Origin: Candidatus Fraserbacteria bacterium | GTDB taxonomy: Bacteria > Bipolaricaulota > Bipolaricaulia > RBG-16-55-9 > JAJCYT01 | Direction of reading: 5' to 3' | Assembly (NCBI GenBank): GCA_029262795.1 | Contig: JAJCYT010000018.1 | Location: 103,982-167,981 of the forward strand | Length of the DNA stretch: 64,000 nt | Part shown: positions 1 to 64,000 of the stretch, piece by piece | How the letters are laid out: each line of letters begins with the position of its first letter | Numbering within the stretch: position 1 is the first letter of the stretch | Notes under the pieces: model-generated | Seen by the model: only the letters and a program-made list of their open reading frames with translations | The model's database searches: none | Told to the model about the DNA's origin: nothing | Position numbers and translations under genes: made by a program

Positions 1-839
1 TGAAAAAATGAGCTGAATGCAGCCGCGTTGACGGCGTAATCCATATCCGCATCTTTAAGCACAATCAACGGATCTTTGCCGCCCAGTTCCAGCGCGATTC
101 GTTTAAGATGTGTTCCCGCTTTTTCTGCAAGCTTACGCCCTGTTGCGGTGGAGCCTGTAAAGCTGATGCGTTTGACCGCAGGGTGTGAAATCATCATATC
201 GCCCACAGCTTCGACATCATCACGCGAACAAGTGACGACATTGAGAACACCTGGAGGCAATTTTACTTCTTCAAACACTTTGGCCAGCAGAGTGCCTCCC
301 CCCATCGGTGTTTCCTCAGAAGGCTTTAAAATCACTGTATTTCCATAAGCCAGTGCAAAAGCCACACCACGCATAGATAATAGCAAAGGAAAATTCCAAG
401 GAGAGATCACGCCCACCACACCCACAGGTTGACGCAGCACCATATTTGTTTTTCCTGGCACATTGGAAGGCAACACTTCTCCACCCACTTGAACGGCATG
501 GGAAGCGGCTTCCCGCAGAATGGCTGATGCTTTGCCGGTTTCAAACATGGCTTTACGGAAGATGGAACCACCTTCTTCAATCAGAATTTGAGCCCACTGC
601 GGCTGTTTGGCTTCAAACACATCAGCAGCTTTTAAAAGATACTTGGCACGTTCCGTATGAGGGGTGGCACGCCACGACATTCGGGCGGCGTGGGCGGCTT
701 CGATGGCTTGCTTCATATCGTCCGCACTGCCAGCGGCAGATTCAGAAAATGCCTGCTGCGTGGCAGGGTTGAAGTTTTCAAACGTTTTGCCGGAGGAGGC
801 GTTGGTCCATTCACCATTGATATAAAGCTGCTCTGCCAT
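1..839 (-). CDS. aldehyde dehydrogenase family protein, N-terminal part (3' end lies beyond window edge)
   Basis: Not in the ORF track because it is edge-truncated. My translation of the minus strand from ATG 839..837 gives MAEQLYINGEWTNASSGKTFENFNPATQQ...LRQPVGVVGVISPWNFPL...FTGSTATGRKLAEKAGTHLKRIALELGGKDP. These are typical ALDH motifs. An AAGGAAAGG RBS lies just upstream. Confidence 0.85.
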   Translation of the reverse strand, partial: MAEQLYINGEWTNASSGKTFENFNPATQQAFSESAAGSADDMKQAIEAAHAARMSWRATPHTERAKYLLKAADVFEAKQPQWAQILIEEGGSIFRKAMFETGKASAILREAASHAVQVGGEVLPSNVPGKTNMVLRQPVGVVGVISPWNFPLLLSMRGVAFALAYGNTVILKPSEETPMGGGTLLAKVFEEVKLPPGVLNVVTCSRDDVEAVGDMMISHPAVKRISFTGSTATGRKLAEKAGTHLKRIALELGGKDPLIVLKDADMDYAVNAAAFSSFF

Positions 840-854
840 GAAAAAACCTTTCCT

Positions 855-2309
855 TTAGAGTACGGATTTGCCGATCATCGCCTGTTGCGTCTGATCCAAA
901 TTGACCACCACGTTTTTGATCGTGGTCATTTCCTCCATTGCATAGCGCACGCCTTCGCGCCCATAGCCACTGCGCTTGACGCCGCCAAACGGCATGTGAT
1001 CCGTGCGGTACACAGAAGAATCATTAATAAACACATTGCCTGTTTGCAAATGTTGGATCGCCGCAAAGGCTCGATCAATGTTGTTTGTAAAAAGCCCACA
1101 GGCCAAACCAAAGGCAGATGCATTAACATAATCCACCGCTTGTTGAAGGTCCTTCACCTTCGTCACGGTAACAATGGGCGCAAACACTTCGGTGCAGAGA
1201 ATTTTATTATCTTGTGCTACATTGGCAAGGATGGTGGGCTCAAAGAAACTGCCATCTCGTTTGCCGCCACACAACACTTCCGCGCCACTGGCAACAGCTT
1301 CTGTCAACAATTTTTCAGCCCGAATGGCTGAGGCTTCGTCAATCATGGGGCCAATATCGGTTTCAGGGTCAAGCGGATCGCCGAGCTTGGGCCGTCCTGC
1401 CCCTTGAACGAATGCGGGAATAAATTTATCCGCAATGTTTTCATGAACATAAAATCGCTGTGCCTGCAAACAAACCTGACCTGCATAAGCAAATGCCCCC
1501 ATCACAGAAGCTGGCAAGGCGCGCTCTAAATTCGCATCTTCATCAATGATGACCGCAGAGTTGTCACCCAACTCCATCAACAATTTCTTCAGGCCAGCTT
1601 GTGACTGAATGATCTCGCCAACCTTATCGCTGCCTGTAAACGCAATCATGGCAACATCAGGATGCTGCACCAAGGCTTGCCCCACATCGGCTTCACCAAG
1701 CACCACATTGAACACGCCTTCGGGCAGTCCGGCTTCCTCCATTAATTGAGCAAGATAAAGTGATGTTAATGGCGTTTGTGGCGCAGGTTTGTGAACCACC
1801 GTATTGCCTGCCGCGAGTGCTGGACCCACTTTATGAGCGACGAGATTGAGTGGAAAATTAAATGCGGTGATCGTGCCAATGACGCCCACGGGTTGACGAA
1901 GGAAAAAACCAAAGCGACCTTCTGAACCAACAGCGGCATCGAGTGGTACGGTTTCGCCATGCAATCGCTTTGCTTCTTCGGCAGAAAATTGAAACGTCTG
2001 TGCGCTGCGCATGATTTCAATGGTCGCACTTTTTAACGATTTTCCCGCTTCCTGTGCAATAAGCTTGGAAAGTTCATCCTGGTGCTGTCGAATTAATTCT
2101 GCGGTCTTATTCAAGAATTCAAACCGCTTGTAGGCAGGTAAAGCGGCATAGGCAGGAAACGCTTTTTGTGCGGCACTCACGGCATCGTTGACAGAATCAG
2201 GCGTGCCTTTGGCAATTTCAGCGATGACTTCGCCATTGTAGGGGTTGGTCACGGCCTGGGTTTCATGGGTGCCTGACCATTGCCCCCCAATGAATTGAGT
2301 CGTTTTCAT
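855..2309 (-). CDS. aldehyde dehydrogenase family protein
   Basis: Track ORF 855..2324. ALDH motifs present: FNFPLNL, FTGSDKVG, ELGDNS, and the catalytic-Cys region AGQVCLQAQR. A GGAGG lies 8 nt upstream of the internal ATG at 2309 (MKTTQFIGGQW), so I prefer that start. Confidence 0.9.
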   Translation of the reverse strand: MKTTQFIGGQWSGTHETQAVTNPYNGEVIAEIAKGTPDSVNDAVSAAQKAFPAYAALPAYKRFEFLNKTAELIRQHQDELSKLIAQEAGKSLKSATIEIMRSAQTFQFSAEEAKRLHGETVPLDAAVGSEGRFGFFLRQPVGVIGTITAFNFPLNLVAHKVGPALAAGNTVVHKPAPQTPLTSLYLAQLMEEAGLPEGVFNVVLGEADVGQALVQHPDVAMIAFTGSDKVGEIIQSQAGLKKLLMELGDNSAVIIDEDANLERALPASVMGAFAYAGQVCLQAQRFYVHENIADKFIPAFVQGAGRPKLGDPLDPETDIGPMIDEASAIRAEKLLTEAVASGAEVLCGGKRDGSFFEPTILANVAQDNKILCTEVFAPIVTVTKVKDLQQAVDYVNASAFGLACGLFTNNIDRAFAAIQHLQTGNVFINDSSVYRTDHMPFGGVKRSGYGREGVRYAMEEMTTIKNVVVNLDQTQQAMIGKSVL

Positions 2310-2332
2310 AAAAAAGCCCTCCATCCAGTTTT

Positions 2333-2521
2333 TTATTCTTCAATCAATTTAAGCGGATCAGAGATATGCAGCGATAACATTTCGACGCAGGCCATGATGC
2401 GCTCAGCATTTTTCTCTGCGGCAGGCATGCCATGTTCTATCGCCAAAGACTTGAGCCGTTCGGTCGCTTCGCGAATTTCCATCAATTCCTGATCCAAAGC
2501 TTTTAAATCATTTCGATTCAT
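2333..2521 (-). CDS. hypothetical 62-aa helical protein, translationally coupled to the upstream ligase
   Basis: Its ATG overlaps the ligase stop codon (ATGA at 2518..2521). The charged helical sequence MNRNDLKALDQELMEIREATERLKSLAIEH is not low-complexity. I recognised no family. Confidence 0.5.
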   Translation of the reverse strand: MNRNDLKALDQELMEIREATERLKSLAIEHGMPAAEKNAERIMACVEMLSLHISDPLKLIEE

Positions 2522-3858
2522 GCGTGTGTCCTCAGATCTTGAAATCGTTTTGCTTTCACTTCAAATCGCGGCAGTGTGCCCAGGGGAACCAATTCTAAAT
2601 TAAACCGCAGCCCAGACGTTAAGCGCAATTCCTGAAGCAAATGTGTTTCGAGTTCCGGTGTGATTTGAATATTTTCTTTGAGTTCAGCTTTGAGCGTGAT
2701 TTCATCCAGCACCCCTTTTTTCTCGACCACCACTTGAAATTCATCACCCAGCTGATCAACCGCTCGCACCACTGCTTCTACAGAGGTTGGCGAAAACAAC
2801 ACGCCACGAACCTTGGTCAAATCGTCCCGACGCCCAAGCACACCGCCTTTGAGTCGGGCAAAAGTGCGTCCGCATTCACAAGGTTCATCCGAGAACAAGG
2901 CCATGTCTTTGAGCGTAAATCGCAAGTAGGGCTGCGCCTGACGATCCAGTGGCGTAATGATCAGTTCGCCTTCTTCACCAGAATCAACCGGCTCTCCCGT
3001 ATCAGGGTCAAGAATTTCAACCAGAAAAAATGCTTCATTGATGTGCAGGTCACTGGGTTCTTTCAAGCAGCCAAACCCCCAAGCGCCACCTTCTGTGGCA
3101 CCTGCATGATCAAACACTTTGGCCCCCCAATAATTTTCCAATCGATTCTTGGTGGCAGGAATGGATGCCCCCGGCTCTCCGGCACACACCATTTTGTTGA
3201 CGTTGAAATCCGCGAGCTTGAGCCCCATGTCTTCGGCCACTTCGGCCATGTGCAATCCATAAGTGGGTGTGCATAAAACAGCAGTGGCTTCCAATTCCTG
3301 AAGCTTTAACAGTCGATCTTGCGTTGAAAGGCCACCACCAGCCACCACTTCGCAACCAATTTTTTCACAAGCATAATGGCCAGCCCAAAAGGCGACAAAA
3401 ACGCCGTAAGAAAAGGGAATAAAAACACGATCATTGGGTCGGAACCCTTGCGCCCAAAGGAAGGTGGCCCAGCATTCGATCCACCACTCCCAGTCTTCGC
3501 GGGAGTCTGCCTGGCGAATCGGCTTGCCCGTTGTGCCAGAGGTTTGATGATAGGTGGCAACACGATCTGTAGGAACAGCCAGACAAGGGCCGTAAGGAAA
3601 ATTTTCAGAATTGCTTTGCAGTTGCTGGAGTTCTTCTTTAGTGGTAACAGGGATACGTCGAATATCAGCGAGGGTTTGAATTTGATCCGGGTGAACGCCT
3701 GCCTGATCCAGTTTTTCTCTGTAAAAAGCGGATTGTTCGTACATCCGATGCAACTGTCGTTTAAACTTTGCAAGCTGAAGTTTTTTCAAATCGGCTCTGG
3801 ATAACGATTCCAGAACAGGATTCCAGTAAAGAGATTCGGTCAAGACAACCTCCACCAC
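2518..3858 (-). CDS. phenylacetate-CoA ligase-like (PaaK / coenzyme F390 synthetase family) adenylate-forming enzyme
   Basis: 446 aa. AMP-binding loop TSGTTGKP. The N-terminus (YWNP..LSRADLKKLQLAKFKRQL..FYREKL) follows the PaaK-family pattern. GTG start. Confidence 0.8.
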   Translation of the reverse strand: MVEVVLTESLYWNPVLESLSRADLKKLQLAKFKRQLHRMYEQSAFYREKLDQAGVHPDQIQTLADIRRIPVTTKEELQQLQSNSENFPYGPCLAVPTDRVATYHQTSGTTGKPIRQADSREDWEWWIECWATFLWAQGFRPNDRVFIPFSYGVFVAFWAGHYACEKIGCEVVAGGGLSTQDRLLKLQELEATAVLCTPTYGLHMAEVAEDMGLKLADFNVNKMVCAGEPGASIPATKNRLENYWGAKVFDHAGATEGGAWGFGCLKEPSDLHINEAFFLVEILDPDTGEPVDSGEEGELIITPLDRQAQPYLRFTLKDMALFSDEPCECGRTFARLKGGVLGRRDDLTKVRGVLFSPTSVEAVVRAVDQLGDEFQVVVEKKGVLDEITLKAELKENIQITPELETHLLQELRLTSGLRFNLELVPLGTLPRFEVKAKRFQDLRTHA

Positions 3859-3864
3859 ACTTTT

Positions 3865-4536
3865 TTAATTTTCTCCAGACGTGTCTTTGATCCAATCACA
3901 AAGTTGATCTGAGCTTGCCAGTTTTGCATACACAGCACCGAGCTTGGTGAGTGTGAAACGTTGAACATCCTCCGCGCTAAAAGCGCCATACCCCACATCT
4001 GGAAGTGGGAGTGCAGCAACCCCATCGGTCACCAACAGGGGAATGATATCACGAAAAAAGGCTGCTCTTACGGTCGATTCACAACACACTTGTGTGACTG
4101 TGCCGGCAATTATCAATGATTCCAATTTCAGTTCTTTCAGAATTAATTCCAATTCAGTGCCATGAAACGCATTATGGCGTTGTTTAAAAAACACAACATC
4201 GCCTGACTGAGGTTGCAACTCAGGATGAATTTCCACGCCTGGCGTGCCCTGCACCAATGCTTTTCGATCCCAGATAGGTTCGCGATAACGACCAGTGAGG
4301 CCCATATCTGAGCCATCTTTTCGATGCGCGTGAACAGCATAAATCACGGGCACTTGACGCTCACGGCAAGCTGCTGCCAATCTTTTGATGCGAGGCACAA
4401 TTTCTGCGCTCGTTGGCACAAACATACCGCCGCTTTCGTGAGAAAAGTCGACATTCATGTCCACAATCAATAAACCTGTTTTTTCCAGGTCCAGTGATGA
4501 CAGATGTATTTTTTCGGTAAAAGGAAGAATTTTCAT
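3865..4536 (-). CDS. isochorismatase-family cysteine hydrolase
   Basis: 223 aa. Asp/Lys/Cys triad context: LLIVDMNVDF, FFKQRHNAF, IAGTVTQVCCESTVRAA. Confidence 0.8.
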   Translation of the reverse strand: MKILPFTEKIHLSSLDLEKTGLLIVDMNVDFSHESGGMFVPTSAEIVPRIKRLAAACRERQVPVIYAVHAHRKDGSDMGLTGRYREPIWDRKALVQGTPGVEIHPELQPQSGDVVFFKQRHNAFHGTELELILKELKLESLIIAGTVTQVCCESTVRAAFFRDIIPLLVTDGVAALPLPDVGYGAFSAEDVQRFTLTKLGAVYAKLASSDQLCDWIKDTSGEN

Positions 4537-4610
4537 GGTTCTTTATCAAAGAAGAAAACAAAGCGGAAAGAGAAAATCTCTTTCCGCTTTGTCAATCATA
4601 TTTTGTCTGT

Positions 4611-5843
4611 TTAGCTTAAATCGCAAGGTCCGCCAACAGCAACATCGATAGGCACTTCCACATCTGGAATGGTGTCAATCACAATGTTCAATGGAGGCGC
4701 ATCGCCTTCTTGTGCTTGTGTTTCACGCACATAGATGTTGGTAATTGGATCATGCGTGGCCGAATAGGACAATGGGCCGCGTGGACTGTCGAGGTCCAAG
4801 TTTTCAATGGCATTCACCACAGCAGCCACATCTGATGTGTCGCCACTCACTGCTTCAGTTGCCATTAAAGCCGTTCGTGCAAAGTCATAGGCCATCATGG
4901 CATAGAAGCTTGGACCTGTTGGGCGTCCATAAGCGGCAGCATAAGCATCTCTGAATTCAACATTGGCCGGAATGCTGATATCTTCAGGGCCATAGTTTAA
5001 GGAACTAAAGGCACCTACAGCAGCACTGCCCATGGCTGGCAAGAACAAGTTGACAAAACTTGATCCCAGACCGGTCAATTTGACATCCTCTTTCAAACCA
5101 AACTCTTCGAATTGTTTGACAAAACTAATGCCGTTTCCACCTGGAACAAAGGTGAACATGGCTTGTGGAAGGACTTCAATAACATCTGTCAGGAATGGGG
5201 CAAAATCAGATGTACCCAACGGTGGCAAGCCTTCGCCAACAATGGTCCCGCCAGCCGCTTCAAAACCTTCGCGGAACTGGGCTGCGGTACTGTTGCCAAA
5301 CACATAGTTGTTCACGAAAATATAAACTTCGTCAGCCACATTTTCCTTCACCCAAGGGCCAAATGCGTTGGACAACGCAAAGGTGTTCACGCCCGCAAAA
5401 ACCTGCGGAGAACAAAGCCCTTCAACGGTTGGGCTTGCACCAGCGCCCGTGGTTGGGATAAACCAAATGGCGCGGCTTTCCAAGACACGATCACGCATGG
5501 CAGCGGTCACTGCAGAGCTGATTGGACCAATAATGAAATCCACATCGTCATCAGCAAGCACTTTTTCAGCTTTTTCCAAACCGGTTGAAGGGTCAGTCCC
5601 TGTATCCTCAATGATGAGATTGACGCCTCGGCCAGCAGCTTCTGCACCGTCTAAAACCAATTGCGCACCACGAATAGCTTCGCCGCCAGGACCGGCAAAA
5701 GAACCACTCTGAGGCAACAACAAAGCAACATTCAATGTACCTTGACCCAATACACGCCAACCTGAACCTAAAGCCAGGGTTGTGGCCCCTGCCGTTAACC
5801 CGGCTTTCTTAAGAAACGCCCTCCTCGAAAGTGACAGCTTCAT
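4611..5843 (-). CDS. ABC transporter substrate-binding protein, LivJ/branched-chain-amino-acid type, Tat signal
   Basis: 410 aa. Twin-arginine signal MKLSLSRRAFLKKAGLTAGATTLALG. The overall Peripla_BP_6-like sequence pattern is LLPQSGSFAGPGGEAIRGAQL. Confidence 0.75.
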   Translation of the reverse strand: MKLSLSRRAFLKKAGLTAGATTLALGSGWRVLGQGTLNVALLLPQSGSFAGPGGEAIRGAQLVLDGAEAAGRGVNLIIEDTGTDPSTGLEKAEKVLADDDVDFIIGPISSAVTAAMRDRVLESRAIWFIPTTGAGASPTVEGLCSPQVFAGVNTFALSNAFGPWVKENVADEVYIFVNNYVFGNSTAAQFREGFEAAGGTIVGEGLPPLGTSDFAPFLTDVIEVLPQAMFTFVPGGNGISFVKQFEEFGLKEDVKLTGLGSSFVNLFLPAMGSAAVGAFSSLNYGPEDISIPANVEFRDAYAAAYGRPTGPSFYAMMAYDFARTALMATEAVSGDTSDVAAVVNAIENLDLDSPRGPLSYSATHDPITNIYVRETQAQEGDAPPLNIVIDTIPDVEVPIDVAVGGPCDLS

Positions 5844-6637
5844 ATATCTCTCCTTCGTTTTTAAATTTCAATAATGCCTCTTATTGTTGGCTATCCTCCT
5901 TTCACAATAAAAAACTGTTGCATAAAATGCTTCGTAAAGATTTGGCACTGGCTCAATTTAGAAAACAGGAGATTTTTAGAACTTACTTGATAAAAGAAAA
6001 GGTAGGATAAATCTGGCAAGAGCGCGCCAGCAAGATACTTTGTTTGTAAAATATTTTTTCTATGAATGACGCCCTCCTTATAAACAATTATACCGATTCA
6101 AAAGATGATGTTAATGGACCTTGTTAAAATTTATTGCTTGCTATGGTAACCATTGCATATGTTTCAGCGAATTATTTTTCACCATTTAGAACTGTTGGTT
6201 ACCGAACTTTATTCATATAACCCTTCAAACACATGCCAACTTTCAACAAACAAAACTTCAAACCAATTCAGGATATTCAACACCATCTGCCTGACTATGC
6301 AATAAGATATCACTTTTTCCCAAAAAAATACAAATCAAAGCCAAAGACATCCAGAATAAAGATACCATGCATGAATAAAATTGAAGAAATGATACCAAGT
6401 CAACTGTTGGTCACCCTAAAGGGTAACCAATGGGTTTCAACAATAATAATCTCATGAAGACCAAATTTGACAAGAATCTTTAGTAAAGCCTTAAAATGGC
6501 CATGTTTTATGTGCTTCAAGGCTTGCGAATGTTGTTTTCTCAGCAACCTCAGACAGGTGAAAACATCAGAAGGTTCTGAAACCATACATCCATTCTAATG
6601 TATCTGCATGATTAGAAAAGACAGTTGAAAAGGGCGG

Positions 6638-6678
6638 CACTGAAAAGAAGCTGAACCTGACATGGCTTCTTTTCAGTG
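6638..6678 (-). terminator. rho-independent terminator candidate downstream of the CBS/USP genes
   Basis: Perfect 14-bp stem: CACTGAAAAGAAGC (6638..6651) pairs with GCTTCTTTTCAGTG (6665..6678), with a 13-nt loop. It starts 11 nt after the stop of the 6689..7351 gene. T-runs follow the hairpin on both strands. Confidence 0.65.
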
Positions 6679-6688
6679 GCGGTTTGTT

Positions 6689-7351
6689 TTAATTTCTCGC
6701 ATCCAGAATACAGACCCCATTCTTTTTAAGATCCTCCACAATGGGCTGGTACTCGTAACCATCAATACGCAACACAACCACATTTGTATGATCATCTCCG
6801 TTGACCGTCTGTTGATGGTTTTCGCTCGTGATCGTGCTGAGCACGTGGATGCCGTGTTTTTTAAACAGTCCCAGCACAGGGGCCAACGCATCCGGCTCGT
6901 TGGGCAGGGCCAGCGTAAGACGCGCGCCTTCTTTAAACACACCAAGTGCATTGAGCAGGATTTTGAACAGGTCGGACTCTGTGATGATGCCTACCAGTTG
7001 ATCGTGATCCATCACCGGCAGCCCACTCACCTTGCGTTCACGCATAATGAGGGCGGCATTTTCGACAGCGTCATCGGGCGAGATCACACTCAAATCAGCG
7101 CGGCGGGTCATCACATCCTTGACGCAGGTTTTGGCCAACAGGTAATTCAACTCCCACATATTCAGGCTGTTGGCATCGGAGGGGCCGGCTTCCTGAATAT
7201 CACCTTCAGTCACCATACCGGCCAATTGGCCATGCTTGAGTACGGGCAAGCGTCGAATACAGTTTTCCTTCATCAGGTTTCGTGCTTCTAAAATGGGCGT
7301 GTCCTGATCCACTGTGATGACCTCTTGTGTCATCCACATTTTAACAAACAT
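6689..7351 (-). CDS. CBS-pair plus ACT-like domain protein (AcuB-like)
   Basis: 220 aa. Two CBS motifs are present (MTQEVITVDQDTPILEARNLMKENCIRRLPVL; DVMTRRADLSVISPDDAVENAALIMRERKVSGLPVM). A C-terminal ACT-like beta-alpha-beta segment follows. Confidence 0.75.
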   Translation of the reverse strand: MFVKMWMTQEVITVDQDTPILEARNLMKENCIRRLPVLKHGQLAGMVTEGDIQEAGPSDANSLNMWELNYLLAKTCVKDVMTRRADLSVISPDDAVENAALIMRERKVSGLPVMDHDQLVGIITESDLFKILLNALGVFKEGARLTLALPNEPDALAPVLGLFKKHGIHVLSTITSENHQQTVNGDDHTNVVVLRIDGYEYQPIVEDLKKNGVCILDARN

Positions 7352-7381
7352 GGTTCACCTCTTCTTGAATCAAACGCTCAG

Positions 7382-7897
7382 TTATTCCTCTTTAGATGTT
7401 GCATATGCGTTCACAGCCACATACGCCTCGACTTGTTGAGGGGCCAGATGCTTGGCAACAGGCATCACCAGCACAGGGCACGTTGCTGCTTCCAAGACGC
7501 CCCTGGACACGCTGCCCAAGGCTCTGAGTTTTTCCAATCCGTGAAGCCCTTCGAATCCCATCACAATCAGATCGGCTTCGAGCTCCTCTGCCAGTGACAA
7601 AACCTGCTCGGTGGGATGCCCCACACGCCCGACGATGTCATGATCAATGCCTTGTTCATGTAAGATTTTTGCCGCATCTTCGGCAATCTTGGCAGCCCGT
7701 TGCTCGGCATTGGTCAGCAAAAAAGGTGCGCCAATGGTTTCTTGATTGAGGTGATCGCACAACACTTGATAGTCCTCTTCTGACATCACATGGCAGACCG
7801 TAATGGCGGCATGCATCATCTCTGCGAGTTCGCCAGCTGCCTCAACCACAATCTGCTTCAGCGCATCGCGTTCGACTGCTGCCAGGATGTGTTTCAT
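7382..7897 (-). CDS. universal stress protein (UspA family)
   Basis: 171 aa. The C-terminal ATP-binding-type motif is MGFEGLHGLEKLRALGSVSRGVLEAATCPVLVMP. Confidence 0.8.
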   Translation of the reverse strand: MKHILAAVERDALKQIVVEAAGELAEMMHAAITVCHVMSEEDYQVLCDHLNQETIGAPFLLTNAEQRAAKIAEDAAKILHEQGIDHDIVGRVGHPTEQVLSLAEELEADLIVMGFEGLHGLEKLRALGSVSRGVLEAATCPVLVMPVAKHLAPQQVEAYVAVNAYATSKEE

Positions 7898-8142
7898 GAT
7901 CCCTCCTTTTAAAGCTGATGACGCTTTCCTCAGTTCATTGAATCAGGCAACGGGCTTGAAAGACATGACAAAAATCAATTCGAAGCCTGATGTTGATCAT
8001 GCATGTTCAAGCAGTGAGGTTGACGATGGTTTTGCAGCAGCTTCGGCTCAGTGACATCGCCCTGATCAAGCGCAACGCTGAAACAGGTCTTTTCAGTGGT
8101 TAGCAGAGATCTGTGTTTTATCGATATATTCACCAAAAACTA

Positions 8143-8172
8143 TTGACAAACGCTTTTTAACTGTGTTAAGAT
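8143..8172 (+). promoter_or_regulatory. sigma70-type promoter candidate for the GntR-headed operon
   Basis: TTGACA (8143..8148), an 18-nt spacer, then an extended -10 TGtTAAGAT (8164..8172). It lies about 85 nt upstream of the 8258 start. Confidence 0.4.
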
Positions 8173-8257
8173 CAAATTGGTCTGATATCTGCCAGCTTGA
8201 TATTCAGCTTTCTGAAAATAATAACCAAATTAACAGCATCAAAAGCAGGAGACCAAG

Positions 8258-8959
8258 TTGCCATTGCAAAAACTGGAACACGAAAAACGTTATCTGTACG
8301 TGCTGGATCAATTGGTAAAATTGATCAAGAACGACGGTTATGAAGTTGGAGATAAACTCCCTCCTGAACGTCGTATTGCTGAATCCACAGGCGTGAGTCG
8401 ATCTTCCGTTCGAGAGGCGTTGGCCGTGCTTGAGGTTTCAGGCATCATTGACGTTCGTGTGGGGGATGGCATTTATGTAAAAAGCGCTTCGCTGCGCGAT
8501 TTAGATGTCCATTCTTCAATCAGAAGCCCTTTTGAGTTAATCGAGCTGCGCATGTGTTTGGAAAGCAAGGTGGCTGGCCTGGCTGCGCAGCGACGTTCTA
8601 ATCAGATGTTGGAAGAGCTGCAGGCCATTTTGGACAAAATGGAAGAAATTGCCAAAGCAGGTGACACCGAATCCTATAAAGGATTAGATCAACGATTCCA
8701 CAACACAGTGGCAGCTTGCACCGACAATGAAGCCATCGAACAACAGACGGTGAAGTTGGTTCAACATCTGTATCAGCCCATCTGGCTGGCCTTAATCAAA
8801 GTGTATCTTTCCAAAGAAGAATTAGGCGGCATGCTCGATTCACTCGATGAACATCAACGCATTTTTGATGCCATTGTTCACCAGGATGTGGCTGAAGCCG
8901 AAACCGCCATGTGGGAGCATTTGGCCCGAGTGCAAGAGCGATTTACTGGAGAAGTTTAA
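8258..8959 (+). CDS. GntR-family transcriptional regulator (FadR/FCD subfamily)
   Basis: 233 aa. The winged-HTH is GDKLPPERRIAESTGVSRSSVREALAVLEVSGIIDVRVGDGIYV. The C-terminus is an all-helical FCD-like domain. TTG start. Confidence 0.85.
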   Translation: MPLQKLEHEKRYLYVLDQLVKLIKNDGYEVGDKLPPERRIAESTGVSRSSVREALAVLEVSGIIDVRVGDGIYVKSASLRDLDVHSSIRSPFELIELRMCLESKVAGLAAQRRSNQMLEELQAILDKMEEIAKAGDTESYKGLDQRFHNTVAACTDNEAIEQQTVKLVQHLYQPIWLALIKVYLSKEELGGMLDSLDEHQRIFDAIVHQDVAEAETAMWEHLARVQERFTGEV

Positions 8960-8978
8960 CACAATTACGGAGGTTGGT

Positions 8979-10745
8979 ATGTTGCAATTTGCAGGCGCTG
9001 TGGATCGTGACGCCGAACAAAAACTGCTGGACACCTTGTCCATTGACGAACCCTGGGGTCTGATTGAAGCGTTTACCCAGTGGGTGCGAGAATCGACCAC
9101 GGACGATGAAAAGAAATCATTCGATTATATTGAAGATCGACTTAAAACTTTGGGAGTTTCCTATCAACGCTTTGAGCCTGAAATGTACATCAGCTTGCCA
9201 AAAAAAGCGACCATGGAGTTGCTCAGCCCTGAGCAAAAATCCATTCGTGTCAAAACCATCAGCTTTTCGGCTTCCACACCCCCTGAAGGCATTGAAGCCG
9301 AGGTGGTTTATATCGGCGGTGCGCAGGCCACAAACGTGGAAACGCTGTTTGACTCTAACATTGGCGATGTCGATGTCAAAGGAAAAATCTCTCTGTGCGA
9401 AGGCTTTGGCATGCCCAGCAAGATTTCGGAGCTTGAAAAAGCGGGGGCTGTGGCTCAAATTTACATCAACCCCGGGCAAAACATTCACGATGGCATGGCC
9501 TCTCCTGTCTGGGGTTCTCCTGGCTTGGAAAACCGCAAAGGGATGCCAGGACTGCCTATCGTTTCGGTCAACAACCCTGATGGGTGCTGGCTGGTGGAAC
9601 AATGCCAGAAGGGCACTGTTAAAGCCCGTGTCATGACCGAACTCGATGAAGGCTGGAAAACTGCCCCCGTCATCGAAGCCACCATCCCAGGTTCTGAAGA
9701 CCCTGACAAATATGTACTTGTCCATGGCCACGTCGATTCCTGGGGCATCGGCATTGGCGACAATGCCGTGGGGGACGCAACCCTGCTTGAGCTGGCCAGG
9801 GTGTTCAACGAACACAAAGGCGGCCTCAAACGAACGTTAAAAGTCGCCTGGTGGACAGGCCACTCCACAGGCCGTTATGCAGGCTCGGCCTGGTATGCCG
9901 ATGAATTTGCCAGAGATTTGGATGAAAACTGCATTGCCCAAGTGAATATTGACTCACCTGGTTGTCGCGGGGCCACATCTTATGAAGATGTGTTTGTGAT
10001 GCCTGAAAGCGAAGCCTTTTGCACCAAAGCCATTGAAGATGCGATGGGAAAGACACCCGCATTCATGCGTCCGTTGCGGGCCGGTGACTACAGCTTTAAC
10101 AACATTGGCATCAGCAGTTTTTATATGTTGTTGTCCACCATCCCCGCAGAAGAGAAACAGCGCATGGGCTTATATCCCGTCGGCGGCTGTGGCGGCAACA
10201 TCGCCTGGCACACTGAAGACGATGTCCTGGACATAGCCGACAAAGACAACCTCATCAATGATTTGAAAGTATATATCACCTCGTTGAGGCGGGTGCTCAA
10301 CTGCAACACGCACCCTTTTGACTATCGCAAGACGGCAGAACGGATGCATGGCGCACTCAAGCAATACGAGGACAAAGCGAACAAAGCCGGTGTGTCGGTC
10401 AACTTCAAGGCGGCACATGCAGAGTTCGATGGATTGCAACAGGCGCTTGAAGGTCTTTATCAAAAGATTGATTCAGGGGAACTGGATGCACAAAAAGCCA
10501 ATGCCATTTTGCATCAACTGGCACGGCAACTGGTGTCGCTGGACAACACCACCCAACCACGGTTTTATCACGACCCTGCCTTGCCTCGCCCATCGCTTCC
10601 GGCATTGCTTGTGGCAAACGATTTGGCCGACCTGGACGACTTTGAAAAGAAATTTGCTCAAGTGGACTTACGCCAGGGTGTAAACCATGTGGCAGGCAGC
10701 ATCCGCCAATCAAGGTTTTTACTGCAAATGTCAGCAAATGTATGA
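8979..10745 (+). CDS. M28-family metallo-aminopeptidase with PA domain
   Basis: M28 zinc-ligand region: LVHGHVDSWGIGIGDNAVGDATLLELARVF. A PA-like insert is present (VKGKISLCEGFGMPSKISELEKAGAVAQIY). The track ORF starts at 8847, inside gntR. I prefer the in-frame ATG at 8979, which is preceded by a GGAGG RBS. Confidence 0.8.
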   Translation: MLQFAGAVDRDAEQKLLDTLSIDEPWGLIEAFTQWVRESTTDDEKKSFDYIEDRLKTLGVSYQRFEPEMYISLPKKATMELLSPEQKSIRVKTISFSASTPPEGIEAEVVYIGGAQATNVETLFDSNIGDVDVKGKISLCEGFGMPSKISELEKAGAVAQIYINPGQNIHDGMASPVWGSPGLENRKGMPGLPIVSVNNPDGCWLVEQCQKGTVKARVMTELDEGWKTAPVIEATIPGSEDPDKYVLVHGHVDSWGIGIGDNAVGDATLLELARVFNEHKGGLKRTLKVAWWTGHSTGRYAGSAWYADEFARDLDENCIAQVNIDSPGCRGATSYEDVFVMPESEAFCTKAIEDAMGKTPAFMRPLRAGDYSFNNIGISSFYMLLSTIPAEEKQRMGLYPVGGCGGNIAWHTEDDVLDIADKDNLINDLKVYITSLRRVLNCNTHPFDYRKTAERMHGALKQYEDKANKAGVSVNFKAAHAEFDGLQQALEGLYQKIDSGELDAQKANAILHQLARQLVSLDNTTQPRFYHDPALPRPSLPALLVANDLADLDDFEKKFAQVDLRQGVNHVAGSIRQSRFLLQMSANV

Positions 10746-10818
10746 AGGGGGTGTAACCTTAGGGATAAGATTGGTTGTGTCATAACAAATTAAAACTCTT
10801 TGTTCAAGGAGGTTTTAC

Positions 10819-12486
10819 GTGAGGCAAAAAGAATTCCTCATTGCCGATTACAAAACGGGATTTTTCCGTAGAGATTTTTTGCGCATGACAGGTGCTGCGA
10901 TGGCTGCAGGCGCATTGGCCCCATGGGACGGTTGGAAAGCATTGGCTCAAGAACAGGGACAGACCCCTGTAGCCGGTGGCGAAATTGAAATTGCCATTGG
11001 CCAAAATCCGGTTTCCTTTGATGGTCGTAACGTATCGGCCATTTCTTCATTCCAGATTTCCTGGAATTTTTACAATCGCCTGGTGCGTTTTGAACAGGAT
11101 GGTTCTCAACTCAAGATTGTTGGCGATCTGGCCGAATCCTGGGAAGTGGGCGACGATGGCAGTTTGACATTCCACTTGCACGAAGGTGTTCAGTTCCATA
11201 ATGGTGAAATATTAACTGCTTCTGATGTGGCATACACGTTTAACAGCATCAACGTTTTTGAAGGGGCTGGCGTGCGCGAAGGCTCACTGTCTTCTGGTCC
11301 GTTCAATTTGTTTGTTGTATATGGTTTCCTGAATCCGATTAATGAAGTCCAGGCGTTGGACGATTTAACCGTGTTCTTCCCAGGTAATGACAATCCGTTT
11401 GCACCGTTGTTGTCCGCTTTGGCTAGTTTTGGCGGCATCATCAACGAAAAATCGGATAAAGAAGTCAACTTGGCCACTGATCCTATCGGGACCGGCCCTT
11501 ACATGCTGACCGAAAGCGTGGCTGGCACCCGCTGGGTGATGGAACGAAACCCCAACTACTTCAAGGAAGGGTTGCCTTATCTAGATAAAGTGACCTGGAA
11601 CTTGTTAGAAGATGACTTTGCTCGTGTGCGCGCATTGGAATCCGGCGGCTTCCAATGGATTTCCCGTGTGCCACTTGGCTTAATCGACGTTGTCGATGGT
11701 CAGGATGCACTTAAATCTTCACTGACTCCAGCAGGTGGTTTCCAGTGGTTCTTGTCATTTAACACCTCGTCAGGATTCCCATATGATGATGCACGTTTCC
11801 GCCAGGCGCTCGTTTGGGCCTTGGATGCAACCCGTGTTATTAATTTGGCCTTCTTCGGTAAAGCAAAACTGGCCGAAGGTCAGGCTGTGAATGCTGAACT
11901 GACAGACATTGTGCCAAACCTTGATTTGGAAAATCCATTTACACTTCAACCTAACCTGACGCGTGCACGCGAATTGTTGGCTGAAGTGGGTATTCCTGCG
12001 GGCTTCACCGTGGATACCTGGATTGCTGCAGGCGAAGCTAATGCCACACGCGCTGCTGAAGTTTATGGAGAAGTATTGGCACAAATTGGCATCAACTTGC
12101 GTATCAATTTTGCGCAGACGGCTGAACGCTTCTCGCACATCTTTGGTGAAGGCGCAGACTTTGGCATTCAGTTGGAGCCCATTAGTGGATTCTATGACCA
12201 TGACCAAGGCTTGGCCCCTGTGTTTGCCACCGGCTCCTTCTTTAACGAAGGCGCATGGAGCGATCCAGACTTTGATCGTCTGATTATTGCTGGCGCGAAC
12301 ACGGTGGACCCAGCAGAACGTAAGGCCGTTTACGAAGAACTTTACAACGATCATATCTTCCCGAATGTGCCAAAATATCATTGGGCCTGGCAGGAAGTGC
12401 CATACGCAATGGTCGCCAACCTCAACGGGTTTGAACCAACATTGACCCAGGAAACCTCCTTCGAAAAAGTGTGGTTGGATCAATAA
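10819..12486 (+). CDS. ABC transporter substrate-binding protein, family 5 (peptide/nickel, DppA/OppA-like), Tat signal
   Basis: 555 aa. Tat motif FFRRDFLRMTGAAMAAGALAP. Family-5 signature region: LAESWEVGDDGSLTFHLHEGVQFHNGEILTASDVAYTF. GTG start with a GGAGG RBS. Confidence 0.8.
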   Translation: MRQKEFLIADYKTGFFRRDFLRMTGAAMAAGALAPWDGWKALAQEQGQTPVAGGEIEIAIGQNPVSFDGRNVSAISSFQISWNFYNRLVRFEQDGSQLKIVGDLAESWEVGDDGSLTFHLHEGVQFHNGEILTASDVAYTFNSINVFEGAGVREGSLSSGPFNLFVVYGFLNPINEVQALDDLTVFFPGNDNPFAPLLSALASFGGIINEKSDKEVNLATDPIGTGPYMLTESVAGTRWVMERNPNYFKEGLPYLDKVTWNLLEDDFARVRALESGGFQWISRVPLGLIDVVDGQDALKSSLTPAGGFQWFLSFNTSSGFPYDDARFRQALVWALDATRVINLAFFGKAKLAEGQAVNAELTDIVPNLDLENPFTLQPNLTRARELLAEVGIPAGFTVDTWIAAGEANATRAAEVYGEVLAQIGINLRINFAQTAERFSHIFGEGADFGIQLEPISGFYDHDQGLAPVFATGSFFNEGAWSDPDFDRLIIAGANTVDPAERKAVYEELYNDHIFPNVPKYHWAWQEVPYAMVANLNGFEPTLTQETSFEKVWLDQ

Positions 12487-12515
12487 GTTGTAGAAAAAAC
12501 AGGTTGTTTAGCGCG

Positions 12516-12556
12516 CTGAGGGTTGCCAATGGTGGGCAACCCTCAGTTCTCTTTTA
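12516..12556 (+). terminator. intra-operon hairpin (terminator/attenuator) after the binding-protein gene
   Basis: Perfect 12-bp stem: CTGAGGGTTGCC (12516..12527) pairs with GGCAACCCTCAG (12535..12546), with a 7-nt loop, followed by TTCTCTTTT. A ~170-nt gap separates it from the permease gene. Confidence 0.65.
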
Positions 12557-12718
12557 AAAGAAAATCAGTCAAAAACGAATAAAAAGCTTCAACCTCTCTC
12601 TTGATTTCCAAAGGGGGGCGCTTCATGAGAAAGTGAGTACAGTTAGACAGAGACGTTTGTTCTTATAACGCTTTATTTTTTTCGATTGTTTTTGAATTAA
12701 AAGGTTTGGGAAAAACAC

Positions 12719-13657
12719 GTGATTAAATTTCTTGTTGATCGACTGCTGATGATGGTTTTTGTGATGCTTGGCGCATCCATCCTCATCTTTTTGCTCATCC
12801 ATTTGGTCCCGGGTGATCCCGTACGCGGATCGTTGGGCGTGATGGTGTCGGAAGAGTTAATCGCAGACATGCGCGCCAAGCTTGGCCTGGATGATCCTTT
12901 ATACATTCAATATTTCAACTGGCTAGGGAAATTATTTCAAGGCGATTTGGGGACCTCTTTCCAAACGCTCGATCCGGTGACAGATCGTTTGATCATTGCT
13001 TTTCCAGTGAGTTTGGAACTGGTCAGCATTGCGCTGGTGTTTGCATTAATCGTTTCTGTACCGCTGGGCATTTTGGTCACCATATACCGTAAGTTCGATT
13101 TTGTTTTTATTTTTACCAGCATTGTGGGTTTGTCCATGCCCCAATTCTGGGTGGCAATTCTGTTGATTATATTTTTTGCCAATGAGTTGAGGTGGATCGA
13201 ATTTGGAGGATTTGTGTTTGCCTGGGAAGATCCTGTGAGACACTTTAAAGGCATGATTCTGCCGGTGCTCACTCTCGCTTTGCCGATGGTTGCCGTCACC
13301 ATGCGCATCACCCGCACCAGTATGCTGGAAGTGATTCAAAAAGATTACATCCGCACCATGCAAGCCGTAGGGCTTCCTGAAAAGCGCATTATTTTTACCC
13401 ACGTGCTCAAAAATGCACTGATCCCGATTGTCACCATTGTCGGCTTGCAGTTTGGTTATTTGTTGGGTGGTGCTGTCATTATCGAGCAAATTTTCGGCTT
13501 GCCCGGGCTGGGCAAGCTCATTTTGCAAAGCGCCTCCGCCAAAGATTATCCCATGATTCAGGCGGCCACTTTGGTCATCACATTCTGGTTTGTGCTGATT
13601 AATTTTTTAACGGACTTGCTGTATGCCTACCTCGATCCACGCATCAAATACGATTAG
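12719..13657 (+). CDS. ABC transporter permease (DppB/OppB-like)
   Basis: 312 aa, polytopic. The EAA-loop-like segment is IRTMQAVGLPEKRIIFTHVLKNALIP. GTG start. Confidence 0.85.
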   Translation: MIKFLVDRLLMMVFVMLGASILIFLLIHLVPGDPVRGSLGVMVSEELIADMRAKLGLDDPLYIQYFNWLGKLFQGDLGTSFQTLDPVTDRLIIAFPVSLELVSIALVFALIVSVPLGILVTIYRKFDFVFIFTSIVGLSMPQFWVAILLIIFFANELRWIEFGGFVFAWEDPVRHFKGMILPVLTLALPMVAVTMRITRTSMLEVIQKDYIRTMQAVGLPEKRIIFTHVLKNALIPIVTIVGLQFGYLLGGAVIIEQIFGLPGLGKLILQSASAKDYPMIQAATLVITFWFVLINFLTDLLYAYLDPRIKYD

Positions 13658-13663
13658 GAGGGA

Positions 13664-14788
13664 ATGGTGTCTGAACACAACGTAAATCTATTGGCTTTGG
13701 GCGATTTCATGCTGGAACACACTTTGGGCGAAAGCCCCTTTTATGGCCTCATCGAACAAAGCGATGTTTCTGTTGCCAATGTGGAAGCGCCGTTTACTGA
13801 TCAGGGCCACCCCGCTGATAAAACCGTTGCCATGAAAAGTCCGCCAGAAACGGCCAAAGAGCTTGGCCGAATTGGGCTCAATGTGGCCGCCGTTGCCAAC
13901 AATCATGCCATGGATTTTGGTATTGATGGCATGCGTCAAAATAAAAAGTTATTGGCTGAAGCGGGCGTTCATTGTGTGGGCACAGGCGAGAATATAGACG
14001 AAGCGATGCAGCCCGCCTTCGTTGAAAGCAACGGCTTAAAACTTGGATTTTTATCATTTTCTTCGACACTGCCCATTGGCACCAGCGCCGCCGCCAACCG
14101 TCCAGGCATGGCGCCGATCCGTGTTGAAACGTCGTATTTATTAGATTCATCCATTTGTGAAGAACAACCTGGCACCGCCCCGTATGTCTCAACCAGAGTC
14201 ATTGATGAAGAACTAGAGCGCGCTGTTGGTGTTGTCAAAGCAGCCAAAGCTCAATGTGACTCATTGATCATCGCCCTGCATTGGGGTGTGCCGGAAGGCT
14301 GGGCCACGCCTGCCCAAGGCTGGTTGGCCGATTATCAGCAACCATTGGGGCATGCACTGATTGATGCAGGTGCAGATGTGCTGACGGGATCTCATCCGCA
14401 CGTCACACACGGGATTGAAATTTACAAAGGCAAACCGATTCTTTATTGCCTTGGAAACTTTGCATCTCAATATTTTGCCAAAGGCCGGGTGGTTGAAATT
14501 GCCCGACCCATTGGCGGCTTCAAATTTGATCCAGGTGGATTTGATTTGTCCCGCTACGAAAAGGTTCCTGAACATGGCAAGGCGTTTGCTGCACGAATTG
14601 GTCTGCAAAAAAACAAAGTCAACGCCGTCGAAATCATGCCATACATTCTCGATCATCAAGGCGAGCCGCAATATGGTTCTGAGTCAGACCAGGCATCCAT
14701 CTTGGATCGGGTCGAAAACTTTTCATTGCAATTTGGAACAACATTTGAACGAACGGATCAAGGCACAGGCCTCATCAGGATTCAGTAA
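13664..14788 (+). CDS. CapA/PGA_cap-family (poly-gamma-glutamate capsule synthesis-like) metallophosphatase-fold protein
   Basis: 374 aa. Family pattern: LLALGDFML...VANVEAPF...VAAVANNHAMDFGIDGM...CVGTGENIDEA...LHWGVPEG. Confidence 0.7.
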   Translation: MVSEHNVNLLALGDFMLEHTLGESPFYGLIEQSDVSVANVEAPFTDQGHPADKTVAMKSPPETAKELGRIGLNVAAVANNHAMDFGIDGMRQNKKLLAEAGVHCVGTGENIDEAMQPAFVESNGLKLGFLSFSSTLPIGTSAAANRPGMAPIRVETSYLLDSSICEEQPGTAPYVSTRVIDEELERAVGVVKAAKAQCDSLIIALHWGVPEGWATPAQGWLADYQQPLGHALIDAGADVLTGSHPHVTHGIEIYKGKPILYCLGNFASQYFAKGRVVEIARPIGGFKFDPGGFDLSRYEKVPEHGKAFAARIGLQKNKVNAVEIMPYILDHQGEPQYGSESDQASILDRVENFSLQFGTTFERTDQGTGLIRIQ

Positions 14789-14802
14789 AGGACTTTTTTA
14801 AT

Positions 14803-15645
14803 ATGCCCATACTCAACGTCAACGGTGCAGATATTTATTATGAGGTACTTGGTGAACAGAACACGCAGGCCGTCCTGGCACTGCACGGCGGCCCTGGCAT
14901 TGCGGACCATCGCGGTGAACAAAAAGGTTTGGGCGGTCTGAGCGATCAATACAAGCTGGTCACCTACGACCACCGAGGCTGTGGACGTTCCAGCGAAACG
15001 ACTCCTTATACCAACGCACAATATGTAGAAGATGCCGAAGCCATACGAAAAGCCCTTGGACTGGGAAAGATCATCTTGTATGGAGGATCATACGGAGGAT
15101 TCATTGCCCAGCTTTATGCACTAAGGTACCCGGAGAATCTTTCGCATTTGATTCTCCGGGATACCTCCCCAAACAATGAGTTTGTGGATATTTCAAAACA
15201 AAACGCGCTCAACAATATAAAAAAGGCACCCAACGTGAACAAAGAAATGCTGGACCGTATGTTCGATGGCAAGGTGCGCGACAACGACGATTTCAAAGTG
15301 TTGTATGAAGCCATCCTGCCCCTTTACTTTGTGGGAGAAGAAGAACATGAAAAACGCGAAAAGCAGGAAATTTTCTATCACTACGAAACCCACAACGTGA
15401 TGTTCAGCAAGGAGTTTGCCAATTACGATATTACTGATCAGTTAAAAAGTATAAATACACCCACGCTGGTCACGGTCGGAAAGCACGACTGGATCACACC
15501 ACCGGTGGCTGCAAAACTGATCGCTGGAAAAATTCCGAACTCAACCTTGGTGCAATTTGAAAACAGCGGCCACTCGCCACAACTGGAAGAATCGGACCTG
15601 TATGTCAAAACCGTCAAAGAATTTTTAAACAAGGGGGCCACATGA
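14803..15645 (+). CDS. alpha/beta hydrolase, prolyl aminopeptidase (S33)-like
   Basis: 280 aa. HGGPG oxyanion motif (LALHGGPGIADHRG) and nucleophile elbow GGSYGG. Confidence 0.7.
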   Translation: MPILNVNGADIYYEVLGEQNTQAVLALHGGPGIADHRGEQKGLGGLSDQYKLVTYDHRGCGRSSETTPYTNAQYVEDAEAIRKALGLGKIILYGGSYGGFIAQLYALRYPENLSHLILRDTSPNNEFVDISKQNALNNIKKAPNVNKEMLDRMFDGKVRDNDDFKVLYEAILPLYFVGEEEHEKREKQEIFYHYETHNVMFSKEFANYDITDQLKSINTPTLVTVGKHDWITPPVAAKLIAGKIPNSTLVQFENSGHSPQLEESDLYVKTVKEFLNKGAT

Positions 15646-17384
15646 GCGCTTGGGGATTTTTTATAAATAATGATGAAAACTGGCAAATCGTCAGCCGTTG
15701 CGTCAATGGACTGTTAAAACAGGGCGTGCCTGTTTTTCAAGCGTTGGAGCCGCTTTCCGCTGATGGCGACAGCTTGGCTGCGGGCGGGTTTGTGATTTCA
15801 AATGCAACGCTGGAAGACACACCGCCGTCGCAAGTGCAGGCTGTGATTGAACATTACGGCCTCACGCCACAATCGCTCGATCATGGTCCTGGCGGCAAAA
15901 TGATGCAATTGAAATCGATCAAAATTGCCTTGTACGGCGGCGGAGGCAGTCCCTATCACCACATGGCGGTGTTCAACCAACTCGGCTTTCAAACTGAATT
16001 TATTTCCGACCAGCATATTCGCGATGGTTTTTTGGAAGAATTTGATGTGCTGCTCATGCCCGGTGGCGGCTGGCAGGCGATGAACGGACAGCTTGATCCT
16101 TTGGGCGAAGAAGGCGCAGAGCAGGTCAAATGGTTCATTCGACAGGGCGGAATGTATATCAGTTCCTGTGCAGGTTCCTATGATGCGGCCATTGCGCCTC
16201 AAGAATTCATTGACACCTGCCCGACCAAGGGCTGTTTGAATCTGATCAACATGAAAGTATGGAATGATCAGGGCAAGGAATGGGTCGGACTGGAATCACC
16301 GGGCATCGGCATCTGGAAGCTGAAAAACGAAGCAGCTGATCATCCGGTGATGTTTGGCTTGCCTGACGAATTTGAAATCACCCATTACAACGGTCCCATC
16401 TTCGAAGCCACTGAAACGCCAATGGAGGGAACTTCTCAAAGTTTCACCCTGGCATCTCTGGCAGGTGTGACCGATGGTTTTACCCCTTCGGAACATTTCC
16501 TGGAGCCTGGCGCATCAACGGTGCCAATGGAGCAAACCCTGGCCATGCGCGGGGCAAAGGAAAACAAAGGCGTGATCGTTGGCGGCTATATGGGATTTGG
16601 CAAAGTGATCCTGTTTGGCTCACACCCTGAGTTTGGATCTGATGTGGCAACGCTGACAAAATGGGGCTTGCCCACCCGAATTTTAGGCAATACCTTGTTT
16701 TGGCATGCGGGCAACAGCCGTATGTCACAGGCGTTTACACTTGAGCCGTTGCCGCTCATGGGCGAAGCCGTGACTACTTTTTCATTGGAAAAAGATTTGG
16801 AAAACATCAAACACAGCGTCCATCAGGTGATCGAACAGATGCAGAGGCTGGATCAGAAAAAAGACGACAGTAAAGATTACTGGTGGCTCGATCAGCAATA
16901 CAGCATGTCAATTTTAGGATTGCCTCCCAAAGAGATTTGGCAACAGGCCATCGCCTCCCTGGCCGGCATGAGTGATGCCATCGGTGATGCCATTAAAGAA
17001 ATTTTAGACTTGAAAAACGCAGCCGTTTCACAATCGACGTCCGCAGAAATTGATATTTTGCTGAATGGATTGGCGCAAGCCATCCACTACGAACGGCCTG
17101 CGGTATGGAACCAAGACGGAGGGTATCAAGGGATGCGGGCGCTGCTGAACCAGGCCAGTGTACTGGCCGGCGTTGCAGAGCAACATCTCGATGCGCCTGC
17201 CCCTGACCTTCCCGTATTGCCATATCAACATTTTGAAAGCAACCCGTTTTACCTGCTGGCAGGCACGTATTTATCGGCCATCAGTGTGGTGCTTTGTGTT
17301 CAGTTGCTGTTGCAGTCGTTTGCGCTGCAACTGAAAGATCAACTGGCTTTAGAAAATTTAATCGAAAAGGCTCCCGTTCATTAA
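15642..17384 (+). CDS. hypothetical 580-aa protein with a class-I glutamine-amidotransferase-like / BPL_N-like domain
   Basis: ATGA overlap with the preceding gene. KIALYGGGGSPYHH...FDVLLMPGGGWQAM...GGMYISSCAGSYDA resembles the GATase1/BPL_N fold pattern. I did not recognise the C-terminal ~250 aa. Confidence 0.45.
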   Translation: MSAWGFFINNDENWQIVSRCVNGLLKQGVPVFQALEPLSADGDSLAAGGFVISNATLEDTPPSQVQAVIEHYGLTPQSLDHGPGGKMMQLKSIKIALYGGGGSPYHHMAVFNQLGFQTEFISDQHIRDGFLEEFDVLLMPGGGWQAMNGQLDPLGEEGAEQVKWFIRQGGMYISSCAGSYDAAIAPQEFIDTCPTKGCLNLINMKVWNDQGKEWVGLESPGIGIWKLKNEAADHPVMFGLPDEFEITHYNGPIFEATETPMEGTSQSFTLASLAGVTDGFTPSEHFLEPGASTVPMEQTLAMRGAKENKGVIVGGYMGFGKVILFGSHPEFGSDVATLTKWGLPTRILGNTLFWHAGNSRMSQAFTLEPLPLMGEAVTTFSLEKDLENIKHSVHQVIEQMQRLDQKKDDSKDYWWLDQQYSMSILGLPPKEIWQQAIASLAGMSDAIGDAIKEILDLKNAAVSQSTSAEIDILLNGLAQAIHYERPAVWNQDGGYQGMRALLNQASVLAGVAEQHLDAPAPDLPVLPYQHFESNPFYLLAGTYLSAISVVLCVQLLLQSFALQLKDQLALENLIEKAPVH

Positions 17385-17402
17385 CGGAGAAGGGGTTTAT
17401 CT

Positions 17403-18050
17403 ATGTCTAACATTGGTTATCTGATTCCTGGCACAGGGCTGGATGACAACGAGCGAACCCGTCGCAACATGGTTTTGAGCAAGCTGGCCAGTGATGGCAC
17501 ATGCATTGAGTTGATCGAGGTGGCCGAAGGCCCGCCGTCAATTGAGTCCGAAGCAGATGAACAGGAAGCCGTTCCCCATCTGGTCAAACTCGCTCAGGAA
17601 AAACAAAACGAGTACGATGCCTACATCATCGGCTGCTACAGCGATTTAGGCATTCATAAATTAAGAGAAGTGTTGGACATTCCCGTGGTGGGACCGGTGC
17701 GTGCTTCGTTCTCAACCGCTGCCGCCGCATTTGACCAATTCTCGATCATGACCATCAATAAGGAAGTGATTCCCATTTTGGACCGTCAGGTGCAAAGTTT
17801 GGGATATGCCTCTAATAACAAAGAAATCGATGGCGTTGAAATTGGCGTGCTTGAAATCATCAACAAACCTGAGGAATCTTTAAAGCGATTTGAAGACAGC
17901 TTGAGCCGTGTCACCACCTCCGCTGTGGTGCCAGGATGCATGAGTTATGCTTATCTATTGGCAGAAAAAAACATCACCCAGATCGGCAACATTCACATCA
18001 TCAACCCATTAAAAGTGTCTGTCTCAATGGCTGAAGCGATGGTGAATTAA
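17403..18050 (+). CDS. Asp/Glu/hydantoin racemase-family protein
   Basis: 215 aa. It has two Cys-containing motifs at the spacing of two-base racemases: YIIGCYSDLGI and VVPGCMSYA. Confidence 0.65.
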   Translation: MSNIGYLIPGTGLDDNERTRRNMVLSKLASDGTCIELIEVAEGPPSIESEADEQEAVPHLVKLAQEKQNEYDAYIIGCYSDLGIHKLREVLDIPVVGPVRASFSTAAAAFDQFSIMTINKEVIPILDRQVQSLGYASNNKEIDGVEIGVLEIINKPEESLKRFEDSLSRVTTSAVVPGCMSYAYLLAEKNITQIGNIHIINPLKVSVSMAEAMVN

Positions 18051-19238
18051 TTGATGCAGGTTCTTTGTGCAGAACGACTGATCGACGGGACAGGCGCAGA
18101 GCCCATTGCCAATGGTGCTGTGGTGGTTGACGGGGATCGCATTGTGTTTGTTGGATCAACGGACGATGCACGTCATCATGCCGGCAAGAGCGCCAACGTG
18201 GCCGAACTCGACGGCGAAACGCTGCTGCCTGGCATCATCGACAGCCACAGTCACCTTTCCATCATTCCAGGTGAAGGGGATCAGATTGGTCAGTTGATGC
18301 AACCCTTGGGTGAATCTTTGCTGCGAGCGGTTGGTAACATTCGCCAGGATTTACTCAGCGGCGTGACCACCATGCGCGTGATGGGCGAAGAACATTTTTT
18401 GGATGTCAAAGTCAAAAAGGCCATCGAACAAGGCCGCATCCCCGGCCCGCGTTTGTGGATCAGTACACGGGCCATTGTCTCCAGCCACGGTCATGGATCA
18501 GCGTTGACATTGACCAATGGCGTGGATGAAATCCGCAAACGAATCCGGGAAAACATCAAAGCGGGGGCCGATTTCATCAAAACGTTTGCCTCTGGTGGGG
18601 TCAGCTCCAAAGGCACCACACTCGATTTTCACAGTTATACAGATGAAGAACTGCAAACAGTCGTAGATGAAACCCATCGCAATGGCAAGCGTGTTGCGGC
18701 CCATGCCAGTGCAGGTTATGGCCTGACACAATCGGTCAAGGTGGGCATTGATACGATAGAACATGGCAGCGCAGCCACCGCAGATGATTTGAAGATGATG
18801 ATTGAAAAAGACCTGTGGCTGGTCAGCACCCAGTCCATTTTGTACCACGATGAAGGCATCGAAAAAGTGGATGCCCAGGTGCCGGAGATTCGAGAAAAAT
18901 TGCTTCCGGTCAGAAAATCCAACGCAGAAAATTTTAAAAAGATTATCGCATCCGGTGTAAAATATGCCTGCGGCACAGACAGTGTGCATGGTACGATGTA
19001 TTTTGAAATGGCCAAATTGGTAGAATACGGAGCTTCGGAGATGGATGCCATTTGTGCAGCCACACTCAAAGGGGCAGAAGTTTGCGGACTGGAAGCCGAC
19101 ATTGGTTCACTTGAGGTTGGAAAATTTGCGGATGTGGTGTCAGTGAAAGGCAACCCATTGGATAACATTGATCACATGAAAAATGTAAATGTGATCATGA
19201 AGGCCGGCCAACGATACGATCATTTATCTATATTTTAA
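18051..19238 (+). CDS. metal-dependent amidohydrolase (COG1228-like; Xaa-Pro dipeptidase / imidazolonepropionase relatives)
   Basis: 395 aa. Metal ligands: LLPGIIDSHSHL, VAAHASAGYG, IEHGS, ACGTDS. The likely start is the ATG at 18054, directly after the TTG at 18051. Confidence 0.75.
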   Translation: MMQVLCAERLIDGTGAEPIANGAVVVDGDRIVFVGSTDDARHHAGKSANVAELDGETLLPGIIDSHSHLSIIPGEGDQIGQLMQPLGESLLRAVGNIRQDLLSGVTTMRVMGEEHFLDVKVKKAIEQGRIPGPRLWISTRAIVSSHGHGSALTLTNGVDEIRKRIRENIKAGADFIKTFASGGVSSKGTTLDFHSYTDEELQTVVDETHRNGKRVAAHASAGYGLTQSVKVGIDTIEHGSAATADDLKMMIEKDLWLVSTQSILYHDEGIEKVDAQVPEIREKLLPVRKSNAENFKKIIASGVKYACGTDSVHGTMYFEMAKLVEYGASEMDAICAATLKGAEVCGLEADIGSLEVGKFADVVSVKGNPLDNIDHMKNVNVIMKAGQRYDHLSIF

Positions 19239-19240
19239 TT

Positions 19241-20065
19241 ATGAAAAACAGTCGAATGCTCAGAAAACTCTTAAGAAATAAAATGGCAACCTTTGGTTTC
19301 TTTATCCTTGTATCGGTTACTTTGTTTGCGGGCATTTATCCACTTTTAAGCCCCCACGATCCAACAGCAATGACGGGTGCGCCGTTTGGTGATCCGTCTG
19401 CAGATTACTGGCTGGGCACAGACAGTTATGGGCGCGATCAGATGGTGCGAATGTCATTGGCTTTTCGCACGGACTTGATGGTGACTCTGGCTGCACTGGC
19501 ACTGGCGCTGCTGATTGGAATTCCACTTGGGCTGGCTTCGGGATTCTTTGGCAATATTGCAGACAACATCATCATGCGCTTTTTGGACATCATCATGGCC
19601 TTTCCCGTGATCGTGCTGTCCATTGCCATCATTGCCACCATGGGCAAAAGCACACAGAATGTGGGCATTGTCATTGGGTTGGTCTATGCGCCCATTTTCG
19701 CACGCATTGTGCGTGGTCAAACCCTGGTATTAAAAAATGAGGAATACGTGCATGCTGCCAAGGCCATGGGCCGATCCAGCATGACCACCTTGTTTCGCCA
19801 CATCCTGCCCAACAGTTTTCAGGTGATTGCCGCACAGACGATGTTGCAGGCCAGCTTTGGGATTTTAACCATCTCTGCGCTGTCCTTTTTCGGCCTGGGG
19901 GTACAGCCTCCTGAACCGTCCTTGGGCGTGATGCTCAAAGACGGCATCAACTTCACCGACTACGCGCCTTGGCTTTCCATCTTTCCGGGCTTTGCCATTT
20001 TTTATGTTTCCCTGGGCCTCAACATGGCAGGTGAAGGGCTCATCAAAGCCACCAGCCCGAAATAA
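19241..20065 (+). CDS. ABC transporter permease (DppC/OppC-like)
   Basis: 274 aa, polytopic. EAA loop: VHAAKAMGRSSMTTLFRHILPNSF. Confidence 0.85.
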   Translation: MKNSRMLRKLLRNKMATFGFFILVSVTLFAGIYPLLSPHDPTAMTGAPFGDPSADYWLGTDSYGRDQMVRMSLAFRTDLMVTLAALALALLIGIPLGLASGFFGNIADNIIMRFLDIIMAFPVIVLSIAIIATMGKSTQNVGIVIGLVYAPIFARIVRGQTLVLKNEEYVHAAKAMGRSSMTTLFRHILPNSFQVIAAQTMLQASFGILTISALSFFGLGVQPPEPSLGVMLKDGINFTDYAPWLSIFPGFAIFYVSLGLNMAGEGLIKATSPK

Positions 20066-20080
20066 GTTCTTGTATGCAAT

Positions 20081-20107
20081 AAAGGGCACACCAACAATGT
20101 GCCCTTT
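20081..20107. terminator. bidirectional rho-independent terminator between convergent genes
   Basis: AAAGGGCACA (20081..20090) pairs perfectly with TGTGCCCTTT (20098..20107), with a 7-nt loop. The A/T tracts are built into the stem, so it can act on both strands. Confidence 0.6.
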
Positions 20108-20135
20108 ATTGTTGATTGTATGCTGACATCTGTGG

Positions 20136-21158
20136 TTAATTTAAGATAATCAGTTGCTTCACATCGCTTCGTTCTACCTCTCCATTTGATTTGTGGATGG
20201 TGACCACATAAAAGTACACGCCATTGGCCAACCGTTGTCCATCCTGATTTAGGCCGTAAAAGCGCAGACTGTTACCATCTGAGCGATCTTCGAATACCAC
20301 CTGGCCGGAAGTGTCCATCATCATCAGTTCCACATCTTCCACGCCGTAGCCCAAGACAGTGATTGCCAGCTCACCTGGGCTAGGGGCTGTCACATTCAGA
20401 CTGATGGGCTCAGGGGCACGACCTGGGGCCAACACTTGAATTTCGTCAATGCCGCCAAACAGGCTTTGTACGCGCAGTTGATTTTCAAAACAGTAAACCA
20501 CACCACGATCCAAGCCCGTTAAAAAAGCGTTCATTCGCATGTCGGGAGAACCATGGGCATTGGGGTCATCATGTGGCGTGCCTTCAGGGTCGCCAAGCAC
20601 AAAGAACGTGTAAGCGCCTTCTTCCACATCCCCAGGATCCGCCAGCCCATCTTCAACCACGTGAGCCGTGTAAGCGCCAGTGAGGCAATCAGCCTGCAAC
20701 TCTGAATCAATGGTCATCATGGTGCCAAACAATCCAAGCTGACCTTGCAGCGCGTGACCCCACTCATGGCCCAAAATGGCGGCCACAGCAAAGTCGCCAA
20801 TTTCCTGAAGCAGGTAATCAAACAGTTCAGCATCATAAGAAATGGTGTGATCCAGTGAGCAGTAAAAAGCATTATTAGGAATAGATTCACCGCATTCAGT
20901 GTAGACAGGGTAGTTGGCTGTGTAAGGCTGCACCACATTAGGTGGAAAATATTCCAGGTTGTATTCAACAAACGTCTGGCGCCAGAAATTGTCGATGTCG
21001 TTAACGGCAAAATCTACCAAGTCGAACAAGTCCCAACCACCATCATGCTCGGGTGTAAAAATATCGAGTCGTTCAAATTCCTGTGCCTGAGCCAAGGTGG
21101 CTGTTCCAATGACCAAGACCAATAAAATGATTGTAATTTTCAAAAGCAAATGTTTCAT
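20136..21158 (-). CDS. secreted neutral zinc metallopeptidase (YpfJ/Zn_peptidase-like) with C-terminal sorting-like beta-sandwich domain
   Basis: 340 aa. Sec signal MKHLLLKITIILLVLVIGTATLAQAQE. HExxH site ILGHEWGHALQ. The C-terminal ~80 aa (LRFYGLNQDGQRLANGVYFYVVTIHKSNGEVERSDVKQLIILN) matches the C-termini of the 58056 and 60829 gene products. Confidence 0.7.
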   Translation of the reverse strand: MKHLLLKITIILLVLVIGTATLAQAQEFERLDIFTPEHDGGWDLFDLVDFAVNDIDNFWRQTFVEYNLEYFPPNVVQPYTANYPVYTECGESIPNNAFYCSLDHTISYDAELFDYLLQEIGDFAVAAILGHEWGHALQGQLGLFGTMMTIDSELQADCLTGAYTAHVVEDGLADPGDVEEGAYTFFVLGDPEGTPHDDPNAHGSPDMRMNAFLTGLDRGVVYCFENQLRVQSLFGGIDEIQVLAPGRAPEPISLNVTAPSPGELAITVLGYGVEDVELMMMDTSGQVVFEDRSDGNSLRFYGLNQDGQRLANGVYFYVVTIHKSNGEVERSDVKQLIILN

Positions 21159-21366
21159 GATTTTCTCCTTTACGCTTTTATTTGGTGTCGTTTTTAAACG
21201 CGGGTTTGAGCTACAAAGTGGCTCATTTCCCGGATGCGAAAGTTGAACTTAAACTAACTGGAATGCGTGACAATATCGTGACAGACCTTCTTTGAGTTGT
21301 TTCCCCAAAAAGCATCGTGTTACACTCAACAATGGGTTTAAATCAGGATGATGAGGGAGGTCTCTG

Positions 21367-23307
21367 ATGCTGCGAGCAAGCAGTTGGGGACGTATTTCGG
21401 TGTTGCTGTTTTTTTTCTTGGTCACACTGCTATCGGCACACACCAGCGTTCAGTCACAATCTGAAGATGCTGAGGTGATTGCCATTGCAACCGTGCTGGA
21501 TGTCGATGGCAATCGAGTCTTGGGCGATCGGGAAATATTGGAAGCAGTCAGATTGTGGATTGTGGGCATTTCCCCGCCAACACGAAATCAATCCATTCTG
21601 GACACACAAATTTTAGGACTTATTCGCTTATGGATCACAGGCGCCTTGCTGCCAGATGGGCCTTCATCACCCACCCTCCCCCCCGATGACGAGGAGGGGC
21701 CACACGAAGATGACCTGCCGAATGGAGCAGATGCCATCATTCAATCCCTGTCTCAAAGTTCTTCAAAATTATTTAAGACATTTGATAACATCAGGGCCAT
21801 CCGCTCCATGTTCAAAAACGATCTGGAAGATGAGATTGAAGATACCTTCATTCCAGGACTACGCGCCTATCACGACAGCCAACAAGTGTTAAACGACCTA
21901 ATAAGTGTGTGTCCTGCAGGGCCAATTCGGCGTGCTGATTTAATGGGCTTTATTGAAACCACAGAAGACATTGTAGATCTGGTCAAAAAAGATTTTAACG
22001 CAACCACACAATTTCAATCCGCCATAACCAGCTTTAATCAAGCACTGTCTATGTTTCTTGCTGACAACGATCCGCAAGCACTTCAGTTCACGTGCGGTGC
22101 AAACGGAGGTCAGATGTTTATGTCTCAAGGGCTCGACGGTCTGGCTGATCAATTGGGACTAATGGCCAGTGATTTTGCAACGCAGGCAAACGACATTGTG
22201 CTCGACTTGCAAAACTCAAAGACACAATTTCAGGATGTGACAACTGCATTCAAAAGCTTATTACAATCTGATATCCCTACCACCAGCGCACTGTTTGAAC
22301 ACCTTAACGGGGCGGCTGATATGATTGGCTCCTTCCTCATTGGCGCTGCTCTCAGTGACAGCATGGATGAAATTGGTGGCGTTCAACAATTGTTTTCGGT
22401 AGAAGACTTTGACCTGCCCAATCTCAATCCAAGCGAGATCATGCTGAAAACTGAAAATGCTGATGACAGCTTTAGTGATATTTTTTCACAAGAAGGAGAA
22501 TTTGGCTGGATGTTGAACGGGTTTCAATTCTATTTCTGTGGCGGCAAATATGTCACCATCATCGGCACGGAAGGCAATGACACCCTGAAAGGAAAAACCA
22601 AAGACCCCATCGATGGCATTGGCGGCACGGACAATGTGGATGACGTAATTTCCGGTCTGGGTGGTGACGACAATCTTACGGGACTTGGCGGCAATGACAT
22701 CATTTGTGGCGGCGATGGTGATGATAAAATCATCGGCAATGCTGGCAATGATCTCCTTTACGGTGGTCAAGGCGCAGATCAGATAGATGGCAGCGAAGGC
22801 CACGACCGCATTTATGGTGGGCCTGCTGACGACCTCATCTTGGGAGGCATTGGCCAGGATATTCTTTTTGGTGAAGGCAGCAACGACATCATCATTGCAG
22901 GCAATGGCTTAAATTCAGCAGATTTCGACATGGTGTTTGGCGGATATGGTGATGACAAACTCAATGGCGATGACGGTGTGGACTGGATTGATGGCGGACC
23001 AGGCCAGGACATTCTTGAAGGGAATGGCCATGATGACAGCATGTGGGGCGGCGATGGCGAAGACATCCTGCGTGGTGGCCCTGGAAACGACACCCTGGAG
23101 GGGGATGCTGCGGGTGGCACGGTGGACCTTTCCTTCCTACACCGTGACGAACTCTATGGTGATGCAGGCAACGATTTTCTGCTTGGCGGCTATGGTGGCG
23201 ACCTGCTGGTCGGGGGAGAAGGCCAGGATATTTGCAACGGTGGCAAGGCAGGCGGATTCCCCGACACCGCCTCGACCGATTGCGAGACTGTAAAAAATGT
23301 CCCTTAA
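21367..23307 (+). CDS. secreted protein with hemolysin-type (RTX) calcium-binding nonapeptide repeats
   Basis: 646 aa. N-terminal Sec-type signal. The C-terminal third consists of GGxGxDxxx repeats (GLGGDDNLTGLGGNDIICGGDGDDKIIGNAGNDLLYGGQGADQIDG...). I did not recognise the central helical domain. Confidence 0.75.
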   Translation: MLRASSWGRISVLLFFFLVTLLSAHTSVQSQSEDAEVIAIATVLDVDGNRVLGDREILEAVRLWIVGISPPTRNQSILDTQILGLIRLWITGALLPDGPSSPTLPPDDEEGPHEDDLPNGADAIIQSLSQSSSKLFKTFDNIRAIRSMFKNDLEDEIEDTFIPGLRAYHDSQQVLNDLISVCPAGPIRRADLMGFIETTEDIVDLVKKDFNATTQFQSAITSFNQALSMFLADNDPQALQFTCGANGGQMFMSQGLDGLADQLGLMASDFATQANDIVLDLQNSKTQFQDVTTAFKSLLQSDIPTTSALFEHLNGAADMIGSFLIGAALSDSMDEIGGVQQLFSVEDFDLPNLNPSEIMLKTENADDSFSDIFSQEGEFGWMLNGFQFYFCGGKYVTIIGTEGNDTLKGKTKDPIDGIGGTDNVDDVISGLGGDDNLTGLGGNDIICGGDGDDKIIGNAGNDLLYGGQGADQIDGSEGHDRIYGGPADDLILGGIGQDILFGEGSNDIIIAGNGLNSADFDMVFGGYGDDKLNGDDGVDWIDGGPGQDILEGNGHDDSMWGGDGEDILRGGPGNDTLEGDAAGGTVDLSFLHRDELYGDAGNDFLLGGYGGDLLVGGEGQDICNGGKAGGFPDTASTDCETVKNVP

Positions 23308-23400
23308 CTGAGTTTGACCAGCCCAATGCAAGTGAGAAAAAATTGACCTGACCCAAGTGAAGCGATAGGCTGTAGTTAAAGGTTGAGTCAAGGAGTCAAT

Positions 23401-23997
23401 ATGTCACAAGCGTCCAGTGATGTGACCGGTTTGTTGATGGCATGGAGCAGTGGCGATGAACGCGCTCAGGACAAGCTCATGCCGCTTGTGTATGAAGAAC
23501 TTCAGCAGATTGCCAGTCGTTATCTTCGTCGTGAGTACGTTGGTCACACCATGCAAACGGTCGATCTGGCCAACGAAGCCTACATGAAGCTGGTGGATCA
23601 GAATCAGGTAGACTGGAAAAATCGCGCTCATTTTTTCGGCATTGCCGCCAACATCATGCGTCGTATTCTGATTGATCAGGCTCGTAGTCGACAGGCAGTC
23701 AAGCGTGGTGGTGAGGTCAAGAAATTTTCCCTCGACCATGAAGCCGTTCAACTTTCCTATGTGGGCTTTTCGGAAGAACCCAACTTTGATCTGCTGGACC
23801 TGGACGATGCTTTGAAAGAACTGGCCGAATTCGATCCACGCCAGGGTAAACTTGTCGAACTCCGATTTTTTGGCGGACTGAGCATTGCCGAAACGGGCGA
23901 AGTGTTGGAAATCTCCCCCGCCACCGTCAAGCGCGAATGGAATGTCGCAAAAGCCTGGCTCAAACGCCGACTCAGCCAACACACCAATGACGCCTGA
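23401..23997 (+). CDS. ECF-type RNA polymerase sigma factor (kinase-associated class)
   Basis: Region 2 (PLVYEELQQIASRYLRRE...DLANEAYMKL) and region 4 (VELRFFGGLSIAETGEVLEISPATVKREWNVAKAWL) are present. I prefer the ATG at 23401, which has an AAGGAG RBS at 23390..23395, over the track TTG at 23383. Confidence 0.85.
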   Translation: MSQASSDVTGLLMAWSSGDERAQDKLMPLVYEELQQIASRYLRREYVGHTMQTVDLANEAYMKLVDQNQVDWKNRAHFFGIAANIMRRILIDQARSRQAVKRGGEVKKFSLDHEAVQLSYVGFSEEPNFDLLDLDDALKELAEFDPRQGKLVELRFFGGLSIAETGEVLEISPATVKREWNVAKAWLKRRLSQHTNDA

Positions 23998-26900
23998 ATT
24001 GTGGCAAAGGGTTAAAGAAGTTTTTGATCAGGCACTAGAAATTGCGCCTGATGAGCGATCCTCATTCTTAATCAAAGTCTGTGGTACTGATGCAACACTG
24101 AAAACCGAAGTTGAATCCCTGCTCGACACTTACAAAGAAGACGATGATTTTTTAGAAACCCCTGCTGCTGAAGTATTTGCATCAAAAATTGCGCCAAACA
24201 GCACAGCCAGTTTCAATGCGCCCCCCACTCAATTTGGACGATATCAGGTCATCAAGCCATTAGGACAGGGTGGCATGGCCACGGTCTATCAAGCGCAGGA
24301 CCCGACTTTGGATCGCCAGGTTGCCATCAAAGTGATCCATCCACATTTGGCGCACGAAGCCAATTTTGACCAGCGATTTTTACAGGAAGCCAAAACAGTC
24401 GCAGCCCTGAGCCACCCCAACATCATTCAGATTTTCGATCTGGACCTGATCGATGGGGCTCCCTTCATGGTGATGGAATGTCTCCAAGGCGGCACGCTCA
24501 AAGACAAACTGCATCAGCAGGGCGTTCTCGATTTGGAAATGATCATCCAATTGATTGAGCGAATGACGCAAGCGCTGGATGTGGCCCATCAACAGGACAT
24601 TATTCATCGAGACTTAAAGCCGGCCAATATATTGTTCAATGAACGAAATGAACCCATTCTGACCGATTTCGGTATCGCCAAGCTGATGACCGAAACTGTG
24701 CAACTCAGCGTCACCGGCAGTGCGGTGGGCACGCCAACCTACATGGCCCCTGAACAGGCAAAAGGCGATCACCCCACACCACAAAGTGACCTCTATGCCT
24801 TGGGCGTGATGCTGTATGAATTGATGACAGGCCGTGTGCCATTCCGAGGCGATTCTCCTATTGCCGTGGTGTTGCAACATTTGGAAGAACAGCCGGTTGC
24901 ACCCTCCACGCTTCAACCTGATTTGTCACAGGCAGTGGAGGCCGTCATCCTCAAAGCACTATCAAAATCACCACAGGATCGCTTTCAAAGTGCGATTGAG
25001 TTGTACGAAAGTTTCACTCAGGCAGTGCGTGACAAAGCAGATACATCAACCGCTTCAACAGTTCAGCCGCCACGAACTGTGCCTCAGCCTGAGCCTCGAA
25101 TTGAACAGCCAGTTGAAACCATTGAGCTCAACTTGCCTTTGCCAGCCACCCCATTCCTGGGGCGAGACAAAGAACTGGACGACATCAACACTGCATTTGC
25201 TGATTCAAATTGCCATTTGTTAAACCTGATTGGTCCTGGCGGCATAGGTAAAACACGTCTGGCTCTGAAAACAGCAGAAGCCCAGCACCTAAACTTTTTG
25301 CATGGGGTTGCTTTTGTCCCACTCGAAGCGGTGGCTTCCTCGCAACAGATCGTGACCAAAATTGCGGAATCAGTGCGCTTTAGTTTTTTCAATGCAAGAA
25401 ACCCCAAAACATTGCTGTTCGATTTTCTCAGCAACAAAGCCATGCTTCTGGTGCTGGACAACTTTGAACATTTGGTCGAGCATGCTGTGCTCATTTCAGA
25501 ACTGTTACAGCGCGCACCTGGAATCAAGGTGCTGACCACTTCCCGCGAACGGCTTCATCTTCAAGAGGAGTGGGTGATGGAATTGAATGGACTGCCCATT
25601 CCAGAATCTGCTTCGATGGATGCTTTGCAAGATCACACCTCAATTCAATTGTTCATCAATCAGGCCAAGCGTGGCAACGTGAATTTCACTCTCAATGAAG
25701 CAGGCCTTCCCGTTTTGCTCGACATTTGCCGCATGGTGGATGGGTTGCCATTGGGCATTGAGCTGGCTGCTGGTTGGAGCCGGATGCTGCCCATTTCCGA
25801 AATCGCAAAAGAGATCGAAAAGAATTTGGATTTCCTGGCCAGCAATGTACAAAATCTGCCCAAACGCCATCGCAGTCTGCGAGCAGTGTTCGATTATTCC
25901 TGGCAGCTTTTGTCTCAAGATGAACAAAGCGCATTTCAAAAACTTTGCCTGCTGCCAGCTTCGTTTGATCATCAGGCAGCATCCTATATTGCTGATGCTT
26001 CGCTGCCAACGCTGATGTCTTTGCTGGACAAATCTTTGTTGCGACAAAGCGACCAAGCCCATTACAAGGTGCCAAATTTATTACGACAGTTTGGTGAAGA
26101 AACATTGCGTCAACAGGGCCAGAGCTATCGTTTGACTCAAAGAAAATTCTGTACATATTTTTCAGAATTTCTCAATCACCGAGAAGCTCTTTTGCAATCC
26201 CCTGAACAAAAGTCTGTCTTGGATGAGATTCAAACATCATTGCCTCACTTGAGGCTCAGTTGGCAGTGGTCGGTGGATCAGGTGAAAGTTGAATGGCTGG
26301 ATCAATCACTTCATGCGTTTTTCCTGTTCTTTGAGAAAAAAGGGTTGTTCCGTGAAGGCTTGGAACTGTTTGAAAAGGCATTTCTTCAACTCAAAAAAGT
26401 CTCAACCAATGATGACCACCCTGCAACCCTGCTGTTGTTCAAACTCATGACCCGCCAAGGCCATCTGATGCGGCTGTTGAGTCTCAATCAAAAATCATTG
26501 GCATTGCTGCAAAAAAGTGCAGATCAACTGGCCATGCTCGATGCATCATCTGAATATGCGTTCACTTTAACTTCACTGGCCAACACGCAATTGCGCCTGG
26601 GACAAAGCGATCAGGCAGAAGCCACTTTTTCAAAAGCAATGGATGTTTATCAAGCCATTGACGACCCTATTGGCATGGCCAGTGTACTCAACGGCCTCAG
26701 CAACATCAGCTACCATTACGGCAATCTTGAAGATGCACAACGTAAGACTGAGGAAAGCCTGGCACTGCGACGTCAGGAAAATGATTTGGTGGGCGTCGCT
26801 GCATCACTCAACAATCTGGGAAACATCACCGGCGATCGCGGAGATTTGGAAAACTGCATCAGCTATTACGAGGAATCCTTGGACATCAAAAAGAAACTGG

Positions 26901-27619
26901 GTGAAAGCCTGGGCGTTGCCACCACACTGAACAATTTAGGCGCAACTTATGCCGTGTTTGGCGAATATGAAAAAGCTGTCTATTACCATAAACAATCGCT
27001 GGAAAACCATCGCAAAATTGGCGACCTGTGGGGCACAGCCACTTCAATCAGCAATATTGCACGCTGCTATCTGGACTTGAAACAATACGAGAAAAGTAAA
27101 CAAATGGAAGAAGAAAGCCTCATCATGCGTCAGGAAATTGGCGATATCCGTGGCATTGCCGTGTCTTACCATCATCTCGCCATTCTGGCCATCAAACAGG
27201 ATGATCTTGAAGCCGCCCAACCTCCCCTAAAGCAAGCACTTCAATACATCCGACAAGATGGAAATGCGACAGAAACGATTTCCATTCTCACCAACTGTGG
27301 ACATGTCAGTCGCAGGCAGAATGAAATTTTCACGGCCTGGGGCCATTTAATTGAGGCTCTAAAACTAACTCTAAAGATCAATGCGGGTCTCCTCAAAATG
27401 AGCGTATTGAACGAAATCGGCATGCTGCTTGTGGATACCGAGCATACCGGCCTGGCAATGAAATCACTCCAAGTGGTTGCCCAACATCCTGCCACCATTG
27501 AAGAAGTACGCCAAAAAGCACAAACTTTTTTGAGTCAATCAGATCCCCCCCTCCCGGAAACTTCGAAAGAGGTTGAGCTAGAAACTCTTGTTGAAAAGAT
27601 TTTAGACATTGATTTTTAA
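23987..27619 (+). CDS. soluble Ser/Thr protein kinase fused to STAND-type P-loop NTPase and TPR repeats
   Basis: Hanks motifs: GQGGMATVY, VAIKVI, HRDLKPANILF, DFGIAK, GTPTYMAPE. Walker A GPGGIGKTRLAL and Walker B LLVLDNFEH. The C-terminal TPR array has repeated LNNLG-type helices. I see no hydrophobic TM segment. The start ATG at 23987 (MTPELWQRVKEVF) overlaps the sigma gene by 11 nt. The track start at 23885 would lie inside the sigma CDS. Confidence 0.85.
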   Translation: MTPELWQRVKEVFDQALEIAPDERSSFLIKVCGTDATLKTEVESLLDTYKEDDDFLETPAAEVFASKIAPNSTASFNAPPTQFGRYQVIKPLGQGGMATVYQAQDPTLDRQVAIKVIHPHLAHEANFDQRFLQEAKTVAALSHPNIIQIFDLDLIDGAPFMVMECLQGGTLKDKLHQQGVLDLEMIIQLIERMTQALDVAHQQDIIHRDLKPANILFNERNEPILTDFGIAKLMTETVQLSVTGSAVGTPTYMAPEQAKGDHPTPQSDLYALGVMLYELMTGRVPFRGDSPIAVVLQHLEEQPVAPSTLQPDLSQAVEAVILKALSKSPQDRFQSAIELYESFTQAVRDKADTSTASTVQPPRTVPQPEPRIEQPVETIELNLPLPATPFLGRDKELDDINTAFADSNCHLLNLIGPGGIGKTRLALKTAEAQHLNFLHGVAFVPLEAVASSQQIVTKIAESVRFSFFNARNPKTLLFDFLSNKAMLLVLDNFEHLVEHAVLISELLQRAPGIKVLTTSRERLHLQEEWVMELNGLPIPESASMDALQDHTSIQLFINQAKRGNVNFTLNEAGLPVLLDICRMVDGLPLGIELAAGWSRMLPISEIAKEIEKNLDFLASNVQNLPKRHRSLRAVFDYSWQLLSQDEQSAFQKLCLLPASFDHQAASYIADASLPTLMSLLDKSLLRQSDQAHYKVPNLLRQFGEETLRQQGQSYRLTQRKFCTYFSEFLNHREALLQSPEQKSVLDEIQTSLPHLRLSWQWSVDQVKVEWLDQSLHAFFLFFEKKGLFREGLELFEKAFLQLKKVSTNDDHPATLLLFKLMTRQGHLMRLLSLNQKSLALLQKSADQLAMLDASSEYAFTLTSLANTQLRLGQSDQAEATFSKAMDVYQAIDDPIGMASVLNGLSNISYHYGNLEDAQRKTEESLALRRQENDLVGVAASLNNLGNITGDRGDLENCISYYEESLDIKKKLGESLGVATTLNNLGATYAVFGEYEKAVYYHKQSLENHRKIGDLWGTATSISNIARCYLDLKQYEKSKQMEEESLIMRQEIGDIRGIAVSYHHLAILAIKQDDLEAAQPPLKQALQYIRQDGNATETISILTNCGHVSRRQNEIFTAWGHLIEALKLTLKINAGLLKMSVLNEIGMLLVDTEHTGLAMKSLQVVAQHPATIEEVRQKAQTFLSQSDPPLPETSKEVELETLVEKILDIDF

Positions 27620-27674
27620 CAATCTTTAATTCTGTTCTTCACTTAAGCAATCCATTCAAAAAACTCCTTATGAT

Positions 27675-27773
27675 CCATGAGCCACTTATGCGCTTTTTTT
27701 CGCGTTGGTTAGTTGAGGCGAAATGAACATGAATTTTTTAATCAACAACAGCAACGAGAAAGGGCACATAATG
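27675..27773 (+). promoter_or_regulatory. conserved 99-nt upstream/leader element, copy 1
   Basis: CCATGAGCCAC, 15 nt, then the 33-nt core CGCGTTGGTTAGTTGAGGCGAAATGAACATGAA (27701..27733), continuing to GAAAGGG and the ATG at 27771. The length and register are the same as in copies 2 and 3. Confidence 0.6.
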
Positions 27774-28460
27774 AAACATTCCACACTTAAAAACACAGGA
27801 CTCGCCATGATGGCTTTGGTCTTAATTTCAATTTTGGTCACCGGTTGCGGTGGCAGAAACACCCCACAAGCCAATGGCCAACCTGGCCAACAATCCGCAC
27901 AAACCCTCAACAACGCGCTGCTACAGGGTCAAACACAAGGTAGTGTTCGTTCAGTGATCGGCAACAATTCTCAGATTCAGGGCCAGCCACAGGGCGGTTT
28001 TCAAAATGGTCAGTTGAACAACAATCGCCCGACCAATGGCCAACCTCAAGGCTTGGGTCAAGCCATGAGCACAGGGTTCCAGAATGGTCAGGCTCAGCCC
28101 AACCAACCGCAGGGATTGGCACAACAATCTTACGGGCAGTCCTCTTATGGCAATTCAGGATACGGTCAGCCCATGGCGCAACCCAACAATGGCTGGAACA
28201 TGCCACAGAATTCATACAACGATCCTTACTTCGGTAACTTTGAAGACTGCGGCTGCTTCGATAACTTTGAAGATTATGGATTGAAAGACTTCGGTGAAGA
28301 TGTTGAAGAGCTTATAGGTTGGATCAACCCCTTCGACGACAATGAAAATTCCAACCAAGCCACAGACTATTACTGGATGAACGATGCCACCGGCATGGTC
28401 GTGGTCACGCAATCCCCCCAACCTCCCGCACAAGGGTTTGTTTTAGCTGAACAGAACTAA
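27723..28460 (+). CDS. Q/G/N-rich lipoprotein (short paralogue of the next two genes)
   Basis: Lipobox LVTGC. Low-complexity Gln/Gly/Asn-rich body. C-terminal DYYWMNDATG motif. Alternative start at ATG 27771 (MKHSTLK) behind GAAAGGG. Confidence 0.7.
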   Translation: MNMNFLINNSNEKGHIMKHSTLKNTGLAMMALVLISILVTGCGGRNTPQANGQPGQQSAQTLNNALLQGQTQGSVRSVIGNNSQIQGQPQGGFQNGQLNNNRPTNGQPQGLGQAMSTGFQNGQAQPNQPQGLAQQSYGQSSYGNSGYGQPMAQPNNGWNMPQNSYNDPYFGNFEDCGCFDNFEDYGLKDFGEDVEELIGWINPFDDNENSNQATDYYWMNDATGMVVVTQSPQPPAQGFVLAEQN

Positions 28461-28490
28461 ACGTTAGCGCGTTTCCAAGTCACGGTGAAA

Positions 28491-28522
28491 GGGTGAGTTA
28501 AACCTCATCCTTTTGCTTTTTT
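28491..28522 (+). terminator. rho-independent terminator of lipoprotein cassette 1
   Basis: GGGTGAG (28491..28497) pairs with CTCATCC (28504..28510). This is 7 bp including one G-U pair. TTTTGCTTTTTT follows. Confidence 0.6.
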
Positions 28523-28538
28523 AAAGTTTCCATACGTT

Positions 28539-28637
28539 CCATGAGCCACCTTTGAGCTTTTTTCCGCGTTGGTTAGTTGAGGCGAAATGAACATGAAATT
28601 TTTAACAAACAACAGCAACGCGAAAGGGCACAACATG
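28539..28637 (+). promoter_or_regulatory. conserved 99-nt upstream/leader element, copy 2
   Basis: Same CCATGAGCCAC box, identical 33-nt core and GAAAGGG, ending at the ATG at 28635. It begins 17 nt after the cassette-1 terminator. Confidence 0.6.
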
Positions 28638-29816
28638 AACAACATCAAACGCAATGACATCGGCTTGGGAATAATCACTTTGGTTTTGATTGCAGTGTTG
28701 ATCACCGGGTGCGGCGGAAATAACAACGCTCAGACAAATCAACAAAGTGGATTCGTCACACAATCCACCGCTTTGAATCCAGCCCTGCAACAGCAGATGC
28801 AGGCCCAGGGCATTGAAGTGACACAAGTTCAGCAAACACAACAGCCAATGAGCGCACCACAACTCAATCAGCAATCCAGAAATGATGCAAATGTGAATTT
28901 TGTTCGATACACCGATCCCACACAACATGCGTTCACCGTGGATGTGCCACAGGGTTGGACCAACCAGGGTCGCACAAAAGGCATCAAAAATGAAATCACG
29001 TCGCTTTCCCCAGATGGCATGATCCTGATTCAAAACGGTGATGTGAGTTTGCCGGAGTACGTGGAAGCCTCTGCTTATCAGCCAGCCACCGCACCAGGTC
29101 AGTGCCAGAATTTTTATGGTGCCTGCTTCGAGGTGCGTCCTTTTACCAGCGGTATTCAGTTTGCGGCAGAGTATGTGGGCTATAAATTTGGCCAGATTTG
29201 TCAAAACCTCAGCTTTACTGGCCAACGCAAACGTCCGGACTGGGAACAATACATCGGCCAAATTCTTCAAGTGGATCAGATCAATGCCACAGGATATGGC
29301 ATGCAGATGGGATTGGACGCAGGCGAAGTGGATTTCACCTGCACCCTGAACGGCCAACAGATGCGCGGCACCTACATGCTTGTCAATCGTTTCATGCGCT
29401 TTGCCGATGGCATGGGCGGCAATTATGGTTCCTGGGAACCTTACCTGCTCTCAGGATTTGTAGCCCCTGCCCACCAAACAGACCTGGCTTTGGCCATCTC
29501 AAATCGTGCCCAAAACAGTTTTAAACTCGATCAAAACTGGCTCAATGCGCAGGCCAGAGCCAACCGCCAGAGCATGCAGCAACGAAGTTCCATTCTTGAT
29601 AACAGCACCAGCAGTAGTGGTAGCAGTGACAACTACGATCGTTACAATCAGATGATGCGCGGCACCACCAATTTGTACAATTCGGAAACGGGTGAAACGC
29701 AATACAACGTGGACAACAACAGCAATTACTACTGGCAGAATTCTGGCAGCACCTATGGCACAGACCTCAATGAAACATCCGATCCATTTGCCACGCAGTT
29801 AGAACAACAATATTAA
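28587..29816 (+). CDS. lipoprotein of unknown family (paralogue of 29951..31237)
   Basis: 409 aa. Lipobox LITGC followed by a Gln-rich linker. The globular part starts FVRYTDPTQHAFTVDVPQGWTNQGRT. C-terminal NYYWQNSGSTYGT motif. Alternative start at 28635. Confidence 0.75.
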   Translation: MNMKFLTNNSNAKGHNMNNIKRNDIGLGIITLVLIAVLITGCGGNNNAQTNQQSGFVTQSTALNPALQQQMQAQGIEVTQVQQTQQPMSAPQLNQQSRNDANVNFVRYTDPTQHAFTVDVPQGWTNQGRTKGIKNEITSLSPDGMILIQNGDVSLPEYVEASAYQPATAPGQCQNFYGACFEVRPFTSGIQFAAEYVGYKFGQICQNLSFTGQRKRPDWEQYIGQILQVDQINATGYGMQMGLDAGEVDFTCTLNGQQMRGTYMLVNRFMRFADGMGGNYGSWEPYLLSGFVAPAHQTDLALAISNRAQNSFKLDQNWLNAQARANRQSMQQRSSILDNSTSSSGSSDNYDRYNQMMRGTTNLYNSETGETQYNVDNNSNYYWQNSGSTYGTDLNETSDPFATQLEQQY

Positions 29817-29847
29817 ACTCCACTCAGACGCAGGCACAACCAAGGCC

Positions 29848-29890
29848 AGAAGCATCAAGCGAACCTTGCTTGGTGCTTCTGTTTATTTTT
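29848..29890 (+). terminator. rho-independent terminator of lipoprotein cassette 2
   Basis: 13-bp stem: AGAAGCATCAAGC (29848..29860) pairs with GCTTGGTGCTTCT (29868..29880), with one G-U pair. GTTTATTTTT follows. Confidence 0.7.
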
Positions 29891-29902
29891 ATCCGGCAAA
29901 TT

Positions 29903-30001
29903 GCATGAGCCACGCTTGACTCTTTTTGCGCGTTGGTTAGTTGAGGCGAAATGAACATGAAATTTTTAATCAATAACAGCAACACGAAAGGACGCACAAT
30001 G
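29903..30001 (+). promoter_or_regulatory. conserved 99-nt upstream/leader element, copy 3
   Basis: GCATGAGCCAC box, identical 33-nt core and GAAAGGA, ending at the ATG at 29999. It begins 13 nt after the cassette-2 terminator. Confidence 0.6.
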
Positions 30002-31237
30002 AAACATTCAAAACACATCAGCTTCAGTTTGGCCATGTTAATCCTGGTCTGCATGTTGATCAGCGGTTGCGGTGGTGGCGTAAGCAACCAGCAGGTGCTT
30101 CAATCCCAGCAAAACGGATTTATTGCGCCACAGGGAATGCCAAATCAGCAATTGGCTCAGCAACTTCAGGGTGGATTCACACAGCCTGTGGGCAACTCCA
30201 ACACGCAGCCACAAGCCCAGCAACAAACCCGAACGTCCATCAACCATCAGCAGGGACAACGCAGCATGAACGCAAACGGGATAACCTTCACACGCTTTAG
30301 TGAACCAACCCAAGGTGCTTTCAGCGTCGAAGTGCCTCAAGGCTGGTCCACCACAGGCCGCACGGTGAACAATAAACACGAAGTCCAAACATTTTCCCCT
30401 GACAACCTTGTGGGTATCCAGGCTGGTGACGTGAGTCTCTCATCATTCATGGAACCAAGCGCCACCACACCACCCATCGGTCAATGTCATTATTATCTGG
30501 GGCAGTGCATCCAGGTGGAACCGTTTATGAATGGCGTTCAATTCGCAACAGAATATCTCAAGCAGGATTTGGCTGAAGCAGGGTCGTGTCAGCATTTGAC
30601 ATTCTCTAATCAACGTCAGCGTCCGGACTGGGAGCAGATGGTTGCTCAGGCATTGCAAGTGGACGCCTACCGCCAGATGGGAATGCAAATGCAGGTCAGT
30701 GCCGGCGAGGTGGACTTTATTTGCCAGACTCAGGGATTGCCCGTTCATGGCCGATATCTGGCCGTCACCACCCTCACCCGCATGAGTGACAACATGGGAA
30801 CAAGCCTGAGTATGTGGGAACCTTACATGATCATGGGCTATGCCGCCGTGCCTGAACGTTTAAACGAAGCCCAGGCCGTGCTGGCTCGCATGGAAAGCAC
30901 ATTTCAGTTGAACTCAAACTGGACCACGGCTTACAACAATGCATCTCAGCAAGGGTTTCAACAGCGCCAACAGGCCATTAATCAATCAAACGCCTACACC
31001 AACAATGCCATCATCAGTACAGGTGAAAACTACAACGCCACGATGGACGACCTCAGTCGTCAGCGTTCCAACACCATGCGCGGCACCACCGATGTGGTCA
31101 ATCCCTACACCGGCCAAACCTGGAACGTGGAAAGTGGCAGTGAATCCTACTGGTATGATCCCGTTTACGGCAACACTTATGGTTCCAACACCTACGAATC
31201 ACCCGATGCCTGGTATGAACCTTTGAATCAATATTGA
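29951..31237 (+). CDS. lipoprotein of unknown family (paralogue of 28587..29816)
   Basis: 428 aa. Lipobox LISGC followed by a Gln-rich linker. FTRFSEPTQGAFSVEVPQGWSTTGRT aligns with the previous gene. C-terminal SESYWYDPVYGNTYGS. Alternative start at 29999. Confidence 0.75.
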   Translation: MNMKFLINNSNTKGRTMKHSKHISFSLAMLILVCMLISGCGGGVSNQQVLQSQQNGFIAPQGMPNQQLAQQLQGGFTQPVGNSNTQPQAQQQTRTSINHQQGQRSMNANGITFTRFSEPTQGAFSVEVPQGWSTTGRTVNNKHEVQTFSPDNLVGIQAGDVSLSSFMEPSATTPPIGQCHYYLGQCIQVEPFMNGVQFATEYLKQDLAEAGSCQHLTFSNQRQRPDWEQMVAQALQVDAYRQMGMQMQVSAGEVDFICQTQGLPVHGRYLAVTTLTRMSDNMGTSLSMWEPYMIMGYAAVPERLNEAQAVLARMESTFQLNSNWTTAYNNASQQGFQQRQQAINQSNAYTNNAIISTGENYNATMDDLSRQRSNTMRGTTDVVNPYTGQTWNVESGSESYWYDPVYGNTYGSNTYESPDAWYEPLNQY

Positions 31238-31261
31238 AGCCAGCAAAAAAATGAAATACCC

Positions 31262-31300
31262 AGGGACAGCTTACAATTTATGGGCTGTCCCTTTCTGTCT
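31262..31300 (+). terminator. rho-independent terminator of lipoprotein cassette 3
   Basis: AGGGACAGC (31262..31270) pairs with GCTGTCCCT (31284..31292). This is 9 bp with a 13-nt loop, followed by TTCTGTCT. Confidence 0.55.
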
Positions 31301-31417
31301 ATGAAAATTTCTTGATTGAAATCCATTTCCATTTCCTGAGACATGCCCCTTTTGAGAGTGATTGATGTCCTTACGGACAATTCAACCGCTTTGTTACCAT
31401 GATTACATTGGGATAGT

Positions 31418-33721
31418 TTGCGATATTTTAATCAGGAACTGGAGCATTCATTGAAACGTTTGGGACATTTAAAACTTGGGTTATTTTTATTGTTTGCAGG
31501 CATGTTGGTTTCCTTCTTTTTGAGCCATGTCGCTTTGGCACAGCCCTCTGAAAAGTCGCTTAAAAATGCGTTGGAAACGTCTTTTTGGTATGCCTATTCA
31601 AATGTGGAATCTTTACTGCTCAACTCAGGGTTGGGCGTCAAAAATGACGACCTGGAATTGATCGTTGATGCCGAATTACTCAAGAGCCTGAAATTGAGAG
31701 AAAGATTCCCACTCCAGGCCCCTTATTTGTCCGGCACCCCCACCTTTGCTCAAACGCCAGACGATGGAGATCCTGAAACACTTCGATGGGTGGACGCCTC
31801 TGTCAACGAAGAAACAGCGTTGGAAACGCTCAGTTATGCCATTATTGCCGAACTGTCCTGGGCCAGTCGTTTTCAACAATTGGCCGAGCATGAATCGGGC
31901 AAGGCCAGTGTCTTTGCCCGACAACAAACGCAGTTGTTTGTAGAAATGGCACAGGCATCGGCGGAGTTTGTTGAGCAACAGATGAAGCGTGAGGATGGCC
32001 TTTACTGGCACAGCCTGCGCTGGTGGCAGGACATTGTGGTTCAAAATGAGGCCGACGATTGGCGAGGCCATCTGGCCTGGCTCTGGTCCTTGTCTGTGAT
32101 GATGTCGTTTGAGCAAAACAATGAACAAACACCATTGACTCTGCCTTCAGCCAATCTGGCACATGCACTATTTGCCCAATTAAAAGATGCTGTTGCCTGG
32201 GATGCACTCACCATTGAAGACGCTTCCTTGGCGGTTAAAGCCTTGAGTTGGTTTCTGGTGTACTGCAAAGACTCACTCGATCAGGAAGAAGCCATCGAGC
32301 GCTTGAATATGGTGCTCGATTCGCTGGCACAAGCGGCCCAAACCACTCAGTCAAGCTCAAAACAGGCGGCCCTCATCAGTGGATTGCTTCAGGGGGCGCA
32401 CTTGCTGGGCGACAATTATTATCAAACGACTGCGCTTAAAGTGTGGCAGCAACTGTCGCAACACTGGAACAATCAATGGTTTGTGTTTGCAGACAATGAT
32501 GCGGTGTTTCCATTTGACTTAACATTGAAGCAGGCAGGGGAATTTTTGTCCGCCTTTCACAGCCTGATCTACATTGTGGATGATGCGGTTGCAAAAGATA
32601 TTTTTCCAAAGTTTTTTGCGACGCTAAGGGCATCAAAGCTGCAAGTGGCAGAAGTGGCGCAAGCAGGCGGTGCATTTGAAAGCAATTCAGCAATAACCAA
32701 AGACCGAGAAAACGCTGCTCCTGTACTGATCAGCCATGTGCGCTTAACCGAATCAGGCTGGGAAATTATCGATGGGCGATTCCGTTCAACCGAAGCGCTG
32801 TTTGCCAGCAACCTGCTGCTTTGGCTGAGCCAATTTCAGGCCGAATCTTTTGCTGGCCCCCCCGCCTTTGGATTTCCAGAAGATGCGATGGTGAAACAAA
32901 ATCAAGTCCCGCGACGCCTGCAAGCTTTATCCGATGAGCTTAAACAAACACAGCAGCAACTCGAGCAACTGAATCAACAACTGGCCCAGGTGAATCAGAA
33001 CGCAGCCGGTTCAGGCACTGCTGCGCAGCAAGGGGCTTTGGATCAGTTGGCAGCCGACATGGAGCGCTTTGAGCAGGATGTGCAAGTCGAACTTCAAGCG
33101 CTTCGGCAAAGTGTTCAGACCACAGGCAGCGACGATGCTCAGGTAAGCGCCCTTCAAAATCAGCTCAGCAGTTTGCAATCGCAATTGACGCCTTTGCAAA
33201 ATCAGTTCAATCAACTGTTGCCCCAAATCGAACAGCAGAACCAGCGTTTTTCAAATCTGGAACAACAACTGCAAGCCGTTCAAACCGATCTGGCATCCGA
33301 AGTGCAAAAATTATTGGACGCAGCCAATAGCCAACCCAACACCGCTTTGCTGGACAACCGCTTTACCCAACTGGAACAGGAATTGACCTCAAAGTTTGAT
33401 CCGCTCACAGAAAGCCTGGCATTGTTTGATCAGCAATTGAATCAGGTCAATGATTTTCAGGAAAATTTCAGCGAGCTAAACAACGCCTTTTTGGCTTTGA
33501 AATCAAGATTGGATTCGATTGAACAAATCGACACAGGTGCTGAGCTATTTGGATTAAGTCAGTCAGAACTTCTGTTGCTCGGCGTGTTGATTCTGGGCAT
33601 TGTGCTGGTCACCATCGGTCTGCTTCGCCTGCGCCAGCAGCGGCAGTTGCTTCAGGCCACCACCAATGTGATCTCAGATGCCGTCACGCCAGGATCGGTC
33701 AACTCGCCTTCAGACCGTTAA
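31418..33721 (+). CDS. tail-anchored envelope protein: signal peptide, helical globular domain, long Gln-rich coiled coil, C-terminal TM
   Basis: 767 aa. Hydrophobic N-terminus LGLFLLFAGMLVSFFLSHVALAQ. Heptad-like Q/L-rich region of ~220 aa (LKQTQQQLEQLNQQLAQVNQ...). C-terminal TM LLLLGVLILGIVLVTIGLLRLRQQRQ. The N-domain is paralogous to 49326..50675. The start is uncertain (TTG). Confidence 0.65.
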   Translation: MRYFNQELEHSLKRLGHLKLGLFLLFAGMLVSFFLSHVALAQPSEKSLKNALETSFWYAYSNVESLLLNSGLGVKNDDLELIVDAELLKSLKLRERFPLQAPYLSGTPTFAQTPDDGDPETLRWVDASVNEETALETLSYAIIAELSWASRFQQLAEHESGKASVFARQQTQLFVEMAQASAEFVEQQMKREDGLYWHSLRWWQDIVVQNEADDWRGHLAWLWSLSVMMSFEQNNEQTPLTLPSANLAHALFAQLKDAVAWDALTIEDASLAVKALSWFLVYCKDSLDQEEAIERLNMVLDSLAQAAQTTQSSSKQAALISGLLQGAHLLGDNYYQTTALKVWQQLSQHWNNQWFVFADNDAVFPFDLTLKQAGEFLSAFHSLIYIVDDAVAKDIFPKFFATLRASKLQVAEVAQAGGAFESNSAITKDRENAAPVLISHVRLTESGWEIIDGRFRSTEALFASNLLLWLSQFQAESFAGPPAFGFPEDAMVKQNQVPRRLQALSDELKQTQQQLEQLNQQLAQVNQNAAGSGTAAQQGALDQLAADMERFEQDVQVELQALRQSVQTTGSDDAQVSALQNQLSSLQSQLTPLQNQFNQLLPQIEQQNQRFSNLEQQLQAVQTDLASEVQKLLDAANSQPNTALLDNRFTQLEQELTSKFDPLTESLALFDQQLNQVNDFQENFSELNNAFLALKSRLDSIEQIDTGAELFGLSQSELLLLGVLILGIVLVTIGLLRLRQQRQLLQATTNVISDAVTPGSVNSPSDR

Positions 33722-35124
33722 TGGTCGATGCGGTCAAACTCATCTTCAAAGCGGATGATGTCATCCTCACCCAAGTAGCTGCCCAATTGCACTTCGATCA
33801 ACTCCATCAATACATCGCCAGGATTTTCCAGCCGGTGCCTGGCTTTGGGTGGAATATAAACCGCCTGGTTTTCTTCCAAAATTTTGATCTCATCGCCCAC
33901 CGTGACCCTGGCCGTGCCCGTGACCACCACCCAATGTTCGACACGGAAATTATGCGCCTGTAAAGACAACGCAGCGCCAGGATGCACCGTCAGCCGCTTG
34001 ACCTGAAACCCTTCGCCCACATCCAGCACTTGGTACGATCCCCAGGGTTTGTGAACCTTTACATGATTGACCACTTCAACGCGCTCTTGCTGACTGAGCT
34101 GATCGACCAAAGGCTTTAGTTGCTGAGCCTGATCTTTTGCTGCAACCAGCACAGCATCTGCGGTTTCGACCACGATCATGCCTTCTAAACCTGCGGTGGC
34201 GAGCAGACGGCTTTGTGCCATTAGCAGAGAATTTTTTGTGTGCTGGGAAACCACATCCCCCTGAACCCAATTGCCATCCTGATCCTGTTGTGTGGCTTGC
34301 AGCGCGGCCCAATCCCCCACGTCCGACCACTGCGCCTGCAATGGAACCACAGCAGCATGAACGGTTTTTTCCATCACGGCATAGTCGATGGAATCAGCAG
34401 GGCAGTGTTCGAAATTTTCTTTATTGATCCAAAAATTGGACGCTTTTTGTTCACTCTGTGCAAACGTAGATTCACAGGCCACAAACATATCCGCAGCATG
34501 TTTTTTTAATTCATTCAGCCACACAGACGCTTTTATCACAAACATGCCGCTGTTCCAAAGATAGTCGCCAGAGTCGATATAGGCCTTGGCCGTATCCAGG
34601 TCGGGCTTTTCCACAAATGCATCCACCTTGGAAATTTCACCTTTTTTGATGTAGCCATAACCGGTGTGAGGTTGATCGGCAACCACCCCAAATGTGACAA
34701 GATGATCCTGACGGGCCAATTCAACCGCCGCAGTCACCGCCTCATGAAAACGTGCCTGGTCTTGAATCAAATGATCCGCAGGCAACACCAGCATGATGTC
34801 ATCCTGTTGGTGTTCCAGCATCCAAAGGGCCGCCAACGTTAAGGCAGGCGCAGTGTTTCTGCCCAGAGGTTCGAGCAACAACTGCGCAGACTGGCCCAAT
34901 GTCGCCAACTGTTCGCTGACATAAAACCGATGATCCTGATTGCAAACAACGATAGGGTCTGTTATTTCGGGCAAGTCGGCAAGCCGTTGCATCGTTTGTT
35001 GAAACAATGTTGGTTGCTCAGCGCCAAACTGAATAAAAGGCTTGGGCGCTTGCTGCCTTGAAAGCGGCCAAAGGCGCACGCCAAACCCTCCTGCCAAAAT
35101 GACTGGACACAATTTCATCGTCAT
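33718..35124 (-). CDS. manC: bifunctional mannose-1-phosphate guanylyltransferase / mannose-6-phosphate isomerase
   Basis: Nucleotidyltransferase loop CPVILAGGFGVRLWPLSR. C-terminal cupin with HRLENPG and EVQLGSYLGEDDIIRFED. The track start at 35190 would overlap the upstream gene. I prefer ATG 35124 or 35118 (MTMKLCPV). Confidence 0.9.
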   Translation of the reverse strand: MTMKLCPVILAGGFGVRLWPLSRQQAPKPFIQFGAEQPTLFQQTMQRLADLPEITDPIVVCNQDHRFYVSEQLATLGQSAQLLLEPLGRNTAPALTLAALWMLEHQQDDIMLVLPADHLIQDQARFHEAVTAAVELARQDHLVTFGVVADQPHTGYGYIKKGEISKVDAFVEKPDLDTAKAYIDSGDYLWNSGMFVIKASVWLNELKKHAADMFVACESTFAQSEQKASNFWINKENFEHCPADSIDYAVMEKTVHAAVVPLQAQWSDVGDWAALQATQQDQDGNWVQGDVVSQHTKNSLLMAQSRLLATAGLEGMIVVETADAVLVAAKDQAQQLKPLVDQLSQQERVEVVNHVKVHKPWGSYQVLDVGEGFQVKRLTVHPGAALSLQAHNFRVEHWVVVTGTARVTVGDEIKILEENQAVYIPPKARHRLENPGDVLMELIEVQLGSYLGEDDIIRFEDEFDRIDH

Positions 35125-35150
35125 CACAGAACCCTTTCCATCCGAGATTT

Positions 35151-37196
35151 TTAGTTGCCAGGCAAGCGAGACAGGGTCATGCCCAACCATTCAACTTCAA
35201 CCAGTTCGCTTGCATACAAACGGACTTCAACGTTTTCCAAACCAGGTGCTTCAACATTAAATTCAAGCGGAATCTCAACGGTTTCCTCGATCAGCATGGC
35301 GTCGGTTACAGATTGCTCACTGAGCATGATTCTGCCATTGTCGCTTACCACATTCACCATCAAATCTGTGGCATTGCCACGGAGCATTTTCAATCTGGCA
35401 ACGGCCTGGTAGTCGCCTACTGTGAGTGCGAGATAGGGTCCATAAATCAACAGGTCCGTGCCGGCCACATGCAAATAATCCTGAACTTGATCAAAGTTGG
35501 AATTGACTGGTGACCTGAACAACCCTCCAGGATATTCTAAACTGTTGGCCGTGATGCGGTAGACGACATCTGTATCAAATTCAGCGAGCGGCTCAAAATC
35601 ATTGCTAGATCTCAAATATTGAATTTCTTCCGAAGACAGCCTGTCCTCATGAACCAGCACGGTGTCAATGCCCAGCCAATTGAGGCGGGCCGCCGTGGCT
35701 GGCCCATCGAGTCGCACCAGTTGTTTTTTCAATTGATTAAAAAAGCCTTCGGCAGGCCCGTTGAACAAAGGTTTCTGGTGGGTACGCTGTGCCAGGCGAT
35801 CCTGATAAAACTGCCACAAGTTCAGTTGACCAGCGTCATCAAAAGCGGGGATGTTGTTGAGCGGATACTCTGCAATGGCTCTGATGGTGGGCTGATCTTT
35901 CAACCACCCGTCAACAGGTGCAACAGCAGTTGCCACGCGCAGTGTGGTCAGGCCCAAGCCAAACTCAAATGCAATCACCAACACGACCAGCAGCGATACA
36001 GTCGCCCGAAGCCAGGGCTGCGGAAACTTTTGCAACGCATAATGCATTCCAAAGCCGGCAAGTGCCGCAATCGCCAATCCCACCAAAACGCCAAAGCGAC
36101 TCAGCGTTCTGACCAAAGGCAAGATTGAATAAAGGAAATTTGAGGGCATCGGCACATCAGCGCCAAACACATTGATCGTTGGGGGCAACGAAAACAGAAA
36201 TCCAGCCAATCCCAGCAACAGCAGAAAGCTTAAGTAAGGTTTGGATTTTTTCCACAAATAAACCACACCCAGCACAGCAAGCAACAGAGAAAAGTAACCT
36301 AAAAACAAGGCCTGTTCATGCCAAATACCTGATGGCAAATCCGCCAGCGCCTGCCGATACCCACTGTTCCCACTGAGATAGGGCATCACATAAGCCACGG
36401 GTTTTGCCGCGTATTGAAACAATTGCGAAAAGGGGCGCGCCTCCAACAGATCAACTTCCGAAGAACGGCCCGCCACATCCAGATAAAGCGGCAACGTCAC
36501 CACAACAAACAACGCCAAAACGCCTATCCCTTGCCACACAGCAAACTTGGAGCGACGCCTGATGCAATACACGAAGAAGTAAATAAAAGCAATCAGAACC
36601 GCAAACACACCATAGTGCGGGTTGATGTAGGCACAAGCCGCCAACGCCAACGTCAGCCACGCAAACGATTTCCAGGAGCGGCGTTGCTCAAATGCATAGA
36701 GCGCCAGCAGTAACAATGGAAAAACTTCGATGCGCATCAAGCTGAAGTGATAGGCACTCATGGCCAGGTGGTAAGGCAATGCCATTAACACAAATCCGCC
36801 GATGATGGGACCCGCCCAACTTTGGGTGAATTTTCTGAGCAACAAAAACATCAGCCAGCCGGACAGGAAAAAGCTCAGAATCACCGTCAGATTAAACGCC
36901 ACAACCTCATTGCTGATAAAGGCCAACAGCAACGTCGGCCCCAAGGACAGCCAGTCCGTAGAGCGAAACTCAAGCACGGTACCTACCGGATAATTCAAAA
37001 GCGGGTCAGCCGTTGGCGCACCATGGGTCCAATACCACAAATACCAGATGGTCGATAAATTGTCCGAACGTTCTCCATAAATGCTGCTCGACAATTCAAA
37101 CACAAGTGGCTGGGTAACCAGCAGCGCCAAGAAGAAAAACACAAGGGCACTAAACCACATCGGATGACGCTGCACAAAGGCTATAAATTTTTTCAT
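35151..37196 (-). CDS. large polytopic membrane protein with C-terminal extracytoplasmic domain (GT-C-fold glycosyltransferase candidate)
   Basis: 681 aa. About 12 hydrophobic segments fill the first ~430 aa, followed by a ~250-aa soluble tail. The operon context includes ManC and a polyprenyl-phosphate GT2. I did not positively recognise a family. Confidence 0.45.
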   Translation of the reverse strand: MKKFIAFVQRHPMWFSALVFFFLALLVTQPLVFELSSSIYGERSDNLSTIWYLWYWTHGAPTADPLLNYPVGTVLEFRSTDWLSLGPTLLLAFISNEVVAFNLTVILSFFLSGWLMFLLLRKFTQSWAGPIIGGFVLMALPYHLAMSAYHFSLMRIEVFPLLLLALYAFEQRRSWKSFAWLTLALAACAYINPHYGVFAVLIAFIYFFVYCIRRRSKFAVWQGIGVLALFVVVTLPLYLDVAGRSSEVDLLEARPFSQLFQYAAKPVAYVMPYLSGNSGYRQALADLPSGIWHEQALFLGYFSLLLAVLGVVYLWKKSKPYLSFLLLLGLAGFLFSLPPTINVFGADVPMPSNFLYSILPLVRTLSRFGVLVGLAIAALAGFGMHYALQKFPQPWLRATVSLLVVLVIAFEFGLGLTTLRVATAVAPVDGWLKDQPTIRAIAEYPLNNIPAFDDAGQLNLWQFYQDRLAQRTHQKPLFNGPAEGFFNQLKKQLVRLDGPATAARLNWLGIDTVLVHEDRLSSEEIQYLRSSNDFEPLAEFDTDVVYRITANSLEYPGGLFRSPVNSNFDQVQDYLHVAGTDLLIYGPYLALTVGDYQAVARLKMLRGNATDLMVNVVSDNGRIMLSEQSVTDAMLIEETVEIPLEFNVEAPGLENVEVRLYASELVEVEWLGMTLSRLPGN

Positions 37197-37807
37197 GATG
37201 TCGAATGAATCATGTGTTTCTCTTTCAAAGTTTGCTGCGCTTGCGCCAAAACAGCGTCTGCCGTTGCGTGGGCATCAAGCGGTTGCAGTTGCACGTTGCT
37301 GGCTTCGAGTTGCTGATTCAAATTTTGATACAGTTTGAACCAATCTTGATAGACATTCAACGGATGTTCAAACGATTTTCGCTTTTGCAATTCCTCCGGC
37401 TCAGCTTGAAGCCAGAACACCACATCGGCCACGGGGGGAGATTGCAACAATTTTTTTGCCAGCCCAGGATGACCACGCAATTCAAAATACGTGACCAGGT
37501 CGTAAAGGTAGCGATCACAAAGAATGACATCATATTTGCGCGACAGGCGTGGCAAGGCCCAGTATTGCATCCAGCGAACAATCATTAACAGACCAAATGC
37601 TTTCCAGCCGGGCAACTTCGACAACCCCGCGCTTTTGCCGCCAGAAGATGCGGACTTGGAAAAACTGGGCAGGGCTGGCAAAGACGGCCAAAAGTGCATG
37701 GATGTGGTTTGATAGCCTTCCTGCTTGAAAAAATTGGACAAGCTGGCTGTGAGTGTGGTTTTACCACTGCCGTCCAGCCCGATGATGCCGATTAATTTTG
37801 CTTTCAT
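37193..37807 (-). CDS. P-loop kinase, thymidylate-kinase-like fold
   Basis: Walker A IGIIGLDGSGKTTL. Start MKAKLIG at 37807, directly after the upstream stop; the track start at 37840 would overlap the upstream gene. Its stop overlaps the next gene's start. Confidence 0.55.
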   Translation of the reverse strand: MKAKLIGIIGLDGSGKTTLTASLSNFFKQEGYQTTSMHFWPSLPALPSFSKSASSGGKSAGLSKLPGWKAFGLLMIVRWMQYWALPRLSRKYDVILCDRYLYDLVTYFELRGHPGLAKKLLQSPPVADVVFWLQAEPEELQKRKSFEHPLNVYQDWFKLYQNLNQQLEASNVQLQPLDAHATADAVLAQAQQTLKEKHMIHSTS

Positions 37808-37808
37808 G

Positions 37809-38585
37809 TTAGCCTCGAATAATGCGCAGTCGTTTGGCAACGTGAATCATGCCGTAGGCATAGACACACATGGCAAGGTTTTTCCAGCGCCCTTTTTTCA
37901 GGTCTTCAGAAATTTTCAGGCCAAACGCTTTAAGCATGGTGCTTTCGGAATAATGTTTCAATTCCTGACGCATGTGCTTGGGGTCATCCATCGCCTCCAG
38001 GTGTCCGTGTGTTTGTGCCCATGCGGGCAAATCGGTTTCGATCAAATCGACCACCCACTCAGCTGTTTTGCCATCCATTAACATTCTCATCTTGTTCACA
38101 TCAATGCGGTTTTGCAGATCACAAATTTGTAAATAATCACCAAAATTAATGGATTCTTCTTCAAAAAAGCCGTGCAGAATATAAATAAGATAATCATCTT
38201 CAGGGCAGGGAATTGGCACTTGAAGCCCTTCCCACGCTACCGACTGGCCGCGTTTTACAATGTTTGCAGCATCCATATAGGAAACGGTGTACCAGGAAAT
38301 GGATGAGTACAAATGGATTGCTGGCAATGGATCATCTTCAGGTGGCATCAGCATGGCTTTGTCGAACTCGAAGGTGAACACCGATTTAAACCCCTCGGCC
38401 TCAAAATGCCCTTTCACTTTCTTAAATTCACTTGGATCAGGCAGCAGAATGTCCAGGTTGGAATCCGCATAGCGATAGCATTTTACGGTTTTAATCAACA
38501 CATATTTGACATCAAGCTGTGCCAACACAGGCAGTATCTGTGCGACACGCGCCTGGAAATTTTCAAACGTAATTTTCTTGCTCAC
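37809..38585 (-). CDS. hypothetical protein, possibly nucleotidyltransferase-fold (NTP_transf_5-like)
   Basis: 258 aa. KYVLIKTVKCYRYADSNLDILLPD resembles the G-x-D-hDhLh pattern of uncharacterised nucleotidyltransferases. It shares 4-nt overlaps with neighbouring genes. Confidence 0.4.
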   Translation of the reverse strand: MSKKITFENFQARVAQILPVLAQLDVKYVLIKTVKCYRYADSNLDILLPDPSEFKKVKGHFEAEGFKSVFTFEFDKAMLMPPEDDPLPAIHLYSSISWYTVSYMDAANIVKRGQSVAWEGLQVPIPCPEDDYLIYILHGFFEEESINFGDYLQICDLQNRIDVNKMRMLMDGKTAEWVVDLIETDLPAWAQTHGHLEAMDDPKHMRQELKHYSESTMLKAFGLKISEDLKKGRWKNLAMCVYAYGMIHVAKRLRIIRG

Positions 38586-39772
38586 AATGACCTTCCTGCA
38601 AGTTCGACTGCTTGTTGATAAAACTGATGGGTCGATGCGGCAATTTTGTCCCAGTCATACGCTTTCAAAATTCTTTCCCTGCCATTTTGACCCATCCGTT
38701 TTGCATCTTCGGGTTTTTCCAACATATGAATGATGTGCCTTGCCAATGTGTCTGGTCGATTGGGTGGGGCAAGCAACCCATGTTCTTTGTGTTCAATCAA
38801 ATCATTCACCACATCCAGCGTGGTCGAAATCGACGGCCTGCCCACCGCCATGGCTTCCACCAGCGTCAGGGGTTGAGCCGGCAGCGCCATCGGCGTTAAA
38901 AACGGCAACACCACCACGTGAGACACCGCCAGATAATCGGCAATGTCGCCTCTGGTCTTCACTTCGTGATAAATAAATGGTTTCAGTGGATGCTGATTCA
39001 CTTTTTCAGTGACGCGATCCGTAGACACATCTGCACGGACCAGCAACACCAAGCGCGCATTCGGCACCGCTTGGTGCACCCGTGTGAACGCCTGCAAAAG
39101 CGTCCCGATGCCGCGAATCAACTGTGCTTTGCCAAAAAAGAGAATCAATTTTTCATCGGCACCAAATCCCAAATCTTCAGGGTTCAACTGCTTTGGCGTG
39201 AATTGATCGACATCTACGCCTGATGGCAAATGATAAACCGGACAATCCAATTGCGCCTGAAGCGTTTGCTGCATTGCCTTGGTGGGCACAGACAGACCAA
39301 AGGCATTTCTGCGCCTGATCTTTTTCGCTATCTTTTTGAACGACAGGTTAACATTCATCAAGTGACCTGGCCCCCATAACTTTTTGCGTTCCTGAACAAA
39401 ATTTTTCAGGCCCACATGGCGATAATCCTGCCACATCAGTTTGCCTGCATGGAGTGAAAATATTTTTGGCACGTCAAAATTTTTGGTCAGCAGCAATGTT
39501 CCAGGGCCACCATGATGGTCGAGCAGGTCAGGTTGGACCTCGTCTAAAATAGTTTGTATTTTTTCTTTTTCCGTATGTGTGAATAAATAAGGGTGACCGC
39601 CGACCACATGCACGTTAATTCCTGGATACTCAGGCACTGTTTCCAACAACTTGGAAGTGATGATGTCAAACTGATACCCGTGTTGTTGCGCCAAGCGTTT
39701 GCTGACTTCCAGAATATGTTTGGTGAACCCGCTGTGCGGATCCAGCCATTCTTTACAAATTGCGATTCTCAC
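38582..39772 (-). CDS. glycosyltransferase family 4 (GT-B, group 1)
   Basis: 396 aa. The C-terminal Glycos_transf_1 pattern is LILFFGKAQLIRGIGTLLQAF...VVVLPF...QPLTLVEAMAVGRPSISTTL. GTG start in a GTGA overlap. Confidence 0.8.
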   Translation of the reverse strand: MRIAICKEWLDPHSGFTKHILEVSKRLAQQHGYQFDIITSKLLETVPEYPGINVHVVGGHPYLFTHTEKEKIQTILDEVQPDLLDHHGGPGTLLLTKNFDVPKIFSLHAGKLMWQDYRHVGLKNFVQERKKLWGPGHLMNVNLSFKKIAKKIRRRNAFGLSVPTKAMQQTLQAQLDCPVYHLPSGVDVDQFTPKQLNPEDLGFGADEKLILFFGKAQLIRGIGTLLQAFTRVHQAVPNARLVLLVRADVSTDRVTEKVNQHPLKPFIYHEVKTRGDIADYLAVSHVVVLPFLTPMALPAQPLTLVEAMAVGRPSISTTLDVVNDLIEHKEHGLLAPPNRPDTLARHIIHMLEKPEDAKRMGQNGRERILKAYDWDKIAASTHQFYQQAVELAGRSL

Positions 39773-42438
39773 TGTCCCTCTCCCCGCTGAATGAACAATT
39801 GTAAATCATTCTCCGGGATGCGTCCATCCAACACGTACAAACTGCCCACCATCCAGTTTCGCCAGGGGCGCGCCTGTTGTCCATTGGCCTCAAGCCAGCG
39901 CTGCTGCCAATAATGCTTGCCGCGATACCCCAGCAAAGACAGTGTGCTGGATGCTGCCTGCGCCTCAGCACGTTCGATGGCGTCGGTCAATTCATCAATC
40001 GATTTTGCCAGCGTCAGCCCCTGATAATTTTCAAACACGTTTTGAACTGCCACCCATTCGGAAGTTTCAATCGCATAAGCCATGTTGAGGATCACCGGCG
40101 CATTGGAAAGCGTTTCGATCTCAATCTGGTGTGTTCCGGCTGAAAGAAAAAGTTCTTCAACAGGCAAAAATTGGTAGTCGGTGGAAGGTTCAAAAAACAA
40201 GTCCGTCTCATACACGTCATCCAGCCTCAATGAAAGATGGCTGCCCTGTGCGGCCATGCCACGCAGAAACAAGGTATAAACGCCCGAATTCTTGATGATG
40301 AAATGAAAAGCCTGTGTCACATTTTCCTCTGAGGTTGCCACCAAGCGATGGTTAAAGGCACCATCAATGCCAAATCGTTGGTAGTCCTGTTTAAAGCGGG
40401 AAAAATTGTTCACACTCACATTGAGCCAGGCATGGTCGCGCCACTTCAACGAATTTTCATTGCGCTCCAATAAAGGATAGGCCACCACACCCGTGCTGCG
40501 TGCCAGCAGATTTAACAGAAACTGATCTCGCCCTGACGGTGAAAATGCAATCACCTTTTGCTCCAACCGTTCCACCCAATTAGAAAACGTCTGCCAATCC
40601 AAGTCGCCTTCGTCCGCGCGAATTAAACCGACACGATTCAAATCAATGTCTGAATCAATGAGCTGTTGAATTGAATCCAGCGATCCATCAAACGCTATCA
40701 CGCCATCTAAAGGGGTGAACTCATTGGGCTTCCAACTCAGGTTTTCATACAGGTAGACATTATCCTGCTGAAAGATAAGTTCTAAATCTGTTTGTAATTC
40801 CAGCGCCTGCCTTGTTTTAACAAACTCATCTTCGGGTTTCGGGTTTTCCACATCGTCATGGAAGAACAGATAACGAAACCCTGCAAAGTTTAAGTATCTA
40901 CCAAGGTGTGTGGTTTTTTGCTGATAGAGCAGCTCAAAATATAAATAACCCAAATATTCCTGGTTGGGTAATGGCGCGCCGGTAGAGCCTTCCATGGAAG
41001 GGCCACCGTGTAACAACGCAAAAGCCTCATCGGGCGTTTTCTTCAAATTGTTCCAACTCAGCGGACGTGCGCCGCCCATAATCGGCAGATACAACACCTT
41101 TTCTTGATGCACCAATTCAAGCGCATTCTCATACGCATCAGGCAAGGGCATCGGACGCAGCACACCACCGAGGTCGCCATAAAACACAGGCTGAAACGCA
41201 GGGTGCGCCACAAAAGGAAACAGCCACATCACCACCGCCACAGCACCTGCCGCCATGGACCAGTCTTGCCAGCGCTGTTTGAATCGACTGAGTAGGAATG
41301 TCAATCCTAGTCCCGAAAGCGTTGCCAGCAACATTGCGCCCAACAACAACCAGCGGTACGGATTGCGCAACACCGCCAGCAGCCCATTGATCAGTGAAGC
41401 CAAAAACCCCTCTCCTTCAGCAAGCGCCAGGAAAAAGCTGTATACCGAAATGGAATGATGAATGCCCGAGCCCATCATAATGGCAATGGCCCACAACAGG
41501 CCAAAGCTGAGCAGCAGCCAGTGCGCGCGAAAACGCCACAACGCAATCACTGCCAGCAGCGCAAACAGGCCAAACAGCGCCGTCTCAATGGGATAGCGGG
41601 AAAACAGTTGATCGGCAAACACATATTGACCAGTGGGTGAAGCGTGGGTTTCAGGCAGCGACAATCCCATCGGCAACAGGATGCGTTCAAAAAACGGCCC
41701 AGACCAGGAGCGTACCAAATTGAGATTTAAAGGCACAGACCCCATCGCAGCCGAGATGATGCCCTGGTTGCTGACCCAAACCCAATAGCCGTATGGAACC
41801 AGTCCAAAAACAGCCACCACACTCCAGACTTTAAGCCCGATCCAGCGATGCTGAATGAAAGACACCAGCATCATCAGCGTGATGGCACCAAACCCAAGAA
41901 TCACCATGTGGATGGCTGGATTGATGAGCAAAAAACCCACCCCTGCCAACGCCCACAACCACCATTTACTCTGGGCTTTAATGCTGTTAAGAAAACACAC
42001 AAACAGCCAGGGAAGCAAAGCGGCTCCCAAAAATAACGAATAGAACTGGTGTGACTTGGCCGAGAACAAAATGGCCATAAAAAAGAACCCCGAGGCAATG
42101 GCCGCCAGCGTGCTTTCGTTGCGAACTCTCACTTCCCGTTGCACAAGCATGGACAGAAAATACACCCCGACACCCGCCAAGGTGCAGATAAACCATAGAC
42201 TTAATGGAATGATGGGCGCGTATCGAAACAGCGTGCCAAAGATAGAATAGCGCCCTCGCACTTCGGGCCACTGATAGTAGTTATTCCAGGCCTGGGTCAC
42301 AAAATCGATGGTCTGATTGGCGTGAAGGTGGGGGATAAGATCGTCAAAGGCAAGGATGCCCGGTGTAAACAAAACGTCTCTCACCATGATGAAAGACAGC
42401 AATACCAACACACTCACAGCAATCAGGTGTTTTTTCAT
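39769..42438 (-). CDS. very large polytopic membrane protein with ~450-aa C-terminal extracytoplasmic domain (GT-C / YfhO-like candidate)
   Basis: About 890 aa. Many hydrophobic segments fill the first ~430 aa. Start MKKHLIAVSV at 42438, with a GGAGG RBS and an ATGA overlap with the upstream stop. Confidence 0.45.
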   Translation of the reverse strand: MKKHLIAVSVLVLLSFIMVRDVLFTPGILAFDDLIPHLHANQTIDFVTQAWNNYYQWPEVRGRYSIFGTLFRYAPIIPLSLWFICTLAGVGVYFLSMLVQREVRVRNESTLAAIASGFFFMAILFSAKSHQFYSLFLGAALLPWLFVCFLNSIKAQSKWWLWALAGVGFLLINPAIHMVILGFGAITLMMLVSFIQHRWIGLKVWSVVAVFGLVPYGYWVWVSNQGIISAAMGSVPLNLNLVRSWSGPFFERILLPMGLSLPETHASPTGQYVFADQLFSRYPIETALFGLFALLAVIALWRFRAHWLLLSFGLLWAIAIMMGSGIHHSISVYSFFLALAEGEGFLASLINGLLAVLRNPYRWLLLGAMLLATLSGLGLTFLLSRFKQRWQDWSMAAGAVAVVMWLFPFVAHPAFQPVFYGDLGGVLRPMPLPDAYENALELVHQEKVLYLPIMGGARPLSWNNLKKTPDEAFALLHGGPSMEGSTGAPLPNQEYLGYLYFELLYQQKTTHLGRYLNFAGFRYLFFHDDVENPKPEDEFVKTRQALELQTDLELIFQQDNVYLYENLSWKPNEFTPLDGVIAFDGSLDSIQQLIDSDIDLNRVGLIRADEGDLDWQTFSNWVERLEQKVIAFSPSGRDQFLLNLLARSTGVVAYPLLERNENSLKWRDHAWLNVSVNNFSRFKQDYQRFGIDGAFNHRLVATSEENVTQAFHFIIKNSGVYTLFLRGMAAQGSHLSLRLDDVYETDLFFEPSTDYQFLPVEELFLSAGTHQIEIETLSNAPVILNMAYAIETSEWVAVQNVFENYQGLTLAKSIDELTDAIERAEAQAASSTLSLLGYRGKHYWQQRWLEANGQQARPWRNWMVGSLYVLDGRIPENDLQLFIQRGEGQ

Positions 42439-43898
42439 TGGTTCGCCTCCAACGGAAAAATCCACTCGCGGTGCAGGGTTTTTTGCTGGTCTTCATCTTC
42501 AGCAAAGGCCAGCAGCCGAATCAACTGTGGCGCTGGTAATCGTGAGAGATTGATTTGAAATGTCAGCGTTCGCTCCACCTGCCCGCCTCTGGGCTGCACA
42601 GAAACCACAGCGGCAGGGTTCAAGGACTCAAGCCATTGGCCCCGCCACGGACTGTGAAGCAAAATCATGCCCAAATCACGCACCAGCACATCGGCTTGAG
42701 GTGGCGCACTGGACATGGCCAACCACCCTCCCTGCCCAGCTCGCAGGAAAAACGGATTGTACAAATGCAAATCCTGTTCAATCACTTCCTTAGGACCTTG
42801 CGTGAATCGATTAAACAATTCCTGATATCCGTAAAGCATTTGGACATCTTCCACCAGTTCACGAATCCCGCCATACTGCCCCTGATACCGCCCTTGAAGC
42901 AGCGCCACACTGGCTGATGACATTTGTGTGGGCCGCGCGGACACAGACCACCATGTGTTCAGTTTGCCCGTAAAAGCCACCCCTGGAGGCACCGTGGCCA
43001 GTGACTGTACCCGACCATCATTGAGCAATACATTTCGCAATGGATGGGTTGAAATGGGCGTGATCAGGACCAAACCTTTTTCCAGCCATTGCTTTAAATG
43101 CTCCATGCCCGTTTGGCTGGCTTGTGGGTTTTGCAATAAGGCCACTGGCAAGGTGTCCTCGGTGATGCCTGCTTCCCCAACCAGGCTGGTCATCATAATC
43201 AACACCGCCGGCGCTTGTGTTTGTGCCAAGGCTTGAAGCTGATTTCTATTCACAGTTTCTACATTCAGTTCAGGCACCAATCGTTGCAACCACCGTTTCA
43301 GTGCGCTGAGAAAATTTTTTGATCTGTCGCTGAGCACCTCATCTTCAAACACATAAATGGGCATAGATTCAGATTGATAGCTATAAAACGGTTCAGCCAA
43401 AAACGTGAGGTTGTCGTACCCGACGCTGTTTAAGTGAAATTGCATTTTCAGTTGGGCATCCACAGTCGAAATATCGATGTTGGACAGTTCGAGTTTTTTT
43501 TCGATGGCGGGCGTTGAAAATTCAAATTGAACCTGGTGCCCCTGATTGATCTCAATGGTCATTTGGTGCAATTTCTCTGGCAGAAATGAATTGCGAATAT
43601 AAATGGTGCTGGCCTGATGTGGATCGAGGTTGAGCTGATCTGCAGACCAGGTGAGGTGAGGTTGTTCATCAACGTTTATCTGATTGAGTTGGATAGGTTT
43701 TTCTCCAACATTCAACAGTTTTAGTTGCAACTGTCGGCCATCCTCGCTTAAAAAAAACTGCGCATCCTGGAGTATCAACTGCACGGAATGATCGACCTTT
43801 GAGACACTCAATGCTGCAAAAGCCGCGATGATCATCATAAACAGCCCGATACCAATGCTGGCCCAAATATCTAAAGCGGAAAAGGTTTTTCGGTTCAT
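42435..43898 (-). CDS. hypothetical N-terminally anchored extracytoplasmic protein
   Basis: A single TM (IWASIGIGLFMMIIAAFAAL) is followed by ~450 aa with no motif I recognise. Start MNRKTF at 43898, in an ATGA overlap with the upstream stop. Confidence 0.55.
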   Translation of the reverse strand: MNRKTFSALDIWASIGIGLFMMIIAAFAALSVSKVDHSVQLILQDAQFFLSEDGRQLQLKLLNVGEKPIQLNQINVDEQPHLTWSADQLNLDPHQASTIYIRNSFLPEKLHQMTIEINQGHQVQFEFSTPAIEKKLELSNIDISTVDAQLKMQFHLNSVGYDNLTFLAEPFYSYQSESMPIYVFEDEVLSDRSKNFLSALKRWLQRLVPELNVETVNRNQLQALAQTQAPAVLIMMTSLVGEAGITEDTLPVALLQNPQASQTGMEHLKQWLEKGLVLITPISTHPLRNVLLNDGRVQSLATVPPGVAFTGKLNTWWSVSARPTQMSSASVALLQGRYQGQYGGIRELVEDVQMLYGYQELFNRFTQGPKEVIEQDLHLYNPFFLRAGQGGWLAMSSAPPQADVLVRDLGMILLHSPWRGQWLESLNPAAVVSVQPRGGQVERTLTFQINLSRLPAPQLIRLLAFAEDEDQQKTLHREWIFPLEANQ

Positions 43899-46333
43899 GA
43901 TGCGTTGATCAAACCTGTATAAAGCTGCACGGTGTTTTTGGCAACGGTGTCCCAGTTGCGCTGCGCTTGCCATTGGCCGCTGACCTGTTGAGCATGTTGG
44001 CCAAGTTCACTGGAAGCAAAAAATGTTTCCAGTTTGACGGCCAGTGCCTGTGGATCAAGCTCAAACAACAATTCGTCTGCCAAAACCCCTTCAAACGCCT
44101 GAGATGCCAGAAAAGCGCGCTCGTAGGCAATGCACAAGGCCAAAGGCCCGCTGCTGGAAATGACCACTCTGTAAGGAAAAACCACCACATCCGAAGCTGA
44201 AAACACATCGGCCAAATCTTCTTCTGGCACAAACCCAAGCGGACGGGCTTGATCACCAAGACGTTCAAACGCATCATCCAATGTTTTAAGATACGCTTGA
44301 TACTCAGGGTCTTCCTTGCGCCTGGGATGCGGACCGCCGCCAAACATCAACACCCATTCTGGGTGTTTTTTCGCCGCAAGCTCAAAGGCTTCGATTAAAA
44401 TCTCGACCCCTTTGTAACCAGTGAGATAGCCCAAATAGAGAACAACTTTTTTATCCACCAAGCCCAAGCGTTGTTTGGCTTTCATTGGATTTGGCTTTTG
44501 TTCAAAAAATTCGACCCCATGAGGAATCACAGTGATCTTGTCTGGGTTGCAGTGATATTCGTTGACCAAATACCCTTTCAGCTTTTCTTCATGCGTAATG
44601 GCGTGGTGGGACAACATCACAATCGTTTTCACCAAACCATAAAGAACCATAAATAAAAGCTTTGGATGGCCTTTTAATCCATTTTCCTGAATGAAGCTGC
44701 GATTGAGTTTCGACAAAGGCAGGAACCCGTGCAGCGTGACAACCACCTTGGTCTGAGAACGAATCAACAGCAACAGCAATGGAAACATCAACGCCGATAG
44801 TCCGTGCCCATACAAAAACAATTCGTGCTGCAAGTGAACCAGCTGAGGCCGTTGTTTTCTGACTTCACGCCAGATCTGAAAAGGATACAACAAACCAGGT
44901 TGCCAGCAGCGAGCCACATGATCTGCATCTTTCAAATCAGCCTGGCTGGGTTGGTTCCCAATCACACTGGGATGCCGCGTTTGCCGAGCGATCGCTTCGA
45001 TGAGATTTTGCGTGTAGGACGCCACCCCACCTTCTGAGCCATGCTTGGCTTCAAGTGTGGGATAGGTCGACACCATACAAAAAGAATCGGGCTTTGTTGC
45101 CACTTGATCTTGTTTTGTCCACACCCATGTCAGGCCCAGCAACAACATCAAGCCATGAAATCCGAACAAGATGCTGGCCATTTGTACCAATGATTCATGC
45201 AGCCAAAACAGCGTGACCACTTCCAGCGCGCCGAGCAGAACCATGAAGGTCAACAGTCCATGCAGCCGATGTGCCAATGCATAGTGCAGCACCACGGCCA
45301 CCCCCGTAAATGTCAGCATGGCCAGGCTGTAGATGGGCAAAATCGAGGCAGCACCCAAAAATTCCGATCCAAACAACATCTGAATCACCCATTGCGGAAA
45401 CAGCACCGCAATCAAAGTGGCTGCCCCGCCCATGATGCCACTGATGAGCAAGGCTTTGGTCAGATGGTGGCGGGTTTTTGAAACAAGCGGCTGCTGTGCC
45501 GCCTTTGGCAACAACACCGAACTTGCCCCCAATGCCAAGAATAAAAATGCTTTGCCAATTACAGCAGCAGACGTGTAAAGGCCCGCATCTAGATTTAAAA
45601 AATATTGCTTGACCAAAATCACATCAACATTGGTGGGAATGGCCAAAATCACCGCCAGCCAAAAAGCCCATATACCAGATGATTTGATTGAGTTAAATGC
45701 TGATGTTGTATCAACAGAAGTCGGCACAGGCGATTTGTTTTGCCAAAAAGCCAAGCCAAAGGTCATTAAAGAGGCGATGCCCCATCCTGCCCACGCCCCC
45801 CAAAGTCCCATGCCTAGGATCACGAAAACAACGCTTAGCGTGAGCTTTACTATCGGCTCTACGATATTGAGGATGGCCAGAGATTTAAATTGCAGTTTTC
45901 CTTGAAACACACCTTTCAAGATGGGCAATGGCAAAGCCATCAGCCAAACCGTCGACATCCAAACCAGCATCACGGGGTCTAAATTCAATGCACTTCCCAG
46001 GGGCAAGCTCAATGCCCCCATCAACACAAAGATGACGACAGCGATCACCCCAATCTGACGAAAGCGGCCCCGATTTGAACCCTGTTGCTGTGCCGTGGTT
46101 CGTGCCAGTTGGAGCTGTGAACTTTGGCTGAACAGCCATAACAAATAAAACAATCCTAACAAAGCGCCAAAATCAGCATAGGTTTCGGCCCCCAACAACC
46201 GCCCCAAGGTGATGTGGTAGACATAGCCTATGGCCCCACCCACCATCAGCGAGGCGGAAACCATAACGCTTTCTTTCAGTGAATGGTCAGTGCGCAAGGC
46301 GTTTAACGTGGTTTGAATCAATTGAAAATTCAT
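43895..46333 (-). CDS. fusion protein: Wzx/MOP-type polysaccharide flippase (N) + GT4 glycosyltransferase (C)
   Basis: 812 aa. Residues 1-~420 are polytopic and flippase-like (LMVGGAIGYVYHITLGRLLGAETYADFG...). After the junction WVWTKQDQVATKPDSFCMVSTYP comes a GT-B enzyme (VVLYLGYLTGYKGVEILIEAF...VVVFPY). Confidence 0.7.
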   Translation of the reverse strand: MNFQLIQTTLNALRTDHSLKESVMVSASLMVGGAIGYVYHITLGRLLGAETYADFGALLGLFYLLWLFSQSSQLQLARTTAQQQGSNRGRFRQIGVIAVVIFVLMGALSLPLGSALNLDPVMLVWMSTVWLMALPLPILKGVFQGKLQFKSLAILNIVEPIVKLTLSVVFVILGMGLWGAWAGWGIASLMTFGLAFWQNKSPVPTSVDTTSAFNSIKSSGIWAFWLAVILAIPTNVDVILVKQYFLNLDAGLYTSAAVIGKAFLFLALGASSVLLPKAAQQPLVSKTRHHLTKALLISGIMGGAATLIAVLFPQWVIQMLFGSEFLGAASILPIYSLAMLTFTGVAVVLHYALAHRLHGLLTFMVLLGALEVVTLFWLHESLVQMASILFGFHGLMLLLGLTWVWTKQDQVATKPDSFCMVSTYPTLEAKHGSEGGVASYTQNLIEAIARQTRHPSVIGNQPSQADLKDADHVARCWQPGLLYPFQIWREVRKQRPQLVHLQHELFLYGHGLSALMFPLLLLLIRSQTKVVVTLHGFLPLSKLNRSFIQENGLKGHPKLLFMVLYGLVKTIVMLSHHAITHEEKLKGYLVNEYHCNPDKITVIPHGVEFFEQKPNPMKAKQRLGLVDKKVVLYLGYLTGYKGVEILIEAFELAAKKHPEWVLMFGGGPHPRRKEDPEYQAYLKTLDDAFERLGDQARPLGFVPEEDLADVFSASDVVVFPYRVVISSSGPLALCIAYERAFLASQAFEGVLADELLFELDPQALAVKLETFFASSELGQHAQQVSGQWQAQRNWDTVAKNTVQLYTGLINAS

Positions 46334-46446
46334 GATGACCTACAATCGCTCTATATGCCTAAGAATAGGGTCAACGCCCCCTCTGTTAAAGAAGGGGCGT
46401 TTCATATTAGAATATATTAGTTAAAATTATAGAACGATTTGCCAGA

Positions 46447-47535
46447 TCAACCAGTGGTCAACGCAACATTGTAAGGGGTGGGATTCATCCAGGGAGAAGA
46501 CACCTGATCGCCTTCCTGAATGGCCAATGCAGCGTGAACCACATTTCGATCAACCATCCCTTGCTGGAATAAAAGGTCGCCCAGCTTCTGACCATTGCCT
46601 TCGCTTTTTTGTAAGATCAACATTTGATTGAGCTCCTGGACAGAAAGCATATTCATCTCGCACAGAATCTGGCCCAGCTTTTTAGCAGCTTTGGATTTGT
46701 GAGAATCGTTGTGATCGACTGAGTTGAGCAGTGCGCTGAAGTTTTTCACCGCTTTGAGGCGCAGGCGAATCAGTTGCCAAAACATGTCAGGCACCGTTTT
46801 GAGCACATTCAGTTGGGAAGGACGGGTGTCTGGCTGAATGTCGATGGACACTTCTTGGATCAAGTGGCCGTTTTGGTAAATGTTATACAGCAACTCAACA
46901 TCAAACGCCCAGCCTTTCAGTTGTAGATCGGCCAGCACTTGATCCACAATTTCTCTGCGAAACACCTTGGCCCCGCACTGGGTGTCGGCATAAGGCAGCC
47001 CCAACACCAGCGTGGTCAACTTGCTAAATGCTTTGCCTGCAATGCCGCGCATGGCAGAAGTGTGTTCCTGATTTTTAGGCGCAACATATTTCGAACCGAT
47101 AAAGCCATCAATGGTGCTTGATGATGCCAAGGGGCCAAGCAATTTGCTAAATTCATCAACGGTGATCTGGCCATCTGCATCGACAAAGCCCACCAAATTG
47201 CCACGTGAAAGCTGAAGGCCAAGTTTGATGGCCTGTCCTTTATCGGCTTCATCTCGCATGGCCCAGCCGATGTTGGCGTGGTTTTCACTAAATGCAGTGA
47301 CTTTTTCCAATGTGTTGTCTGAACAGCCGTTAAGGATCACCCAAATTTCATAGCTGTAGGGCTGCTGATCCAGGTAAGACACATATTGAAGCAACGTGTT
47401 TTCAATCGTCAATGCTTCATTATAAGCCGGAATAATCAGTGAAAAATGAGGCTTTACAGCAGCCATGTGCTGATCAAAAGCGTGTTTGTCTAACCAATCG
47501 TTTTTGGGATGCGTCGTTGCAAAATCTGCGATCAT
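46447..47535 (-). CDS. polyprenyl-phosphate glycosyltransferase (GT2, GtrB/DPM1-like) with C-terminal MshEN/T2SSE_N-like motif pair
   Basis: GT2 motifs: FSLIIPAYNEALTIENTL, VDADGQ (DxD), DTQCGAKVFRR. The C-terminus has KLGQILCEMNMLSVQELNQMLILQ, then 7 aa, then KLGDLLFQQGMVDRNVVHAALAIQ. Confidence 0.75.
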   Translation of the reverse strand: MIADFATTHPKNDWLDKHAFDQHMAAVKPHFSLIIPAYNEALTIENTLLQYVSYLDQQPYSYEIWVILNGCSDNTLEKVTAFSENHANIGWAMRDEADKGQAIKLGLQLSRGNLVGFVDADGQITVDEFSKLLGPLASSSTIDGFIGSKYVAPKNQEHTSAMRGIAGKAFSKLTTLVLGLPYADTQCGAKVFRREIVDQVLADLQLKGWAFDVELLYNIYQNGHLIQEVSIDIQPDTRPSQLNVLKTVPDMFWQLIRLRLKAVKNFSALLNSVDHNDSHKSKAAKKLGQILCEMNMLSVQELNQMLILQKSEGNGQKLGDLLFQQGMVDRNVVHAALAIQEGDQVSSPWMNPTPYNVALTTG

Positions 47536-47553
47536 AGTCGGGGTCCTTCCAAA

Positions 47554-48936
47554 TTAACTGCCTGGGACTGGTATATCCGTAGGTGGCACAAAAAAGTACG
47601 TAAGTTTGTCAAATTTACCGCTGGCACAAGCCATCGCTGCTGGATCAAAGCCCTGAGGCGGTGAGGAAATCAGTCGATTCAACACCAAGAAACTCAAATC
47701 AGGCACATCCAGCCCATCTACAAATTCATCGGCACTGCCAGCAGAGATTAGCTTTTCACGCACAGCTATTTCAAAAGCGGCTTCTTCCGCACGCTTGATG
47801 CTCATTGTGATCAAAATTTGATCCAATAAAGGCATTTCAACGTTCAGTGCGCGTAACATAAATAAAGAGGCTGCGCCTTTGCTGATGGGATCATCTGCAA
47901 CCACCGGATAATCTTGTGGTATCACACCTTCAGACACAAAAAATGCCACGATTTCATCAATGGTGGCATTAGAGGGAAGATCCATCGACCCATTGCTCAA
48001 AACGAACAATAAGCGCAAAAATTCTTCATGCGTCAGCAACTGTCTGGGGATCAACGTATTGATGTAATCCACAAGTGATCTGGATGAGAAGCAATTTCCG
48101 CAAGACAGGTTGGGCAACAAAATGGCTTCAGTGGCCAATTGTGCCACTTCTTCCGGCAACAACACCCTGTTATAAATGCGGGCTTCGTCCAAAATACCAG
48201 GCAATACACCCATGCCAGGCGTGTTGGTTTCTGGATTGAGGGCTGATCCTAAGTAAAGCAAATCATCATTAATTTCAATCGGGCCAGGGCCAAGGGTGAC
48301 TGTTTGATCAACCTGACCATCCAGGTAAAGTTTGGTTTCACCCGTTTCGGCATCGTAAGAAAGCGACAAATGGAACCAGCGACTTTGAGGAACGGACGTT
48401 TCACTTAAAATCGTTTGTGGCTCACCGGCAATATTTAAATGCCCCTGCGCTTTCATTTCTTCATGCTCAATCCCCAAGCCATATACATCAATATTGGGTT
48501 TGGCAAACGCAAAAAATTCCTCATCTTCGCTGTCTTCAACAAGGTTCTTATTGAGGCAGATCCAACATGTCAGGGTCAACGTGTTGTTGACATCTAAAGA
48601 GTTTGTATCTTTCACCTTGGCGATAAATGTTTCTCGGCCGTAGAAATTCAACCCAAACTCAATCAAACCGTTGACCCAGCTTGGGCCATCGAGTTCGCCA
48701 TCATTGTCAAAGGGGGAGCGGTCGAACAAAATCCGTCCGCTGCCTTCATCGAATGTCCAGTAGCCCACCAAACCTTCATTCAAACGATCAATGTTCACCT
48801 GCGCTTGAGTCACAGGATCTGCAATTTGATGAAGGGTCAGCAGAATGAGCGCAAACAGTGCCAGGCGCTTCAAATTTTTTAAGATCATTTCTTGCCTCAT
48901 TTTAAATTGATATAAATTTAAAGTTCTTATGAACAC
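47554..48936 (-). CDS. secreted LamG (concanavalin-A-like lectin) domain protein
   Basis: LamG entry motif LVGYWTFDEGSGRILFDRSPFDNDGELDG and exit motif LDEARIYNRVL. I did not recognise the ~190-aa C-terminal domain. The likely start is M17 (48888), behind GAGG. It ends 18 nt upstream of the GT2 gene. Confidence 0.75.
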   Translation of the reverse strand: MFIRTLNLYQFKMRQEMILKNLKRLALFALILLTLHQIADPVTQAQVNIDRLNEGLVGYWTFDEGSGRILFDRSPFDNDGELDGPSWVNGLIEFGLNFYGRETFIAKVKDTNSLDVNNTLTLTCWICLNKNLVEDSEDEEFFAFAKPNIDVYGLGIEHEEMKAQGHLNIAGEPQTILSETSVPQSRWFHLSLSYDAETGETKLYLDGQVDQTVTLGPGPIEINDDLLYLGSALNPETNTPGMGVLPGILDEARIYNRVLLPEEVAQLATEAILLPNLSCGNCFSSRSLVDYINTLIPRQLLTHEEFLRLLFVLSNGSMDLPSNATIDEIVAFFVSEGVIPQDYPVVADDPISKGAASLFMLRALNVEMPLLDQILITMSIKRAEEAAFEIAVREKLISAGSADEFVDGLDVPDLSFLVLNRLISSPPQGFDPAAMACASGKFDKLTYFFVPPTDIPVPGS

Positions 48937-49325
48937 TTATCCAACCTAAGCAATAACATAACATTGCTTTGCGCAACAATTATTCAGCTCTCAAGTGAAC
49001 AATATGTTGCAAATAAAATGTAGGCTCGTTTTGGTTCTCTCGCCTGTACGCGCCTTTAAGTTGTGTTTATTTGGGATTTTGCTGAAACCACCCAATAAAC
49101 ACAGTCTTGAAACTGTATTTCTTGCTCATGGGTAATCCAGCCATCTGGGAAATTCAGATCTGTGATTTTGCGCCCTTATCTCACGATAAGTTTGCCTTTA
49201 TCGCATGAGACTTTGGTAAAAGCCTCAAGATATTTTTTCTCTATTATACACAATAAGTTTAAAAATACAACTATGTGCTATGGAGTTTAACAATTATAAA
49301 GCATTTTTTTAAACTTGTCAATATA

Positions 49326-50675
49326 TTAGTGATGCTGTCCTTGGTAACGCCAGCGCCATAAAAACCAACCCAATTCAATGCTCAGGATAATTACCAAGAT
49401 GCGAATCAGCGTTTGTGCATCCACAAACGCATGTGGCTCACTGATCATCATCCAGTTTGAAACCACAGAATTGGTTGCCGCGCCTTGTCCACCAGGCATC
49501 ACTAATGCCAGTTTTTCATTCAATTGATTTATCGTTTTCAGCAATCCTTTTAAAGAAGCATCCATCTCCTGAGAAAACTCAAACCCAACCACAGTCGCTT
49601 CAGCCAACTGTGGTTGAACCTGCAACATGTAATAGGCCGCAGCAATGGCAGGCGTGGTGTAAAAATTCCCATCGTCTATTTGCCATTGCCCTAGGGTTTC
49701 ATTGAAATTTACAGTGGTGCCACAAGCTGGACACCGCTTCAGCAGCTGTTGCGCGCCAGGGTGTGAAAGCCATTGTTCAAAGTAAGTCAAGGCGGATGCA
49801 GAGACGGTTTGATTCATTTGAAACTGCGTATCCAGCAAGGACAACACTTCAATTAAAGAGGCGATATTGGCTGATTGATTTTCTTCAACAAGGTCATCGT
49901 CTAAGACCGTTGCTTGCAATTCTGCTTCCAGATTGGCAAGCACTGTTTGTGTTTGTTGCCTAAGCTGATCATCACTGCTGGCTGCCAGGAAACTATGCAG
50001 CGCCTTAAACCAAATTTGCTTGGTGGGGCGATCAAAATCCCATTGATCTGCTTGAGAAACCAGCTTGGTGAGCAAGGTAGAGAAAAGCTCGTCAGCCAAG
50101 GGGCTTACAAAACGTTGCAGCAAACCTGGTTCATTGGTTTGGGCACCATCATTGATCAACCCATCAATGGTGGCGCTGTATTCGGACAGCGCCCACAACA
50201 TCAGCACTTGGTCTTTGGGCACAAATGAAATAGGCAAAGTGTCGGTTTCTTGCCAGCGGTTTGTATAAAGCAGGGTTTGCTCATCCTTGAGTTGGATGGT
50301 GGCAAACTGAATCTGCTTGGCAATCAGGTAAGCAAACACCAGCGCTCTTGGAGATCCACTGCGTTTAAGTTCATCTGCCCAGGCCAACTCAGCCAGGATA
50401 GTCCAGGCCAGGGTTTCCGTATGCACCTCGCTGCTGTTGTTCTGCGCATAAGGGGCAATGTTGAAATAGAACTCATTCAAGGGGCGTTCAAGGCCAGATT
50501 CAAACTGTTTTGACTCCAGCTCTGAGGGCTCCCAACGAACACCAAAGCCAGACTTCAAGGCCAGAAACTCCACCACATCGCCAGGCCATTGTGCCTGCTC
50601 CTGAGCCAACACAACTGGTGAAGCCAACCCGATGACCATCAACACGCCGAGCCAGCCAATGCGCCACATCGTCAT
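49326..50675 (-). CDS. tail-anchored envelope protein, paralogue of the N-domain of 31418..33721
   Basis: 449 aa. Signal MTMWRIGWLGVLMVIGLASPVVLAQE. ETLAWTILAELAWADELKRS aligns with ETLSYAIIAELSWASRFQQL in the 767-aa protein. C-terminal TM LIRILVIILSIELGWFLWRW. Confidence 0.65.
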   Translation of the reverse strand: MTMWRIGWLGVLMVIGLASPVVLAQEQAQWPGDVVEFLALKSGFGVRWEPSELESKQFESGLERPLNEFYFNIAPYAQNNSSEVHTETLAWTILAELAWADELKRSGSPRALVFAYLIAKQIQFATIQLKDEQTLLYTNRWQETDTLPISFVPKDQVLMLWALSEYSATIDGLINDGAQTNEPGLLQRFVSPLADELFSTLLTKLVSQADQWDFDRPTKQIWFKALHSFLAASSDDQLRQQTQTVLANLEAELQATVLDDDLVEENQSANIASLIEVLSLLDTQFQMNQTVSASALTYFEQWLSHPGAQQLLKRCPACGTTVNFNETLGQWQIDDGNFYTTPAIAAAYYMLQVQPQLAEATVVGFEFSQEMDASLKGLLKTINQLNEKLALVMPGGQGAATNSVVSNWMMISEPHAFVDAQTLIRILVIILSIELGWFLWRWRYQGQHH

Positions 50676-50679
50676 CTCC

Positions 50680-51489
50680 TCAAGAACGGTTCAGATCGTT
50701 GGTATACAATTGCAGAATTTCCGACTGAGACAACACGCGGCTGTACAGGCGCACTTCATCCAACAAACCTGGCCAGGCATGGACGTCTACAATATTTTCA
50801 GGTTTTTTCATCGAAATGGAAAACGGCTCTTCAGGGACAGAATCAATGTTTCCTGGGGTGCGGTTTCTTTCCACCACCAACGTGTCATCCAGATAAAGCT
50901 GCATCTGCCCCGTTGTTCCGTTGTAGCTGAAGGTAATGTAAACCCAATCTCTCAAAGGAAATGGATCGTCTGACGAGGTGCGAATCACCTGTCGCTCCTC
51001 GGCCACGTACACCGAGGCGCTCAGCGTGCCATTTTGCTCCAGAATCAAGCCGAAAGGACGGGACCCTCTGGAGGCATTGCCAAACAACAAACGCCAATCA
51101 TTGCCAGAAGTGGTATCCGGATTACTGTTCAAAAATGCCCACATGCTGATGGTAATGCTGGTCAGACCATCAAGCCGTTGATTAAAGGGAATCAACACAT
51201 GGTCATCAAATCCATCAAAAGACAACGCTGCATTGTTGTGTCCATTGGTCCAGTTCGGACTGTTTTGCAACGTGCCATTGTGTCGAAAAGCAGAACTGTC
51301 CTGAGCCACCTGGCCTTGATCCTCATCAAACGACCAGTAGCCGATCAAACCCGCAGATACAGGTGAATTGGGTTGTGCATGAGACAAAACGCTGATAATC
51401 ATAAGTAGCGATAAAAAACCAGCAAAGCGCAAGGTCCATTTCATTGATATATTAAACATTTTCATCTCCTTCATTGATTTCATCATCAT
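50680..51489 (-). CDS. secreted LamG domain protein
   Basis: LIGYWSFDEDQGQVAQDSSAFRHNGTL ... LDEVRLYSRVLSQSEILQLY. Signal peptide FAGFLSLLMIISVLSHAQ. The exact start is ambiguous because there are several Met codons. Confidence 0.75.
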   Translation of the reverse strand: MMMKSMKEMKMFNISMKWTLRFAGFLSLLMIISVLSHAQPNSPVSAGLIGYWSFDEDQGQVAQDSSAFRHNGTLQNSPNWTNGHNNAALSFDGFDDHVLIPFNQRLDGLTSITISMWAFLNSNPDTTSGNDWRLLFGNASRGSRPFGLILEQNGTLSASVYVAEERQVIRTSSDDPFPLRDWVYITFSYNGTTGQMQLYLDDTLVVERNRTPGNIDSVPEEPFSISMKKPENIVDVHAWPGLLDEVRLYSRVLSQSEILQLYTNDLNRS

Positions 51490-53639
51490 GGTAAACGTGT
51501 AAAGAACAACTCATTAATTTCTTCTTCTGTTAAGGCACGGTTGTAAATGCGTACTTCATCGAGCACGCCAGGCCAGGTATGAAGATCATCAATACCTGAA
51601 GGCTGTTTCATGGAAATTGAGAATGGCCGTCCTTGATGGGTGTCAATGGCACTGCGATTGATCGTCGACTCTTTCACCAATTGGCCATTCATGTACAGGC
51701 GAATTAATCCCGTGTCGCTGTCATAAGTAAAGGTAAGGTGGACCCACTCTTTAATTGCCACCGCTTCCTCACTCTTGAGTGTCTTTCTATCTCCATTGAG
51801 AAAAACGGACCCTGTCAACCTTCCCGACTCTTCCATCACAAATCCAAAGGAAGGGCTTGAGCCACGGCTGGAATCTCCAAAGAGCAGTCGCCAATCGTTT
51901 CCAGAGGTGGCATCGGGGTCAGTTTCAAGAAATGCCCAAAGAGATACAGTCAATGCGTTTAATTGATCTAAACTCTCAGAAGCAGGCACTAGAACATAAT
52001 TATCGATGCCATTAAAGCGCAGTGCAGACCCAACTTGTCCTACCGTCCATTCAGGCTGATTGATTAACGCCCCTTCATTCCTGTTCTCACTGGCGTCGGC
52101 AGCCACATCACCTGTGCCTTCTTCAAATGGCCAATATCCAACCAGTCCTCGCTCTAAATCAGTGTTGTTATCATTGGCCTTAAGCGCGCATTTTTCTCTG
52201 GCCAAGGTTCGAACTGCATGAACAAAACGTGAAACCCCTTGCTGATCACAGACTTCCATCGTCAACCTGCCATCAGCATCAATAGACACCACACCAAAAT
52301 TAAAGTAGCCCGAATCAGCATAAAGACGTGAAGGATTAAATGTGGGATCCATCTCTCTTGGGCTGCCCGTTGAGGCAGACAGAGGGCCTACCGTAAATTC
52401 ATAAAAGTCGATCAGGCGATTGCCGTCACTGTCGTACGTTAACAGCTGTGGATAATGCACATCGCCTGTGATCCAAAGAATATTTTGAATCTTTTCCTGT
52501 TCAATTAAACTGACAATATCATTAAATTCTGTTTCAAATCCAGTGTTGCCATCGCCACTGGCCCAACCATCACATGCCTCAGGACAGTTTTTGGGTACGG
52601 AAATCGGCACGCTACTAATAATCACTTTCCAGGTCGCATCAGAATTCGCCAATGATTCTTTTAGCCAAGCTTTTTGTTGCGCCCCCAACATGGTCTTGGC
52701 TTCATTGTCAGAAGCGCTGTTATGGCTACGATATTGTCGGGTATCCAGAATGAACAGTTCCAGGTGTTGCCCCCAACGCTGGCTGCGATAGATGGCATCT
52801 GAATGCTCTTGGTTTGGCTGGAGTGGGTAGTAGTCGATAAAAGATTGTTGCCCTAACGCCCACATTTCAAGCTGATCGGCTTGGTTATCAAAATCGTCGA
52901 TAAATTCGTGATCATCCCAAGTGGCAAACACAGGCATTTTTGACAGCAATTTCCTAAAACTAACATCGGCTCGATTATAGCTGTGCTTGAGGCGATAGGC
53001 ATCTAATGTAAGCACTTTGGAAGCAAGGAACTCATTGCCTTGGTTATTGGGCGGCGACGGGCAACTTTCATCTGCATAAATCATATCGCCAATGAGCACA
53101 AGAAAATTAGATTCAATTTTAGACATTTCTTCAAAGATCGGATAGTCAGGCTGTCGGCAGCGTCCCTGCCCGCCCAAATCCCCACTGACGACAAAGGTAA
53201 CAGCCTGAGGCTCATCTTCTAATGGTGGGGTTCTCAAAAAACCAGCACCTGATGCGCTTTGCTGACCATCACGCATGGCCCAGGCACTGTAAAAATAAAG
53301 CGTATCCGACTTCAGATTATCCACTTTGACTTTGTGAACATAATCTGTATCAGCAGTGACCTTAAACGGACCTAAAGTTTGCATTAAGGAAATCCCATCC
53401 TGAGATTCTGTATGGATCTGAAATCGAATATCAGCAGGCCCATCCACTTTGGTCCAAAGCAACGCTGAGTGAGGGCCCACTTCGCCACTGGCCACACCAT
53501 GCGTTAAAGAAGGGATCGGTGAAAGGTCTTGAAGTCCTATCGTATCGAGGCTTGAAAAAGAAAAGGTGATCATGCCAAGCAGCAAGACAAGCGACACCCA
53601 CTGAATTTTTTTAGAATACGCCTGATTCGGGTTTCTCAA
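51486..53639 (-). CDS. PhoD-like phosphatase fused to a C-terminal LamG domain
   Basis: PhoD N-domain pattern HGVASGEVGPHSALLWTKV. Metallophosphatase motifs GDMIYAD, ATWDDHEFIDDF, ITGDVHY. C-terminal LVGYWPFEEGTGDVAADASENRNEGAL...LDEVRIYNRAL. TTG start in a TTGA overlap. Confidence 0.8.
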   Translation of the reverse strand: MRNPNQAYSKKIQWVSLVLLLGMITFSFSSLDTIGLQDLSPIPSLTHGVASGEVGPHSALLWTKVDGPADIRFQIHTESQDGISLMQTLGPFKVTADTDYVHKVKVDNLKSDTLYFYSAWAMRDGQQSASGAGFLRTPPLEDEPQAVTFVVSGDLGGQGRCRQPDYPIFEEMSKIESNFLVLIGDMIYADESCPSPPNNQGNEFLASKVLTLDAYRLKHSYNRADVSFRKLLSKMPVFATWDDHEFIDDFDNQADQLEMWALGQQSFIDYYPLQPNQEHSDAIYRSQRWGQHLELFILDTRQYRSHNSASDNEAKTMLGAQQKAWLKESLANSDATWKVIISSVPISVPKNCPEACDGWASGDGNTGFETEFNDIVSLIEQEKIQNILWITGDVHYPQLLTYDSDGNRLIDFYEFTVGPLSASTGSPREMDPTFNPSRLYADSGYFNFGVVSIDADGRLTMEVCDQQGVSRFVHAVRTLAREKCALKANDNNTDLERGLVGYWPFEEGTGDVAADASENRNEGALINQPEWTVGQVGSALRFNGIDNYVLVPASESLDQLNALTVSLWAFLETDPDATSGNDWRLLFGDSSRGSSPSFGFVMEESGRLTGSVFLNGDRKTLKSEEAVAIKEWVHLTFTYDSDTGLIRLYMNGQLVKESTINRSAIDTHQGRPFSISMKQPSGIDDLHTWPGVLDEVRIYNRALTEEEINELFFTRLP

Positions 53640-53887
53640 GACCCAAGCCTCCTATGAACGCTTTGAATCACACCTATGATCAATGCAACAAACAACGAAC
53701 CAACCATGATTAACGCGCTTATTTCGGCCCAATCGGGTTGCTGAATACTGACTGCAACCACCACACCGAGCAATGCCAACACAGAAAGCGCGAAGAACGC
53801 TTGTATATAAGCCAAGGCTTGGTTGACTCCTTTTTTTAATGCTCCCACTGCAACAACCCAAAACTGCCTTATGGGCTGCCTAGGCAA
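53636..53887 (-). CDS. small two-TM membrane protein
   Basis: 83 aa with two hydrophobic helices. Its stop overlaps the start of the PhoD-LamG gene. Confidence 0.45.
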   Translation of the reverse strand: MPRQPIRQFWVVAVGALKKGVNQALAYIQAFFALSVLALLGVVVAVSIQQPDWAEISALIMVGSLFVALIIGVIQSVHRRLGS

Positions 53888-54332
53888 ATGTCATAGATTC
53901 AAGGTTAATCATGACATAAAAACGTTTAATATCAGTGTAATTGAAATCACGTTTTTTACAAGATTCGACCAAACAATCAACACTCAATTTAGCGCTTCTT
54001 ATTTGGCTTTTCTAAAGATACCCAACGCCCCAATAGCATTCGATCTTGTGATGAATAATCCCTGTTAAAACCGTAGTACATGATGACAGTCAATCAACTA
54101 AAGATTATTACCGCCGAAGTCTGCCTGTGGTGATTCAAGGCCATGACAAGTGCAATGTTACAAACCGCTTGCTGGGATTGGCACAAGCTTATGTCGATTC
54201 AAAAGCGTACGAGGTCACCGCAAAGTTGTTTGGCAGAATTGAACTGGCCTTACAAAAAACGATTGCAGCACAACCATCAGAGACTCACACGACCTCGCTT
54301 AAAAATCAAAGACGCGAAATTGTTGTATGCCT

Positions 54333-55763
54333 TCAATCCCCCGACTGTTTTAAGTGCAAGTGAACGCCAGCCATGCGAAAGGCCTCAGGCACAGCGAGGA
54401 TACGAGGTTTTTTTCCCACGTAACGCTCGGCGCGACTGAGAGCTTCGTCAAAGGTATCTGTTGGAATACATCCCATCCCTCGCGCATATCCTGGCACTTT
54501 TGCGCCAGGCATAAAAACGGCGCTGGTGCGTTGGTGGGCGACAGCCCCCATGGTCACCATGGACAACGCGTGTCCTGGATGATAGGCATTTTCAAACCGA
54601 TACTTAAACACAGCATCAGGATCGGTGGCCAGCTCTGATTCAAATTTGTAGATATCTGAAAAATCGCTTACCTGTTGCAATTTTTGATACGTCTTTTCGT
54701 ATGAAGGGAACCAGGACGAGTTAAACCAACCATCGCAAATTGAAGGCGCGATGATGACGCCACCTTCGCGAAACACCCCATAGCAACGAGTGAGTTGTGC
54801 GGCGATGGCCTGCAGCATCAAAATAGGATTGGTGCCCATCCCTGGCCCGTAATGGAACGAGCGCGGTAATCCGTAAACCAACACATCGTAAGGCTCTGTC
54901 TCATCCAGATAAACGTTCGTGCGCTGTTCAGCCAGAGGCCAGCTTGCCTTTTGAACTTCGTCAGCAGTGCCTGCATACACACCCAGCACTTGAGCGCGTG
55001 CACCAATGACAGCATCCACGGTAAAAAAGCGTTTACCGATGCCCTCTTCCATTTTCTTGCCAATCGTGTCGAATTGCTTACGCATATGGGAGTGTGTGGA
55101 GGCAGGAAGAAAATCATCACGATGCATGGTGTGTGGATGATGGTGGCAGCGAATTGAACTCCAGGTTGTAAATCCTGTGACCGCCATTTTATAACCGCCA
55201 CTATAGCCCCCATAAGGGTTGCCTTGAACATGGCCCAGCATGATGGGTAAATCGGCTTCAGCCATCATTTTGTTGCAGGTCACCGCATTGCCCATTTCAT
55301 CTTCGCCAAGCTCCACAATGCCATTAGAATCTGCGGCATCATGCATGAAAATGCGATCGGGCGTAAACATATCAACCACGTCTTTGCCCAGATATTCATA
55401 AAGCTCCTGCAGGGTATTGTGACGATGCAAGCCCATGGCACAAATCAACGAAATATTTTCAAGTTTCACACCGACTTCTTGAAGAATTTCACAGATGATG
55501 GGAATGGCCACGCGTCGATGCGCACCAGGGTGCGAACCACCTTTTACGCGATCTGGAAATGCGATCACCACACGATCGCCCGCTTTGGCCAATTCTCTCA
55601 GGGGTGGCATTCCAAGTGGGTTTTCCAGTGCCTTACGCGTCTCTTCCCAAGGATCGACCTCAGGCGGATCCTGATAGGTAACACCATGGCGGATCACAGT
55701 TGCATCATCGGGCAAATTCACATTAAGAACGCCATCTCCATAATCTAATTCAACTTGTTGCAT
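54333..55763 (-). CDS. LarA-like (DUF2088, nickel-pincer-dependent 2-hydroxyacid racemase/epimerase family) protein
   Basis: 476 aa. LarA_N-like start MQQVELDYGDGVLNVNLPDDATV...PLRELAKAGDRVVIAFPD. AMGLHRHNT. GYSGGYKM resembles the cofactor-tethering Lys segment. Confidence 0.65.
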   Translation of the reverse strand: MQQVELDYGDGVLNVNLPDDATVIRHGVTYQDPPEVDPWEETRKALENPLGMPPLRELAKAGDRVVIAFPDRVKGGSHPGAHRRVAIPIICEILQEVGVKLENISLICAMGLHRHNTLQELYEYLGKDVVDMFTPDRIFMHDAADSNGIVELGEDEMGNAVTCNKMMAEADLPIMLGHVQGNPYGGYSGGYKMAVTGFTTWSSIRCHHHPHTMHRDDFLPASTHSHMRKQFDTIGKKMEEGIGKRFFTVDAVIGARAQVLGVYAGTADEVQKASWPLAEQRTNVYLDETEPYDVLVYGLPRSFHYGPGMGTNPILMLQAIAAQLTRCYGVFREGGVIIAPSICDGWFNSSWFPSYEKTYQKLQQVSDFSDIYKFESELATDPDAVFKYRFENAYHPGHALSMVTMGAVAHQRTSAVFMPGAKVPGYARGMGCIPTDTFDEALSRAERYVGKKPRILAVPEAFRMAGVHLHLKQSGD

Positions 55764-55789
55764 AGGCTTCCTTTACACAGTTTAAATTT

Positions 55790-56677
55790 TTATTTTTCCT
55801 GAATCGATAATAAATTCTCGTAAACCTTAAACAGAGCGCTGGTGTCTTCGGCACCGAACCCTTGAGCGCTCCCCAATTCGTTGACGGTTTGAATCATTCT
55901 GGCAAGCAACGGTGGCGCACCCACAGATTCCGCCATTGAAATGGCCAATCCGTTGTCCTTGCAGAGCAGATCAATAGAAAAAGTGGGGTCAAAGTCACGG
56001 GCAACAATCTTGCGGCCAACTTCTTTAAACAGGCCACTGACCGTGGCTGCTTCGCTGGCACTGATCGTGTTGAACAGCACCTCAGGCGACAAGCCGGCTT
56101 TGGTTGAAACCGCCATCATTTCTGCAGTCATTGCATTGATGGCTGAAAACATCAGTGCATTTAACAGCTTTAATGTATGACCCGCACCCAATGGCCCAAC
56201 GTGGATGACCTCACGAGCCAAAAGTTGTAACACAGGAAGACACTGTTCAAAGACCTCAACATCGCCGCCCACAGGCAACACCCAATATCCCCATGCACTG
56301 GGGCGGCCCAAAATTGGCGCATCCAGATATTGAACGCCTTGTTCTGCCGCTTTCTCTCCCATACGTCGAGTGGTTGCTGGATCGACCGTACTCATGTCGA
56401 TGATGGTATGGCCAGACTGTGCGGCAGCCAAAAGTCCGTCACTGCCATTAACAACCACATCTATTATTGGAGGGCTAGGCAATAACAGGATGGTGATGTC
56501 AACTTTGTCGGCAACTGCTTTTGGGGAATCCGCAGCTTCGGCACCGACATCAATGGCACGTTGCACGGCTCCTTGATCCTTATCGAAAACGACCACGCGA
56601 TGGCCCGCCTTTGCCAAGGCTTCAGCCACCAGTACCCCCATGATGCCAACACCAATGAGTCCAAGATTCATTGCCAT
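55790..56677 (-). CDS. NAD(P)-dependent beta-hydroxyacid dehydrogenase (3-hydroxyisobutyrate / tartronate-semialdehyde reductase family)
   Basis: Rossmann GLIGVGIMG. Mid-protein pattern YLDAPILGRPSAW...GAGHTLKLLNA. The start may be M3 (56671), which would form an ATGA overlap with the kinase stop. Confidence 0.8.
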   Translation of the reverse strand: MAMNLGLIGVGIMGVLVAEALAKAGHRVVVFDKDQGAVQRAIDVGAEAADSPKAVADKVDITILLLPSPPIIDVVVNGSDGLLAAAQSGHTIIDMSTVDPATTRRMGEKAAEQGVQYLDAPILGRPSAWGYWVLPVGGDVEVFEQCLPVLQLLAREVIHVGPLGAGHTLKLLNALMFSAINAMTAEMMAVSTKAGLSPEVLFNTISASEAATVSGLFKEVGRKIVARDFDPTFSIDLLCKDNGLAISMAESVGAPPLLARMIQTVNELGSAQGFGAEDTSALFKVYENLLSIQEK

Positions 56678-57693
56678 TGTTTCACTCTTTCTTTCAACAC
56701 GTTGTCTAATTTGATTGTTTTTTCAAGATATACATTCACGTCATGTTCATACGGATATGAAGCGGTTGTACCCACTTTAGAAACCGCCAACGCGGCAACG
56801 GCATTCGCATAAACAAGTGAATGGTGTAATGCTTCATCTGTGAGGGATGTCTCGATTGAATACCCATTTTGAAGCAAAGATGCCAAGAACCCGCCCATAA
56901 ATGCATCGCCTGCACCAAAGGCATCTTTCGAGTCTGTTTCAAAACCAGCAATCCACCCCTTCGTTTTGCTCGTTTGGAAGTAACAACCTTTGGCCTCTGT
57001 GGTAACAACCACAATTTGTGGCCCCTGTTGCTGCAGTTCGCTCGCCGAGGTTTCTATGGTTTTAGAGTTAGACAGCAGCTTTGCTTCCTGTTCATTGACC
57101 TTCAAAATGGTGCAGCTTGGAATGAAGTTTAAAACTTTTTCAACCACAGAAGATTTTTCAGAGAAACAATCCGGCCTTAAATTTGGGTCCATAGAAATAA
57201 TGAGTCCGTATTTTTTGGCAAATTCAATGGCTTTGTTCGTGGCCTGGATTGCATTCTCATTGGTCAAACTCAATGAGCCGAAATGAAACAAACGAGCACC
57301 TTGAAACACAGATTCGGGCACATCCAATTCATTGATCAATTGATCTGCACCAGGATCGCGCCATACATGAAACACCACGCTGCCATCAAGTGGATTGAAC
57401 ATCACGAATGCTATTGCAGTTTTTGCCTGGTCTGTAAACGTAATATGATGGGTGTTGATCTTCTCGGCATCTAGCAATTGCTTGATCGTAAACCCAAAAT
57501 GATCTGCCCCTAATTTCCCGACAAATGCAGTTGAAACATTTAAGCGTGCAGCAGCAATGGCAACATTTGCCGGCGAGCCACCCACCTGGAAAATTTGTGA
57601 CGAAGGGTCGATGCATTTGTCAGGCGTTGATTCAAAATAAAGATCAATAAGCGCTTCGCCAAACGAAATGATTGAGGGCATTTTATTTTCCAA
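56668..57693 (-). CDS. PfkB-family carbohydrate kinase
   Basis: 341 aa. N-terminal GEALIDLY...VGGSPANVA and C-terminal DAFGAGDAFMGGFLASL signature. Confidence 0.85.
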   Translation of the reverse strand: MENKMPSIISFGEALIDLYFESTPDKCIDPSSQIFQVGGSPANVAIAAARLNVSTAFVGKLGADHFGFTIKQLLDAEKINTHHITFTDQAKTAIAFVMFNPLDGSVVFHVWRDPGADQLINELDVPESVFQGARLFHFGSLSLTNENAIQATNKAIEFAKKYGLIISMDPNLRPDCFSEKSSVVEKVLNFIPSCTILKVNEQEAKLLSNSKTIETSASELQQQGPQIVVVTTEAKGCYFQTSKTKGWIAGFETDSKDAFGAGDAFMGGFLASLLQNGYSIETSLTDEALHHSLVYANAVAALAVSKVGTTASYPYEHDVNVYLEKTIKLDNVLKERVKQWQ

Positions 57694-57976
57694 TTCGCGT
57701 ATACTATTATTTTGATGAGTGCTTGTCTACCTTATCAAGATATTACATTAATACTTCACTCCTGCAACAGCAGGAACATCTACTAAAAATACACGCTCGA
57801 AGGATTGTTTGAACTACCCGAACCGAAGGTAGAGGAGAGATGGCCAGCTTCGCTCATTTCAACAATTGTATTATCGTATTGATGCGCAGGATAACATCTG
57901 GAGAAGTAGCTAAAAGCCTACTCTATCCGGCTTAGGAGGTATCTGTGTTGACCTCAGACACAAATAGAAAAGTAGC

Positions 57977-58031
57977 GGAGGCGGAACGTTTCCCTGACAA
58001 GGGGAGATGAAGATCAAGCAGTTCCGCCTCC
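57977..58031 (-). terminator. terminator candidate downstream of the 58056..60818 gene
   Basis: GGAGGCGGAAC (57977..57987) pairs with GTTCCGCCTCC (58021..58031). This is 11 bp around a structured 33-nt loop. On the minus strand it starts 25 nt after the stop and is followed by CTACTTTTCTATTT. Confidence 0.5.
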
Positions 58032-58055
58032 ACTGGGGTATTTCAACCATAAAAT

Positions 58056-60818
58056 TTATCTAAGCACAACGAGTTTTCTCACGTCACTTCTCCAGGTTTG
58101 ACCATCGTAGCCAACAGTGTTGACAACATAGAAATAGGTGCCATTGGCAAAGGGGCTGCCCTCTTGACTCAAGAGCATAAATCTCAAGGCAGCGCCTGCA
58201 CCGAATTCATCCACCACCACACGTCCCTCAAGGTCGAAAACTCGAACACGAATTTCGGCCACGGATTGTTGCAAATTAATTTGCCGCATCAATGGCGATG
58301 GCGCAGTGAATTGAACTGGCTTTGACAAATTAAGATGGATGGGATTCATAGAAATAGACGCTCTGGAAGCAGCACCGCATTTGAGTGGATCAAATTCAGA
58401 CAACGGTTTTCCAGTGATCCACATTTCGGTGAGTTGTTTCATCAGGCAATCGCTGATGGTGTCATCGGCTTCAGGCACCATCTCGCCTTGAGCCCAGTAC
58501 GCAATGGCAATTTGAATTTCCTGATCATCAAACATGCCATCGTTATTCAGATCCAATGCCAGATGAAGGGGTCTGGCCTGAGGCATAGGAGAGGGTGATG
58601 GTGACGGAGATGGACCATTGGGAATAGTGATTTCCACCTCGGCCTGTCCAAATCCACCGTTGCCATCGGGCACCACCACACGAAAGCTGTATTCATCCGG
58701 CGCACCGAAATTGACGACAATTTGATCCCCATTCACAGGGTTGCCATTGTTATTGAACAAGCGTTCAAAATTGTTCTGAATACCATCATTCAGATCGTTG
58801 ACATACCACTCAAAGTTCAAAGGATTCAAAAAATCGCCATCTGGATCCTCTGCCACTGCGGTAAACGTGGCGGCAAAGATTGAGTTTTGATTGTGACAGG
58901 CTGGCACATAGGACAATGAAACAACTGGCGGCAAGTTGCCATTGGCCTGGGCGACAGTGAAGTTCACACTGGTCCAACCCAGGATTTCATTGTTGCTGGA
59001 GATGCGCACTGCCATGGTGTGTGGACCAAGTTCTGGATCATCCCAAGTAACTTCCGTACAAGGCTGGTTACAGTTTGCAGCATCGCCATTGTTGTTTGGA
59101 TCATTGATTTCATCGACACCATCATCCAGGAACCAATGATAGAAAAGAACGGTTCCATTGGTGTTGTTGACAGTTGCATTGAACGTCATTTCATCGGTCA
59201 CTCTTGGATTGTTTGGAAAGTAATCCAAATCAATGGTCACTTCCTCTTCCTGAGTCAACACATTGAATGACCAATTGTATTCGGCTTCATTCCCCACTGA
59301 GTCTTCTGCGGTCACGGTGACAGTTGGAGATCCAAAACTCAATTCACAAGGCGGGCTTGGCAAGTTAACAAAATCAATGTTTGCCAGGTCTAAAGAAAAT
59401 ATATTGTTATTAAATTGGGCACCGAAGCTGGTTTCAAACAGCAATCCCGGACACTGATCAATCGTCATTTCAAGCGAACTTGGCACAATGGAAGCACCTG
59501 GTGCCGTGGTGGTTATTTCAATAGAAATTTCGGGAAGGGTACCTGGATCGAAACCAAAAAATCCAGGCGCGGGTAAGGGATTGGAAAACCCTATTTCACC
59601 TTCTTCCTCACAGGTCACCTGAAATGCAGTAAAATTGCTATAAAAAGGATTGGTGATCATTTGGCCTGGGCCGCGAACCTGAACAGAATAACTGAGACCA
59701 CAGACAAAATTATCCGGCACCTGAAAACGGAGTTCATGATCGCCAATGTAGGTGGTGTTCAGTTCCAATCCTGATTCAGGGTCGTTTGGATTGCCTGCAA
59801 ACAGCACCACAGACAACGCTTCTCCTTCAGCATTTTCATAAAATCCCGTGTTTGGATCACCCGTCCCGATGACTCGAACTTCCGTCCCAATGGGTCCGCT
59901 GCTCGGTTCCAGCCGATCAATTTCTGGCGCGGCTGGAATGGTGGGAATAATGAGCAAACATTGAATCTGCACAAACTCAATGTTGCTGAACTCAGGAAAT
60001 TCAAAATCCGGCACGAGTGGGACCATCTTGTTAAAAAGCTGCACGGGAAAAATGCCACACCCTGTGTTTTCTGGAATCTGGAAGCTAAGTTCACCAGGGT
60101 TTGAAATGTCTGCATTAAGGAACTGTCCGTTAAAAATAACATCCGTTCCCGAAAAGAAATGACTGATACCAAGAAAATCTGAAACCATTTGCGGCCCTTT
60201 AAATCCTGCACCTCTGACAGTAACTTCGCCTCCTGCGAAAACAAATGTTGGTGCCACTGAATCTATACGGAAGGGTGCCGGACCTGGTGGTGTTGGATTG
60301 GGGTTACTGGACACGTTGACGGTAAAAGTCCATTCATCATTGCTCCATGCAACAGCGCTAAAATGGACAGCGCCGATAATTTTGACCTCAACATCTCCGT
60401 TGGAAAGTTCGCAATCTGTCTCTGATAAATCAACACTAAAATGAACGAAATTCAACTCATCATCATTGATGGAAAGCGCATTTCCATCTTCATCTTCAAT
60501 GCTGACTCCCGTGTCACCCGCACGATAAATTCTTTCAACGGGTTGGCTAGAACAACCTTTAATCGACATTTCAATGGTTGGAATATCGATTAAATCAAAG
60601 CCGGTGGCATGGGTGACAACATCCACACTTACCGTCGGCTGATTGGTGGTTATGGTGCCTGCTGGTTCCTTTTGTTCATAATCTGGTGGATTGGCAGTGG
60701 TGAAAAGAAGTTCAGGATCAACTTCCTTGCCCGCGGCATTGATAGAGATGGTTAATAGGATAAGACAAATGAACCACCAAGAAACAATAAAATTGTTTTT
60801 ACCCTGAAAGATATACAA
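58056..60818 (-). CDS. large secreted multi-Ig/IPT-domain surface protein with (SP)n linker, EF-hand/dockerin-like module and C-terminal sorting-like domain
   Basis: 920 aa with a signal peptide. IPT/TIG-like units are present (IDSVAPTFVFAGGEVTVRGAGF; IDRLEPSSGPIGTEVRVIGTG). PSPSPSPSP linker. LDLNNDGMFDDQEIQIAIAYW...WITG. The C-terminus is ANGTYFYVVNTVGYDGQTWRSDVRKLVVLR. Confidence 0.7.
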   Translation of the reverse strand: MYIFQGKNNFIVSWWFICLILLTISINAAGKEVDPELLFTTANPPDYEQKEPAGTITTNQPTVSVDVVTHATGFDLIDIPTIEMSIKGCSSQPVERIYRAGDTGVSIEDEDGNALSINDDELNFVHFSVDLSETDCELSNGDVEVKIIGAVHFSAVAWSNDEWTFTVNVSSNPNPTPPGPAPFRIDSVAPTFVFAGGEVTVRGAGFKGPQMVSDFLGISHFFSGTDVIFNGQFLNADISNPGELSFQIPENTGCGIFPVQLFNKMVPLVPDFEFPEFSNIEFVQIQCLLIIPTIPAAPEIDRLEPSSGPIGTEVRVIGTGDPNTGFYENAEGEALSVVLFAGNPNDPESGLELNTTYIGDHELRFQVPDNFVCGLSYSVQVRGPGQMITNPFYSNFTAFQVTCEEEGEIGFSNPLPAPGFFGFDPGTLPEISIEITTTAPGASIVPSSLEMTIDQCPGLLFETSFGAQFNNNIFSLDLANIDFVNLPSPPCELSFGSPTVTVTAEDSVGNEAEYNWSFNVLTQEEEVTIDLDYFPNNPRVTDEMTFNATVNNTNGTVLFYHWFLDDGVDEINDPNNNGDAANCNQPCTEVTWDDPELGPHTMAVRISSNNEILGWTSVNFTVAQANGNLPPVVSLSYVPACHNQNSIFAATFTAVAEDPDGDFLNPLNFEWYVNDLNDGIQNNFERLFNNNGNPVNGDQIVVNFGAPDEYSFRVVVPDGNGGFGQAEVEITIPNGPSPSPSPSPMPQARPLHLALDLNNDGMFDDQEIQIAIAYWAQGEMVPEADDTISDCLMKQLTEMWITGKPLSEFDPLKCGAASRASISMNPIHLNLSKPVQFTAPSPLMRQINLQQSVAEIRVRVFDLEGRVVVDEFGAGAALRFMLLSQEGSPFANGTYFYVVNTVGYDGQTWRSDVRKLVVLR

Positions 60819-60828
60819 TATTCCCCCT

Positions 60829-63543
60829 TTAGTTCAGCACCAATAGTTTTTGGATTTGGCTACGCCAAGTTCCGTTTGCAGTTTGAGCCGTGACCACATA
60901 GAAGTATGTGCCATTGGCCAAGCGTTGTCCCCGTTGGTCTTGCAAGCTGAAACGCAAGGTTGTGCCAGCGTTCCGCTGTGAAAATTTCATCTGACCATTT
61001 AAGTCAAAAAGTTGAATTTGTATCGACATGACATGCCCAAGCACCCGAAGCTCTCGCTCCATTGGGCTGGGCGAAGTCATTTGAATAGATAGGCTGGTTG
61101 AACGGGACAGTTGAATTGCAGATGACGGTCTGGTACTGGTGCATTTTAATGCATTGAATTCAGACAGGCGCTTGCCGGTAATCCATGTTTCTGTGAGCTG
61201 CTTGATCAAACAGTCGTTGATGCTGGCATTGGCTTCAGGCACCTTCTCACCTTGAGTCCAATAGGCAATCGCAATTTGAATTTCCACATCGTTGATCAAA
61301 TCATCCTTATTAAGATCCAATGCCAGGTGAATCGGCAGTACTTGTGGTGTAGGAGAAGGTGACGGAGATGGCGACGGCCCTGAAGGCGTTGCCACATCTA
61401 TTTCAGCCTGGCCAAAATTGCCTTGACCATCAGGCACAATCACACGGATGCGATACCCTGCTGGATCAGGCTGACCAAAGCTGACGGTGATCTCATCCCC
61501 AAAGATAGGATTGCCACTGCTGTTGAACAGACGCTCGAAATTGGCTTCGATACCATCATTGAGGTCGTTGGCATACCACTCAAAGTTTAATGGATTGAGT
61601 GTGTCACCGTCAGGGTCTACAACTTCAACACTCAGTCTGACTGAATACACCGCGCCTGGCATCGGCGCGATTTGCTCCAGCATCAAATTGACTGATGGTG
61701 CCTGGTTGGGCACTTCTTCTTCATCACCTTCACAAGGCTCGGTGATGCTAAAAGGCCTTTGGTTGCTTAACAGCTCTGGGTCACCAGGGTTGCGAACCTG
61801 AATAAACCTCAATCCGCAGGTGCTGCCCAAAGGAATTTCAAAGCGAAGGTTGGTGTTGTCCACAAAATCGGATTCAATGACTGCACCACCAAACAGAATT
61901 TCTGAATCTTCTTTAAAACCAGAACCATGCACAATCACGATGCTGCCAGGATTTGCACTGTTGCCTGGGAACACATCATTGATCTGAGGTCGAATCGTGA
62001 ATGGTGGTGGTTGCACCACACACAAAACAGGAAACTCTATGGAATTGCTAATGGCACCAGGATTACGGAATCGGGTGTTTATTAAATTGGGATTTTGGAC
62101 TTCAATCGTATGTGCACCGCACTCGGCATCATCCGGCACGGTGAACGTCACTTCGTGAATGTTGTTCACCGTGGTTTCAACAACAACCCCATCGAACAAC
62201 ACCACTGAAGGATTGATCAATCCAGGCAGTGGCGAAGGCACACGAAAGCCTGTGCCTGTAATCGTCACCTCCACCCCTGGGCCACCTGACCCTGGTGTGA
62301 TTGAAGTAATAGCCAAAGGTTCTGGTTCTGGTTGTTCTTCAGTTGGCGGTGGCAGTGGAGATTCTGATAAAGATGCTTTTCGTTGTGAACTGTTGCCATC
62401 CGTGATGCGTTCACTGGACGCTTGATGATCAACCGGCTCCCCAGCATCCTCGCCAAGCCCGATGCTGCTGAGGTGTTCACCAACCGCATCCTCATACGTG
62501 AGTGAAAGCGTCCATTCGCAGGTAAAGCAGAAGGGCACCCATGTCAGATCAAGGGTGACACTTACATCCAGGCCAGAGAAAAACAGCTTTTCAAAATCGT
62601 AAGCCAGCTCAGCCGCATCCTGCATCGTCATCCCATTGGCCCAATTCTGCATAAACACAATGGGGCTGAGCAGCGTGTAATAGTTCAATTGATCAGGCGC
62701 ATTCACAGATAAAGCGCCCAGTTCCAAAAACACATCGTTGAAATCCTTGCCGCCACAGTTGACAAGATACACGCCGTTTAAGCGCATCGGCTCGCCGTTA
62801 TTGATCGTGCGAAAATCATCCACCCCATAGGGTCGACTGAAAAAACCATTGCTGTTAAAACTATCTGAAAAAGCGACATAGGGACCGTCAGGGCAGGCAG
62901 CAGCCTCGAGATTATTAAACCCGTACGGCCCCCTGCCGCATCCATGAAGATTGATGAGTAAATCGATGAAGTAACCTTCGTTATGAAGATTTTCTAGAGT
63001 TTGTTTGAAATTGTCGAAGGTGGCATCGTCGTCGGCCAGCACTTCCACACGGTCATAGTGCGGCTCGGCAATTTGGCGCAAACATTCCGCCACAAAGGCC
63101 TCGCCAAATCGTTCGCGAAAGATGGGCAACGGATCGACATTGTCTTCTCGGCTTTGCTTCAGAGTGGCCCCAATGCCTTCGGACAAATCTGCCAAACAAC
63201 GGTTGAGTCCAACCGTCGAATCATCAGCATTGTCTGCCAGCATGGTGAACATCCCGCCAAACACTTCATCAGCAACAAAAGACACCGCATTGGCAGCGGT
63301 ATCAATGATTACCTGAAGTTCATCTGGTGCATTGATTAAATCAGACACACTGAAACCAGTCAGGGCTTCAAAGAAATCAGAAAATGTTACGCTAAAGGAT
63401 TGTTGTGTGTTGTCGTCCACCACAATCAACATCGCGGTGGGCGGCTTTTCCTGTGAAAGTGCGGCAGGAACCAACGGTCCGAAAAACACCAGGATAAAAA
63501 ATCCTGCGGTCAACGTGAACCATCTCAAACGGTCCATGGTCAC
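60829..63543 (-). CDS. large secreted surface protein, paralogue of 58056..60818 in its C-terminal ~500 aa, with a distinct N-terminal domain
   Basis: 904 aa with a signal peptide. IPT-like ITSITPGSGGPGVEVTITGTGF. LNPLNFEWYANDLNDGIEANFERLFN is almost identical to the neighbouring gene product. It has the same SPSPSPSP linker, WITG module and C-terminus (ANGTYFYVVTAQTANGTWRSQIQKLLVLN). Confidence 0.7.
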   Translation of the reverse strand: MTMDRLRWFTLTAGFFILVFFGPLVPAALSQEKPPTAMLIVVDDNTQQSFSVTFSDFFEALTGFSVSDLINAPDELQVIIDTAANAVSFVADEVFGGMFTMLADNADDSTVGLNRCLADLSEGIGATLKQSREDNVDPLPIFRERFGEAFVAECLRQIAEPHYDRVEVLADDDATFDNFKQTLENLHNEGYFIDLLINLHGCGRGPYGFNNLEAAACPDGPYVAFSDSFNSNGFFSRPYGVDDFRTINNGEPMRLNGVYLVNCGGKDFNDVFLELGALSVNAPDQLNYYTLLSPIVFMQNWANGMTMQDAAELAYDFEKLFFSGLDVSVTLDLTWVPFCFTCEWTLSLTYEDAVGEHLSSIGLGEDAGEPVDHQASSERITDGNSSQRKASLSESPLPPPTEEQPEPEPLAITSITPGSGGPGVEVTITGTGFRVPSPLPGLINPSVVLFDGVVVETTVNNIHEVTFTVPDDAECGAHTIEVQNPNLINTRFRNPGAISNSIEFPVLCVVQPPPFTIRPQINDVFPGNSANPGSIVIVHGSGFKEDSEILFGGAVIESDFVDNTNLRFEIPLGSTCGLRFIQVRNPGDPELLSNQRPFSITEPCEGDEEEVPNQAPSVNLMLEQIAPMPGAVYSVRLSVEVVDPDGDTLNPLNFEWYANDLNDGIEANFERLFNSSGNPIFGDEITVSFGQPDPAGYRIRVIVPDGQGNFGQAEIDVATPSGPSPSPSPSPTPQVLPIHLALDLNKDDLINDVEIQIAIAYWTQGEKVPEANASINDCLIKQLTETWITGKRLSEFNALKCTSTRPSSAIQLSRSTSLSIQMTSPSPMERELRVLGHVMSIQIQLFDLNGQMKFSQRNAGTTLRFSLQDQRGQRLANGTYFYVVTAQTANGTWRSQIQKLLVLN

Positions 63544-63743
63544 AAATACCCCCTTGTCATATTAAACATCGTGAAAGACTTACCCCAATACCAAAGTTTT
63601 CACGATTGCTTGATCTTCGGAATCAGCCTAAGCCAATAGCGTGAGGAAAACGTGAGGTCATGGCCTCATGTTTTGTAAAAACTCATTTCGGAAGGGGATT
63701 TGATCTATAATAATTCTCAGTTCACTGGGGGTTAAAGGTAAAG

Positions 63744-64000
63744 ATGAGCGGGGTAAAAATTTCTCTGTTGGGCGGCTTTCAACTGGAAGTCCATCAACAG
63801 ATCATTTCAAGATTGGAAAGCCGTAAGGTCGAATCCCTATTGGCTTTTCTTGTGATGTATCAAGACCGACCCCATACACGGGAGGTCTTGGTCGGCATGT
63901 TTTGGCCGGACATGCCTGAAACCAAAGCCAAAGCCAACCTGCGTCGCGCCCTTTACGTCATCCGAAAAGCCCTGAAAAATCAGCAGGACCACATCCTTAC
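63744..64000 (+). CDS. SARP/AfsR-type (OmpR-like winged-helix + BTAD) transcriptional regulator, 5' part only
   Basis: My translation from ATG 63744 gives MSGVKISLLGGFQLEVHQQIISRLESRKVESLLAFLVMYQDRPHTREVLVGMFWPDMPETKAKANLRRALYVIRKAL. This is the characteristic SARP N-terminus. It runs off the window. Confidence 0.7.
   Translation, partial: MSGVKISLLGGFQLEVHQQIISRLESRKVESLLAFLVMYQDRPHTREVLVGMFWPDMPETKAKANLRRALYVIRKALKNQQDHIL

Follow-up and report, generated by a model that had tools for sequence, protein, structure and literature searches.

The window analyzed here, 64,000 nucleotides of contig JAJCYT010000018.1 from Candidatus Fraserbacteria bacterium, contains a sigma/kinase pair of the ECF43 type in which the kinase probably switches the sigma factor, together with a probable two-box regulon of four exported-protein genes. 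The genes of the sigma and its cognate kinase form a single operon with translational coupling, which appears to have a promoter of housekeeping type, and the activity of the sigma would be switched post-translationally by the kinase. The kinase is a cytoplasmic variant, with a STAND NTPase and TPR repeats where such kinases normally have a transmembrane helix and a periplasmic sensor, and it may sense an intracellular ligand or protein by nucleotide-dependent switching. The active sigma is predicted to read TGAGCC(A/G)-N16-CGCGTT, with its two boxes as the -35 and -10 elements, and this promoter would head four monocistronic units that surround the operon, of which three encode paralogous lipoproteins and one a YpfJ-like Zn-metallopeptidase (Table 1). 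Since these targets are lipoproteins and a secreted peptidase, the output would consist of a few exported proteins of the cell envelope. A kinase of an unusual soluble sensor type is thus paired with a sigma of a known kinase-controlled type, and the three lipoprotein genes and the peptidase gene are its likely targets, to judge from a promoter motif that distant relatives have as well.

Table 1. Features of the locus, with positions in the window.
Feature	Position	Strand	Details
Secreted neutral Zn-metallopeptidase, YpfJ-like, CHU_C/T9SS sorting domain	20136..21158	-	PF04228, PF13585, NF050010
Fourth two-box copy, peptidase gene	21197..21225	-	TGAGCCAC-N15-CGCGTT, exact match to cassette-shared pattern
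Sigma-70-like promoter candidate, sigma-kinase operon	23343..23371	+	TTGACC-N17-TAGGCT, read from sequence
ECF sigma, TIGR02999 / PF07638 (ECF43-like)	23401..23997	+	198 aa; profile matches
Soluble Hanks Ser/Thr kinase + STAND (NB-ARC) NTPase + TPR protein	23987..27619	+	1210 aa; ATG 23987
Two-box promoter-like motif, cassette 1	27678..27706	+	pattern match
Lipoprotein 1	27723..28460	+	likely start ATG 27729; lipobox LVTGC
Intrinsic terminator, cassette 1	28484..28517	+	hairpin + T run, 14-pair stem
Two-box promoter-like motif, cassette 2	28542..28570	+	pattern match
Lipoprotein 2	28587..29816	+	likely start ATG 28593; lipobox LITGC
Intrinsic terminator, cassette 2	29847..29881	+	hairpin + T run, 16-pair stem
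Two-box promoter-like motif, cassette 3	29906..29934	+	pattern match
Lipoprotein 3	29951..31237	+	lipobox LISGC; paralogue of lipoprotein 2, ~41% identity
Hairpin terminator, cassette 3	31262..31292	+	12-pair stem, weaker T tail

As the preliminary description had it, the end of the sigma gene is overlapped for 11 nt (ATGACGCCTGA) by the start of the kinase-STAND-TPR gene, and the coordinates, domains and motifs given there are confirmed. In profile searches, the sigma matches PF07638 (9e-58) and TIGR02999 (215.8 bits; cut-off 126), and its partner has a Pkinase domain (residues 86-334), an NB-ARC/AAA_16 domain (~389-638) and four TPR_12 stretches. The kinase motifs GQGGMATV, VAIK, HRDLKPAN, DFG and APE are all present, and the STAND part has a Walker A (GPGGIGKT) and a Walker B-like motif (LLVLDN). 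The protein has no DNA-binding domain. It is also confirmed that it lacks a predicted membrane segment (the top 19-residue Kyte-Doolittle mean is 1.37, with nearby signal peptides above 2.0), and that there is no anti-sigma gene: a domain search of the neighbouring genes scanned around the sigma finds no anti-sigma domain.

The gap between the sigma gene and the gene preceding it is only 93 nt, and it includes the promoter candidate of Table 1. The orthologous sigma gene in the related locus L009 has TTGACG-N17-TAGGCT in front, the form common to both genomes being TTGACS-N17-TAGGCT. Because the two-box motif is missing from the sigma gene's own promoter, both in the window and in L009, autoregulation of the sigma is not evident.

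The pairing of sigma and kinase is not particular to the window. Eight other independent sigma loci were examined (L009, L010, L012, L133, L136, L062, L063, L035), and in every one a Hanks kinase gene lies directly 3′ of the sigma gene. All these sigma-linked kinases share an N-terminal segment, ERWQQIK..F..A.E.....R..FL..AC..D..L..EVE.LL, which corresponds to the ~85 residues ahead of the kinase domain in the window protein. The closest relative has a sigma 92% identical to that of the window. Both genomes of the lineage have kept the two genes coupled, an argument that kinase and sigma function as enzyme and substrate. A fusion of kinase and STAND NTPase coupled to an ECF sigma had been thought undescribed, and this does not hold. 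The kinase-NB-ARC-TPR architecture is widespread, with 7624 homologous proteins in metagenomes at E <= 1e-20; among the best 120 listed, the majority have Pkinase, a STAND-type NTPase and TPRs together. The sigma-associated N-terminal segment is found in only 5 of those best 120, and where other STAND-type kinases with this segment were tested, 3 of 3 directly follow a PF07638 sigma gene.

How would the kinase act on this sigma? The preliminary description overlooked that the canonical phospho-threonine is absent from the window sigma. The sigma-2.2 motif reads QTVD where its nearest homologues have Q[TAS][TS][AG], and position 54, which is Thr or Ser in 95% of 119 sigma sequences (T/S 113, A 3, QTVD 3), is a valine. 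Since Val54 removes the canonical ECF43 phospho-acceptor, the mechanism of EcfP cannot apply unchanged. Thr53 and Ser110, the latter in the linker, are the remaining candidate phosphosites.

It is thus a possibility of some standing, if clearly not the favored one, that the wiring is as we propose and the sigma is not gated by canonical threonine phosphorylation. It could be largely constitutive, be phosphorylated at another site (Thr53 or Ser110), or be docked or sequestered by the N-terminal segment of the kinase. QTVD, with the acceptor replaced and an aspartate restored at the fourth position (Asp55), is restricted to the window sigma's lineage (3/119), the Ser110 column is S/T in 76% of homologues, and the N-terminal segment is common to all sigma-linked kinases examined, against only 5 of the 120 best kinase homologues. 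Moreover, the T51A mutant of EcfK is still functional and uses linker sites (PMC13147305). Against this reading, the kinase keeps every catalytic motif, and neither genome of the lineage has lost the translational coupling of the two genes.

The regulon prediction starts from a conserved block of ~99 nt at the 5′ end of each of the three lipoprotein genes, which are tandem paralogues on the same strand. The preliminary description had given each gene a 99-nt upstream element and a terminator. Both are present, but the last ~50 nt of the block are coding, as the first codons of a long signal peptide. The 33-nt core reported earlier does have three exact copies, with no other in the window and no match in shuffled sequence. 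At the heart of the block are two boxes, TGAGCCA-N16-CGCGTT, and this motif has a fourth copy outside the positions covered in that description. The strict two-box pattern has four copies in the window, all less than 6 kb from the sigma gene and all on the correct strand, where shuffles of the 10-base motif core give an expectation of 0.22 matches per window. Box 2 ends 16 nt before the start codon of an exported-protein gene in the cassettes, and 38 nt before it at the peptidase gene. As a -35 box GAGCC is unusual, the typical ECF -35 having 'AAC', and our literature search found no published ECF43 promoter motif for comparison.

The peptidase gene is two genes before the sigma gene, and its product has an N-terminal signal peptide and matches PF04228 (6.4e-19). 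Its two-box copy is kept at the orthologous site in L009 (7340-7368, minus strand), where only the spacer has diverged. We predict the peptidase to be the fourth regulon member.

Three unrelated loci (L010, L133 and L136) have near-identical motifs, the same in boxes and spacing, at 55-109 nt from their sigma genes and directed away from them. The sigmas of these loci are 58-60% identical to that of the window, and the target genes are unrelated. In sigma-free control loci, ~1.4 Mb in all, there are only 6 matches, ~4 of them independent. Partial motifs precede lipoprotein-family genes adjoining sigma-kinase pairs in L035 and L048.

Are the cassettes then the regulon of this sigma, as first suggested? 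The sigma-kinase pair and the cassettes could be mere neighbours, and the motif could be read by another sigma or by a transcription factor encoded elsewhere. The physical linkage of sigma and lipoproteins is weaker than the window suggests: the kinase and the lipoprotein cluster of the closest relative are set apart by eight unrelated genes (~4.8 kb, on both strands). In the neighbourhood check proposed earlier, among 113 loci with distant lipoprotein homologues only 2 have a TIGR02999 sigma and only 3 an adjacent kinase, which is roughly chance level. In addition, the sigma gene itself has no two-box motif, and none was found beside the sigma in L012, L062 and L063 (3 of 9 independent sigma loci). 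Even so, we consider it unlikely that pair and cassettes are mere neighbours, given the motif beside homologous sigmas with different target genes, its rarity in the sigma-free loci, the clustering of all four window copies around the sigma gene, and the partial motifs of L035 and L048. The regulon claim gains comparative support from the copy at a non-paralogous gene near the sigma in both related genomes and from the copies at three unrelated sigma loci.

It is very improbable that the blocks are just the trace of a recent tandem duplication or gene conversion, with no regulatory meaning. The genes are tandem paralogues, and the blocks, compared over 98 nt, are 86-90% identical within a genome and 78-86% between genomes, where orthologous pairs do not stand out; the slightly higher similarity inside a genome indicates some concerted evolution. 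However, the lipoproteins have diverged to only ~41% identity, far below their blocks, six block copies have unchanged boxes and a variable spacer, and the same pair of boxes, equally spaced, is found in front of a non-paralogous gene and of genes from unrelated genomes.

Defence systems often include STAND NTPases with TPR sensors, and the PADLOC models PD-T4-6, mad6, MkoA and PglW match the kinase protein, but an anti-phage or innate-immunity-like sensor is the least probable reading of all, given that these matches cover the generic kinase domain only (residues ~80-370, none on STAND or TPR), no other gene of the locus matches a PADLOC model, the partner conserved beside the kinase is an ECF sigma from a signalling class already known, and the predicted targets are exported proteins of housekeeping type.

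Under the kinase-switched regulon that we favor, what would be exported? Lipoprotein 1 consists of a signal peptide, a Q/G/N-rich linker and a C-terminal YYW module; it has no central domain, and the family HMM matches it at the N-terminus and C-terminus only. Lipoprotein 2 and its paralogue lipoprotein 3 are predicted to have a central PsbP/Mog1-like domain, which in lipoprotein 2 is followed by the YYW module. Profile searches find no Pfam or NCBIfam match for the lipoproteins, whose family has ~1872 cluster representatives without annotation. The central domain is modelled with block-mean pLDDT mostly of 70-93, and in structure it comes closest to PsbP, MTC28, LpqN and DcrB (Foldseek matches 2xb3, 1v2b, 4ol4, 6e5d and 6e8a; probability 0.95-1.0, target-normalised TM-score 0.35-0.55). 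For the role in envelope remodelling proposed earlier, the only hint is this modelled resemblance in fold to LpqN and DcrB.

Among known systems, LpqN and MTC28 of Mycobacterium and DcrB of Salmonella are likewise lipid-anchored exported proteins of PsbP/Mog1 fold, as predicted here. They share only ~10% sequence identity with the window lipoproteins, which add a Q-rich linker, a long signal-peptide n-region and the conserved YYW module.

The domain order seen here, with a kinase or other effector followed by NB-ARC/AAA_16 and TPR, is also that of soluble kinase-STAND-TPR proteins, for example Mycobacterium tuberculosis PknK, and of the STAND/TPR regulators AfsR, MalT and PH0952, among others. 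Sequence matches of the window kinase extend to the TPR regions of AfsR and PH0952. The window protein differs in that it has no DNA-binding domain and its output presumably runs through the co-encoded sigma.

The sigma/kinase combination had been described as one that maps to no known system, and this we cannot uphold: the pair is of the ECF43 type, and thus already described (EcfP/PknT, EcfK/PknS). The same description had named the kinase-partnered ECF43 class, correctly (PMC8999054, PMC13147305). Its hallmarks are a co-encoded Hanks kinase and no anti-sigma, and EcfP and EcfK are directly phosphorylated (PMC8999054, PMC13147305, PMC7826278). In EcfP-PknT of Vibrio parahaemolyticus and EcfK-PknS of Xanthomonas citri, as here, the kinase gene is directly downstream and there is no anti-sigma gene. 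PknS has a segment of ~85 aa before its catalytic domain, as does the window kinase (PMC13147305), and the window sigma belongs to the same profile family as sequences with the published ECF43 'QTTA' consensus. The differences are in the sigma motif (QTVD, not STTA, QTTA or QATE, with valine for the characterised phospho-threonine), in the predicted targets (lipoproteins and a peptidase here, polymyxin-resistance or T6SS genes there), and in the kinase, which unlike PknT and PknS has no membrane helix or periplasmic domain and carries a cytoplasmic STAND NTPase and TPRs instead.

The evidence that would place the three lipoprotein genes under the window sigma comes from a two-box motif in their conserved 5′ blocks. 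When the six cassette copies are aligned (three from the window and three from L001, the lipoprotein locus of the closest related genome), they follow TGAGCCA(C/T)-N15-(G/C)CGCGTT, with invariant boxes and a T-rich spacer that is variable in sequence and fixed in length; 3′ of the boxes come about 8 variable nucleotides, then a Shine-Dalgarno sequence, and then the start codons. A strict search finds a fourth window copy 38 nt upstream of a Zn-metallopeptidase gene, and at the orthologous site of the relative both boxes are kept and the spacer and flanks have diverged. The 10-base core is observed 4 times in the window, against 0.22 times per window in shuffles.

The motif is also found outside these two genomes. 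In the form TGAGCC(A/G)-N16-CGCGTT, it has 8 sites in the window and the related genome, and three unrelated sigma loci add 4 exact sites and 1 site with one mismatch. L010, where the sigma is 60% identical, has three copies (one with a single mismatch) 41-48 nt upstream of the DUF4190, peptidase M48 and 141-aa genes that flank its sigma-kinase pair. L133, a Blastocatellia locus with a sigma 58% identical, has one exact copy 55 nt from the sigma gene, heading a divergent gene, and L136, also at 58%, has one exact copy 109 nt from the sigma gene and directed away from it. Loci that lack such a sigma, some 1.4 Mb in all, yield only 6 matches, of which about 4 are independent. This recurrence beside homologous sigmas, combined with rarity in sigma-free loci, is strong comparative evidence for the prediction that the subclade of the window sigma uses the boxes as its -35 and -10 elements; it also favours a local regulon, as predicted, of the three cassettes plus the peptidase gene. 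The preliminary description had already proposed the cassettes as the regulon of this sigma, and the copies in L010, L133 and L136 give that proposal comparative support. We found no published ECF43 promoter motif in the literature searched to compare with this one. In L136, the cluster divergent from the sigma and downstream of the exact motif encodes several small exported proteins besides the lipoprotein signal peptidase LspA (Peptidase_A8), a hint of a lipoprotein or envelope theme for the sigma subclade.

Can duplication and gene conversion alone account for the motif? The three same-strand lipoprotein genes, each with a conserved block and its own terminator, are all present as had been described. 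The 33-nt core of the block occurs exactly three times in the window and nowhere else, with 0 matches in shuffles; a weak fourth repeat of 21 nt was judged to be chance. The block had been presented as a 99-nt upstream element: it is conserved at all three genes, but its last ~50 nt are coding and specify an unusually long signal-peptide n-region, M(N)MKFLxNNSNxKGxxM, so it is not all upstream. The window blocks are 86-90% identical versus only ~41% for the encoded proteins; identity within a genome (86-90%) exceeds that between genomes (78-86%), and orthologous pairs are not conspicuously closer. Blocks that are more alike within than between genomes suggest gene conversion that was limited to the 5′ ends of the lipoprotein paralogues. 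Some within-genome homogenisation is seen, but it does not explain invariant boxes around a variable spacer, nor motif copies at non-paralogous genes and in other genomes. A riboswitch or leader RNA in the block was rejected, with no Rfam match, no conserved structure, and a leader that folds less well than shuffled sequence (z = +2.3). A defence-system reading was rejected as well, the PADLOC matches being confined to the generic kinase domain.

Coordinates of features in the window and, where a locus is named, in the related genome or in other loci with homologous sigmas
Feature	Position	Strand	Remark
Zn-metallopeptidase gene	20136-21158	-	secreted, YpfJ-like, CHU_C sorting domain
Two-box motif, fourth copy	21197-21225	-	
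Direct repeat, peptidase-RTX intergenic	21264-21283; L009 ~7400-7420	read on -	TGTCACG-N4-TGTCACGCA
RTX gene	21367-23307	+	
Sigma gene	23401-23997	+	198 aa
Kinase N-terminal segment	23987-24240		residues 1-85
Kinase ORF end	27619		1210 aa
Conserved 98-nt blocks, window	27678-27775, 28542-28639, 29906-30003		
Conserved 98-nt blocks, L001	8956, 9949, 11314		
Lipoprotein gene 1	27723-28460	+	lipobox LVTGC
Terminator hairpin and T run, cassette 1	28484-28517		
Lipoprotein gene 2	28587-29816	+	lipobox LITGC
Terminator hairpin and T run, cassette 2	29847-29881		
Lipoprotein gene 3	29951-31237	+	lipobox LISGC
Terminator hairpin and T run, cassette 3	31262-31292		
Sigma-70-like promoter candidate	31352-31381		767-aa gene
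Gene after cassette 3	31418-33721	+	767 aa
Weak 21-nt repeat	31426-31446		
ORF behind riboswitch	47554-48936	-	
c-di-GMP-I riboswitch	49128-49206	-	RF01051
Eight-gene block of relative	L001 2150-8878 / L009 14216-20594		not in window
Cyclase-STAND-TPR gene, L001	13999-16617	-	
Cyclase-STAND-TPR gene, L136	1-1654	+	
Cluster divergent from sigma, L136	8121-9869	-	exact motif at 9841-9869
Sigma/kinase/family-gene cluster, L035	6694-14027		one strand

Several neighbours of the predicted regulon were inspected too. Between the peptidase gene and the sigma, both genomes have a gene for an RTX calcium-binding repeat protein with a signal peptide, at which the two-box motif was not found. The peptidase-RTX intergenic region contains a direct repeat, conserved in the relative, which could be bound by a regulator or belong to the RTX gene promoter. 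The relative has, in addition, a 104-aa ORF with two transmembrane segments between the RTX gene and the sigma that is missing from the window. The gene after cassette 3 encodes an N-terminal hydrophobic segment, a long Q-rich coiled-coil and a C-terminal transmembrane helix; we found no two-box motif at this gene, which has a sigma-70-like promoter candidate of its own. Elsewhere in the window, a c-di-GMP-I riboswitch (61 bits vs. a gathering score of 35) lies upstream of an ORF on the same strand.

As for what the predicted targets encode, the lipoboxes all directly follow a hydrophobic core with a Kyte-Doolittle mean of 2.1-2.5 (a motif and hydropathy reading), and the hairpins, which are of the intrinsic (Rho-independent) type, start 24-31 nt past the stop codons. 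The family, defined by a central domain and a C-terminal module, is sizeable: at E ≤ 0.001 it comprises 1872 cluster representatives, and it matched neither Pfam nor NCBIfam. Lipoprotein 1 retains no more than a signal peptide, a linker rich in Q and the C-terminal YYW module. For lipoprotein 2, an AlphaFold model built from only 6 sequences has block-mean pLDDT mostly of 70-93 (range 47-93) over residues 101-330. Its top Foldseek matches are cyanobacterial and plant PsbP, MTC28 and LpqN of M. tuberculosis, and Salmonella DcrB; these matches have TM-scores of 0.35-0.55 at ~10% identity. LpqN and DcrB are cell-envelope lipoproteins. "Envelope-related" would be a fair description of the predicted output; the "envelope remodelling" of the preliminary description would be a further step.

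How tightly are the lipoprotein genes linked to the sigma-kinase pair? In the closest relative, the sigma is 92% identical and the kinase 71%, and eight unrelated genes on both strands separate the kinase from the three lipoprotein genes (a 77-aa ORF, SBP_bac_5, peptidase M24, HTH_3, a 159-aa ORF, enoyl-CoA hydratase, DUF805 and a 140-aa ORF). Thus, the adjacency of kinase and cassettes is not conserved; in the relative, about 5 kb at most separates the lipoprotein cluster from the kinase gene. The preliminary description had named the neighbourhoods of lipoprotein homologues as a check. Among 113 loci with distant members, from GTDB genomes and JGI metagenomes, a TIGR02999 sigma is present in only 2 and an adjacent kinase in 3, which is not clearly above chance, and we rejected co-localisation as a general property of the family. 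One of the two loci with a sigma is L035, from an Acidobacteriaceae MAG, where a family gene (356 aa, lipobox FAGC) is flanked by a sigma/TM-kinase pair on one side and by a second kinase gene on the other and has a partial motif, TGAGCCG-N16-CGCATA, 45 nt upstream. The other is L048, whose family gene has the partial motif CCAGCCT-N16-CGCGTTA. Given these partial motifs, the sigma-lipoprotein wiring may have arisen more than once. A 483-aa gene 3′ of the STAND-type kinase in L062, another locus with a homologous sigma, was rejected as a family member.

The same check on the sigma/kinase pair gave a uniform answer. In 8/8 other independent loci fetched (L009, L010, L012, L133, L136, L062, L063 and L035), the gene immediately after the sigma gene encodes a Hanks kinase, and the two genes often overlap. 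In the window the overlap is 11 nt, ATGACGCCTGA, and profile matches and hydropathy agree with the original account of a 1210-aa kinase-STAND-TPR protein with no transmembrane segment. An ~85-aa N-terminal segment precedes a Hanks kinase domain (Pkinase at 1.1e-52) with complete motifs (GQGGMATV at 93, VAIK at 112, HRDLKPAN at 207, DFG at 227 and APE at 254). The STAND NTPase, with Walker A GPGGIGKT at 416 and Walker B-like LLVLDN at 487, matches NB-ARC at 2.4e-7 over residues 398-638 as well as AAA_16, and is followed by four TPR_12 repeats and a partial TPR_MalT match. No membrane segment is predicted, since hydropathy averaged over 19 residues peaks at 1.37, versus >2.0 in neighbouring signal peptides.

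Beside the closest sigma homologues (L010, L133, L136, L012 and L035), the kinases are of the receptor type: each crosses the membrane once, with a helix near residue 410, and has extracytoplasmic domains of the TPR or PD40 kind. Such a helix is missing from the window kinase and its orthologue, in which the STAND-TPR module takes its place. By itself, the kinase-NB-ARC-TPR architecture abounds in metagenomes, where 7624 proteins score at E ≤ 1e-20 and Chloroflexota contribute many of them. The sigma-linked kinases, compared in the window and in L009, L010, L012, L035, L062, L063, L133 and L136, have in common an N-terminal segment of ~60 aa, ERWQQIK..F..A.E.....R..FL..AC..D..L..EVE.LL, which may be a sigma-docking module and is present in only 5 of the best 120 of the 7624 homologues. 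The three of these 5 carriers that come from outside the window lineage (P0390, P0298 and P0326) each lie immediately 3′ of a PF07638 sigma gene (3/3), which makes the soluble STAND-type partner a recurrent variant rather than something unique to this locus. We found no published description of such a partner in the literature searched. STAND-TPR signalling proteins recur in these neighbourhoods in another form: a guanylate/adenylate cyclase-STAND-TPR gene adjoins the relative's lipoprotein cluster, and L136 has a similar one at 8 kb from its sigma gene.

The sigma itself is a two-domain (sigma-2 and sigma-4) ECF, matching TIGR02999 at 215.8 bits (cut-off 126) and PF07638 at 9e-58 across residues 6-192. 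More than 8000 relatives score at E ≤ 1e-10, often under the source name "TIGR02999 family", and the closest are in Acidobacteriota (Blastocatellia) MAGs. In ECF43 sigmas, the acidic DAED of region 2.2 is swapped for [S/Q]TTA, which is uncharged and takes the phosphate on its second Thr (PMC8999054, PMC13147305). The nearest homologues of the window sigma have the published QTTA consensus (PMC13147305). The window sigma reads Q52-T53-V54-D55 and departs from [S/Q]TTA: column 54 is T/S in 113/119 nearest homologues and V only in 3 sequences of the window lineage, and Asp is kept at the fourth position. With V54 in the acceptor place and Asp55 kept, the EcfP mechanism is not transferable unchanged. 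Thr53 is still present, as is the linker residue Ser110, a column that is S/T in 76% of the 119 homologues; phosphosites in the linker have been reported for EcfK (PMC13147305). Autoregulation through the two-box motif was rejected, there being no copy upstream of the sigma gene; there we find instead a sigma-70-like TTGACS-N17-TAGGCT, conserved in the window and the related genome, which fits constitutive synthesis with post-translational gating. Phosphorylation, promoter recognition by the sigma and the sensed signal are all things that we infer here.

We consider three aspects noteworthy: the soluble STAND-TPR kinase, the sigma without the canonical phospho-threonine, and the cross-lineage promoter prediction, which would tie that sigma to a secreted peptidase gene and to three lipoprotein genes of a family with a predicted PsbP-like fold. 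Put together, they lead us to a tentative reading, one we hold as somewhat short of probable, in which an ECF43-like subclade in several phyla reads a so far unreported TGAGCC-N17-CGCGTT promoter and, in the window lineage, is driven by a cytoplasmic STAND-NTPase/TPR kinase in place of a membrane receptor kinase and has lost the canonical phospho-threonine. If true, an "extracytoplasmic function" sigma would sense an intracellular cue via a STAND switch, and would switch on putative PsbP-fold lipoproteins and a secreted peptidase through a non-canonical activation site. The locus is a compact test case for which promoter a very large sigma family reads, now that a concrete motif is predicted, for whether phosphosites other than the canonical threonine can gate such sigmas, and for how a cytoplasmic STAND/TPR module could feed into an ECF pathway. 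It also offers a first regulatory handle on a widespread, unannotated lipoprotein family with a putative PsbP fold.

To our knowledge, only two kinase-controlled ECF sigmas, EcfP and EcfK, have been studied in detail. Their kinase partners are membrane receptor kinases in both cases. EcfP and EcfK have their acceptor Thr in [S/Q]TTA, whereas the window sigma has Val there, in QTVD. The N-terminal segment shared by the sigma-linked kinases is reminiscent of an 83-aa extension reported at the N-terminus of PknS (PMC13147305). ECF43 is recognised by a Hanks kinase encoded alongside the sigma, by the lack of an anti-sigma and by activation through direct phosphorylation, as in EcfP/PknT and EcfK/PknS (PMC8999054, PMC13147305, PMC7826278). 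The lack of an anti-sigma gene noted in the preliminary description agrees with our scan, which found no anti-sigma domain among the neighbour genes scanned around the window sigma, where the gap upstream of the sigma is only 93 nt. Its suggestion of an undescribed system is not borne out: with a conserved sigma-kinase pairing and no anti-sigma among the scanned neighbours, this pair belongs as a variant to the known ECF43 sigma/kinase class and is not a new kind of system.

Follow-up and report, generated by a model that had tools for sequence, protein, structure and literature searches.

Three consecutive lipoprotein genes in the window (the whole stretch of 64,000 nucleotides analysed here) are each preceded by a copy of the same 99-nt element, located at 27675-27773, 28539-28637 and 29903-30001 on the forward strand, and each copy contains an identical 33-mer. 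This raises the question of what the element does, and whether its uniformity reflects selection or merely recent copying. We propose that it combines a promoter for an ECF sigma factor with an unstructured leader that carries two start regions, and that both are part of a cassette homogenised by gene conversion. For this proposal as a whole we estimate a probability of about 0.7.

A composite element ahead of three lipoprotein genes

The three copies share one register, as seen in an alignment and with a repeat finder (family D1), and their start-to-start distances are 864 and 1364 nt. The 33-mer CGCGTTGGTTAGTTGAGGCGAAATGAACATGAA is found exactly three times, on the forward strand at 27701, 28565 and 29929, and has no further match at up to three mismatches (0.00 expected; 100 shuffles). 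The box CATGAGCCAC was located at 27676, 28540 and 29904, and TTGA occurs in the T-rich 15-nt spacer of copies 2 and 3 but not of copy 1. At the other end of the element, GAAAGG(G/A) is followed by an ATG at 27771, 28635 and 29999, hereafter ATG3. Two in-frame upstream ATGs, ATG1 and ATG2, are present in every copy with GAGG 4 nt ahead of the first, and translation from them gives MNMNFLINNSNEKGHI, MNMKFLTNNSNAKGHN and MNMKFLINNSNTKGRT. The first-pass annotation, which was made from the sequence alone, had described all of these features, and they were recovered here without change.

The same annotation had placed most of the conservation in the non-coding part, and the segment identities within the window bear this out: the box, CGCGTT, an 8-nt linker and a 19-mer are 100% identical, an A-rich tract reaches 86%, and the values for the signal-peptide coding part and the DNA upstream of the box are 56% and approximately 38%, respectively. 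One nuance is that weaker homology (63-75%) runs on through the signal peptide and covers about 222 nt in all. The 33-mer is a composite and not a single unit. The first 6 nt form the -10 sequence of the promoter proposed below, its middle 8 nt are a lineage-specific linker with a length that varies between 7 and 9 nt, and its last 19 nt belong to the transcript.

Counted from ATG3, lipoprotein genes 1 (27771-28460), 2 (28635-29816) and 3 (29999-31237) lie on the forward strand and code for proteins of 229, 393 and 412 aa, respectively. Read from this start codon, each protein begins with a positively charged n-region that is followed by a hydrophobic core and a [TS]G↓C lipobox cleavage motif, with MKHSTLKNTGLAMMALVLISILVTG↓C as the signal peptide of gene 1, and the call for gene 3 in a public collection (P0001) likewise begins at ATG3. 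The gene 3 protein has a PsbP/Mog1/DcrB/LpqN-like core fold (AlphaFold2 pLDDT mostly 74-94; top Foldseek matches PsbP, LpqN and DcrB). The proteins encoded by genes 2 and 3 are 41% identical, and the mature domain encoded by gene 1 is unrelated to either. Intrinsic terminators are predicted after genes 1 (28484-28527), 2 (29847-29891) and 3 (31262-31302), all on the forward strand.

A candidate promoter beside an ECF sigma factor gene

The upstream third of the element is very probably a promoter for the neighbouring kinase-coupled ECF sigma factor. In copy 1 (27678-27706, forward strand), it consists of the putative -35 sequence TGAGCCAC (27678-27685), the T-rich spacer and the putative -10 sequence CGCGTT (27701-27706). 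Copies 2 (28542-28570) and 3 (29906-29934) begin 25 nt past the terminator hairpins of genes 1 and 2, respectively. As a terminator follows each of the three genes and a promoter scan of the three elements gave no sigma-70-like candidate, every gene must have its promoter inside its own element. A fourth TGAGCCAC-N15-CGCGTT site is located on the reverse strand (21197-21225), 38 nt before the ATG of a gene (20136-21158, reverse strand) for a Zn-metallopeptidase with a CHU_C (type IX secretion) C-terminal domain (PF04228, PF13585). This site lacks the 19-mer leader, and the orthologs of the peptidase gene in L030 and L031 likewise keep the motif without the rest of the element; the gene is discussed here as a putative fourth member of the regulon.

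The window contains four sites of this kind against 0.04 expected. Although the form used for the search, GAGCCAC-N(12-20)-CGCGTT, left the gap free, it is 15 nt at every site. With up to two mismatches allowed, the same four sites alone were found in the window (0.34 expected), and the next-best sites carry at least three mismatches. All four sites lie 38-95 nt ahead of a start codon and flank the operon of an ECF sigma factor (TIGR02999) and a Ser/Thr kinase, with the sigma gene 2.2-6 kb from each of them.

Comparison with other genomes extends this pattern. In two related lineages, the motif precedes all three lipoprotein orthologs at the same spacing, with CGCGTTA in the -10 position, so that its wider form reads RTGAGCCAC-N15-CGCGTT(A). 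The sigma factors of these relatives are 91% identical at the protein level but only about 55% at four-fold sites, and about 6 kb separate their cassettes, which sit among unrelated genes, from the sigma-kinase operon. In six more distant sigma-kinase loci (sigma factor 57-61% identical), a spacing of 15 gave four matches, all of them intergenic and no more than about 5 kb from the sigma-kinase genes, and three of the four are located 42-49 nt ahead of a called start; by contrast, 17 of the 20 matches at 11 other spacings fall within genes and 3 are intergenic. The motif adjoins two of the six distant pairs, precedes genes that flank pairs with a sigma factor 58-60% identical to that of the window, and none was found within 10 kb of the other four loci.

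The candidate sigma factor gene (23401-23997, forward strand) matches PF07638 (E=1e-57) and TIGR02999 (215.8 bits, cutoff 126.15). It is overlapped by 12 nt at its stop by the start of the kinase gene (23986-27619, forward strand), the product of which combines Pkinase (E=1e-52), NB-ARC and TPR_12 domains (Pfam), and this pairing is present in all nine related loci. A Pfam scan of genes around the sigma gene detected no anti-sigma domain. No copy of the motif precedes the sigma gene itself, which fits control by phosphorylation and not autoregulation (PMC8999054). In ECF43 sigma factors, uncharged residues take the place of the acidic DAED sequence of region 2.2 and include a conserved phospho-acceptor threonine, QTTA (PMC13147305, PMC8999054). 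The sigma factor in the window departs from this definition: it and its two closest relatives have QTVD in place of the family consensus QTTA, that is, a valine at the conserved phospho-threonine position and a regained aspartate. Among 14 more distant homologs, the first three positions read QTT or QAT in 10 and QTS or QST in 4. Judged from these residues, kinase control of this sigma factor may differ from the cases studied so far.

The first-pass annotation had noted a loose and imperfect resemblance of the box and CGCGTT to an ECF-type -35/-10 arrangement. The ECF sigma gene just upstream, the fixed 15-nt gap, the fourth gene, the relatives and the distant pairs all argue for this idea. 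A typical ECF promoter has AAC in its -35 region and CGT in its -10 region (PMC8103513). CGCGTT includes CGT, whereas TGAGCC carries GCC in place of the AAC of most ECF promoters, which makes the -35 sequence atypical. In the literature accessible to our search, we found no promoter consensus for ECF43 sigma factors. The statistics, position, spacing and conservation of the motif are direct observations; from these we infer that TGAGCC(AC)-N15-CGCGTT serves as the -35/-10 sequence of the adjacent sigma factor.

The conserved leader and its candidate start codons

The rest of the element appears to be a strongly conserved, unstructured mRNA leader with a presumed role in translation start. The linker GGTTAGTT lies between the -10 sequence and the 19-mer (27707-27714, 28571-28578 and 29935-29942, forward strand), and transcription is expected to start in it; an ECF-dependent start would be located 5-8 nt past the -10 sequence. 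The 19-mer GAGGCGAAATGAACATGAA follows at 27715-27733, 28579-28597 and 29943-29961 (forward strand) and contains the Shine-Dalgarno-like GAGG as well as ATG1 and ATG2 (27723 and 27729 in copy 1). It is 99% identical across nine copies from three genomes, the window's and those of the two other lineages, and no other copy was found in the window at up to three mismatches. The A-rich tract (27734-27770, 28598-28634 and 29962-29998, forward strand) holds four to five consecutive A-R-N triplets and, after them, a second Shine-Dalgarno sequence, GAAAGGG (27758-27764) in copy 1.

Could the copies be identical purely as a result of recent tandem duplication or recent gene conversion, with no selection at all? 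The 8-nt linker would suit such an explanation, as the three window copies share it exactly, whereas in the relatives, where gene conversion of 5' ends is also evident, its length is 7-9 nt and its identity about 65%. However, the three genes are old paralogs, each with its own ortholog in the relatives, and between lineages the box, CGCGTT, the 19-mer and CGAAAGG (95% for the last) are 95-100% identical against approximately 45-55% at synonymous sites. Upstream DNA (34%) and signal-peptide codons (61%) are far less similar, and the mature coding DNA of orthologs is 62-71% identical, with 42-51% at third positions. The cross-lineage comparison refutes an origin without selection, to which we give next to no credence, and the coding identity of 62-71% likewise excludes recent horizontal copying of the locus.

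Gene conversion has nevertheless contributed. Within single genomes of the relatives, paralog signal peptides are 76-92% identical despite unrelated mature domains, and the N-terminus encoded by gene 3 of L005 is a mosaic. Mosaic signal peptides, together with a linker whose identity is confined to the window, show conversion of a shared promoter-leader-signal-peptide cassette, to which the 33-mer owes part of its perfect identity. The earlier choice between selection on DNA or RNA and gene conversion can hence be answered with both: conservation against saturated synonymous sites shows selection, and the mosaic signal peptides and the linker show conversion. A structured leader RNA finds no support.

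Such a structured cis-regulatory RNA, be it a riboswitch, a thermosensor or an attenuator, might be expected from strong non-coding conservation ahead of three genes, and a genuine c-di-GMP-I riboswitch elsewhere in the window indicates that the organism uses riboswitches. Yet the leader had no Rfam match even at E<=1, the minimum free energies of the six copies tested were no better than those of shuffled sequences (z-scores +0.24 to +2.32), and RNAalifold gave -1.7 kcal/mol and five pairs without any compensatory change, so that the covariation suggested as a check did not materialise. We consider a structured leader extremely improbable.

The upstream ATGs had prompted the alternative that the conserved segment codes for an N-terminal tag. 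Translation would start at ATG1 or ATG2 and add a 16-residue MNMKFLINNSNxKGxx sequence with its own function, for example in slowing or directing export in the manner of an extended signal-peptide region. GAGG is invariant in the nine copies, with ATG1 4 nt and ATG2 10 nt downstream of it, the distance from ATG1 to ATG3 is 48 nt in 9 of 9 copies, and the frame is open in 8 of them. In addition, the gene caller of the public collection chose ATG2 in five of six related genes, and the same 19-mer begins real signal peptides (MNMK...) elsewhere. Against this, copy 1 of L005 has an in-frame TGA (MNMKN*) although the gene and the remaining leader are intact, and variable columns fall on codon positions 1, 2 and 3 in the proportion 4/7/8, with most changes altering the amino acid. 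Moreover, the conserved second Shine-Dalgarno sequence and ATG3 open a complete canonical lipoprotein signal peptide, the most conserved stretch takes in the untranslated bases GAGGCGAA, and we estimate that at this base composition a 16-codon frame stays open by chance in about one case in three. A functional peptide tag as the cause of the conservation is therefore unlikely, whereas use of the upstream ATGs as additional start codons is compatible with the sequences.

As a third alternative, a trans-acting regulator might bind the 19-mer, with or without the A-rich tract. In DNA, the site could act as an operator for a repressor positioned just past the transcription start; in RNA, it could be recognised by a small RNA or by a protein such as Hfq, which would add a further layer of control to the sigma-dependent promoter. 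The promoter assignment is unaffected by this alternative, which challenges only our view of the leader as a translation-start region. Across saturated divergence, 8 of the 9 copies keep all 19 positions, although a Shine-Dalgarno sequence and a start codon would require fewer, and the 19-mer lies directly downstream of the expected transcription start. Variable sites in the aligned A-rich tracts fall on the N positions of A-R-N or are A/G changes at R; consecutive A-R-N triplets are a pattern known for the distal face of Hfq. On the other hand, the 19-mer has neither dyad symmetry nor a direct repeat at helical spacing, no complementary sequence is present elsewhere in the 64-kb window, and no candidate regulator gene is conserved beside the cassette in the window and the relatives. 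In unrelated genomes, an identical 19-mer also serves, by chance, as the ordinary ribosome-binding site and start codon of genes for secreted proteins, which indicates that it is a competent translation-start region by itself. We regard a regulator binding site as rather unlikely, and we favour the translation-start reading for the 19 invariant bases at the predicted, unstructured 5' end of the three mRNAs. As their invariance exceeds the obvious need of a translation start, a bound protein or small RNA could still be the real constraint. One might speculate, tentatively, that the three lipoprotein mRNAs share a dedicated module for post-transcriptional control, made up of the 19-mer and the (A-R-N)n tract. 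It would allow a regulated choice between two in-frame starts or be recognised by an RNA-binding protein or a small RNA, and conversion of the portable promoter-leader-signal-peptide cassette would keep it uniform.

A model for the cassette and its relation to known systems

We propose that each 99-nt copy acts as the expression cassette of one monocistronic lipoprotein gene. The TIGR02999 (ECF43-like) sigma factor, co-transcribed with the NB-ARC/TPR Ser/Thr kinase, would recognise TGAGCC(AC) and CGCGTT across the T-rich spacer. Once the pathway is active, it would bring RNA polymerase to four promoters, those of the three lipoprotein genes and of the divergent Zn-metallopeptidase gene. Transcription would start within the variable linker directly past CGCGTT, and the first 60 nt or so of the mRNA would comprise the invariant 19-mer, the A-rich tract and CGAAAGG-N6-7-ATG. 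Such a leader would offer two in-frame start regions: at its 5' end, ATG1/ATG2 preceded by GAGG, and further on, ATG3 preceded by AAAGG. The latter would be the main start and yield the canonical lipoprotein signal peptide, and the former would probably serve in ribosome loading or as an auxiliary start. As the signal peptide would be cut at the lipobox cysteine, either start would give an identical mature protein. Promoter, leader and signal peptide would thus form a cassette common to genes with different mature domains, homogenised by conversion between the tandem genes.

Only a few of the kinase-coupled ECF sigma factors have been studied, although they are widespread. RTGAGCCAC-N15-CGCGTT(A) is a testable promoter motif that recurs beside sigma-kinase pairs in very different genomes, and it could serve to predict the regulons of this TIGR02999 family. 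The candidate regulon is compact, with three envelope lipoproteins, two of them PsbP/DcrB-like in fold, and a Zn-metallopeptidase, and a sigma factor without the canonical phospho-threonine bears on the generality of the phosphorylation switch. The leader itself is a small, well-defined puzzle, and if the tentative post-transcriptional module were real, translation would act as a second gate on the output of a kinase-coupled ECF regulon.

Among known systems, the ECF43 pairs EcfP-PknT of Vibrio parahaemolyticus and EcfK-PknS of Xanthomonas citri resemble the locus in the match of the sigma factor to PF07638 and TIGR02999 and in the Ser/Thr kinase gene directly after the sigma gene. They differ in the QTTA sequence, in place of which QTVD is found here, and in the kinase, as PknS is a membrane receptor kinase whereas the protein described here looks like a soluble STAND protein (NB-ARC and TPR). 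Their targets are polymyxin-resistance or type VI secretion genes, in contrast to the three lipoproteins and the Zn-peptidase of the putative regulon. Like generic ECF promoters (-35 AAC, 16-17-nt spacer, -10 CGT; for example SigW TGAAAC-N16-CGTA), the motif is bipartite and rigid, with 17 nt between TGAGCC and CGCGTT when counted between these hexamers, a -10 sequence that begins with CG and includes CGT, a T-rich stretch right before it, and a location 38-95 nt ahead of start codons. The -35 core is GCC instead of AAC, with conserved flanking bases (RTGAGCCAC). A further parallel is provided by extended signal-peptide regions and tandem in-frame starts, since the upstream ATGs would add 16 residues (14 from ATG2) to an n-region that is later removed. 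These residues are, however, not conserved as a peptide and are interrupted by a stop codon in one copy. To our knowledge, the extension has no sequence similarity to the autotransporter extension motif.

For the cassette, a counterpart exists in the erp genes of Borrelia burgdorferi and their 'upstream homology box', by analogy and not by homology. In the erp family, a cassette of promoter, operator and leader peptide is maintained by recombination between family members (PMC10016077). The erp genes reside on prophage plasmids, whereas the present genes are three chromosomal tandem genes with a putative ECF-dependent promoter and no known operator-binding proteins. Both systems combine a shared 5' cassette with diverse mature lipoproteins, and the locus described here displays the dissimilar mature domains (gene 1 versus genes 2 and 3) and the mosaic 5' ends that characterise such an arrangement.

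The triplicated element and its probable promoter

The 99-nt element found before each of the three lipoprotein genes (27675..27773, 28539..28637 and 29903..30001) is real. As the first-pass annotation had described, its 33-mer occurs exactly three times, on the + strand at 27701, 28565 and 29929, with no near-matches and no copies expected by chance, and both the alignment and the repeat finder (repeat family D1) place the three copies in a single register. Each copy contains the CATGAGCCAC box followed by the T-rich 15-nt spacer, and the copies also show GAAAGG(G/A) and then an ATG, as well as two upstream in-frame ATGs, the first of which is preceded by GAGG. Conservation indeed lies mainly in the non-coding part: the copies in the window are 86-100% identical from the box up to the lipoprotein ATG, compared to ~38% 5' of the box, and their signal-peptide codons show 56% identity. 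Opposite-strand ORFs over the elements were rejected as by-products of conserved DNA. We classify the element as, most probably, an ECF-type promoter followed by a conserved leader.

A search for GAGCCAC-N(12-20)-CGCGTT in the window gave four sites versus 0.04 expected, and the gap is 15 nt every time. The fourth site (21197-21224, minus strand) is located 38 nt 5' of the start of a divergent Zn-metallopeptidase gene and has nothing else in common with the 99-nt element. When up to two mismatches were allowed, only the same four perfect sites were found; the next-best sites in the window carry three mismatches and are presumably background. An intrinsic terminator follows each of the three lipoprotein genes and a promoter scan detected no sigma-70-type promoter in the elements, and each lipoprotein gene is therefore taken to be its own transcription unit with a promoter inside the element. 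The consensus of 15 non-redundant sites is T-G-A-G-C-C-A-(C), with T-rich positions -4 to -2 as counted from the -10 and an invariant CGCGTT that is usually followed by an A. We read TGAGCC-N17-CGCGTT as the probable -35/-10 of this sigma family. Two other candidates were discarded: a sigma-54 promoter, checked by eye, as TGGTTAGTTGAGGC lacks one base for the GG-N10-GC spacing, and an inverted repeat CGCGTTG/CAACGCG of copy 2, which the other copies do not conserve.

Directly 5' of the elements lies a two-gene operon, consisting of an ECF sigma factor gene (23401-23997, + strand; PF07638; TIGR02999 with 215.8 bits versus a cutoff of 126) and a gene coding for a Ser/Thr kinase of 1211 residues with NB-ARC and TPR domains, whose ATG at 23986 overlaps the stop codon of the sigma gene. 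The earlier guess of an ECF promoter was thus right, as the motif recurs at a fixed 15-nt gap near ECF sigma/kinase genes. The motif is absent in front of the sigma gene itself, which fits with sigma factors that are under post-translational control by a kinase (PMC8999054, PMC13147305). Region 2.2 of the sigma factor (residues ~50-54) reads QTVD, compared to QTTA in the consensus of TIGR02999/ECF43, the kinase-coupled ECF group. A valine is found at the usual phospho-acceptor threonine and an aspartate is regained, and the same is seen in the two closest relatives. The sigma factor of the window may, judging from this sequence, be independent of the canonical phosphorylation switch, and a sigma factor without the family phospho-threonine is one loose end of this study. 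An RTX calcium-binding repeat protein of 646 aa is encoded between the peptidase and sigma genes (21367-23307, + strand); no ECF-type motif is present 5' of its gene, which is absent or fragmented in the related locus L031. In the window, the lipoprotein genes directly follow the kinase gene (27619-27675), unlike in the related loci L001 and L031, where ~6 kb of unrelated genes lie between the kinase gene and the lipoprotein trio. These code for a peptide-binding protein, an M24 peptidase, an HTH_3 regulator, an enoyl-CoA hydratase and a DUF805 protein.

The motif was also sought in six distant loci, in which the sigma factor is 57-61% identical and the kinase gene lies 3' of the sigma gene in every case. 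With a spacing of 15 and up to two mismatches, four matches were obtained. One, in L033, is divergent from the sigma gene, and three, in L034, are located 42-49 nt before a DUF4190 gene and an M48 peptidase gene, which are just 5' of the sigma gene, and before a third, small gene ~1.2 kb 3' of the kinase gene. All four matches are intergenic with an exact CGCGTT, whereas 17 of the 20 matches at eleven other spacings are inside genes (intergenic share of the six loci, 13%; hand-calculated Fisher test of spacing 15 versus the others, ~0.003). The remaining four of the six loci have no motif site within 10 kb.

Conservation in relatives and gene conversion

A search of 5.8 billion proteins for the lipoprotein family returned two close homologs (~50% identity) and a remote one, P0004, so that the family is tiny, and it detected only three related genomes. 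The motif is not found upstream of P0004, nor is the sigma-kinase pair on its 8.8-kb contig. The window lineage is poorly sampled, with two or three related metagenomic assemblies; a housekeeping-type enzyme in the window, an aldehyde dehydrogenase, has best matches of ~50-53% identity from several phyla, and the GC content of the window is 48%. The contigs with close homologs contain the same three paralogous genes with the element before each.

The sigma orthologs of these relatives are 91% identical at the protein level, but only ~55% of four-fold degenerate sites agree with the window, and identity at the third codon positions of the lipoprotein orthologs is 42-51%, indicating that neutral sites are near saturation. 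In alignment A3, which comprises nine element copies from three genomes, the window and its relatives show identities of 34% in the upstream DNA, 98% in TGAGCCAC, 67% in the 15-nt spacer, 100% in CGCGTT, 67% in the linker (7-9 nt, with indels), 99% in GAGGCGAAATGAACATGAA, 71% in the A-rich tract, 95% in CGAAAGG, 100% in the third ATG and 61% in the signal-peptide codons. With the box, CGCGTT, the 19-mer and CGAAAGG at 95-100% and neutral sites near saturation, the earlier proposal of selection on DNA or RNA is borne out. The peptidase orthologs of the related loci L030 and L031 are preceded by TGAGCCAC-N15-CGCGTT, and the remaining element is absent.

Gene conversion, proposed as the other explanation, is also at work. 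Judged by their mature parts, the lipoprotein genes are old paralogs that pair one-to-one with orthologs of the relatives (62%, 70% and 55% identity for genes 1, 2 and 3, respectively); gene 2 is 41% identical to gene 3 and gene 1 is unrelated to either. Yet genes 1 and 2 of the relatives encode signal peptides with 76-92% identity, and gene 3 of the related locus L005 is a mosaic with a neighbour-like N-terminus and an ortholog-like remainder. The 8-nt linker is the same in all three copies of the window and variable elsewhere. These patterns show that gene conversion contributes to the uniformity of the cassette. Since the linker is uniform within the window only, the perfect 33-mer combines two modules under selection, CGCGTT and the 19-mer, with a linker that has been homogenised locally.

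An exact 22-mer of the element had zero matches in the genome collection, and the 19-mer gave 24 single matches in the genome and metagenome collections. As none of these 24 has a box or CGCGTT 5' of it and several clearly represent a normal ribosome-binding site with its start codon in unrelated taxa, we regard all of them as chance. Given the empty 22-mer search and the chance nature of the 19-mer matches, the element seems to be confined to the lineage of the window.

The leader and its candidate start codons

The linker after CGCGTT is 7, 8 or 9 nt long and its sequence also differs between lineages. It is thus variable at the expected transcription start, and the promoter and the downstream part are therefore separate modules. 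Transcription is predicted to start within the linker, which would place the 5' end of the mRNA a few bases ahead of GAGG. The suggestion that the leader is a structured RNA did not hold: Rfam searches at the gathering threshold and, more permissively, at E<=1 returned nothing for the leader, none of six leaders folded better than shuffled sequences (z +0.24 to +2.32), and RNAalifold, applied to the homologous leaders as the covariation check that had been called for, gave five pairs, all without covariation. The leader is A-rich and carries three ATGs in one frame as well as two Shine-Dalgarno-like sequences; the first ATG is always 48 nt from the third. Our best reading is that the leader acts as a ribosome-loading region, in which an unstructured RNA with tandem start regions would serve to load ribosomes.

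This does not fully explain why the 19-mer is invariant, and a regulator bound to the leader at the DNA or RNA level is a live rival: all 19 bases are kept, beyond what ribosome loading accounts for, but the complement of the 19-mer is found nowhere in the window. Four or five A-R-N triplets are kept in the A-rich tract, with changes only at N and R, a pattern that is known from Hfq binding. The invariant 19-mer is the second loose end.

Several points favour the third ATG as the start codon: it has the conserved CGAAAGG 6-7 nt 5' of it and opens a canonical lipoprotein signal peptide with a lipobox in all nine copies, and a public-collection gene call for gene 3 of the window starts here. The upstream ATGs have an invariant GAGG in front of them, and the gene caller picked the second ATG for five related genes. 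As the chance 19-mers in other genomes often supply the ribosome-binding site and start codon of secreted proteins whose sequence opens with MNMK, initiation at the upstream ATGs is plausible. The first-pass annotation had raised the possibility that these ATGs add a translated N-terminal tag. A functional peptide tag is disfavoured, as one related copy, L005 7558-7575, reads ATG AAC ATG AAA AAC TGA, a 5-codon mini-ORF (MNMKN*) that adds no extension (the copy comes from a single assembled contig and has four differences from its ortholog inside a 5-nt stretch). In addition, 4, 7 and 8 variable columns fall on codon positions 1, 2 and 3, respectively, and most differences alter the residue. 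Either start would yield an identical mature protein, since the signal peptide is cut at the lipobox cysteine. The peptidase leaders of L030 (~7300-7345, minus strand) and L031 (~9330-9375, minus strand) contain a short uORF, ATGAACAACGAAAAGTGA (MNNEK*), in the promoter-to-start interval, which bears a loose likeness to a shortened lipoprotein leader; the peptidase leader of the window has no uORF.

Products of the candidate regulon and known systems

The lipoproteins have no match in Pfam, NCBIfam or PDB sequences, and structure prediction alone was informative. In the AlphaFold2 model of gene 3, the core (residues 92-320) is predicted with confidence (pLDDT mostly 74-94), and the top structural hits of the model are PsbP, the mycobacterial lipoprotein LpqN, MTC28 and DcrB. 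The predicted fold is PsbP/Mog1-like, a fold of envelope lipoproteins, which, considered along with the secreted Zn-peptidase, may point to an envelope-directed response. Elsewhere in the window, a c-di-GMP-I riboswitch (49128-49206, minus strand; Rfam RF01051, 61 bits versus a gathering score of 35) is located ~190 nt 5' of a gene for a protein with a Laminin_G_3 (concanavalin-like) domain (47554-48936, minus strand), and two adjacent large genes (58056-63543, minus strand; 920 and 904 aa) form a tandem pair of diverged paralogs, detected as repeat families D2 and D3 with ~71% identity and a spacing of ~2765 nt.

A published promoter consensus for ECF43 was not found in the literature accessible to us. 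Like generic ECF promoters, the motif has an ECF architecture with CGT within the -10, but it carries GCC in place of AAC, the -35 hallmark of ECF promoters (PMC8103513). A similar layout is known from the erp lipoprotein genes of Borrelia, a family with a common promoter/operator/leader cassette (PMC10016077), a likeness that we regard as analogy and not homology.

Follow-up and report, generated by a model that had tools for sequence, protein, structure and literature searches.

The operon and its leader

The window analysed here is the whole 64,000-nucleotide stretch of contig JAJCYT010000018.1 from a Candidatus Fraserbacteria bacterium. On its minus strand lies an eight-gene glycan operon, and the second of these genes encodes a GT2 glycosyltransferase with a predicted MshEN_N module at its C-terminus. 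From the promoter match downward, the features are:

49293-49321, minus strand: sigma-70-type promoter match, TTGACA-17 nt-TATAAT, 12/12 (consensus match only)
49128-49206, minus strand: c-di-GMP-I riboswitch aptamer in the operon leader (RF01051, 61 bits against a gathering threshold of 35)
47554-48936, minus strand: gene 1, LamG/concanavalin-like, its hydrophobic N-terminus being an anchor or a signal (PF13385, hydropathy)
46447-47535, minus strand: gene 2, the GT2-MshEN_N fusion, stop codon included (open reading frame, 362 aa)
43895-46333, minus strand: gene 3, 812 aa, an N-terminal Wzx/MOP flippase-like domain fused to a GT4 domain (PF01943, PF13439, PF00534)
42435-43973, minus strand: gene 4, 512 aa, with one N-terminal membrane segment (hydropathy)
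39769-42465, minus strand: gene 5, 898 aa, about 10 membrane helices joined to a soluble domain of ~480 aa (orphan family)
38582-39772, minus strand: gene 6, 396 aa, GT4 glycosyltransferase (PF00534, PF13692)
37809-38585, minus strand: gene 7, 258 aa, weakly resembling NTP_transf_5 (domain search)
37193-37840, minus strand: gene 8, 215 aa, P-loop protein, dTMP kinase-like (domain search)

The eight-gene order is common to six loci with unrelated flanks. Gene 1, which probably starts with the ATG at 48900, comes first in all related loci, and the positions of genes 3 (with about 10 membrane helices in its N-terminal domain by hydropathy), 4, 6, 7 and 8 are kept as well. Metatranscriptome support consists of one 258-nt contig at 48447-48704, within gene 1, which is too little to define a transcript. 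DNA of the window was detected in biofilm, aquatic and marine metagenomes.

The operon also encodes orphan membrane proteins. Three membrane proteins, of 898, 681 and 512 aa, have no match in Pfam, NCBIfam or the PDB sequences, and a search of 5.8 billion proteins gave only 10 homologues of the 898-aa protein. In the first loop of the 898-aa family, F40-D41-D42 is invariant. From topology and this FDD motif alone, the protein is a candidate GT-C-like transferase that would use a lipid-linked sugar. Apart from gene 2, no gene for an enzyme that charges a lipid carrier was detected in the operon. Genes for diguanylate cyclases or phosphodiesterases (GGDEF, EAL, HD-GYP) and PilZ genes were not found among 40 large open reading frames scanned in the window.

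The aptamer is situated between gene 1 and the promoter match, which is just upstream of it, and covers the full RF01051 model (E 1.8e-9; clan CL00126). Aptamers of the same clan occur at the same position in the related loci L081, L082, L087, L088 and L090, at 58.7-78.8 bits. The related loci score highest with RF03167, the 'GGC' variant. A different ligand in these loci was considered but not adopted, as CGCAAA is invariant in all six aligned aptamers, versus CGCGAA in the RF03167 consensus; all six are therefore treated as c-di-GMP-I-type. The leader folds strongly (z = -4.9). No clear terminator was seen in it that could mark the expression platform. The riboswitch constitutes a link of the operon to c-di-GMP that is independent of the tail on the gene 2 product.

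Architecture of the GT2-MshEN_N protein

The 362-aa product of gene 2 is modelled by AlphaFold with a mean pLDDT of 85.8, and its parts are:

46807-47445, minus strand: GT-A catalytic domain, aa 31-243 (Pfam, PDB profile search, Foldseek)
46714-46806, minus strand: two helices C-terminal to the catalytic domain, aa 244-274, VLKTVPDMFWQLIRLRLKAV... (AlphaFold)
46681-46713, minus strand: flexible linker, aa 275-285 (pLDDT <50 for aa 275-282)
46516-46680, minus strand: predicted MshEN_N domain, aa 286-340 (NF053729, tail profile, motif scan, structure overlay)
46450-46515, minus strand: C-terminal extension of 22 aa, EGDQVSSPWMNPTPYNVALTTG, predicted to be disordered and specific to the subclade of the window protein and P0002

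No segment in the whole protein rises above the hydrophobicity threshold for a membrane span. The two helices after the catalytic domain, predicted at aa 244-262 and 266-274, are amphipathic by sequence and are candidate membrane-interface helices. In the linker, identity between the window protein and its L081 counterpart is only 30%, and because of the low pLDDT there (<50), the placement of the tail against the catalytic domain is not confidently predicted. The 22-aa extension is 91% identical to that in L081, with unusually low synonymous divergence (pS 0.38).

The catalytic domain and its acceptor

By family profile and predicted fold, the GT2 domain has its closest counterparts in DPMS, GtrB and ArnC, which are polyprenyl-phosphate transferases. 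PF00535 matches aa 32-200 with 66.4 bits, and the metal motif D119-A-D121-G-Q123 is invariant across the family, its DADGQ aligning with 89-DADLQH-94 of Pyrococcus furiosus DPMS (PfDPMS). Searched against the PDB, the family profile finds PfDPMS (5mlz, 3.2e-28), GtrB (5ekp, 1.7e-23) and ArnC (9hwj, 1.3e-21). Foldseek places ArnC (9bhc, 7.8e-14) first for the GT2 domain, followed by 9nyf and DPMS (5mlz), both at 5e-12, with GtrB also among the top matches. The profile alignment extends to residue 258 of the PfDPMS chain, in the region of the second interface helix. The first-pass annotation had called the enzyme a polyprenyl-phosphate glycosyltransferase, and this agrees with its nearest neighbours by both profile and fold. 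The acceptor itself is assigned only at the level of the superfamily, because the protein lacks membrane helices and reaches no equivalog threshold.

These same features leave room for a reading in which the tail does bind c-di-GMP and the GT2 domain is a peripheral, non-processive transferase acting on another acceptor, which might be a protein, a small molecule or an oligosaccharide that is already lipid-linked. The missing membrane-spanning helices would fit such an enzyme, as would NCBIfam equivalog scores far below every cut-off (PpgS 43.6 versus 370 bits, AglJ 42 versus 325, ArnC 39.5 versus 529). Soluble GpgS-type enzymes are structurally close to the domain, with nearly equal Foldseek matches (GpgS/MpgS at E ~1e-11 versus ~1e-13 for ArnC). 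The PfDPMS ligands of the acceptor phosphate, R117, R131 and S135, align with K149, R163 (invariant) and G167 (invariant), so that a glycine stands in place of Ser135, which positions the acceptor phosphate in PfDPMS. However, only polyprenyl-phosphate transferases appear as the top profile matches, and the alignment to DPMS spans both the catalytic and the interface-helix region. Among relatives that carry a name, dolichyl-phosphate glucosyltransferases and polyprenol-phosphate mannose synthases stand closest, and the conserved operon has no other detected enzyme that could charge a lipid carrier. DPMS functions without its membrane domain, the truncated PfDPMS variant remaining active and still reaching the membrane. 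On this balance we regard another acceptor as unlikely, and favour a polyprenyl-phosphate acceptor.

Identity of the tail

The claim from which this study started was that the last ~77 aa of the glycosyltransferase carry a tandem, MshEN-like c-di-GMP-binding motif. A six-frame scan puts a pair of 24-residue motifs exactly at 46516-46680 on the minus strand, and the tail counts 77 aa from K286 to the last residue. Motif 1 spans K286-Q309 (KLGQILCEMNMLSVQELNQMLILQ) and motif 2 spans K317-Q340 (KLGDLLFQQGMVDRNVVHAALAIQ), separated by the spacer KSEGNGQ (residues 310-316), which has 7 aa instead of 5 as first described. Scored against the relaxed published motif, both halves fit the template, motif 2 at 11/11 positions and motif 1 at 9/11. 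The deviations listed in the first-pass annotation are also correct, namely Lys for Arg in both motifs and C7 and N10 in motif 1. Among 14 family members the spacer ranges from 5 to 11 aa.

The motif alone says little. Tandem matches with at least 9/11 positions number 3 in the six-frame translation of the window, versus a mean of 0.6 in residue shuffles, and single matches number 81 versus 72. The regular expression is thus too loose to serve as a significance test, and HMM and structure tests were therefore used. A search with PF05157 (T2SSE_N), which had been proposed as a check, gave no match to the protein, to its tail or to the 14 family tails, even at lenient E-values; PF05157 is uninformative for a module that consists of MshEN_N only. 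The sole Pfam match on the tails is a weak one to DUF4388.

Other profiles point to MshEN_N. The NCBIfam model NF053729 ('c-di-GMP_motif, MshE-related') matches the tail alone with 46.2 bits (E 2.9e-12; cut-off 38), aligning end to end (residues 286-340, profile positions 1-53 of 53), and it matches 14/14 family members at E <= 1e-3 (best 2.5e-15). On the full-length protein its score is 34.6 bits (E 1.2e-8), just below the cut-off of 38. Against the PDB, a profile of the family tails finds PilF (2.1e-23), PilB (1.4e-9) and MshE (5htl, 1.3e-8).

The AlphaFold model of the tail has helices at 10-16, 22-35, 41-47 and 53-63, with a core pLDDT of 77-86. It overlays on MshE with bound c-di-GMP (5htl) with an rmsd of 1.0-1.1 A over 58 columns at 34% identity, and on the PilF GSPIIB domain with c-di-GMP (8pdk, 9glg) with 1.3-1.5 A. 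The short length of the domain keeps the Foldseek E-values for the tail weak (0.08-0.2); the best 12 structural matches are all MshEN/GSPII N-domains. As NF053729, the PDB profile and the AlphaFold overlay all point the same way, the tail is by sequence and model an MshEN_N four-helix c-di-GMP module, as had first been suggested. The MshEN_C subdomain is absent from the protein, which has only 22 low-confidence residues after Q340, and most family members terminate 1-3 residues past the last Gln.

Does the tail bind c-di-GMP?

We infer from sequence and model that the tail binds c-di-GMP. At the ligand-contact positions (1, 2, 3, 17, 21 and 24), motif 1 has K286, L287, G288, L302, L306 and Q309, and motif 2 has K317, L318, G319, V333, L337 and Q340. 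The invariant columns of the tail are L287, G288, L291, L306, Q309, G319, L322, A336, L337 and Q340, and motif positions account for 9 of these 10. An MshEN_N subdomain in isolation binds c-di-GMP with a Kd of 0.35 uM.

The tail might instead be a degenerate MshEN_N that no longer binds the messenger and serves in folding, oligomerisation or partner docking, which would leave the riboswitch as the sole c-di-GMP input. Both motifs have Lys for Arg, and motif 1 has Asn at the position of the usual helix-turn Gly, where P0002 similarly has a Lys. The full-length NF053729 score falls just short of its cut-off, degenerate MshEN domains that do not bind are documented (e.g., XpsE), and the tail-less orthologues indicate that the pathway can run without any tail. 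However, precedents exist among proven binders for the exchanges in question: PilF has K167 at motif position 1 and its complex with c-di-GMP was solved, and motif 1 of NfrB has Q, a non-Gly residue, at position 10 yet the protein binds c-di-GMP with a Kd of 1 uM (PMC8669469). The tail has none of the changes that disable binding by XpsE (G11V, L29R, R38G, G40L, L54H, L58C and Q61V), and both motifs keep L, G, L17/V17, L21 and Q24. Comparison of the window with L081 further indicates purifying selection on the tail (pN 0.23 versus pS 0.85). We therefore give a non-binding tail very little probability, and continue with a tail that binds.

Distribution of the fusion

Tail-less GT2 orthologues are present in the same operon, and the tail is therefore best seen as an add-on regulator. 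A scan of 185,579 species-representative genomes returned, among the matches listed, only tail-less relatives that align up to query residue 297 at most. An exhaustive search with the tail profile matched 17,654 representatives at E <= 1e-3. Multi-repeat MshEN_N proteins dominate the best 150 of these 17,654 matches, and none of the 148 new proteins within these best 150 has a GT2 domain of this type.

A working model for c-di-GMP control

We think it likely that gene 2 encodes a GT2 enzyme that is non-processive, belongs with DPMS, GtrB and ArnC, and is one in which a c-di-GMP-binding MshEN_N module takes the place of the membrane-spanning C-terminus, and that it works in an operon for the assembly and export of a surface glycan. 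The direction of control, the acceptor, the sugar and the final product are parts of the model that we infer.

In this scenario, the GT2-MshEN_N protein would dock at the inner face of the membrane via its two amphipathic helices and transfer a sugar from a nucleotide-sugar to polyprenyl phosphate. The lipid-linked sugar may then be extended by the two GT4 enzymes and flipped across the membrane by the Wzx-like domain, and the 898-aa multi-span protein could consume it outside the cell. The MshEN_N bundle would be attached by the 11-residue linker directly after the second interface helix, the helix that in DPMS is coupled to an active-site loop. Binding of one c-di-GMP by the bundle would most likely lift a catalytic block, or it may aid docking to the membrane or to a partner. 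Activation by c-di-GMP would, by analogy, parallel that of NfrB.

The sign and the ligand could also differ. Possibly c-di-GMP inhibits the enzyme, or only relocates it to the membrane or a partner, or the physiological ligand is not c-di-GMP but a related cyclic dinucleotide, for instance cGAMP. The sequence gives no direction of control, nor can the on/off direction of the riboswitch be read from the leader, and in a protein that has no membrane-spanning helices, recruitment to the membrane is an obvious control point. With regard to the ligand, one section of the results in the MshE paper is entitled 'MshEN can also bind cGAMP'. These variants sit poorly with NfrB, the only characterised GT2-MshEN protein, which needs binding for activity (PMC8669469), with the c-di-GMP-class aptamer that precedes the operon, and with the occurrence of the organism in biofilm metagenomes, which agrees with the general pattern that surface glycan increases at high c-di-GMP. 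We consider these variants rather unlikely, and prefer activation by c-di-GMP.

Given that a riboswitch lies in the leader and an MshEN_N module sits on the enzyme, the pathway probably reads c-di-GMP twice, once in the production of mRNA and protein and again at the lipid-sugar step. A broader proposal is tentative, and we hold it as possible rather than likely. It is that the operon represents an undescribed, riboswitch-headed eight-gene glycosylation system with a coherent two-level c-di-GMP gate, in which MshEN_N replaces the membrane anchor and the 898-aa FDD family forms a new GT-C-like class. If so, the operon would mark several orphan protein families as c-di-GMP-dependent parts of surface-glycan synthesis in uncultured biofilm and marine bacteria. 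Tailed and tail-less orthologues in the same riboswitch-controlled operon offer a natural comparison of what a protein-level sensor contributes beyond an RNA-level one.

Comparison with known systems

Among the polyprenyl-phosphate transferases, P. furiosus DPMS (5mlz), Synechocystis GtrB (5ekp), Salmonella ArnC (9bhc) and Haloferax AglJ share with the window protein the GT-A fold, the DAD-x-Q motif and amphipathic helices. At their C-termini they have 2-4 membrane-spanning helices, and none is known to possess a sensor of a nucleotide messenger. PfDPMS also has R117 and S135 where the window protein has K149 and G167. By analogy with AglJ, it is plausible that the window enzyme places the first sugar on a monophosphate carrier for later extension by other transferases.

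The tandem 24-residue motifs and the four-helix bundle of the tail resemble those in MshE of V. cholerae and in PilF/PilB of T. thermophilus (5htl, 8pdk, 6f8l; PMC5013675). In those secretion and pilus ATPases the module is N-terminal and accompanied by MshEN_C, with a spacer of 5 aa, whereas the window protein, a glycosyltransferase, has only the MshEN_N half, located at its very C-terminus, with a spacer of 7 aa (5-11 in the family). An MshEN_N subdomain alone is likewise found in Methylobacillus EpsG and Bdellovibrio Bd2402 (supplement of PMC5013675). EpsG belongs to an exopolysaccharide pathway, and the tail weakly matches positions 4-56 of TIGR03029 (EpsG); however, the module in EpsG is located N-terminally on a chain-length-determinant tyrosine kinase.

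A fusion of GT2 and MshEN has a precedent in E. coli NfrB, a glycosyltransferase that is activated by c-di-GMP (PMC8669469). Like the window protein, NfrB combines a GT2 catalytic domain with a receptor of the MshEN type at the C-terminus, and the turn Gly is missing from its motif 1 as well. The tail matches the NCBIfam models of NfrB, PRK15489 (positions 487-545) and PRK11234, the latter aligning to the tail only, with 18.9 bits versus a cut-off of 1170. NfrB differs in being a 745-aa processive synthase with DxD, TED and QxxRW motifs and membrane helices between its domains, and it works in a secretion system with NfrA and YbcH. The window protein has 362 aa, is of the DPMS/GtrB type and lacks QxxRW, a membrane helix and MshEN_C, and its operon contains flippase and GT4 genes.

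The proposed gate also has parallels at a more general level. Post-translational action of c-di-GMP on glycan synthesis is found in BcsA-PilZ, PgaCD, Alg44, PelD and BgsA, although these receptors act on processive synthases or co-polymerases, and control at the RNA level is found in surface operons headed by c-di-GMP riboswitches. Our literature search found no c-di-GMP-controlled enzyme for lipid-carrier charging whose operon also carries a riboswitch. Known c-di-GMP control of polysaccharides is placed mainly at processive synthases and co-polymerases (BcsA, PgaCD, Alg44, PelD, NfrB). If the tail binds, c-di-GMP would act one step earlier, on the supply of lipid-linked sugar. This would extend second-messenger control to the DPMS/GtrB/ArnC class, whose products are also used in protein glycosylation and in the modification of O-antigen and lipid A. 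The two-level gate, if true, would mean that a second messenger is seen for the first time to act directly on a synthase of polyprenyl-phosphate sugars.

A glycosyltransferase with an MshEN_N tail

The protein considered here joins a GT2 domain to a C-terminal tail that holds two 24-residue motifs:

46447..47535, minus strand: open reading frame of the 362-aa GT2-MshEN_N protein
aa 286-309: motif 1, KLGQILCEMNMLSVQELNQMLILQ
aa 310-316: spacer between the motifs, KSEGNGQ
aa 317-340: motif 2, KLGDLLFQQGMVDRNVVHAALAIQ

A six-frame scan of the window places the motif pair at exactly 46516-46680 (minus strand), and the scan and the translated frame bear out the motif sequence, coordinates and deviations from the MshE motif reported in the first-pass annotation. 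The relaxed published motif alone is a poor test of significance (in tandem, at >=9/11 positions, it occurs at 3 places in the six-frame translation, against a mean of 0.6 in shuffles), and we therefore used profiles, structure and comparative data as evidence. Thirteen metagenomic homologues, 37-73% identical to the window protein, bear the same tail. In most of them the tail follows the canonical pattern, with RRLGEILCxLGxL...Q and RLGEILVQMGLV...LALALQ on either side of a spacer, and the protein ends 1-3 residues past the final motif Gln; spacers across the 14 family members are 5-11 residues long.

The sole Pfam match of the window protein is PF00535 (GT2; aa 32-200, 66 bits), and the tail has none. 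PF05157, the model with which the first-pass annotation proposed to confirm the domain, matched neither the protein, even at E <= 10, nor any of the 14 family tails. The assignment to an MshEN-type domain stands on other grounds. NF053729, a 53-position NCBIfam model named 'cyclic di-GMP-binding domain, MshE-related' (cut-off 38 bits), matches all 14 family members and aligns end to end with aa 286-340 of the window protein, scoring 46.2 bits (E 2.9e-12) on the isolated tail and 34.6 bits (E 1.2e-8), slightly below the cut-off, in full-length context. Both NCBIfam models for NfrB, a c-di-GMP-activated GT2 of E. coli, also hit the tail with their C-terminal parts. Searched against solved structures, a profile built from the 14 tails gave significant E-values for MshEN-type domains only, among them Thermus thermophilus PilF (2.1e-23), PilB (5zfr; 1.4e-9) and Vibrio cholerae MshE (5htl; 1.3e-8).

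AlphaFold predicts a four-helix tail (core pLDDT 77-86) that overlays MshE with c-di-GMP at an rmsd of 1.0-1.1 A (58 columns, 34% identity) and PilF-GSPIIB with c-di-GMP at 1.3-1.5 A. An unrelated helical domain, which the first-pass annotation had named as the alternative, finds no place among the 12 best PDB matches (Foldseek), all of them MshEN/GSPII N-domains; their weak E-values (0.08-0.2) are due solely to the small size of the domain. In the full-length model these helices (287-293, 299-311, 318-324 and 330-340) recur behind a low-confidence linker, and past Q340 come only 22 disordered residues. Given how little sequence follows the last Gln, the module is MshEN_N, the four-helix half, without the alpha/beta half MshEN_C.

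The window and the related locus L081 share 91% identity over the 22-aa extension (46450-46515, minus strand) despite its predicted disorder, and synonymous sites there have diverged unusually little (pS 0.38, compared with 0.66-0.85 in the rest of the gene); a peptide motif or a nucleotide-level constraint may be the cause.

Predicted binding of c-di-GMP by the tail

Ten tail columns are invariant across the 14 proteins (L287, G288, L291, L306, Q309, G319, L322, A336, L337 and Q340), and nine of them are motif-defined positions. Loss of binding in XpsE has been blamed on G11V, I19R, L29R, R38G, G40L, L54H, L58C and Q61V; the tail has none of these substitutions. By sequence comparison, the motif deviations of the window protein all have precedent in proven binders. 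Lys at motif position 1 is also the native K167 of PilF-GSPIIB (profile alignment), whose c-di-GMP complex has been solved (8pdk, 8pfa), and E. coli NfrB, a binder of c-di-GMP with a Kd of 1 uM, likewise has a residue other than Gly at position 10 of its first motif (PLGQILLENQVI...). On its own, the MshEN_N of MshE binds with a Kd of 0.35 uM (Wang et al. 2016). Set against the 73%-identical relative in L081, the window gene gives pN and pS of 0.23 and 0.85 in the tail and 0.105 and 0.66 in the catalytic core, which indicates purifying selection on the tail, weaker than on the core. We consider it probable that the tail binds c-di-GMP.

The tail is not universal. In the related locus L090, which has the same operon, the GT2 (P0016; 10001-10696) stops right past the interface helices and the next gene follows 6 nt later; four further orthologues (P0011, P0014, P0015 and P0017) also lack the tail. 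Comparison of these sequences thus identifies it as an accessory regulatory module, an optional add-on to the enzyme.

The glycosyltransferase domain

The first-pass annotation called the enzyme a polyprenyl-phosphate glycosyltransferase. A family profile of 119 sequences, run against solved structures, ranks first the dolichyl-phosphate mannose synthase (DPMS) of Pyrococcus furiosus (5mlz; E 3.2e-28), with an alignment spanning the catalytic domain and interface-helix region, followed by GtrB (E 1.7e-23) and ArnC (E 1.3e-21). The full-length model (pLDDT 85.8) has ArnC, GtrB and DPMS as its top Foldseek matches (E 8e-14 to 5e-12), with soluble GpgS enzymes close behind. The invariant D119-A-D121-G-Q123 is the counterpart of the PfDPMS metal motif 89-DADLQH-94, and helices 244-262 and 266-274 stand where the interface helices sit. 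The window protein has no membrane-spanning segment; this need not block function, since PfDPMS stripped of its membrane domain retains both membrane localisation and activity. Against these likenesses, all NCBIfam equivalog HMMs were missed by a wide margin, and R117 and S135 of PfDPMS are replaced in the family by K149 and G167 (R131 is retained as R163). The named class therefore holds as nearest by profile and fold, and we regard it as the best supported and somewhat more probable than not, rather than as demonstrated.

The operon and its riboswitch

The fusion gene is the second of eight in a minus-strand cluster:

47554-48936, minus strand: gene 1, LamG protein, 460 aa
minus strand: gene 2, GT2-MshEN_N, 362 aa
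43895-46333, minus strand: gene 3, Wzx-like flippase domain fused to GT4, 812 aa
42435-43973, minus strand: gene 4, one-span protein, 512 aa
39769-42465, minus strand: gene 5, protein with ~10 membrane spans, 898 aa
minus strand: gene 6, GT4, 396 aa
minus strand: gene 7, protein without assigned function, 258 aa
minus strand: gene 8, P-loop protein, 215 aa

The complete order recurs between unrelated flanks in four related loci (L082, L087, L088 and L090); L081 has the first five genes in common with the window and diverges beyond. The Wzx/MOP flippase-like GT4 fusion is kept in all related loci. No initiating phosphoglycosyltransferase was detected in the operon, so the GT2 is the sole candidate there for charging the lipid carrier, a predicted role that we liken to that of AglJ and that fits the 'first lipid-linked step' of the first-pass annotation. 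A ManC-type GDP-mannose pyrophosphorylase/isomerase gene (33718-35190, minus strand) lies near the cluster in the window only among these loci, making GDP-mannose a possible donor.

For the 898-aa and 512-aa proteins, no relative turned up in Pfam, NCBIfam or the PDB. The former belongs to a family with ten homologues in total among 5.8 billion proteins; its topology and an invariant F40-D41-D42 in the first loop suggest a GT-C-like enzyme that may use a lipid-linked sugar. Directly 3' of the conserved cluster, in the window only, lies a 681-aa protein with ~11 membrane spans (35151-37196, minus strand) and a faint PTPS_related/GT-C-clan match (E 0.5).

Three LamG/concanavalin-like proteins stand in a row around the operon head (47554-48936, 50680-51489 and 51486-53639, minus strand), one fused to a PhoD-like phosphatase. 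The operon LamG protein is weakly like TafC fimbrial proteins (36 bits, cut-off 410), and a single marine metatranscriptome contig (258 nt), >99% identical to its gene at 48447-48704, gives a slight sign of natural transcription at this end of the operon. Elsewhere, the window encodes a 1244-aa protein in which TPR repeats accompany Ser/Thr kinase and NB-ARC domains (23885-27619, plus strand), and a zinc metallopeptidase (20136-21158, minus strand) and a TIG-repeat protein (60829-63543, minus strand), both secreted-type and with a type IX secretion signal domain (CHU_C) at the end, which may hint at the lineage.

Between a promoter match and gene 1 lies the sole Rfam match in the 64-kb window:

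49321-49293, minus strand: perfect sigma-70 consensus, TTGACA-17-TATAAT, ~90 nt 5' of the riboswitch
49128-49206, minus strand: full-length c-di-GMP-I riboswitch aptamer (61 bits, gathering threshold 35, E 1.8e-9)
48900, minus strand: likely ATG

The leader from aptamer to ATG is long (~225 nt) and strongly folded (z = -4.9), with no obvious terminator. An aptamer of the same clan occupies the same place in all five related loci (58.7-78.8 bits), namely L081 (8304-8383), L082 (8517-8597), L087 (8450-8526), L088 (8499-8580) and the tail-less L090 (8290-8364). In L082, L087 and L088 it ends 22-25 nt 5' of the start codon, beside GGAGG-like sequences, which suggests translational control. The variant model RF03167 scores best in four loci, yet every one of the six aptamers keeps the canonical CGCAAA where the RF03167 consensus reads CGCGAA, and all are taken here as c-di-GMP-I-type. 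The riboswitch implies that the organism signals with c-di-GMP and that the operon is a target, and it therefore independently strengthens the c-di-GMP reading of the tail.

Proposed mechanism

Beside the observed domain identities, fold, conservation of contact positions, of operon and of riboswitch, and optionality of the tail, we set the following model. One molecule of c-di-GMP would be bound by the four-helix bundle, which an 11-residue linker would tie directly behind the second interface helix. In DPMS this helix is coupled to an active-site loop. Through the tether the bundle could control catalysis, or docking at the membrane or on a partner; by analogy with NfrB, binding may activate the enzyme. 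The GT4 enzymes would then lengthen the lipid-linked sugar, the Wzx-like domain would flip it, and the 898-aa protein could use it outside the cell, with c-di-GMP sensed twice, at the RNA and the protein level. The first-pass annotation had c-di-GMP gating the first lipid-linked step; this interpretation agrees with all computational tests applied here, which leave binding and gating as predictions.

Comparison with known systems

An MshEN-glycosyltransferase fusion was noted in 2016, and NfrB was characterised in 2021 (PMC8669469). As a synthase, NfrB is processive, embedded in the membrane and marked by QxxRW, whereas the window protein has none of these features. MshEN_N-only proteins are also known already (EpsG, Bd2402). 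Our literature search found no paper linking MshEN to a DPMS/GtrB/ArnC-type enzyme, and none of the 148 new proteins among the best 150 MshEN_N representatives has a GT2 domain of this type. The source bacterium is uncultured and occurs in metagenomes of biofilm, aquatic and marine origin. What is new is a known receptor on a different glycosyltransferase class, in an undescribed riboswitch-controlled operon.
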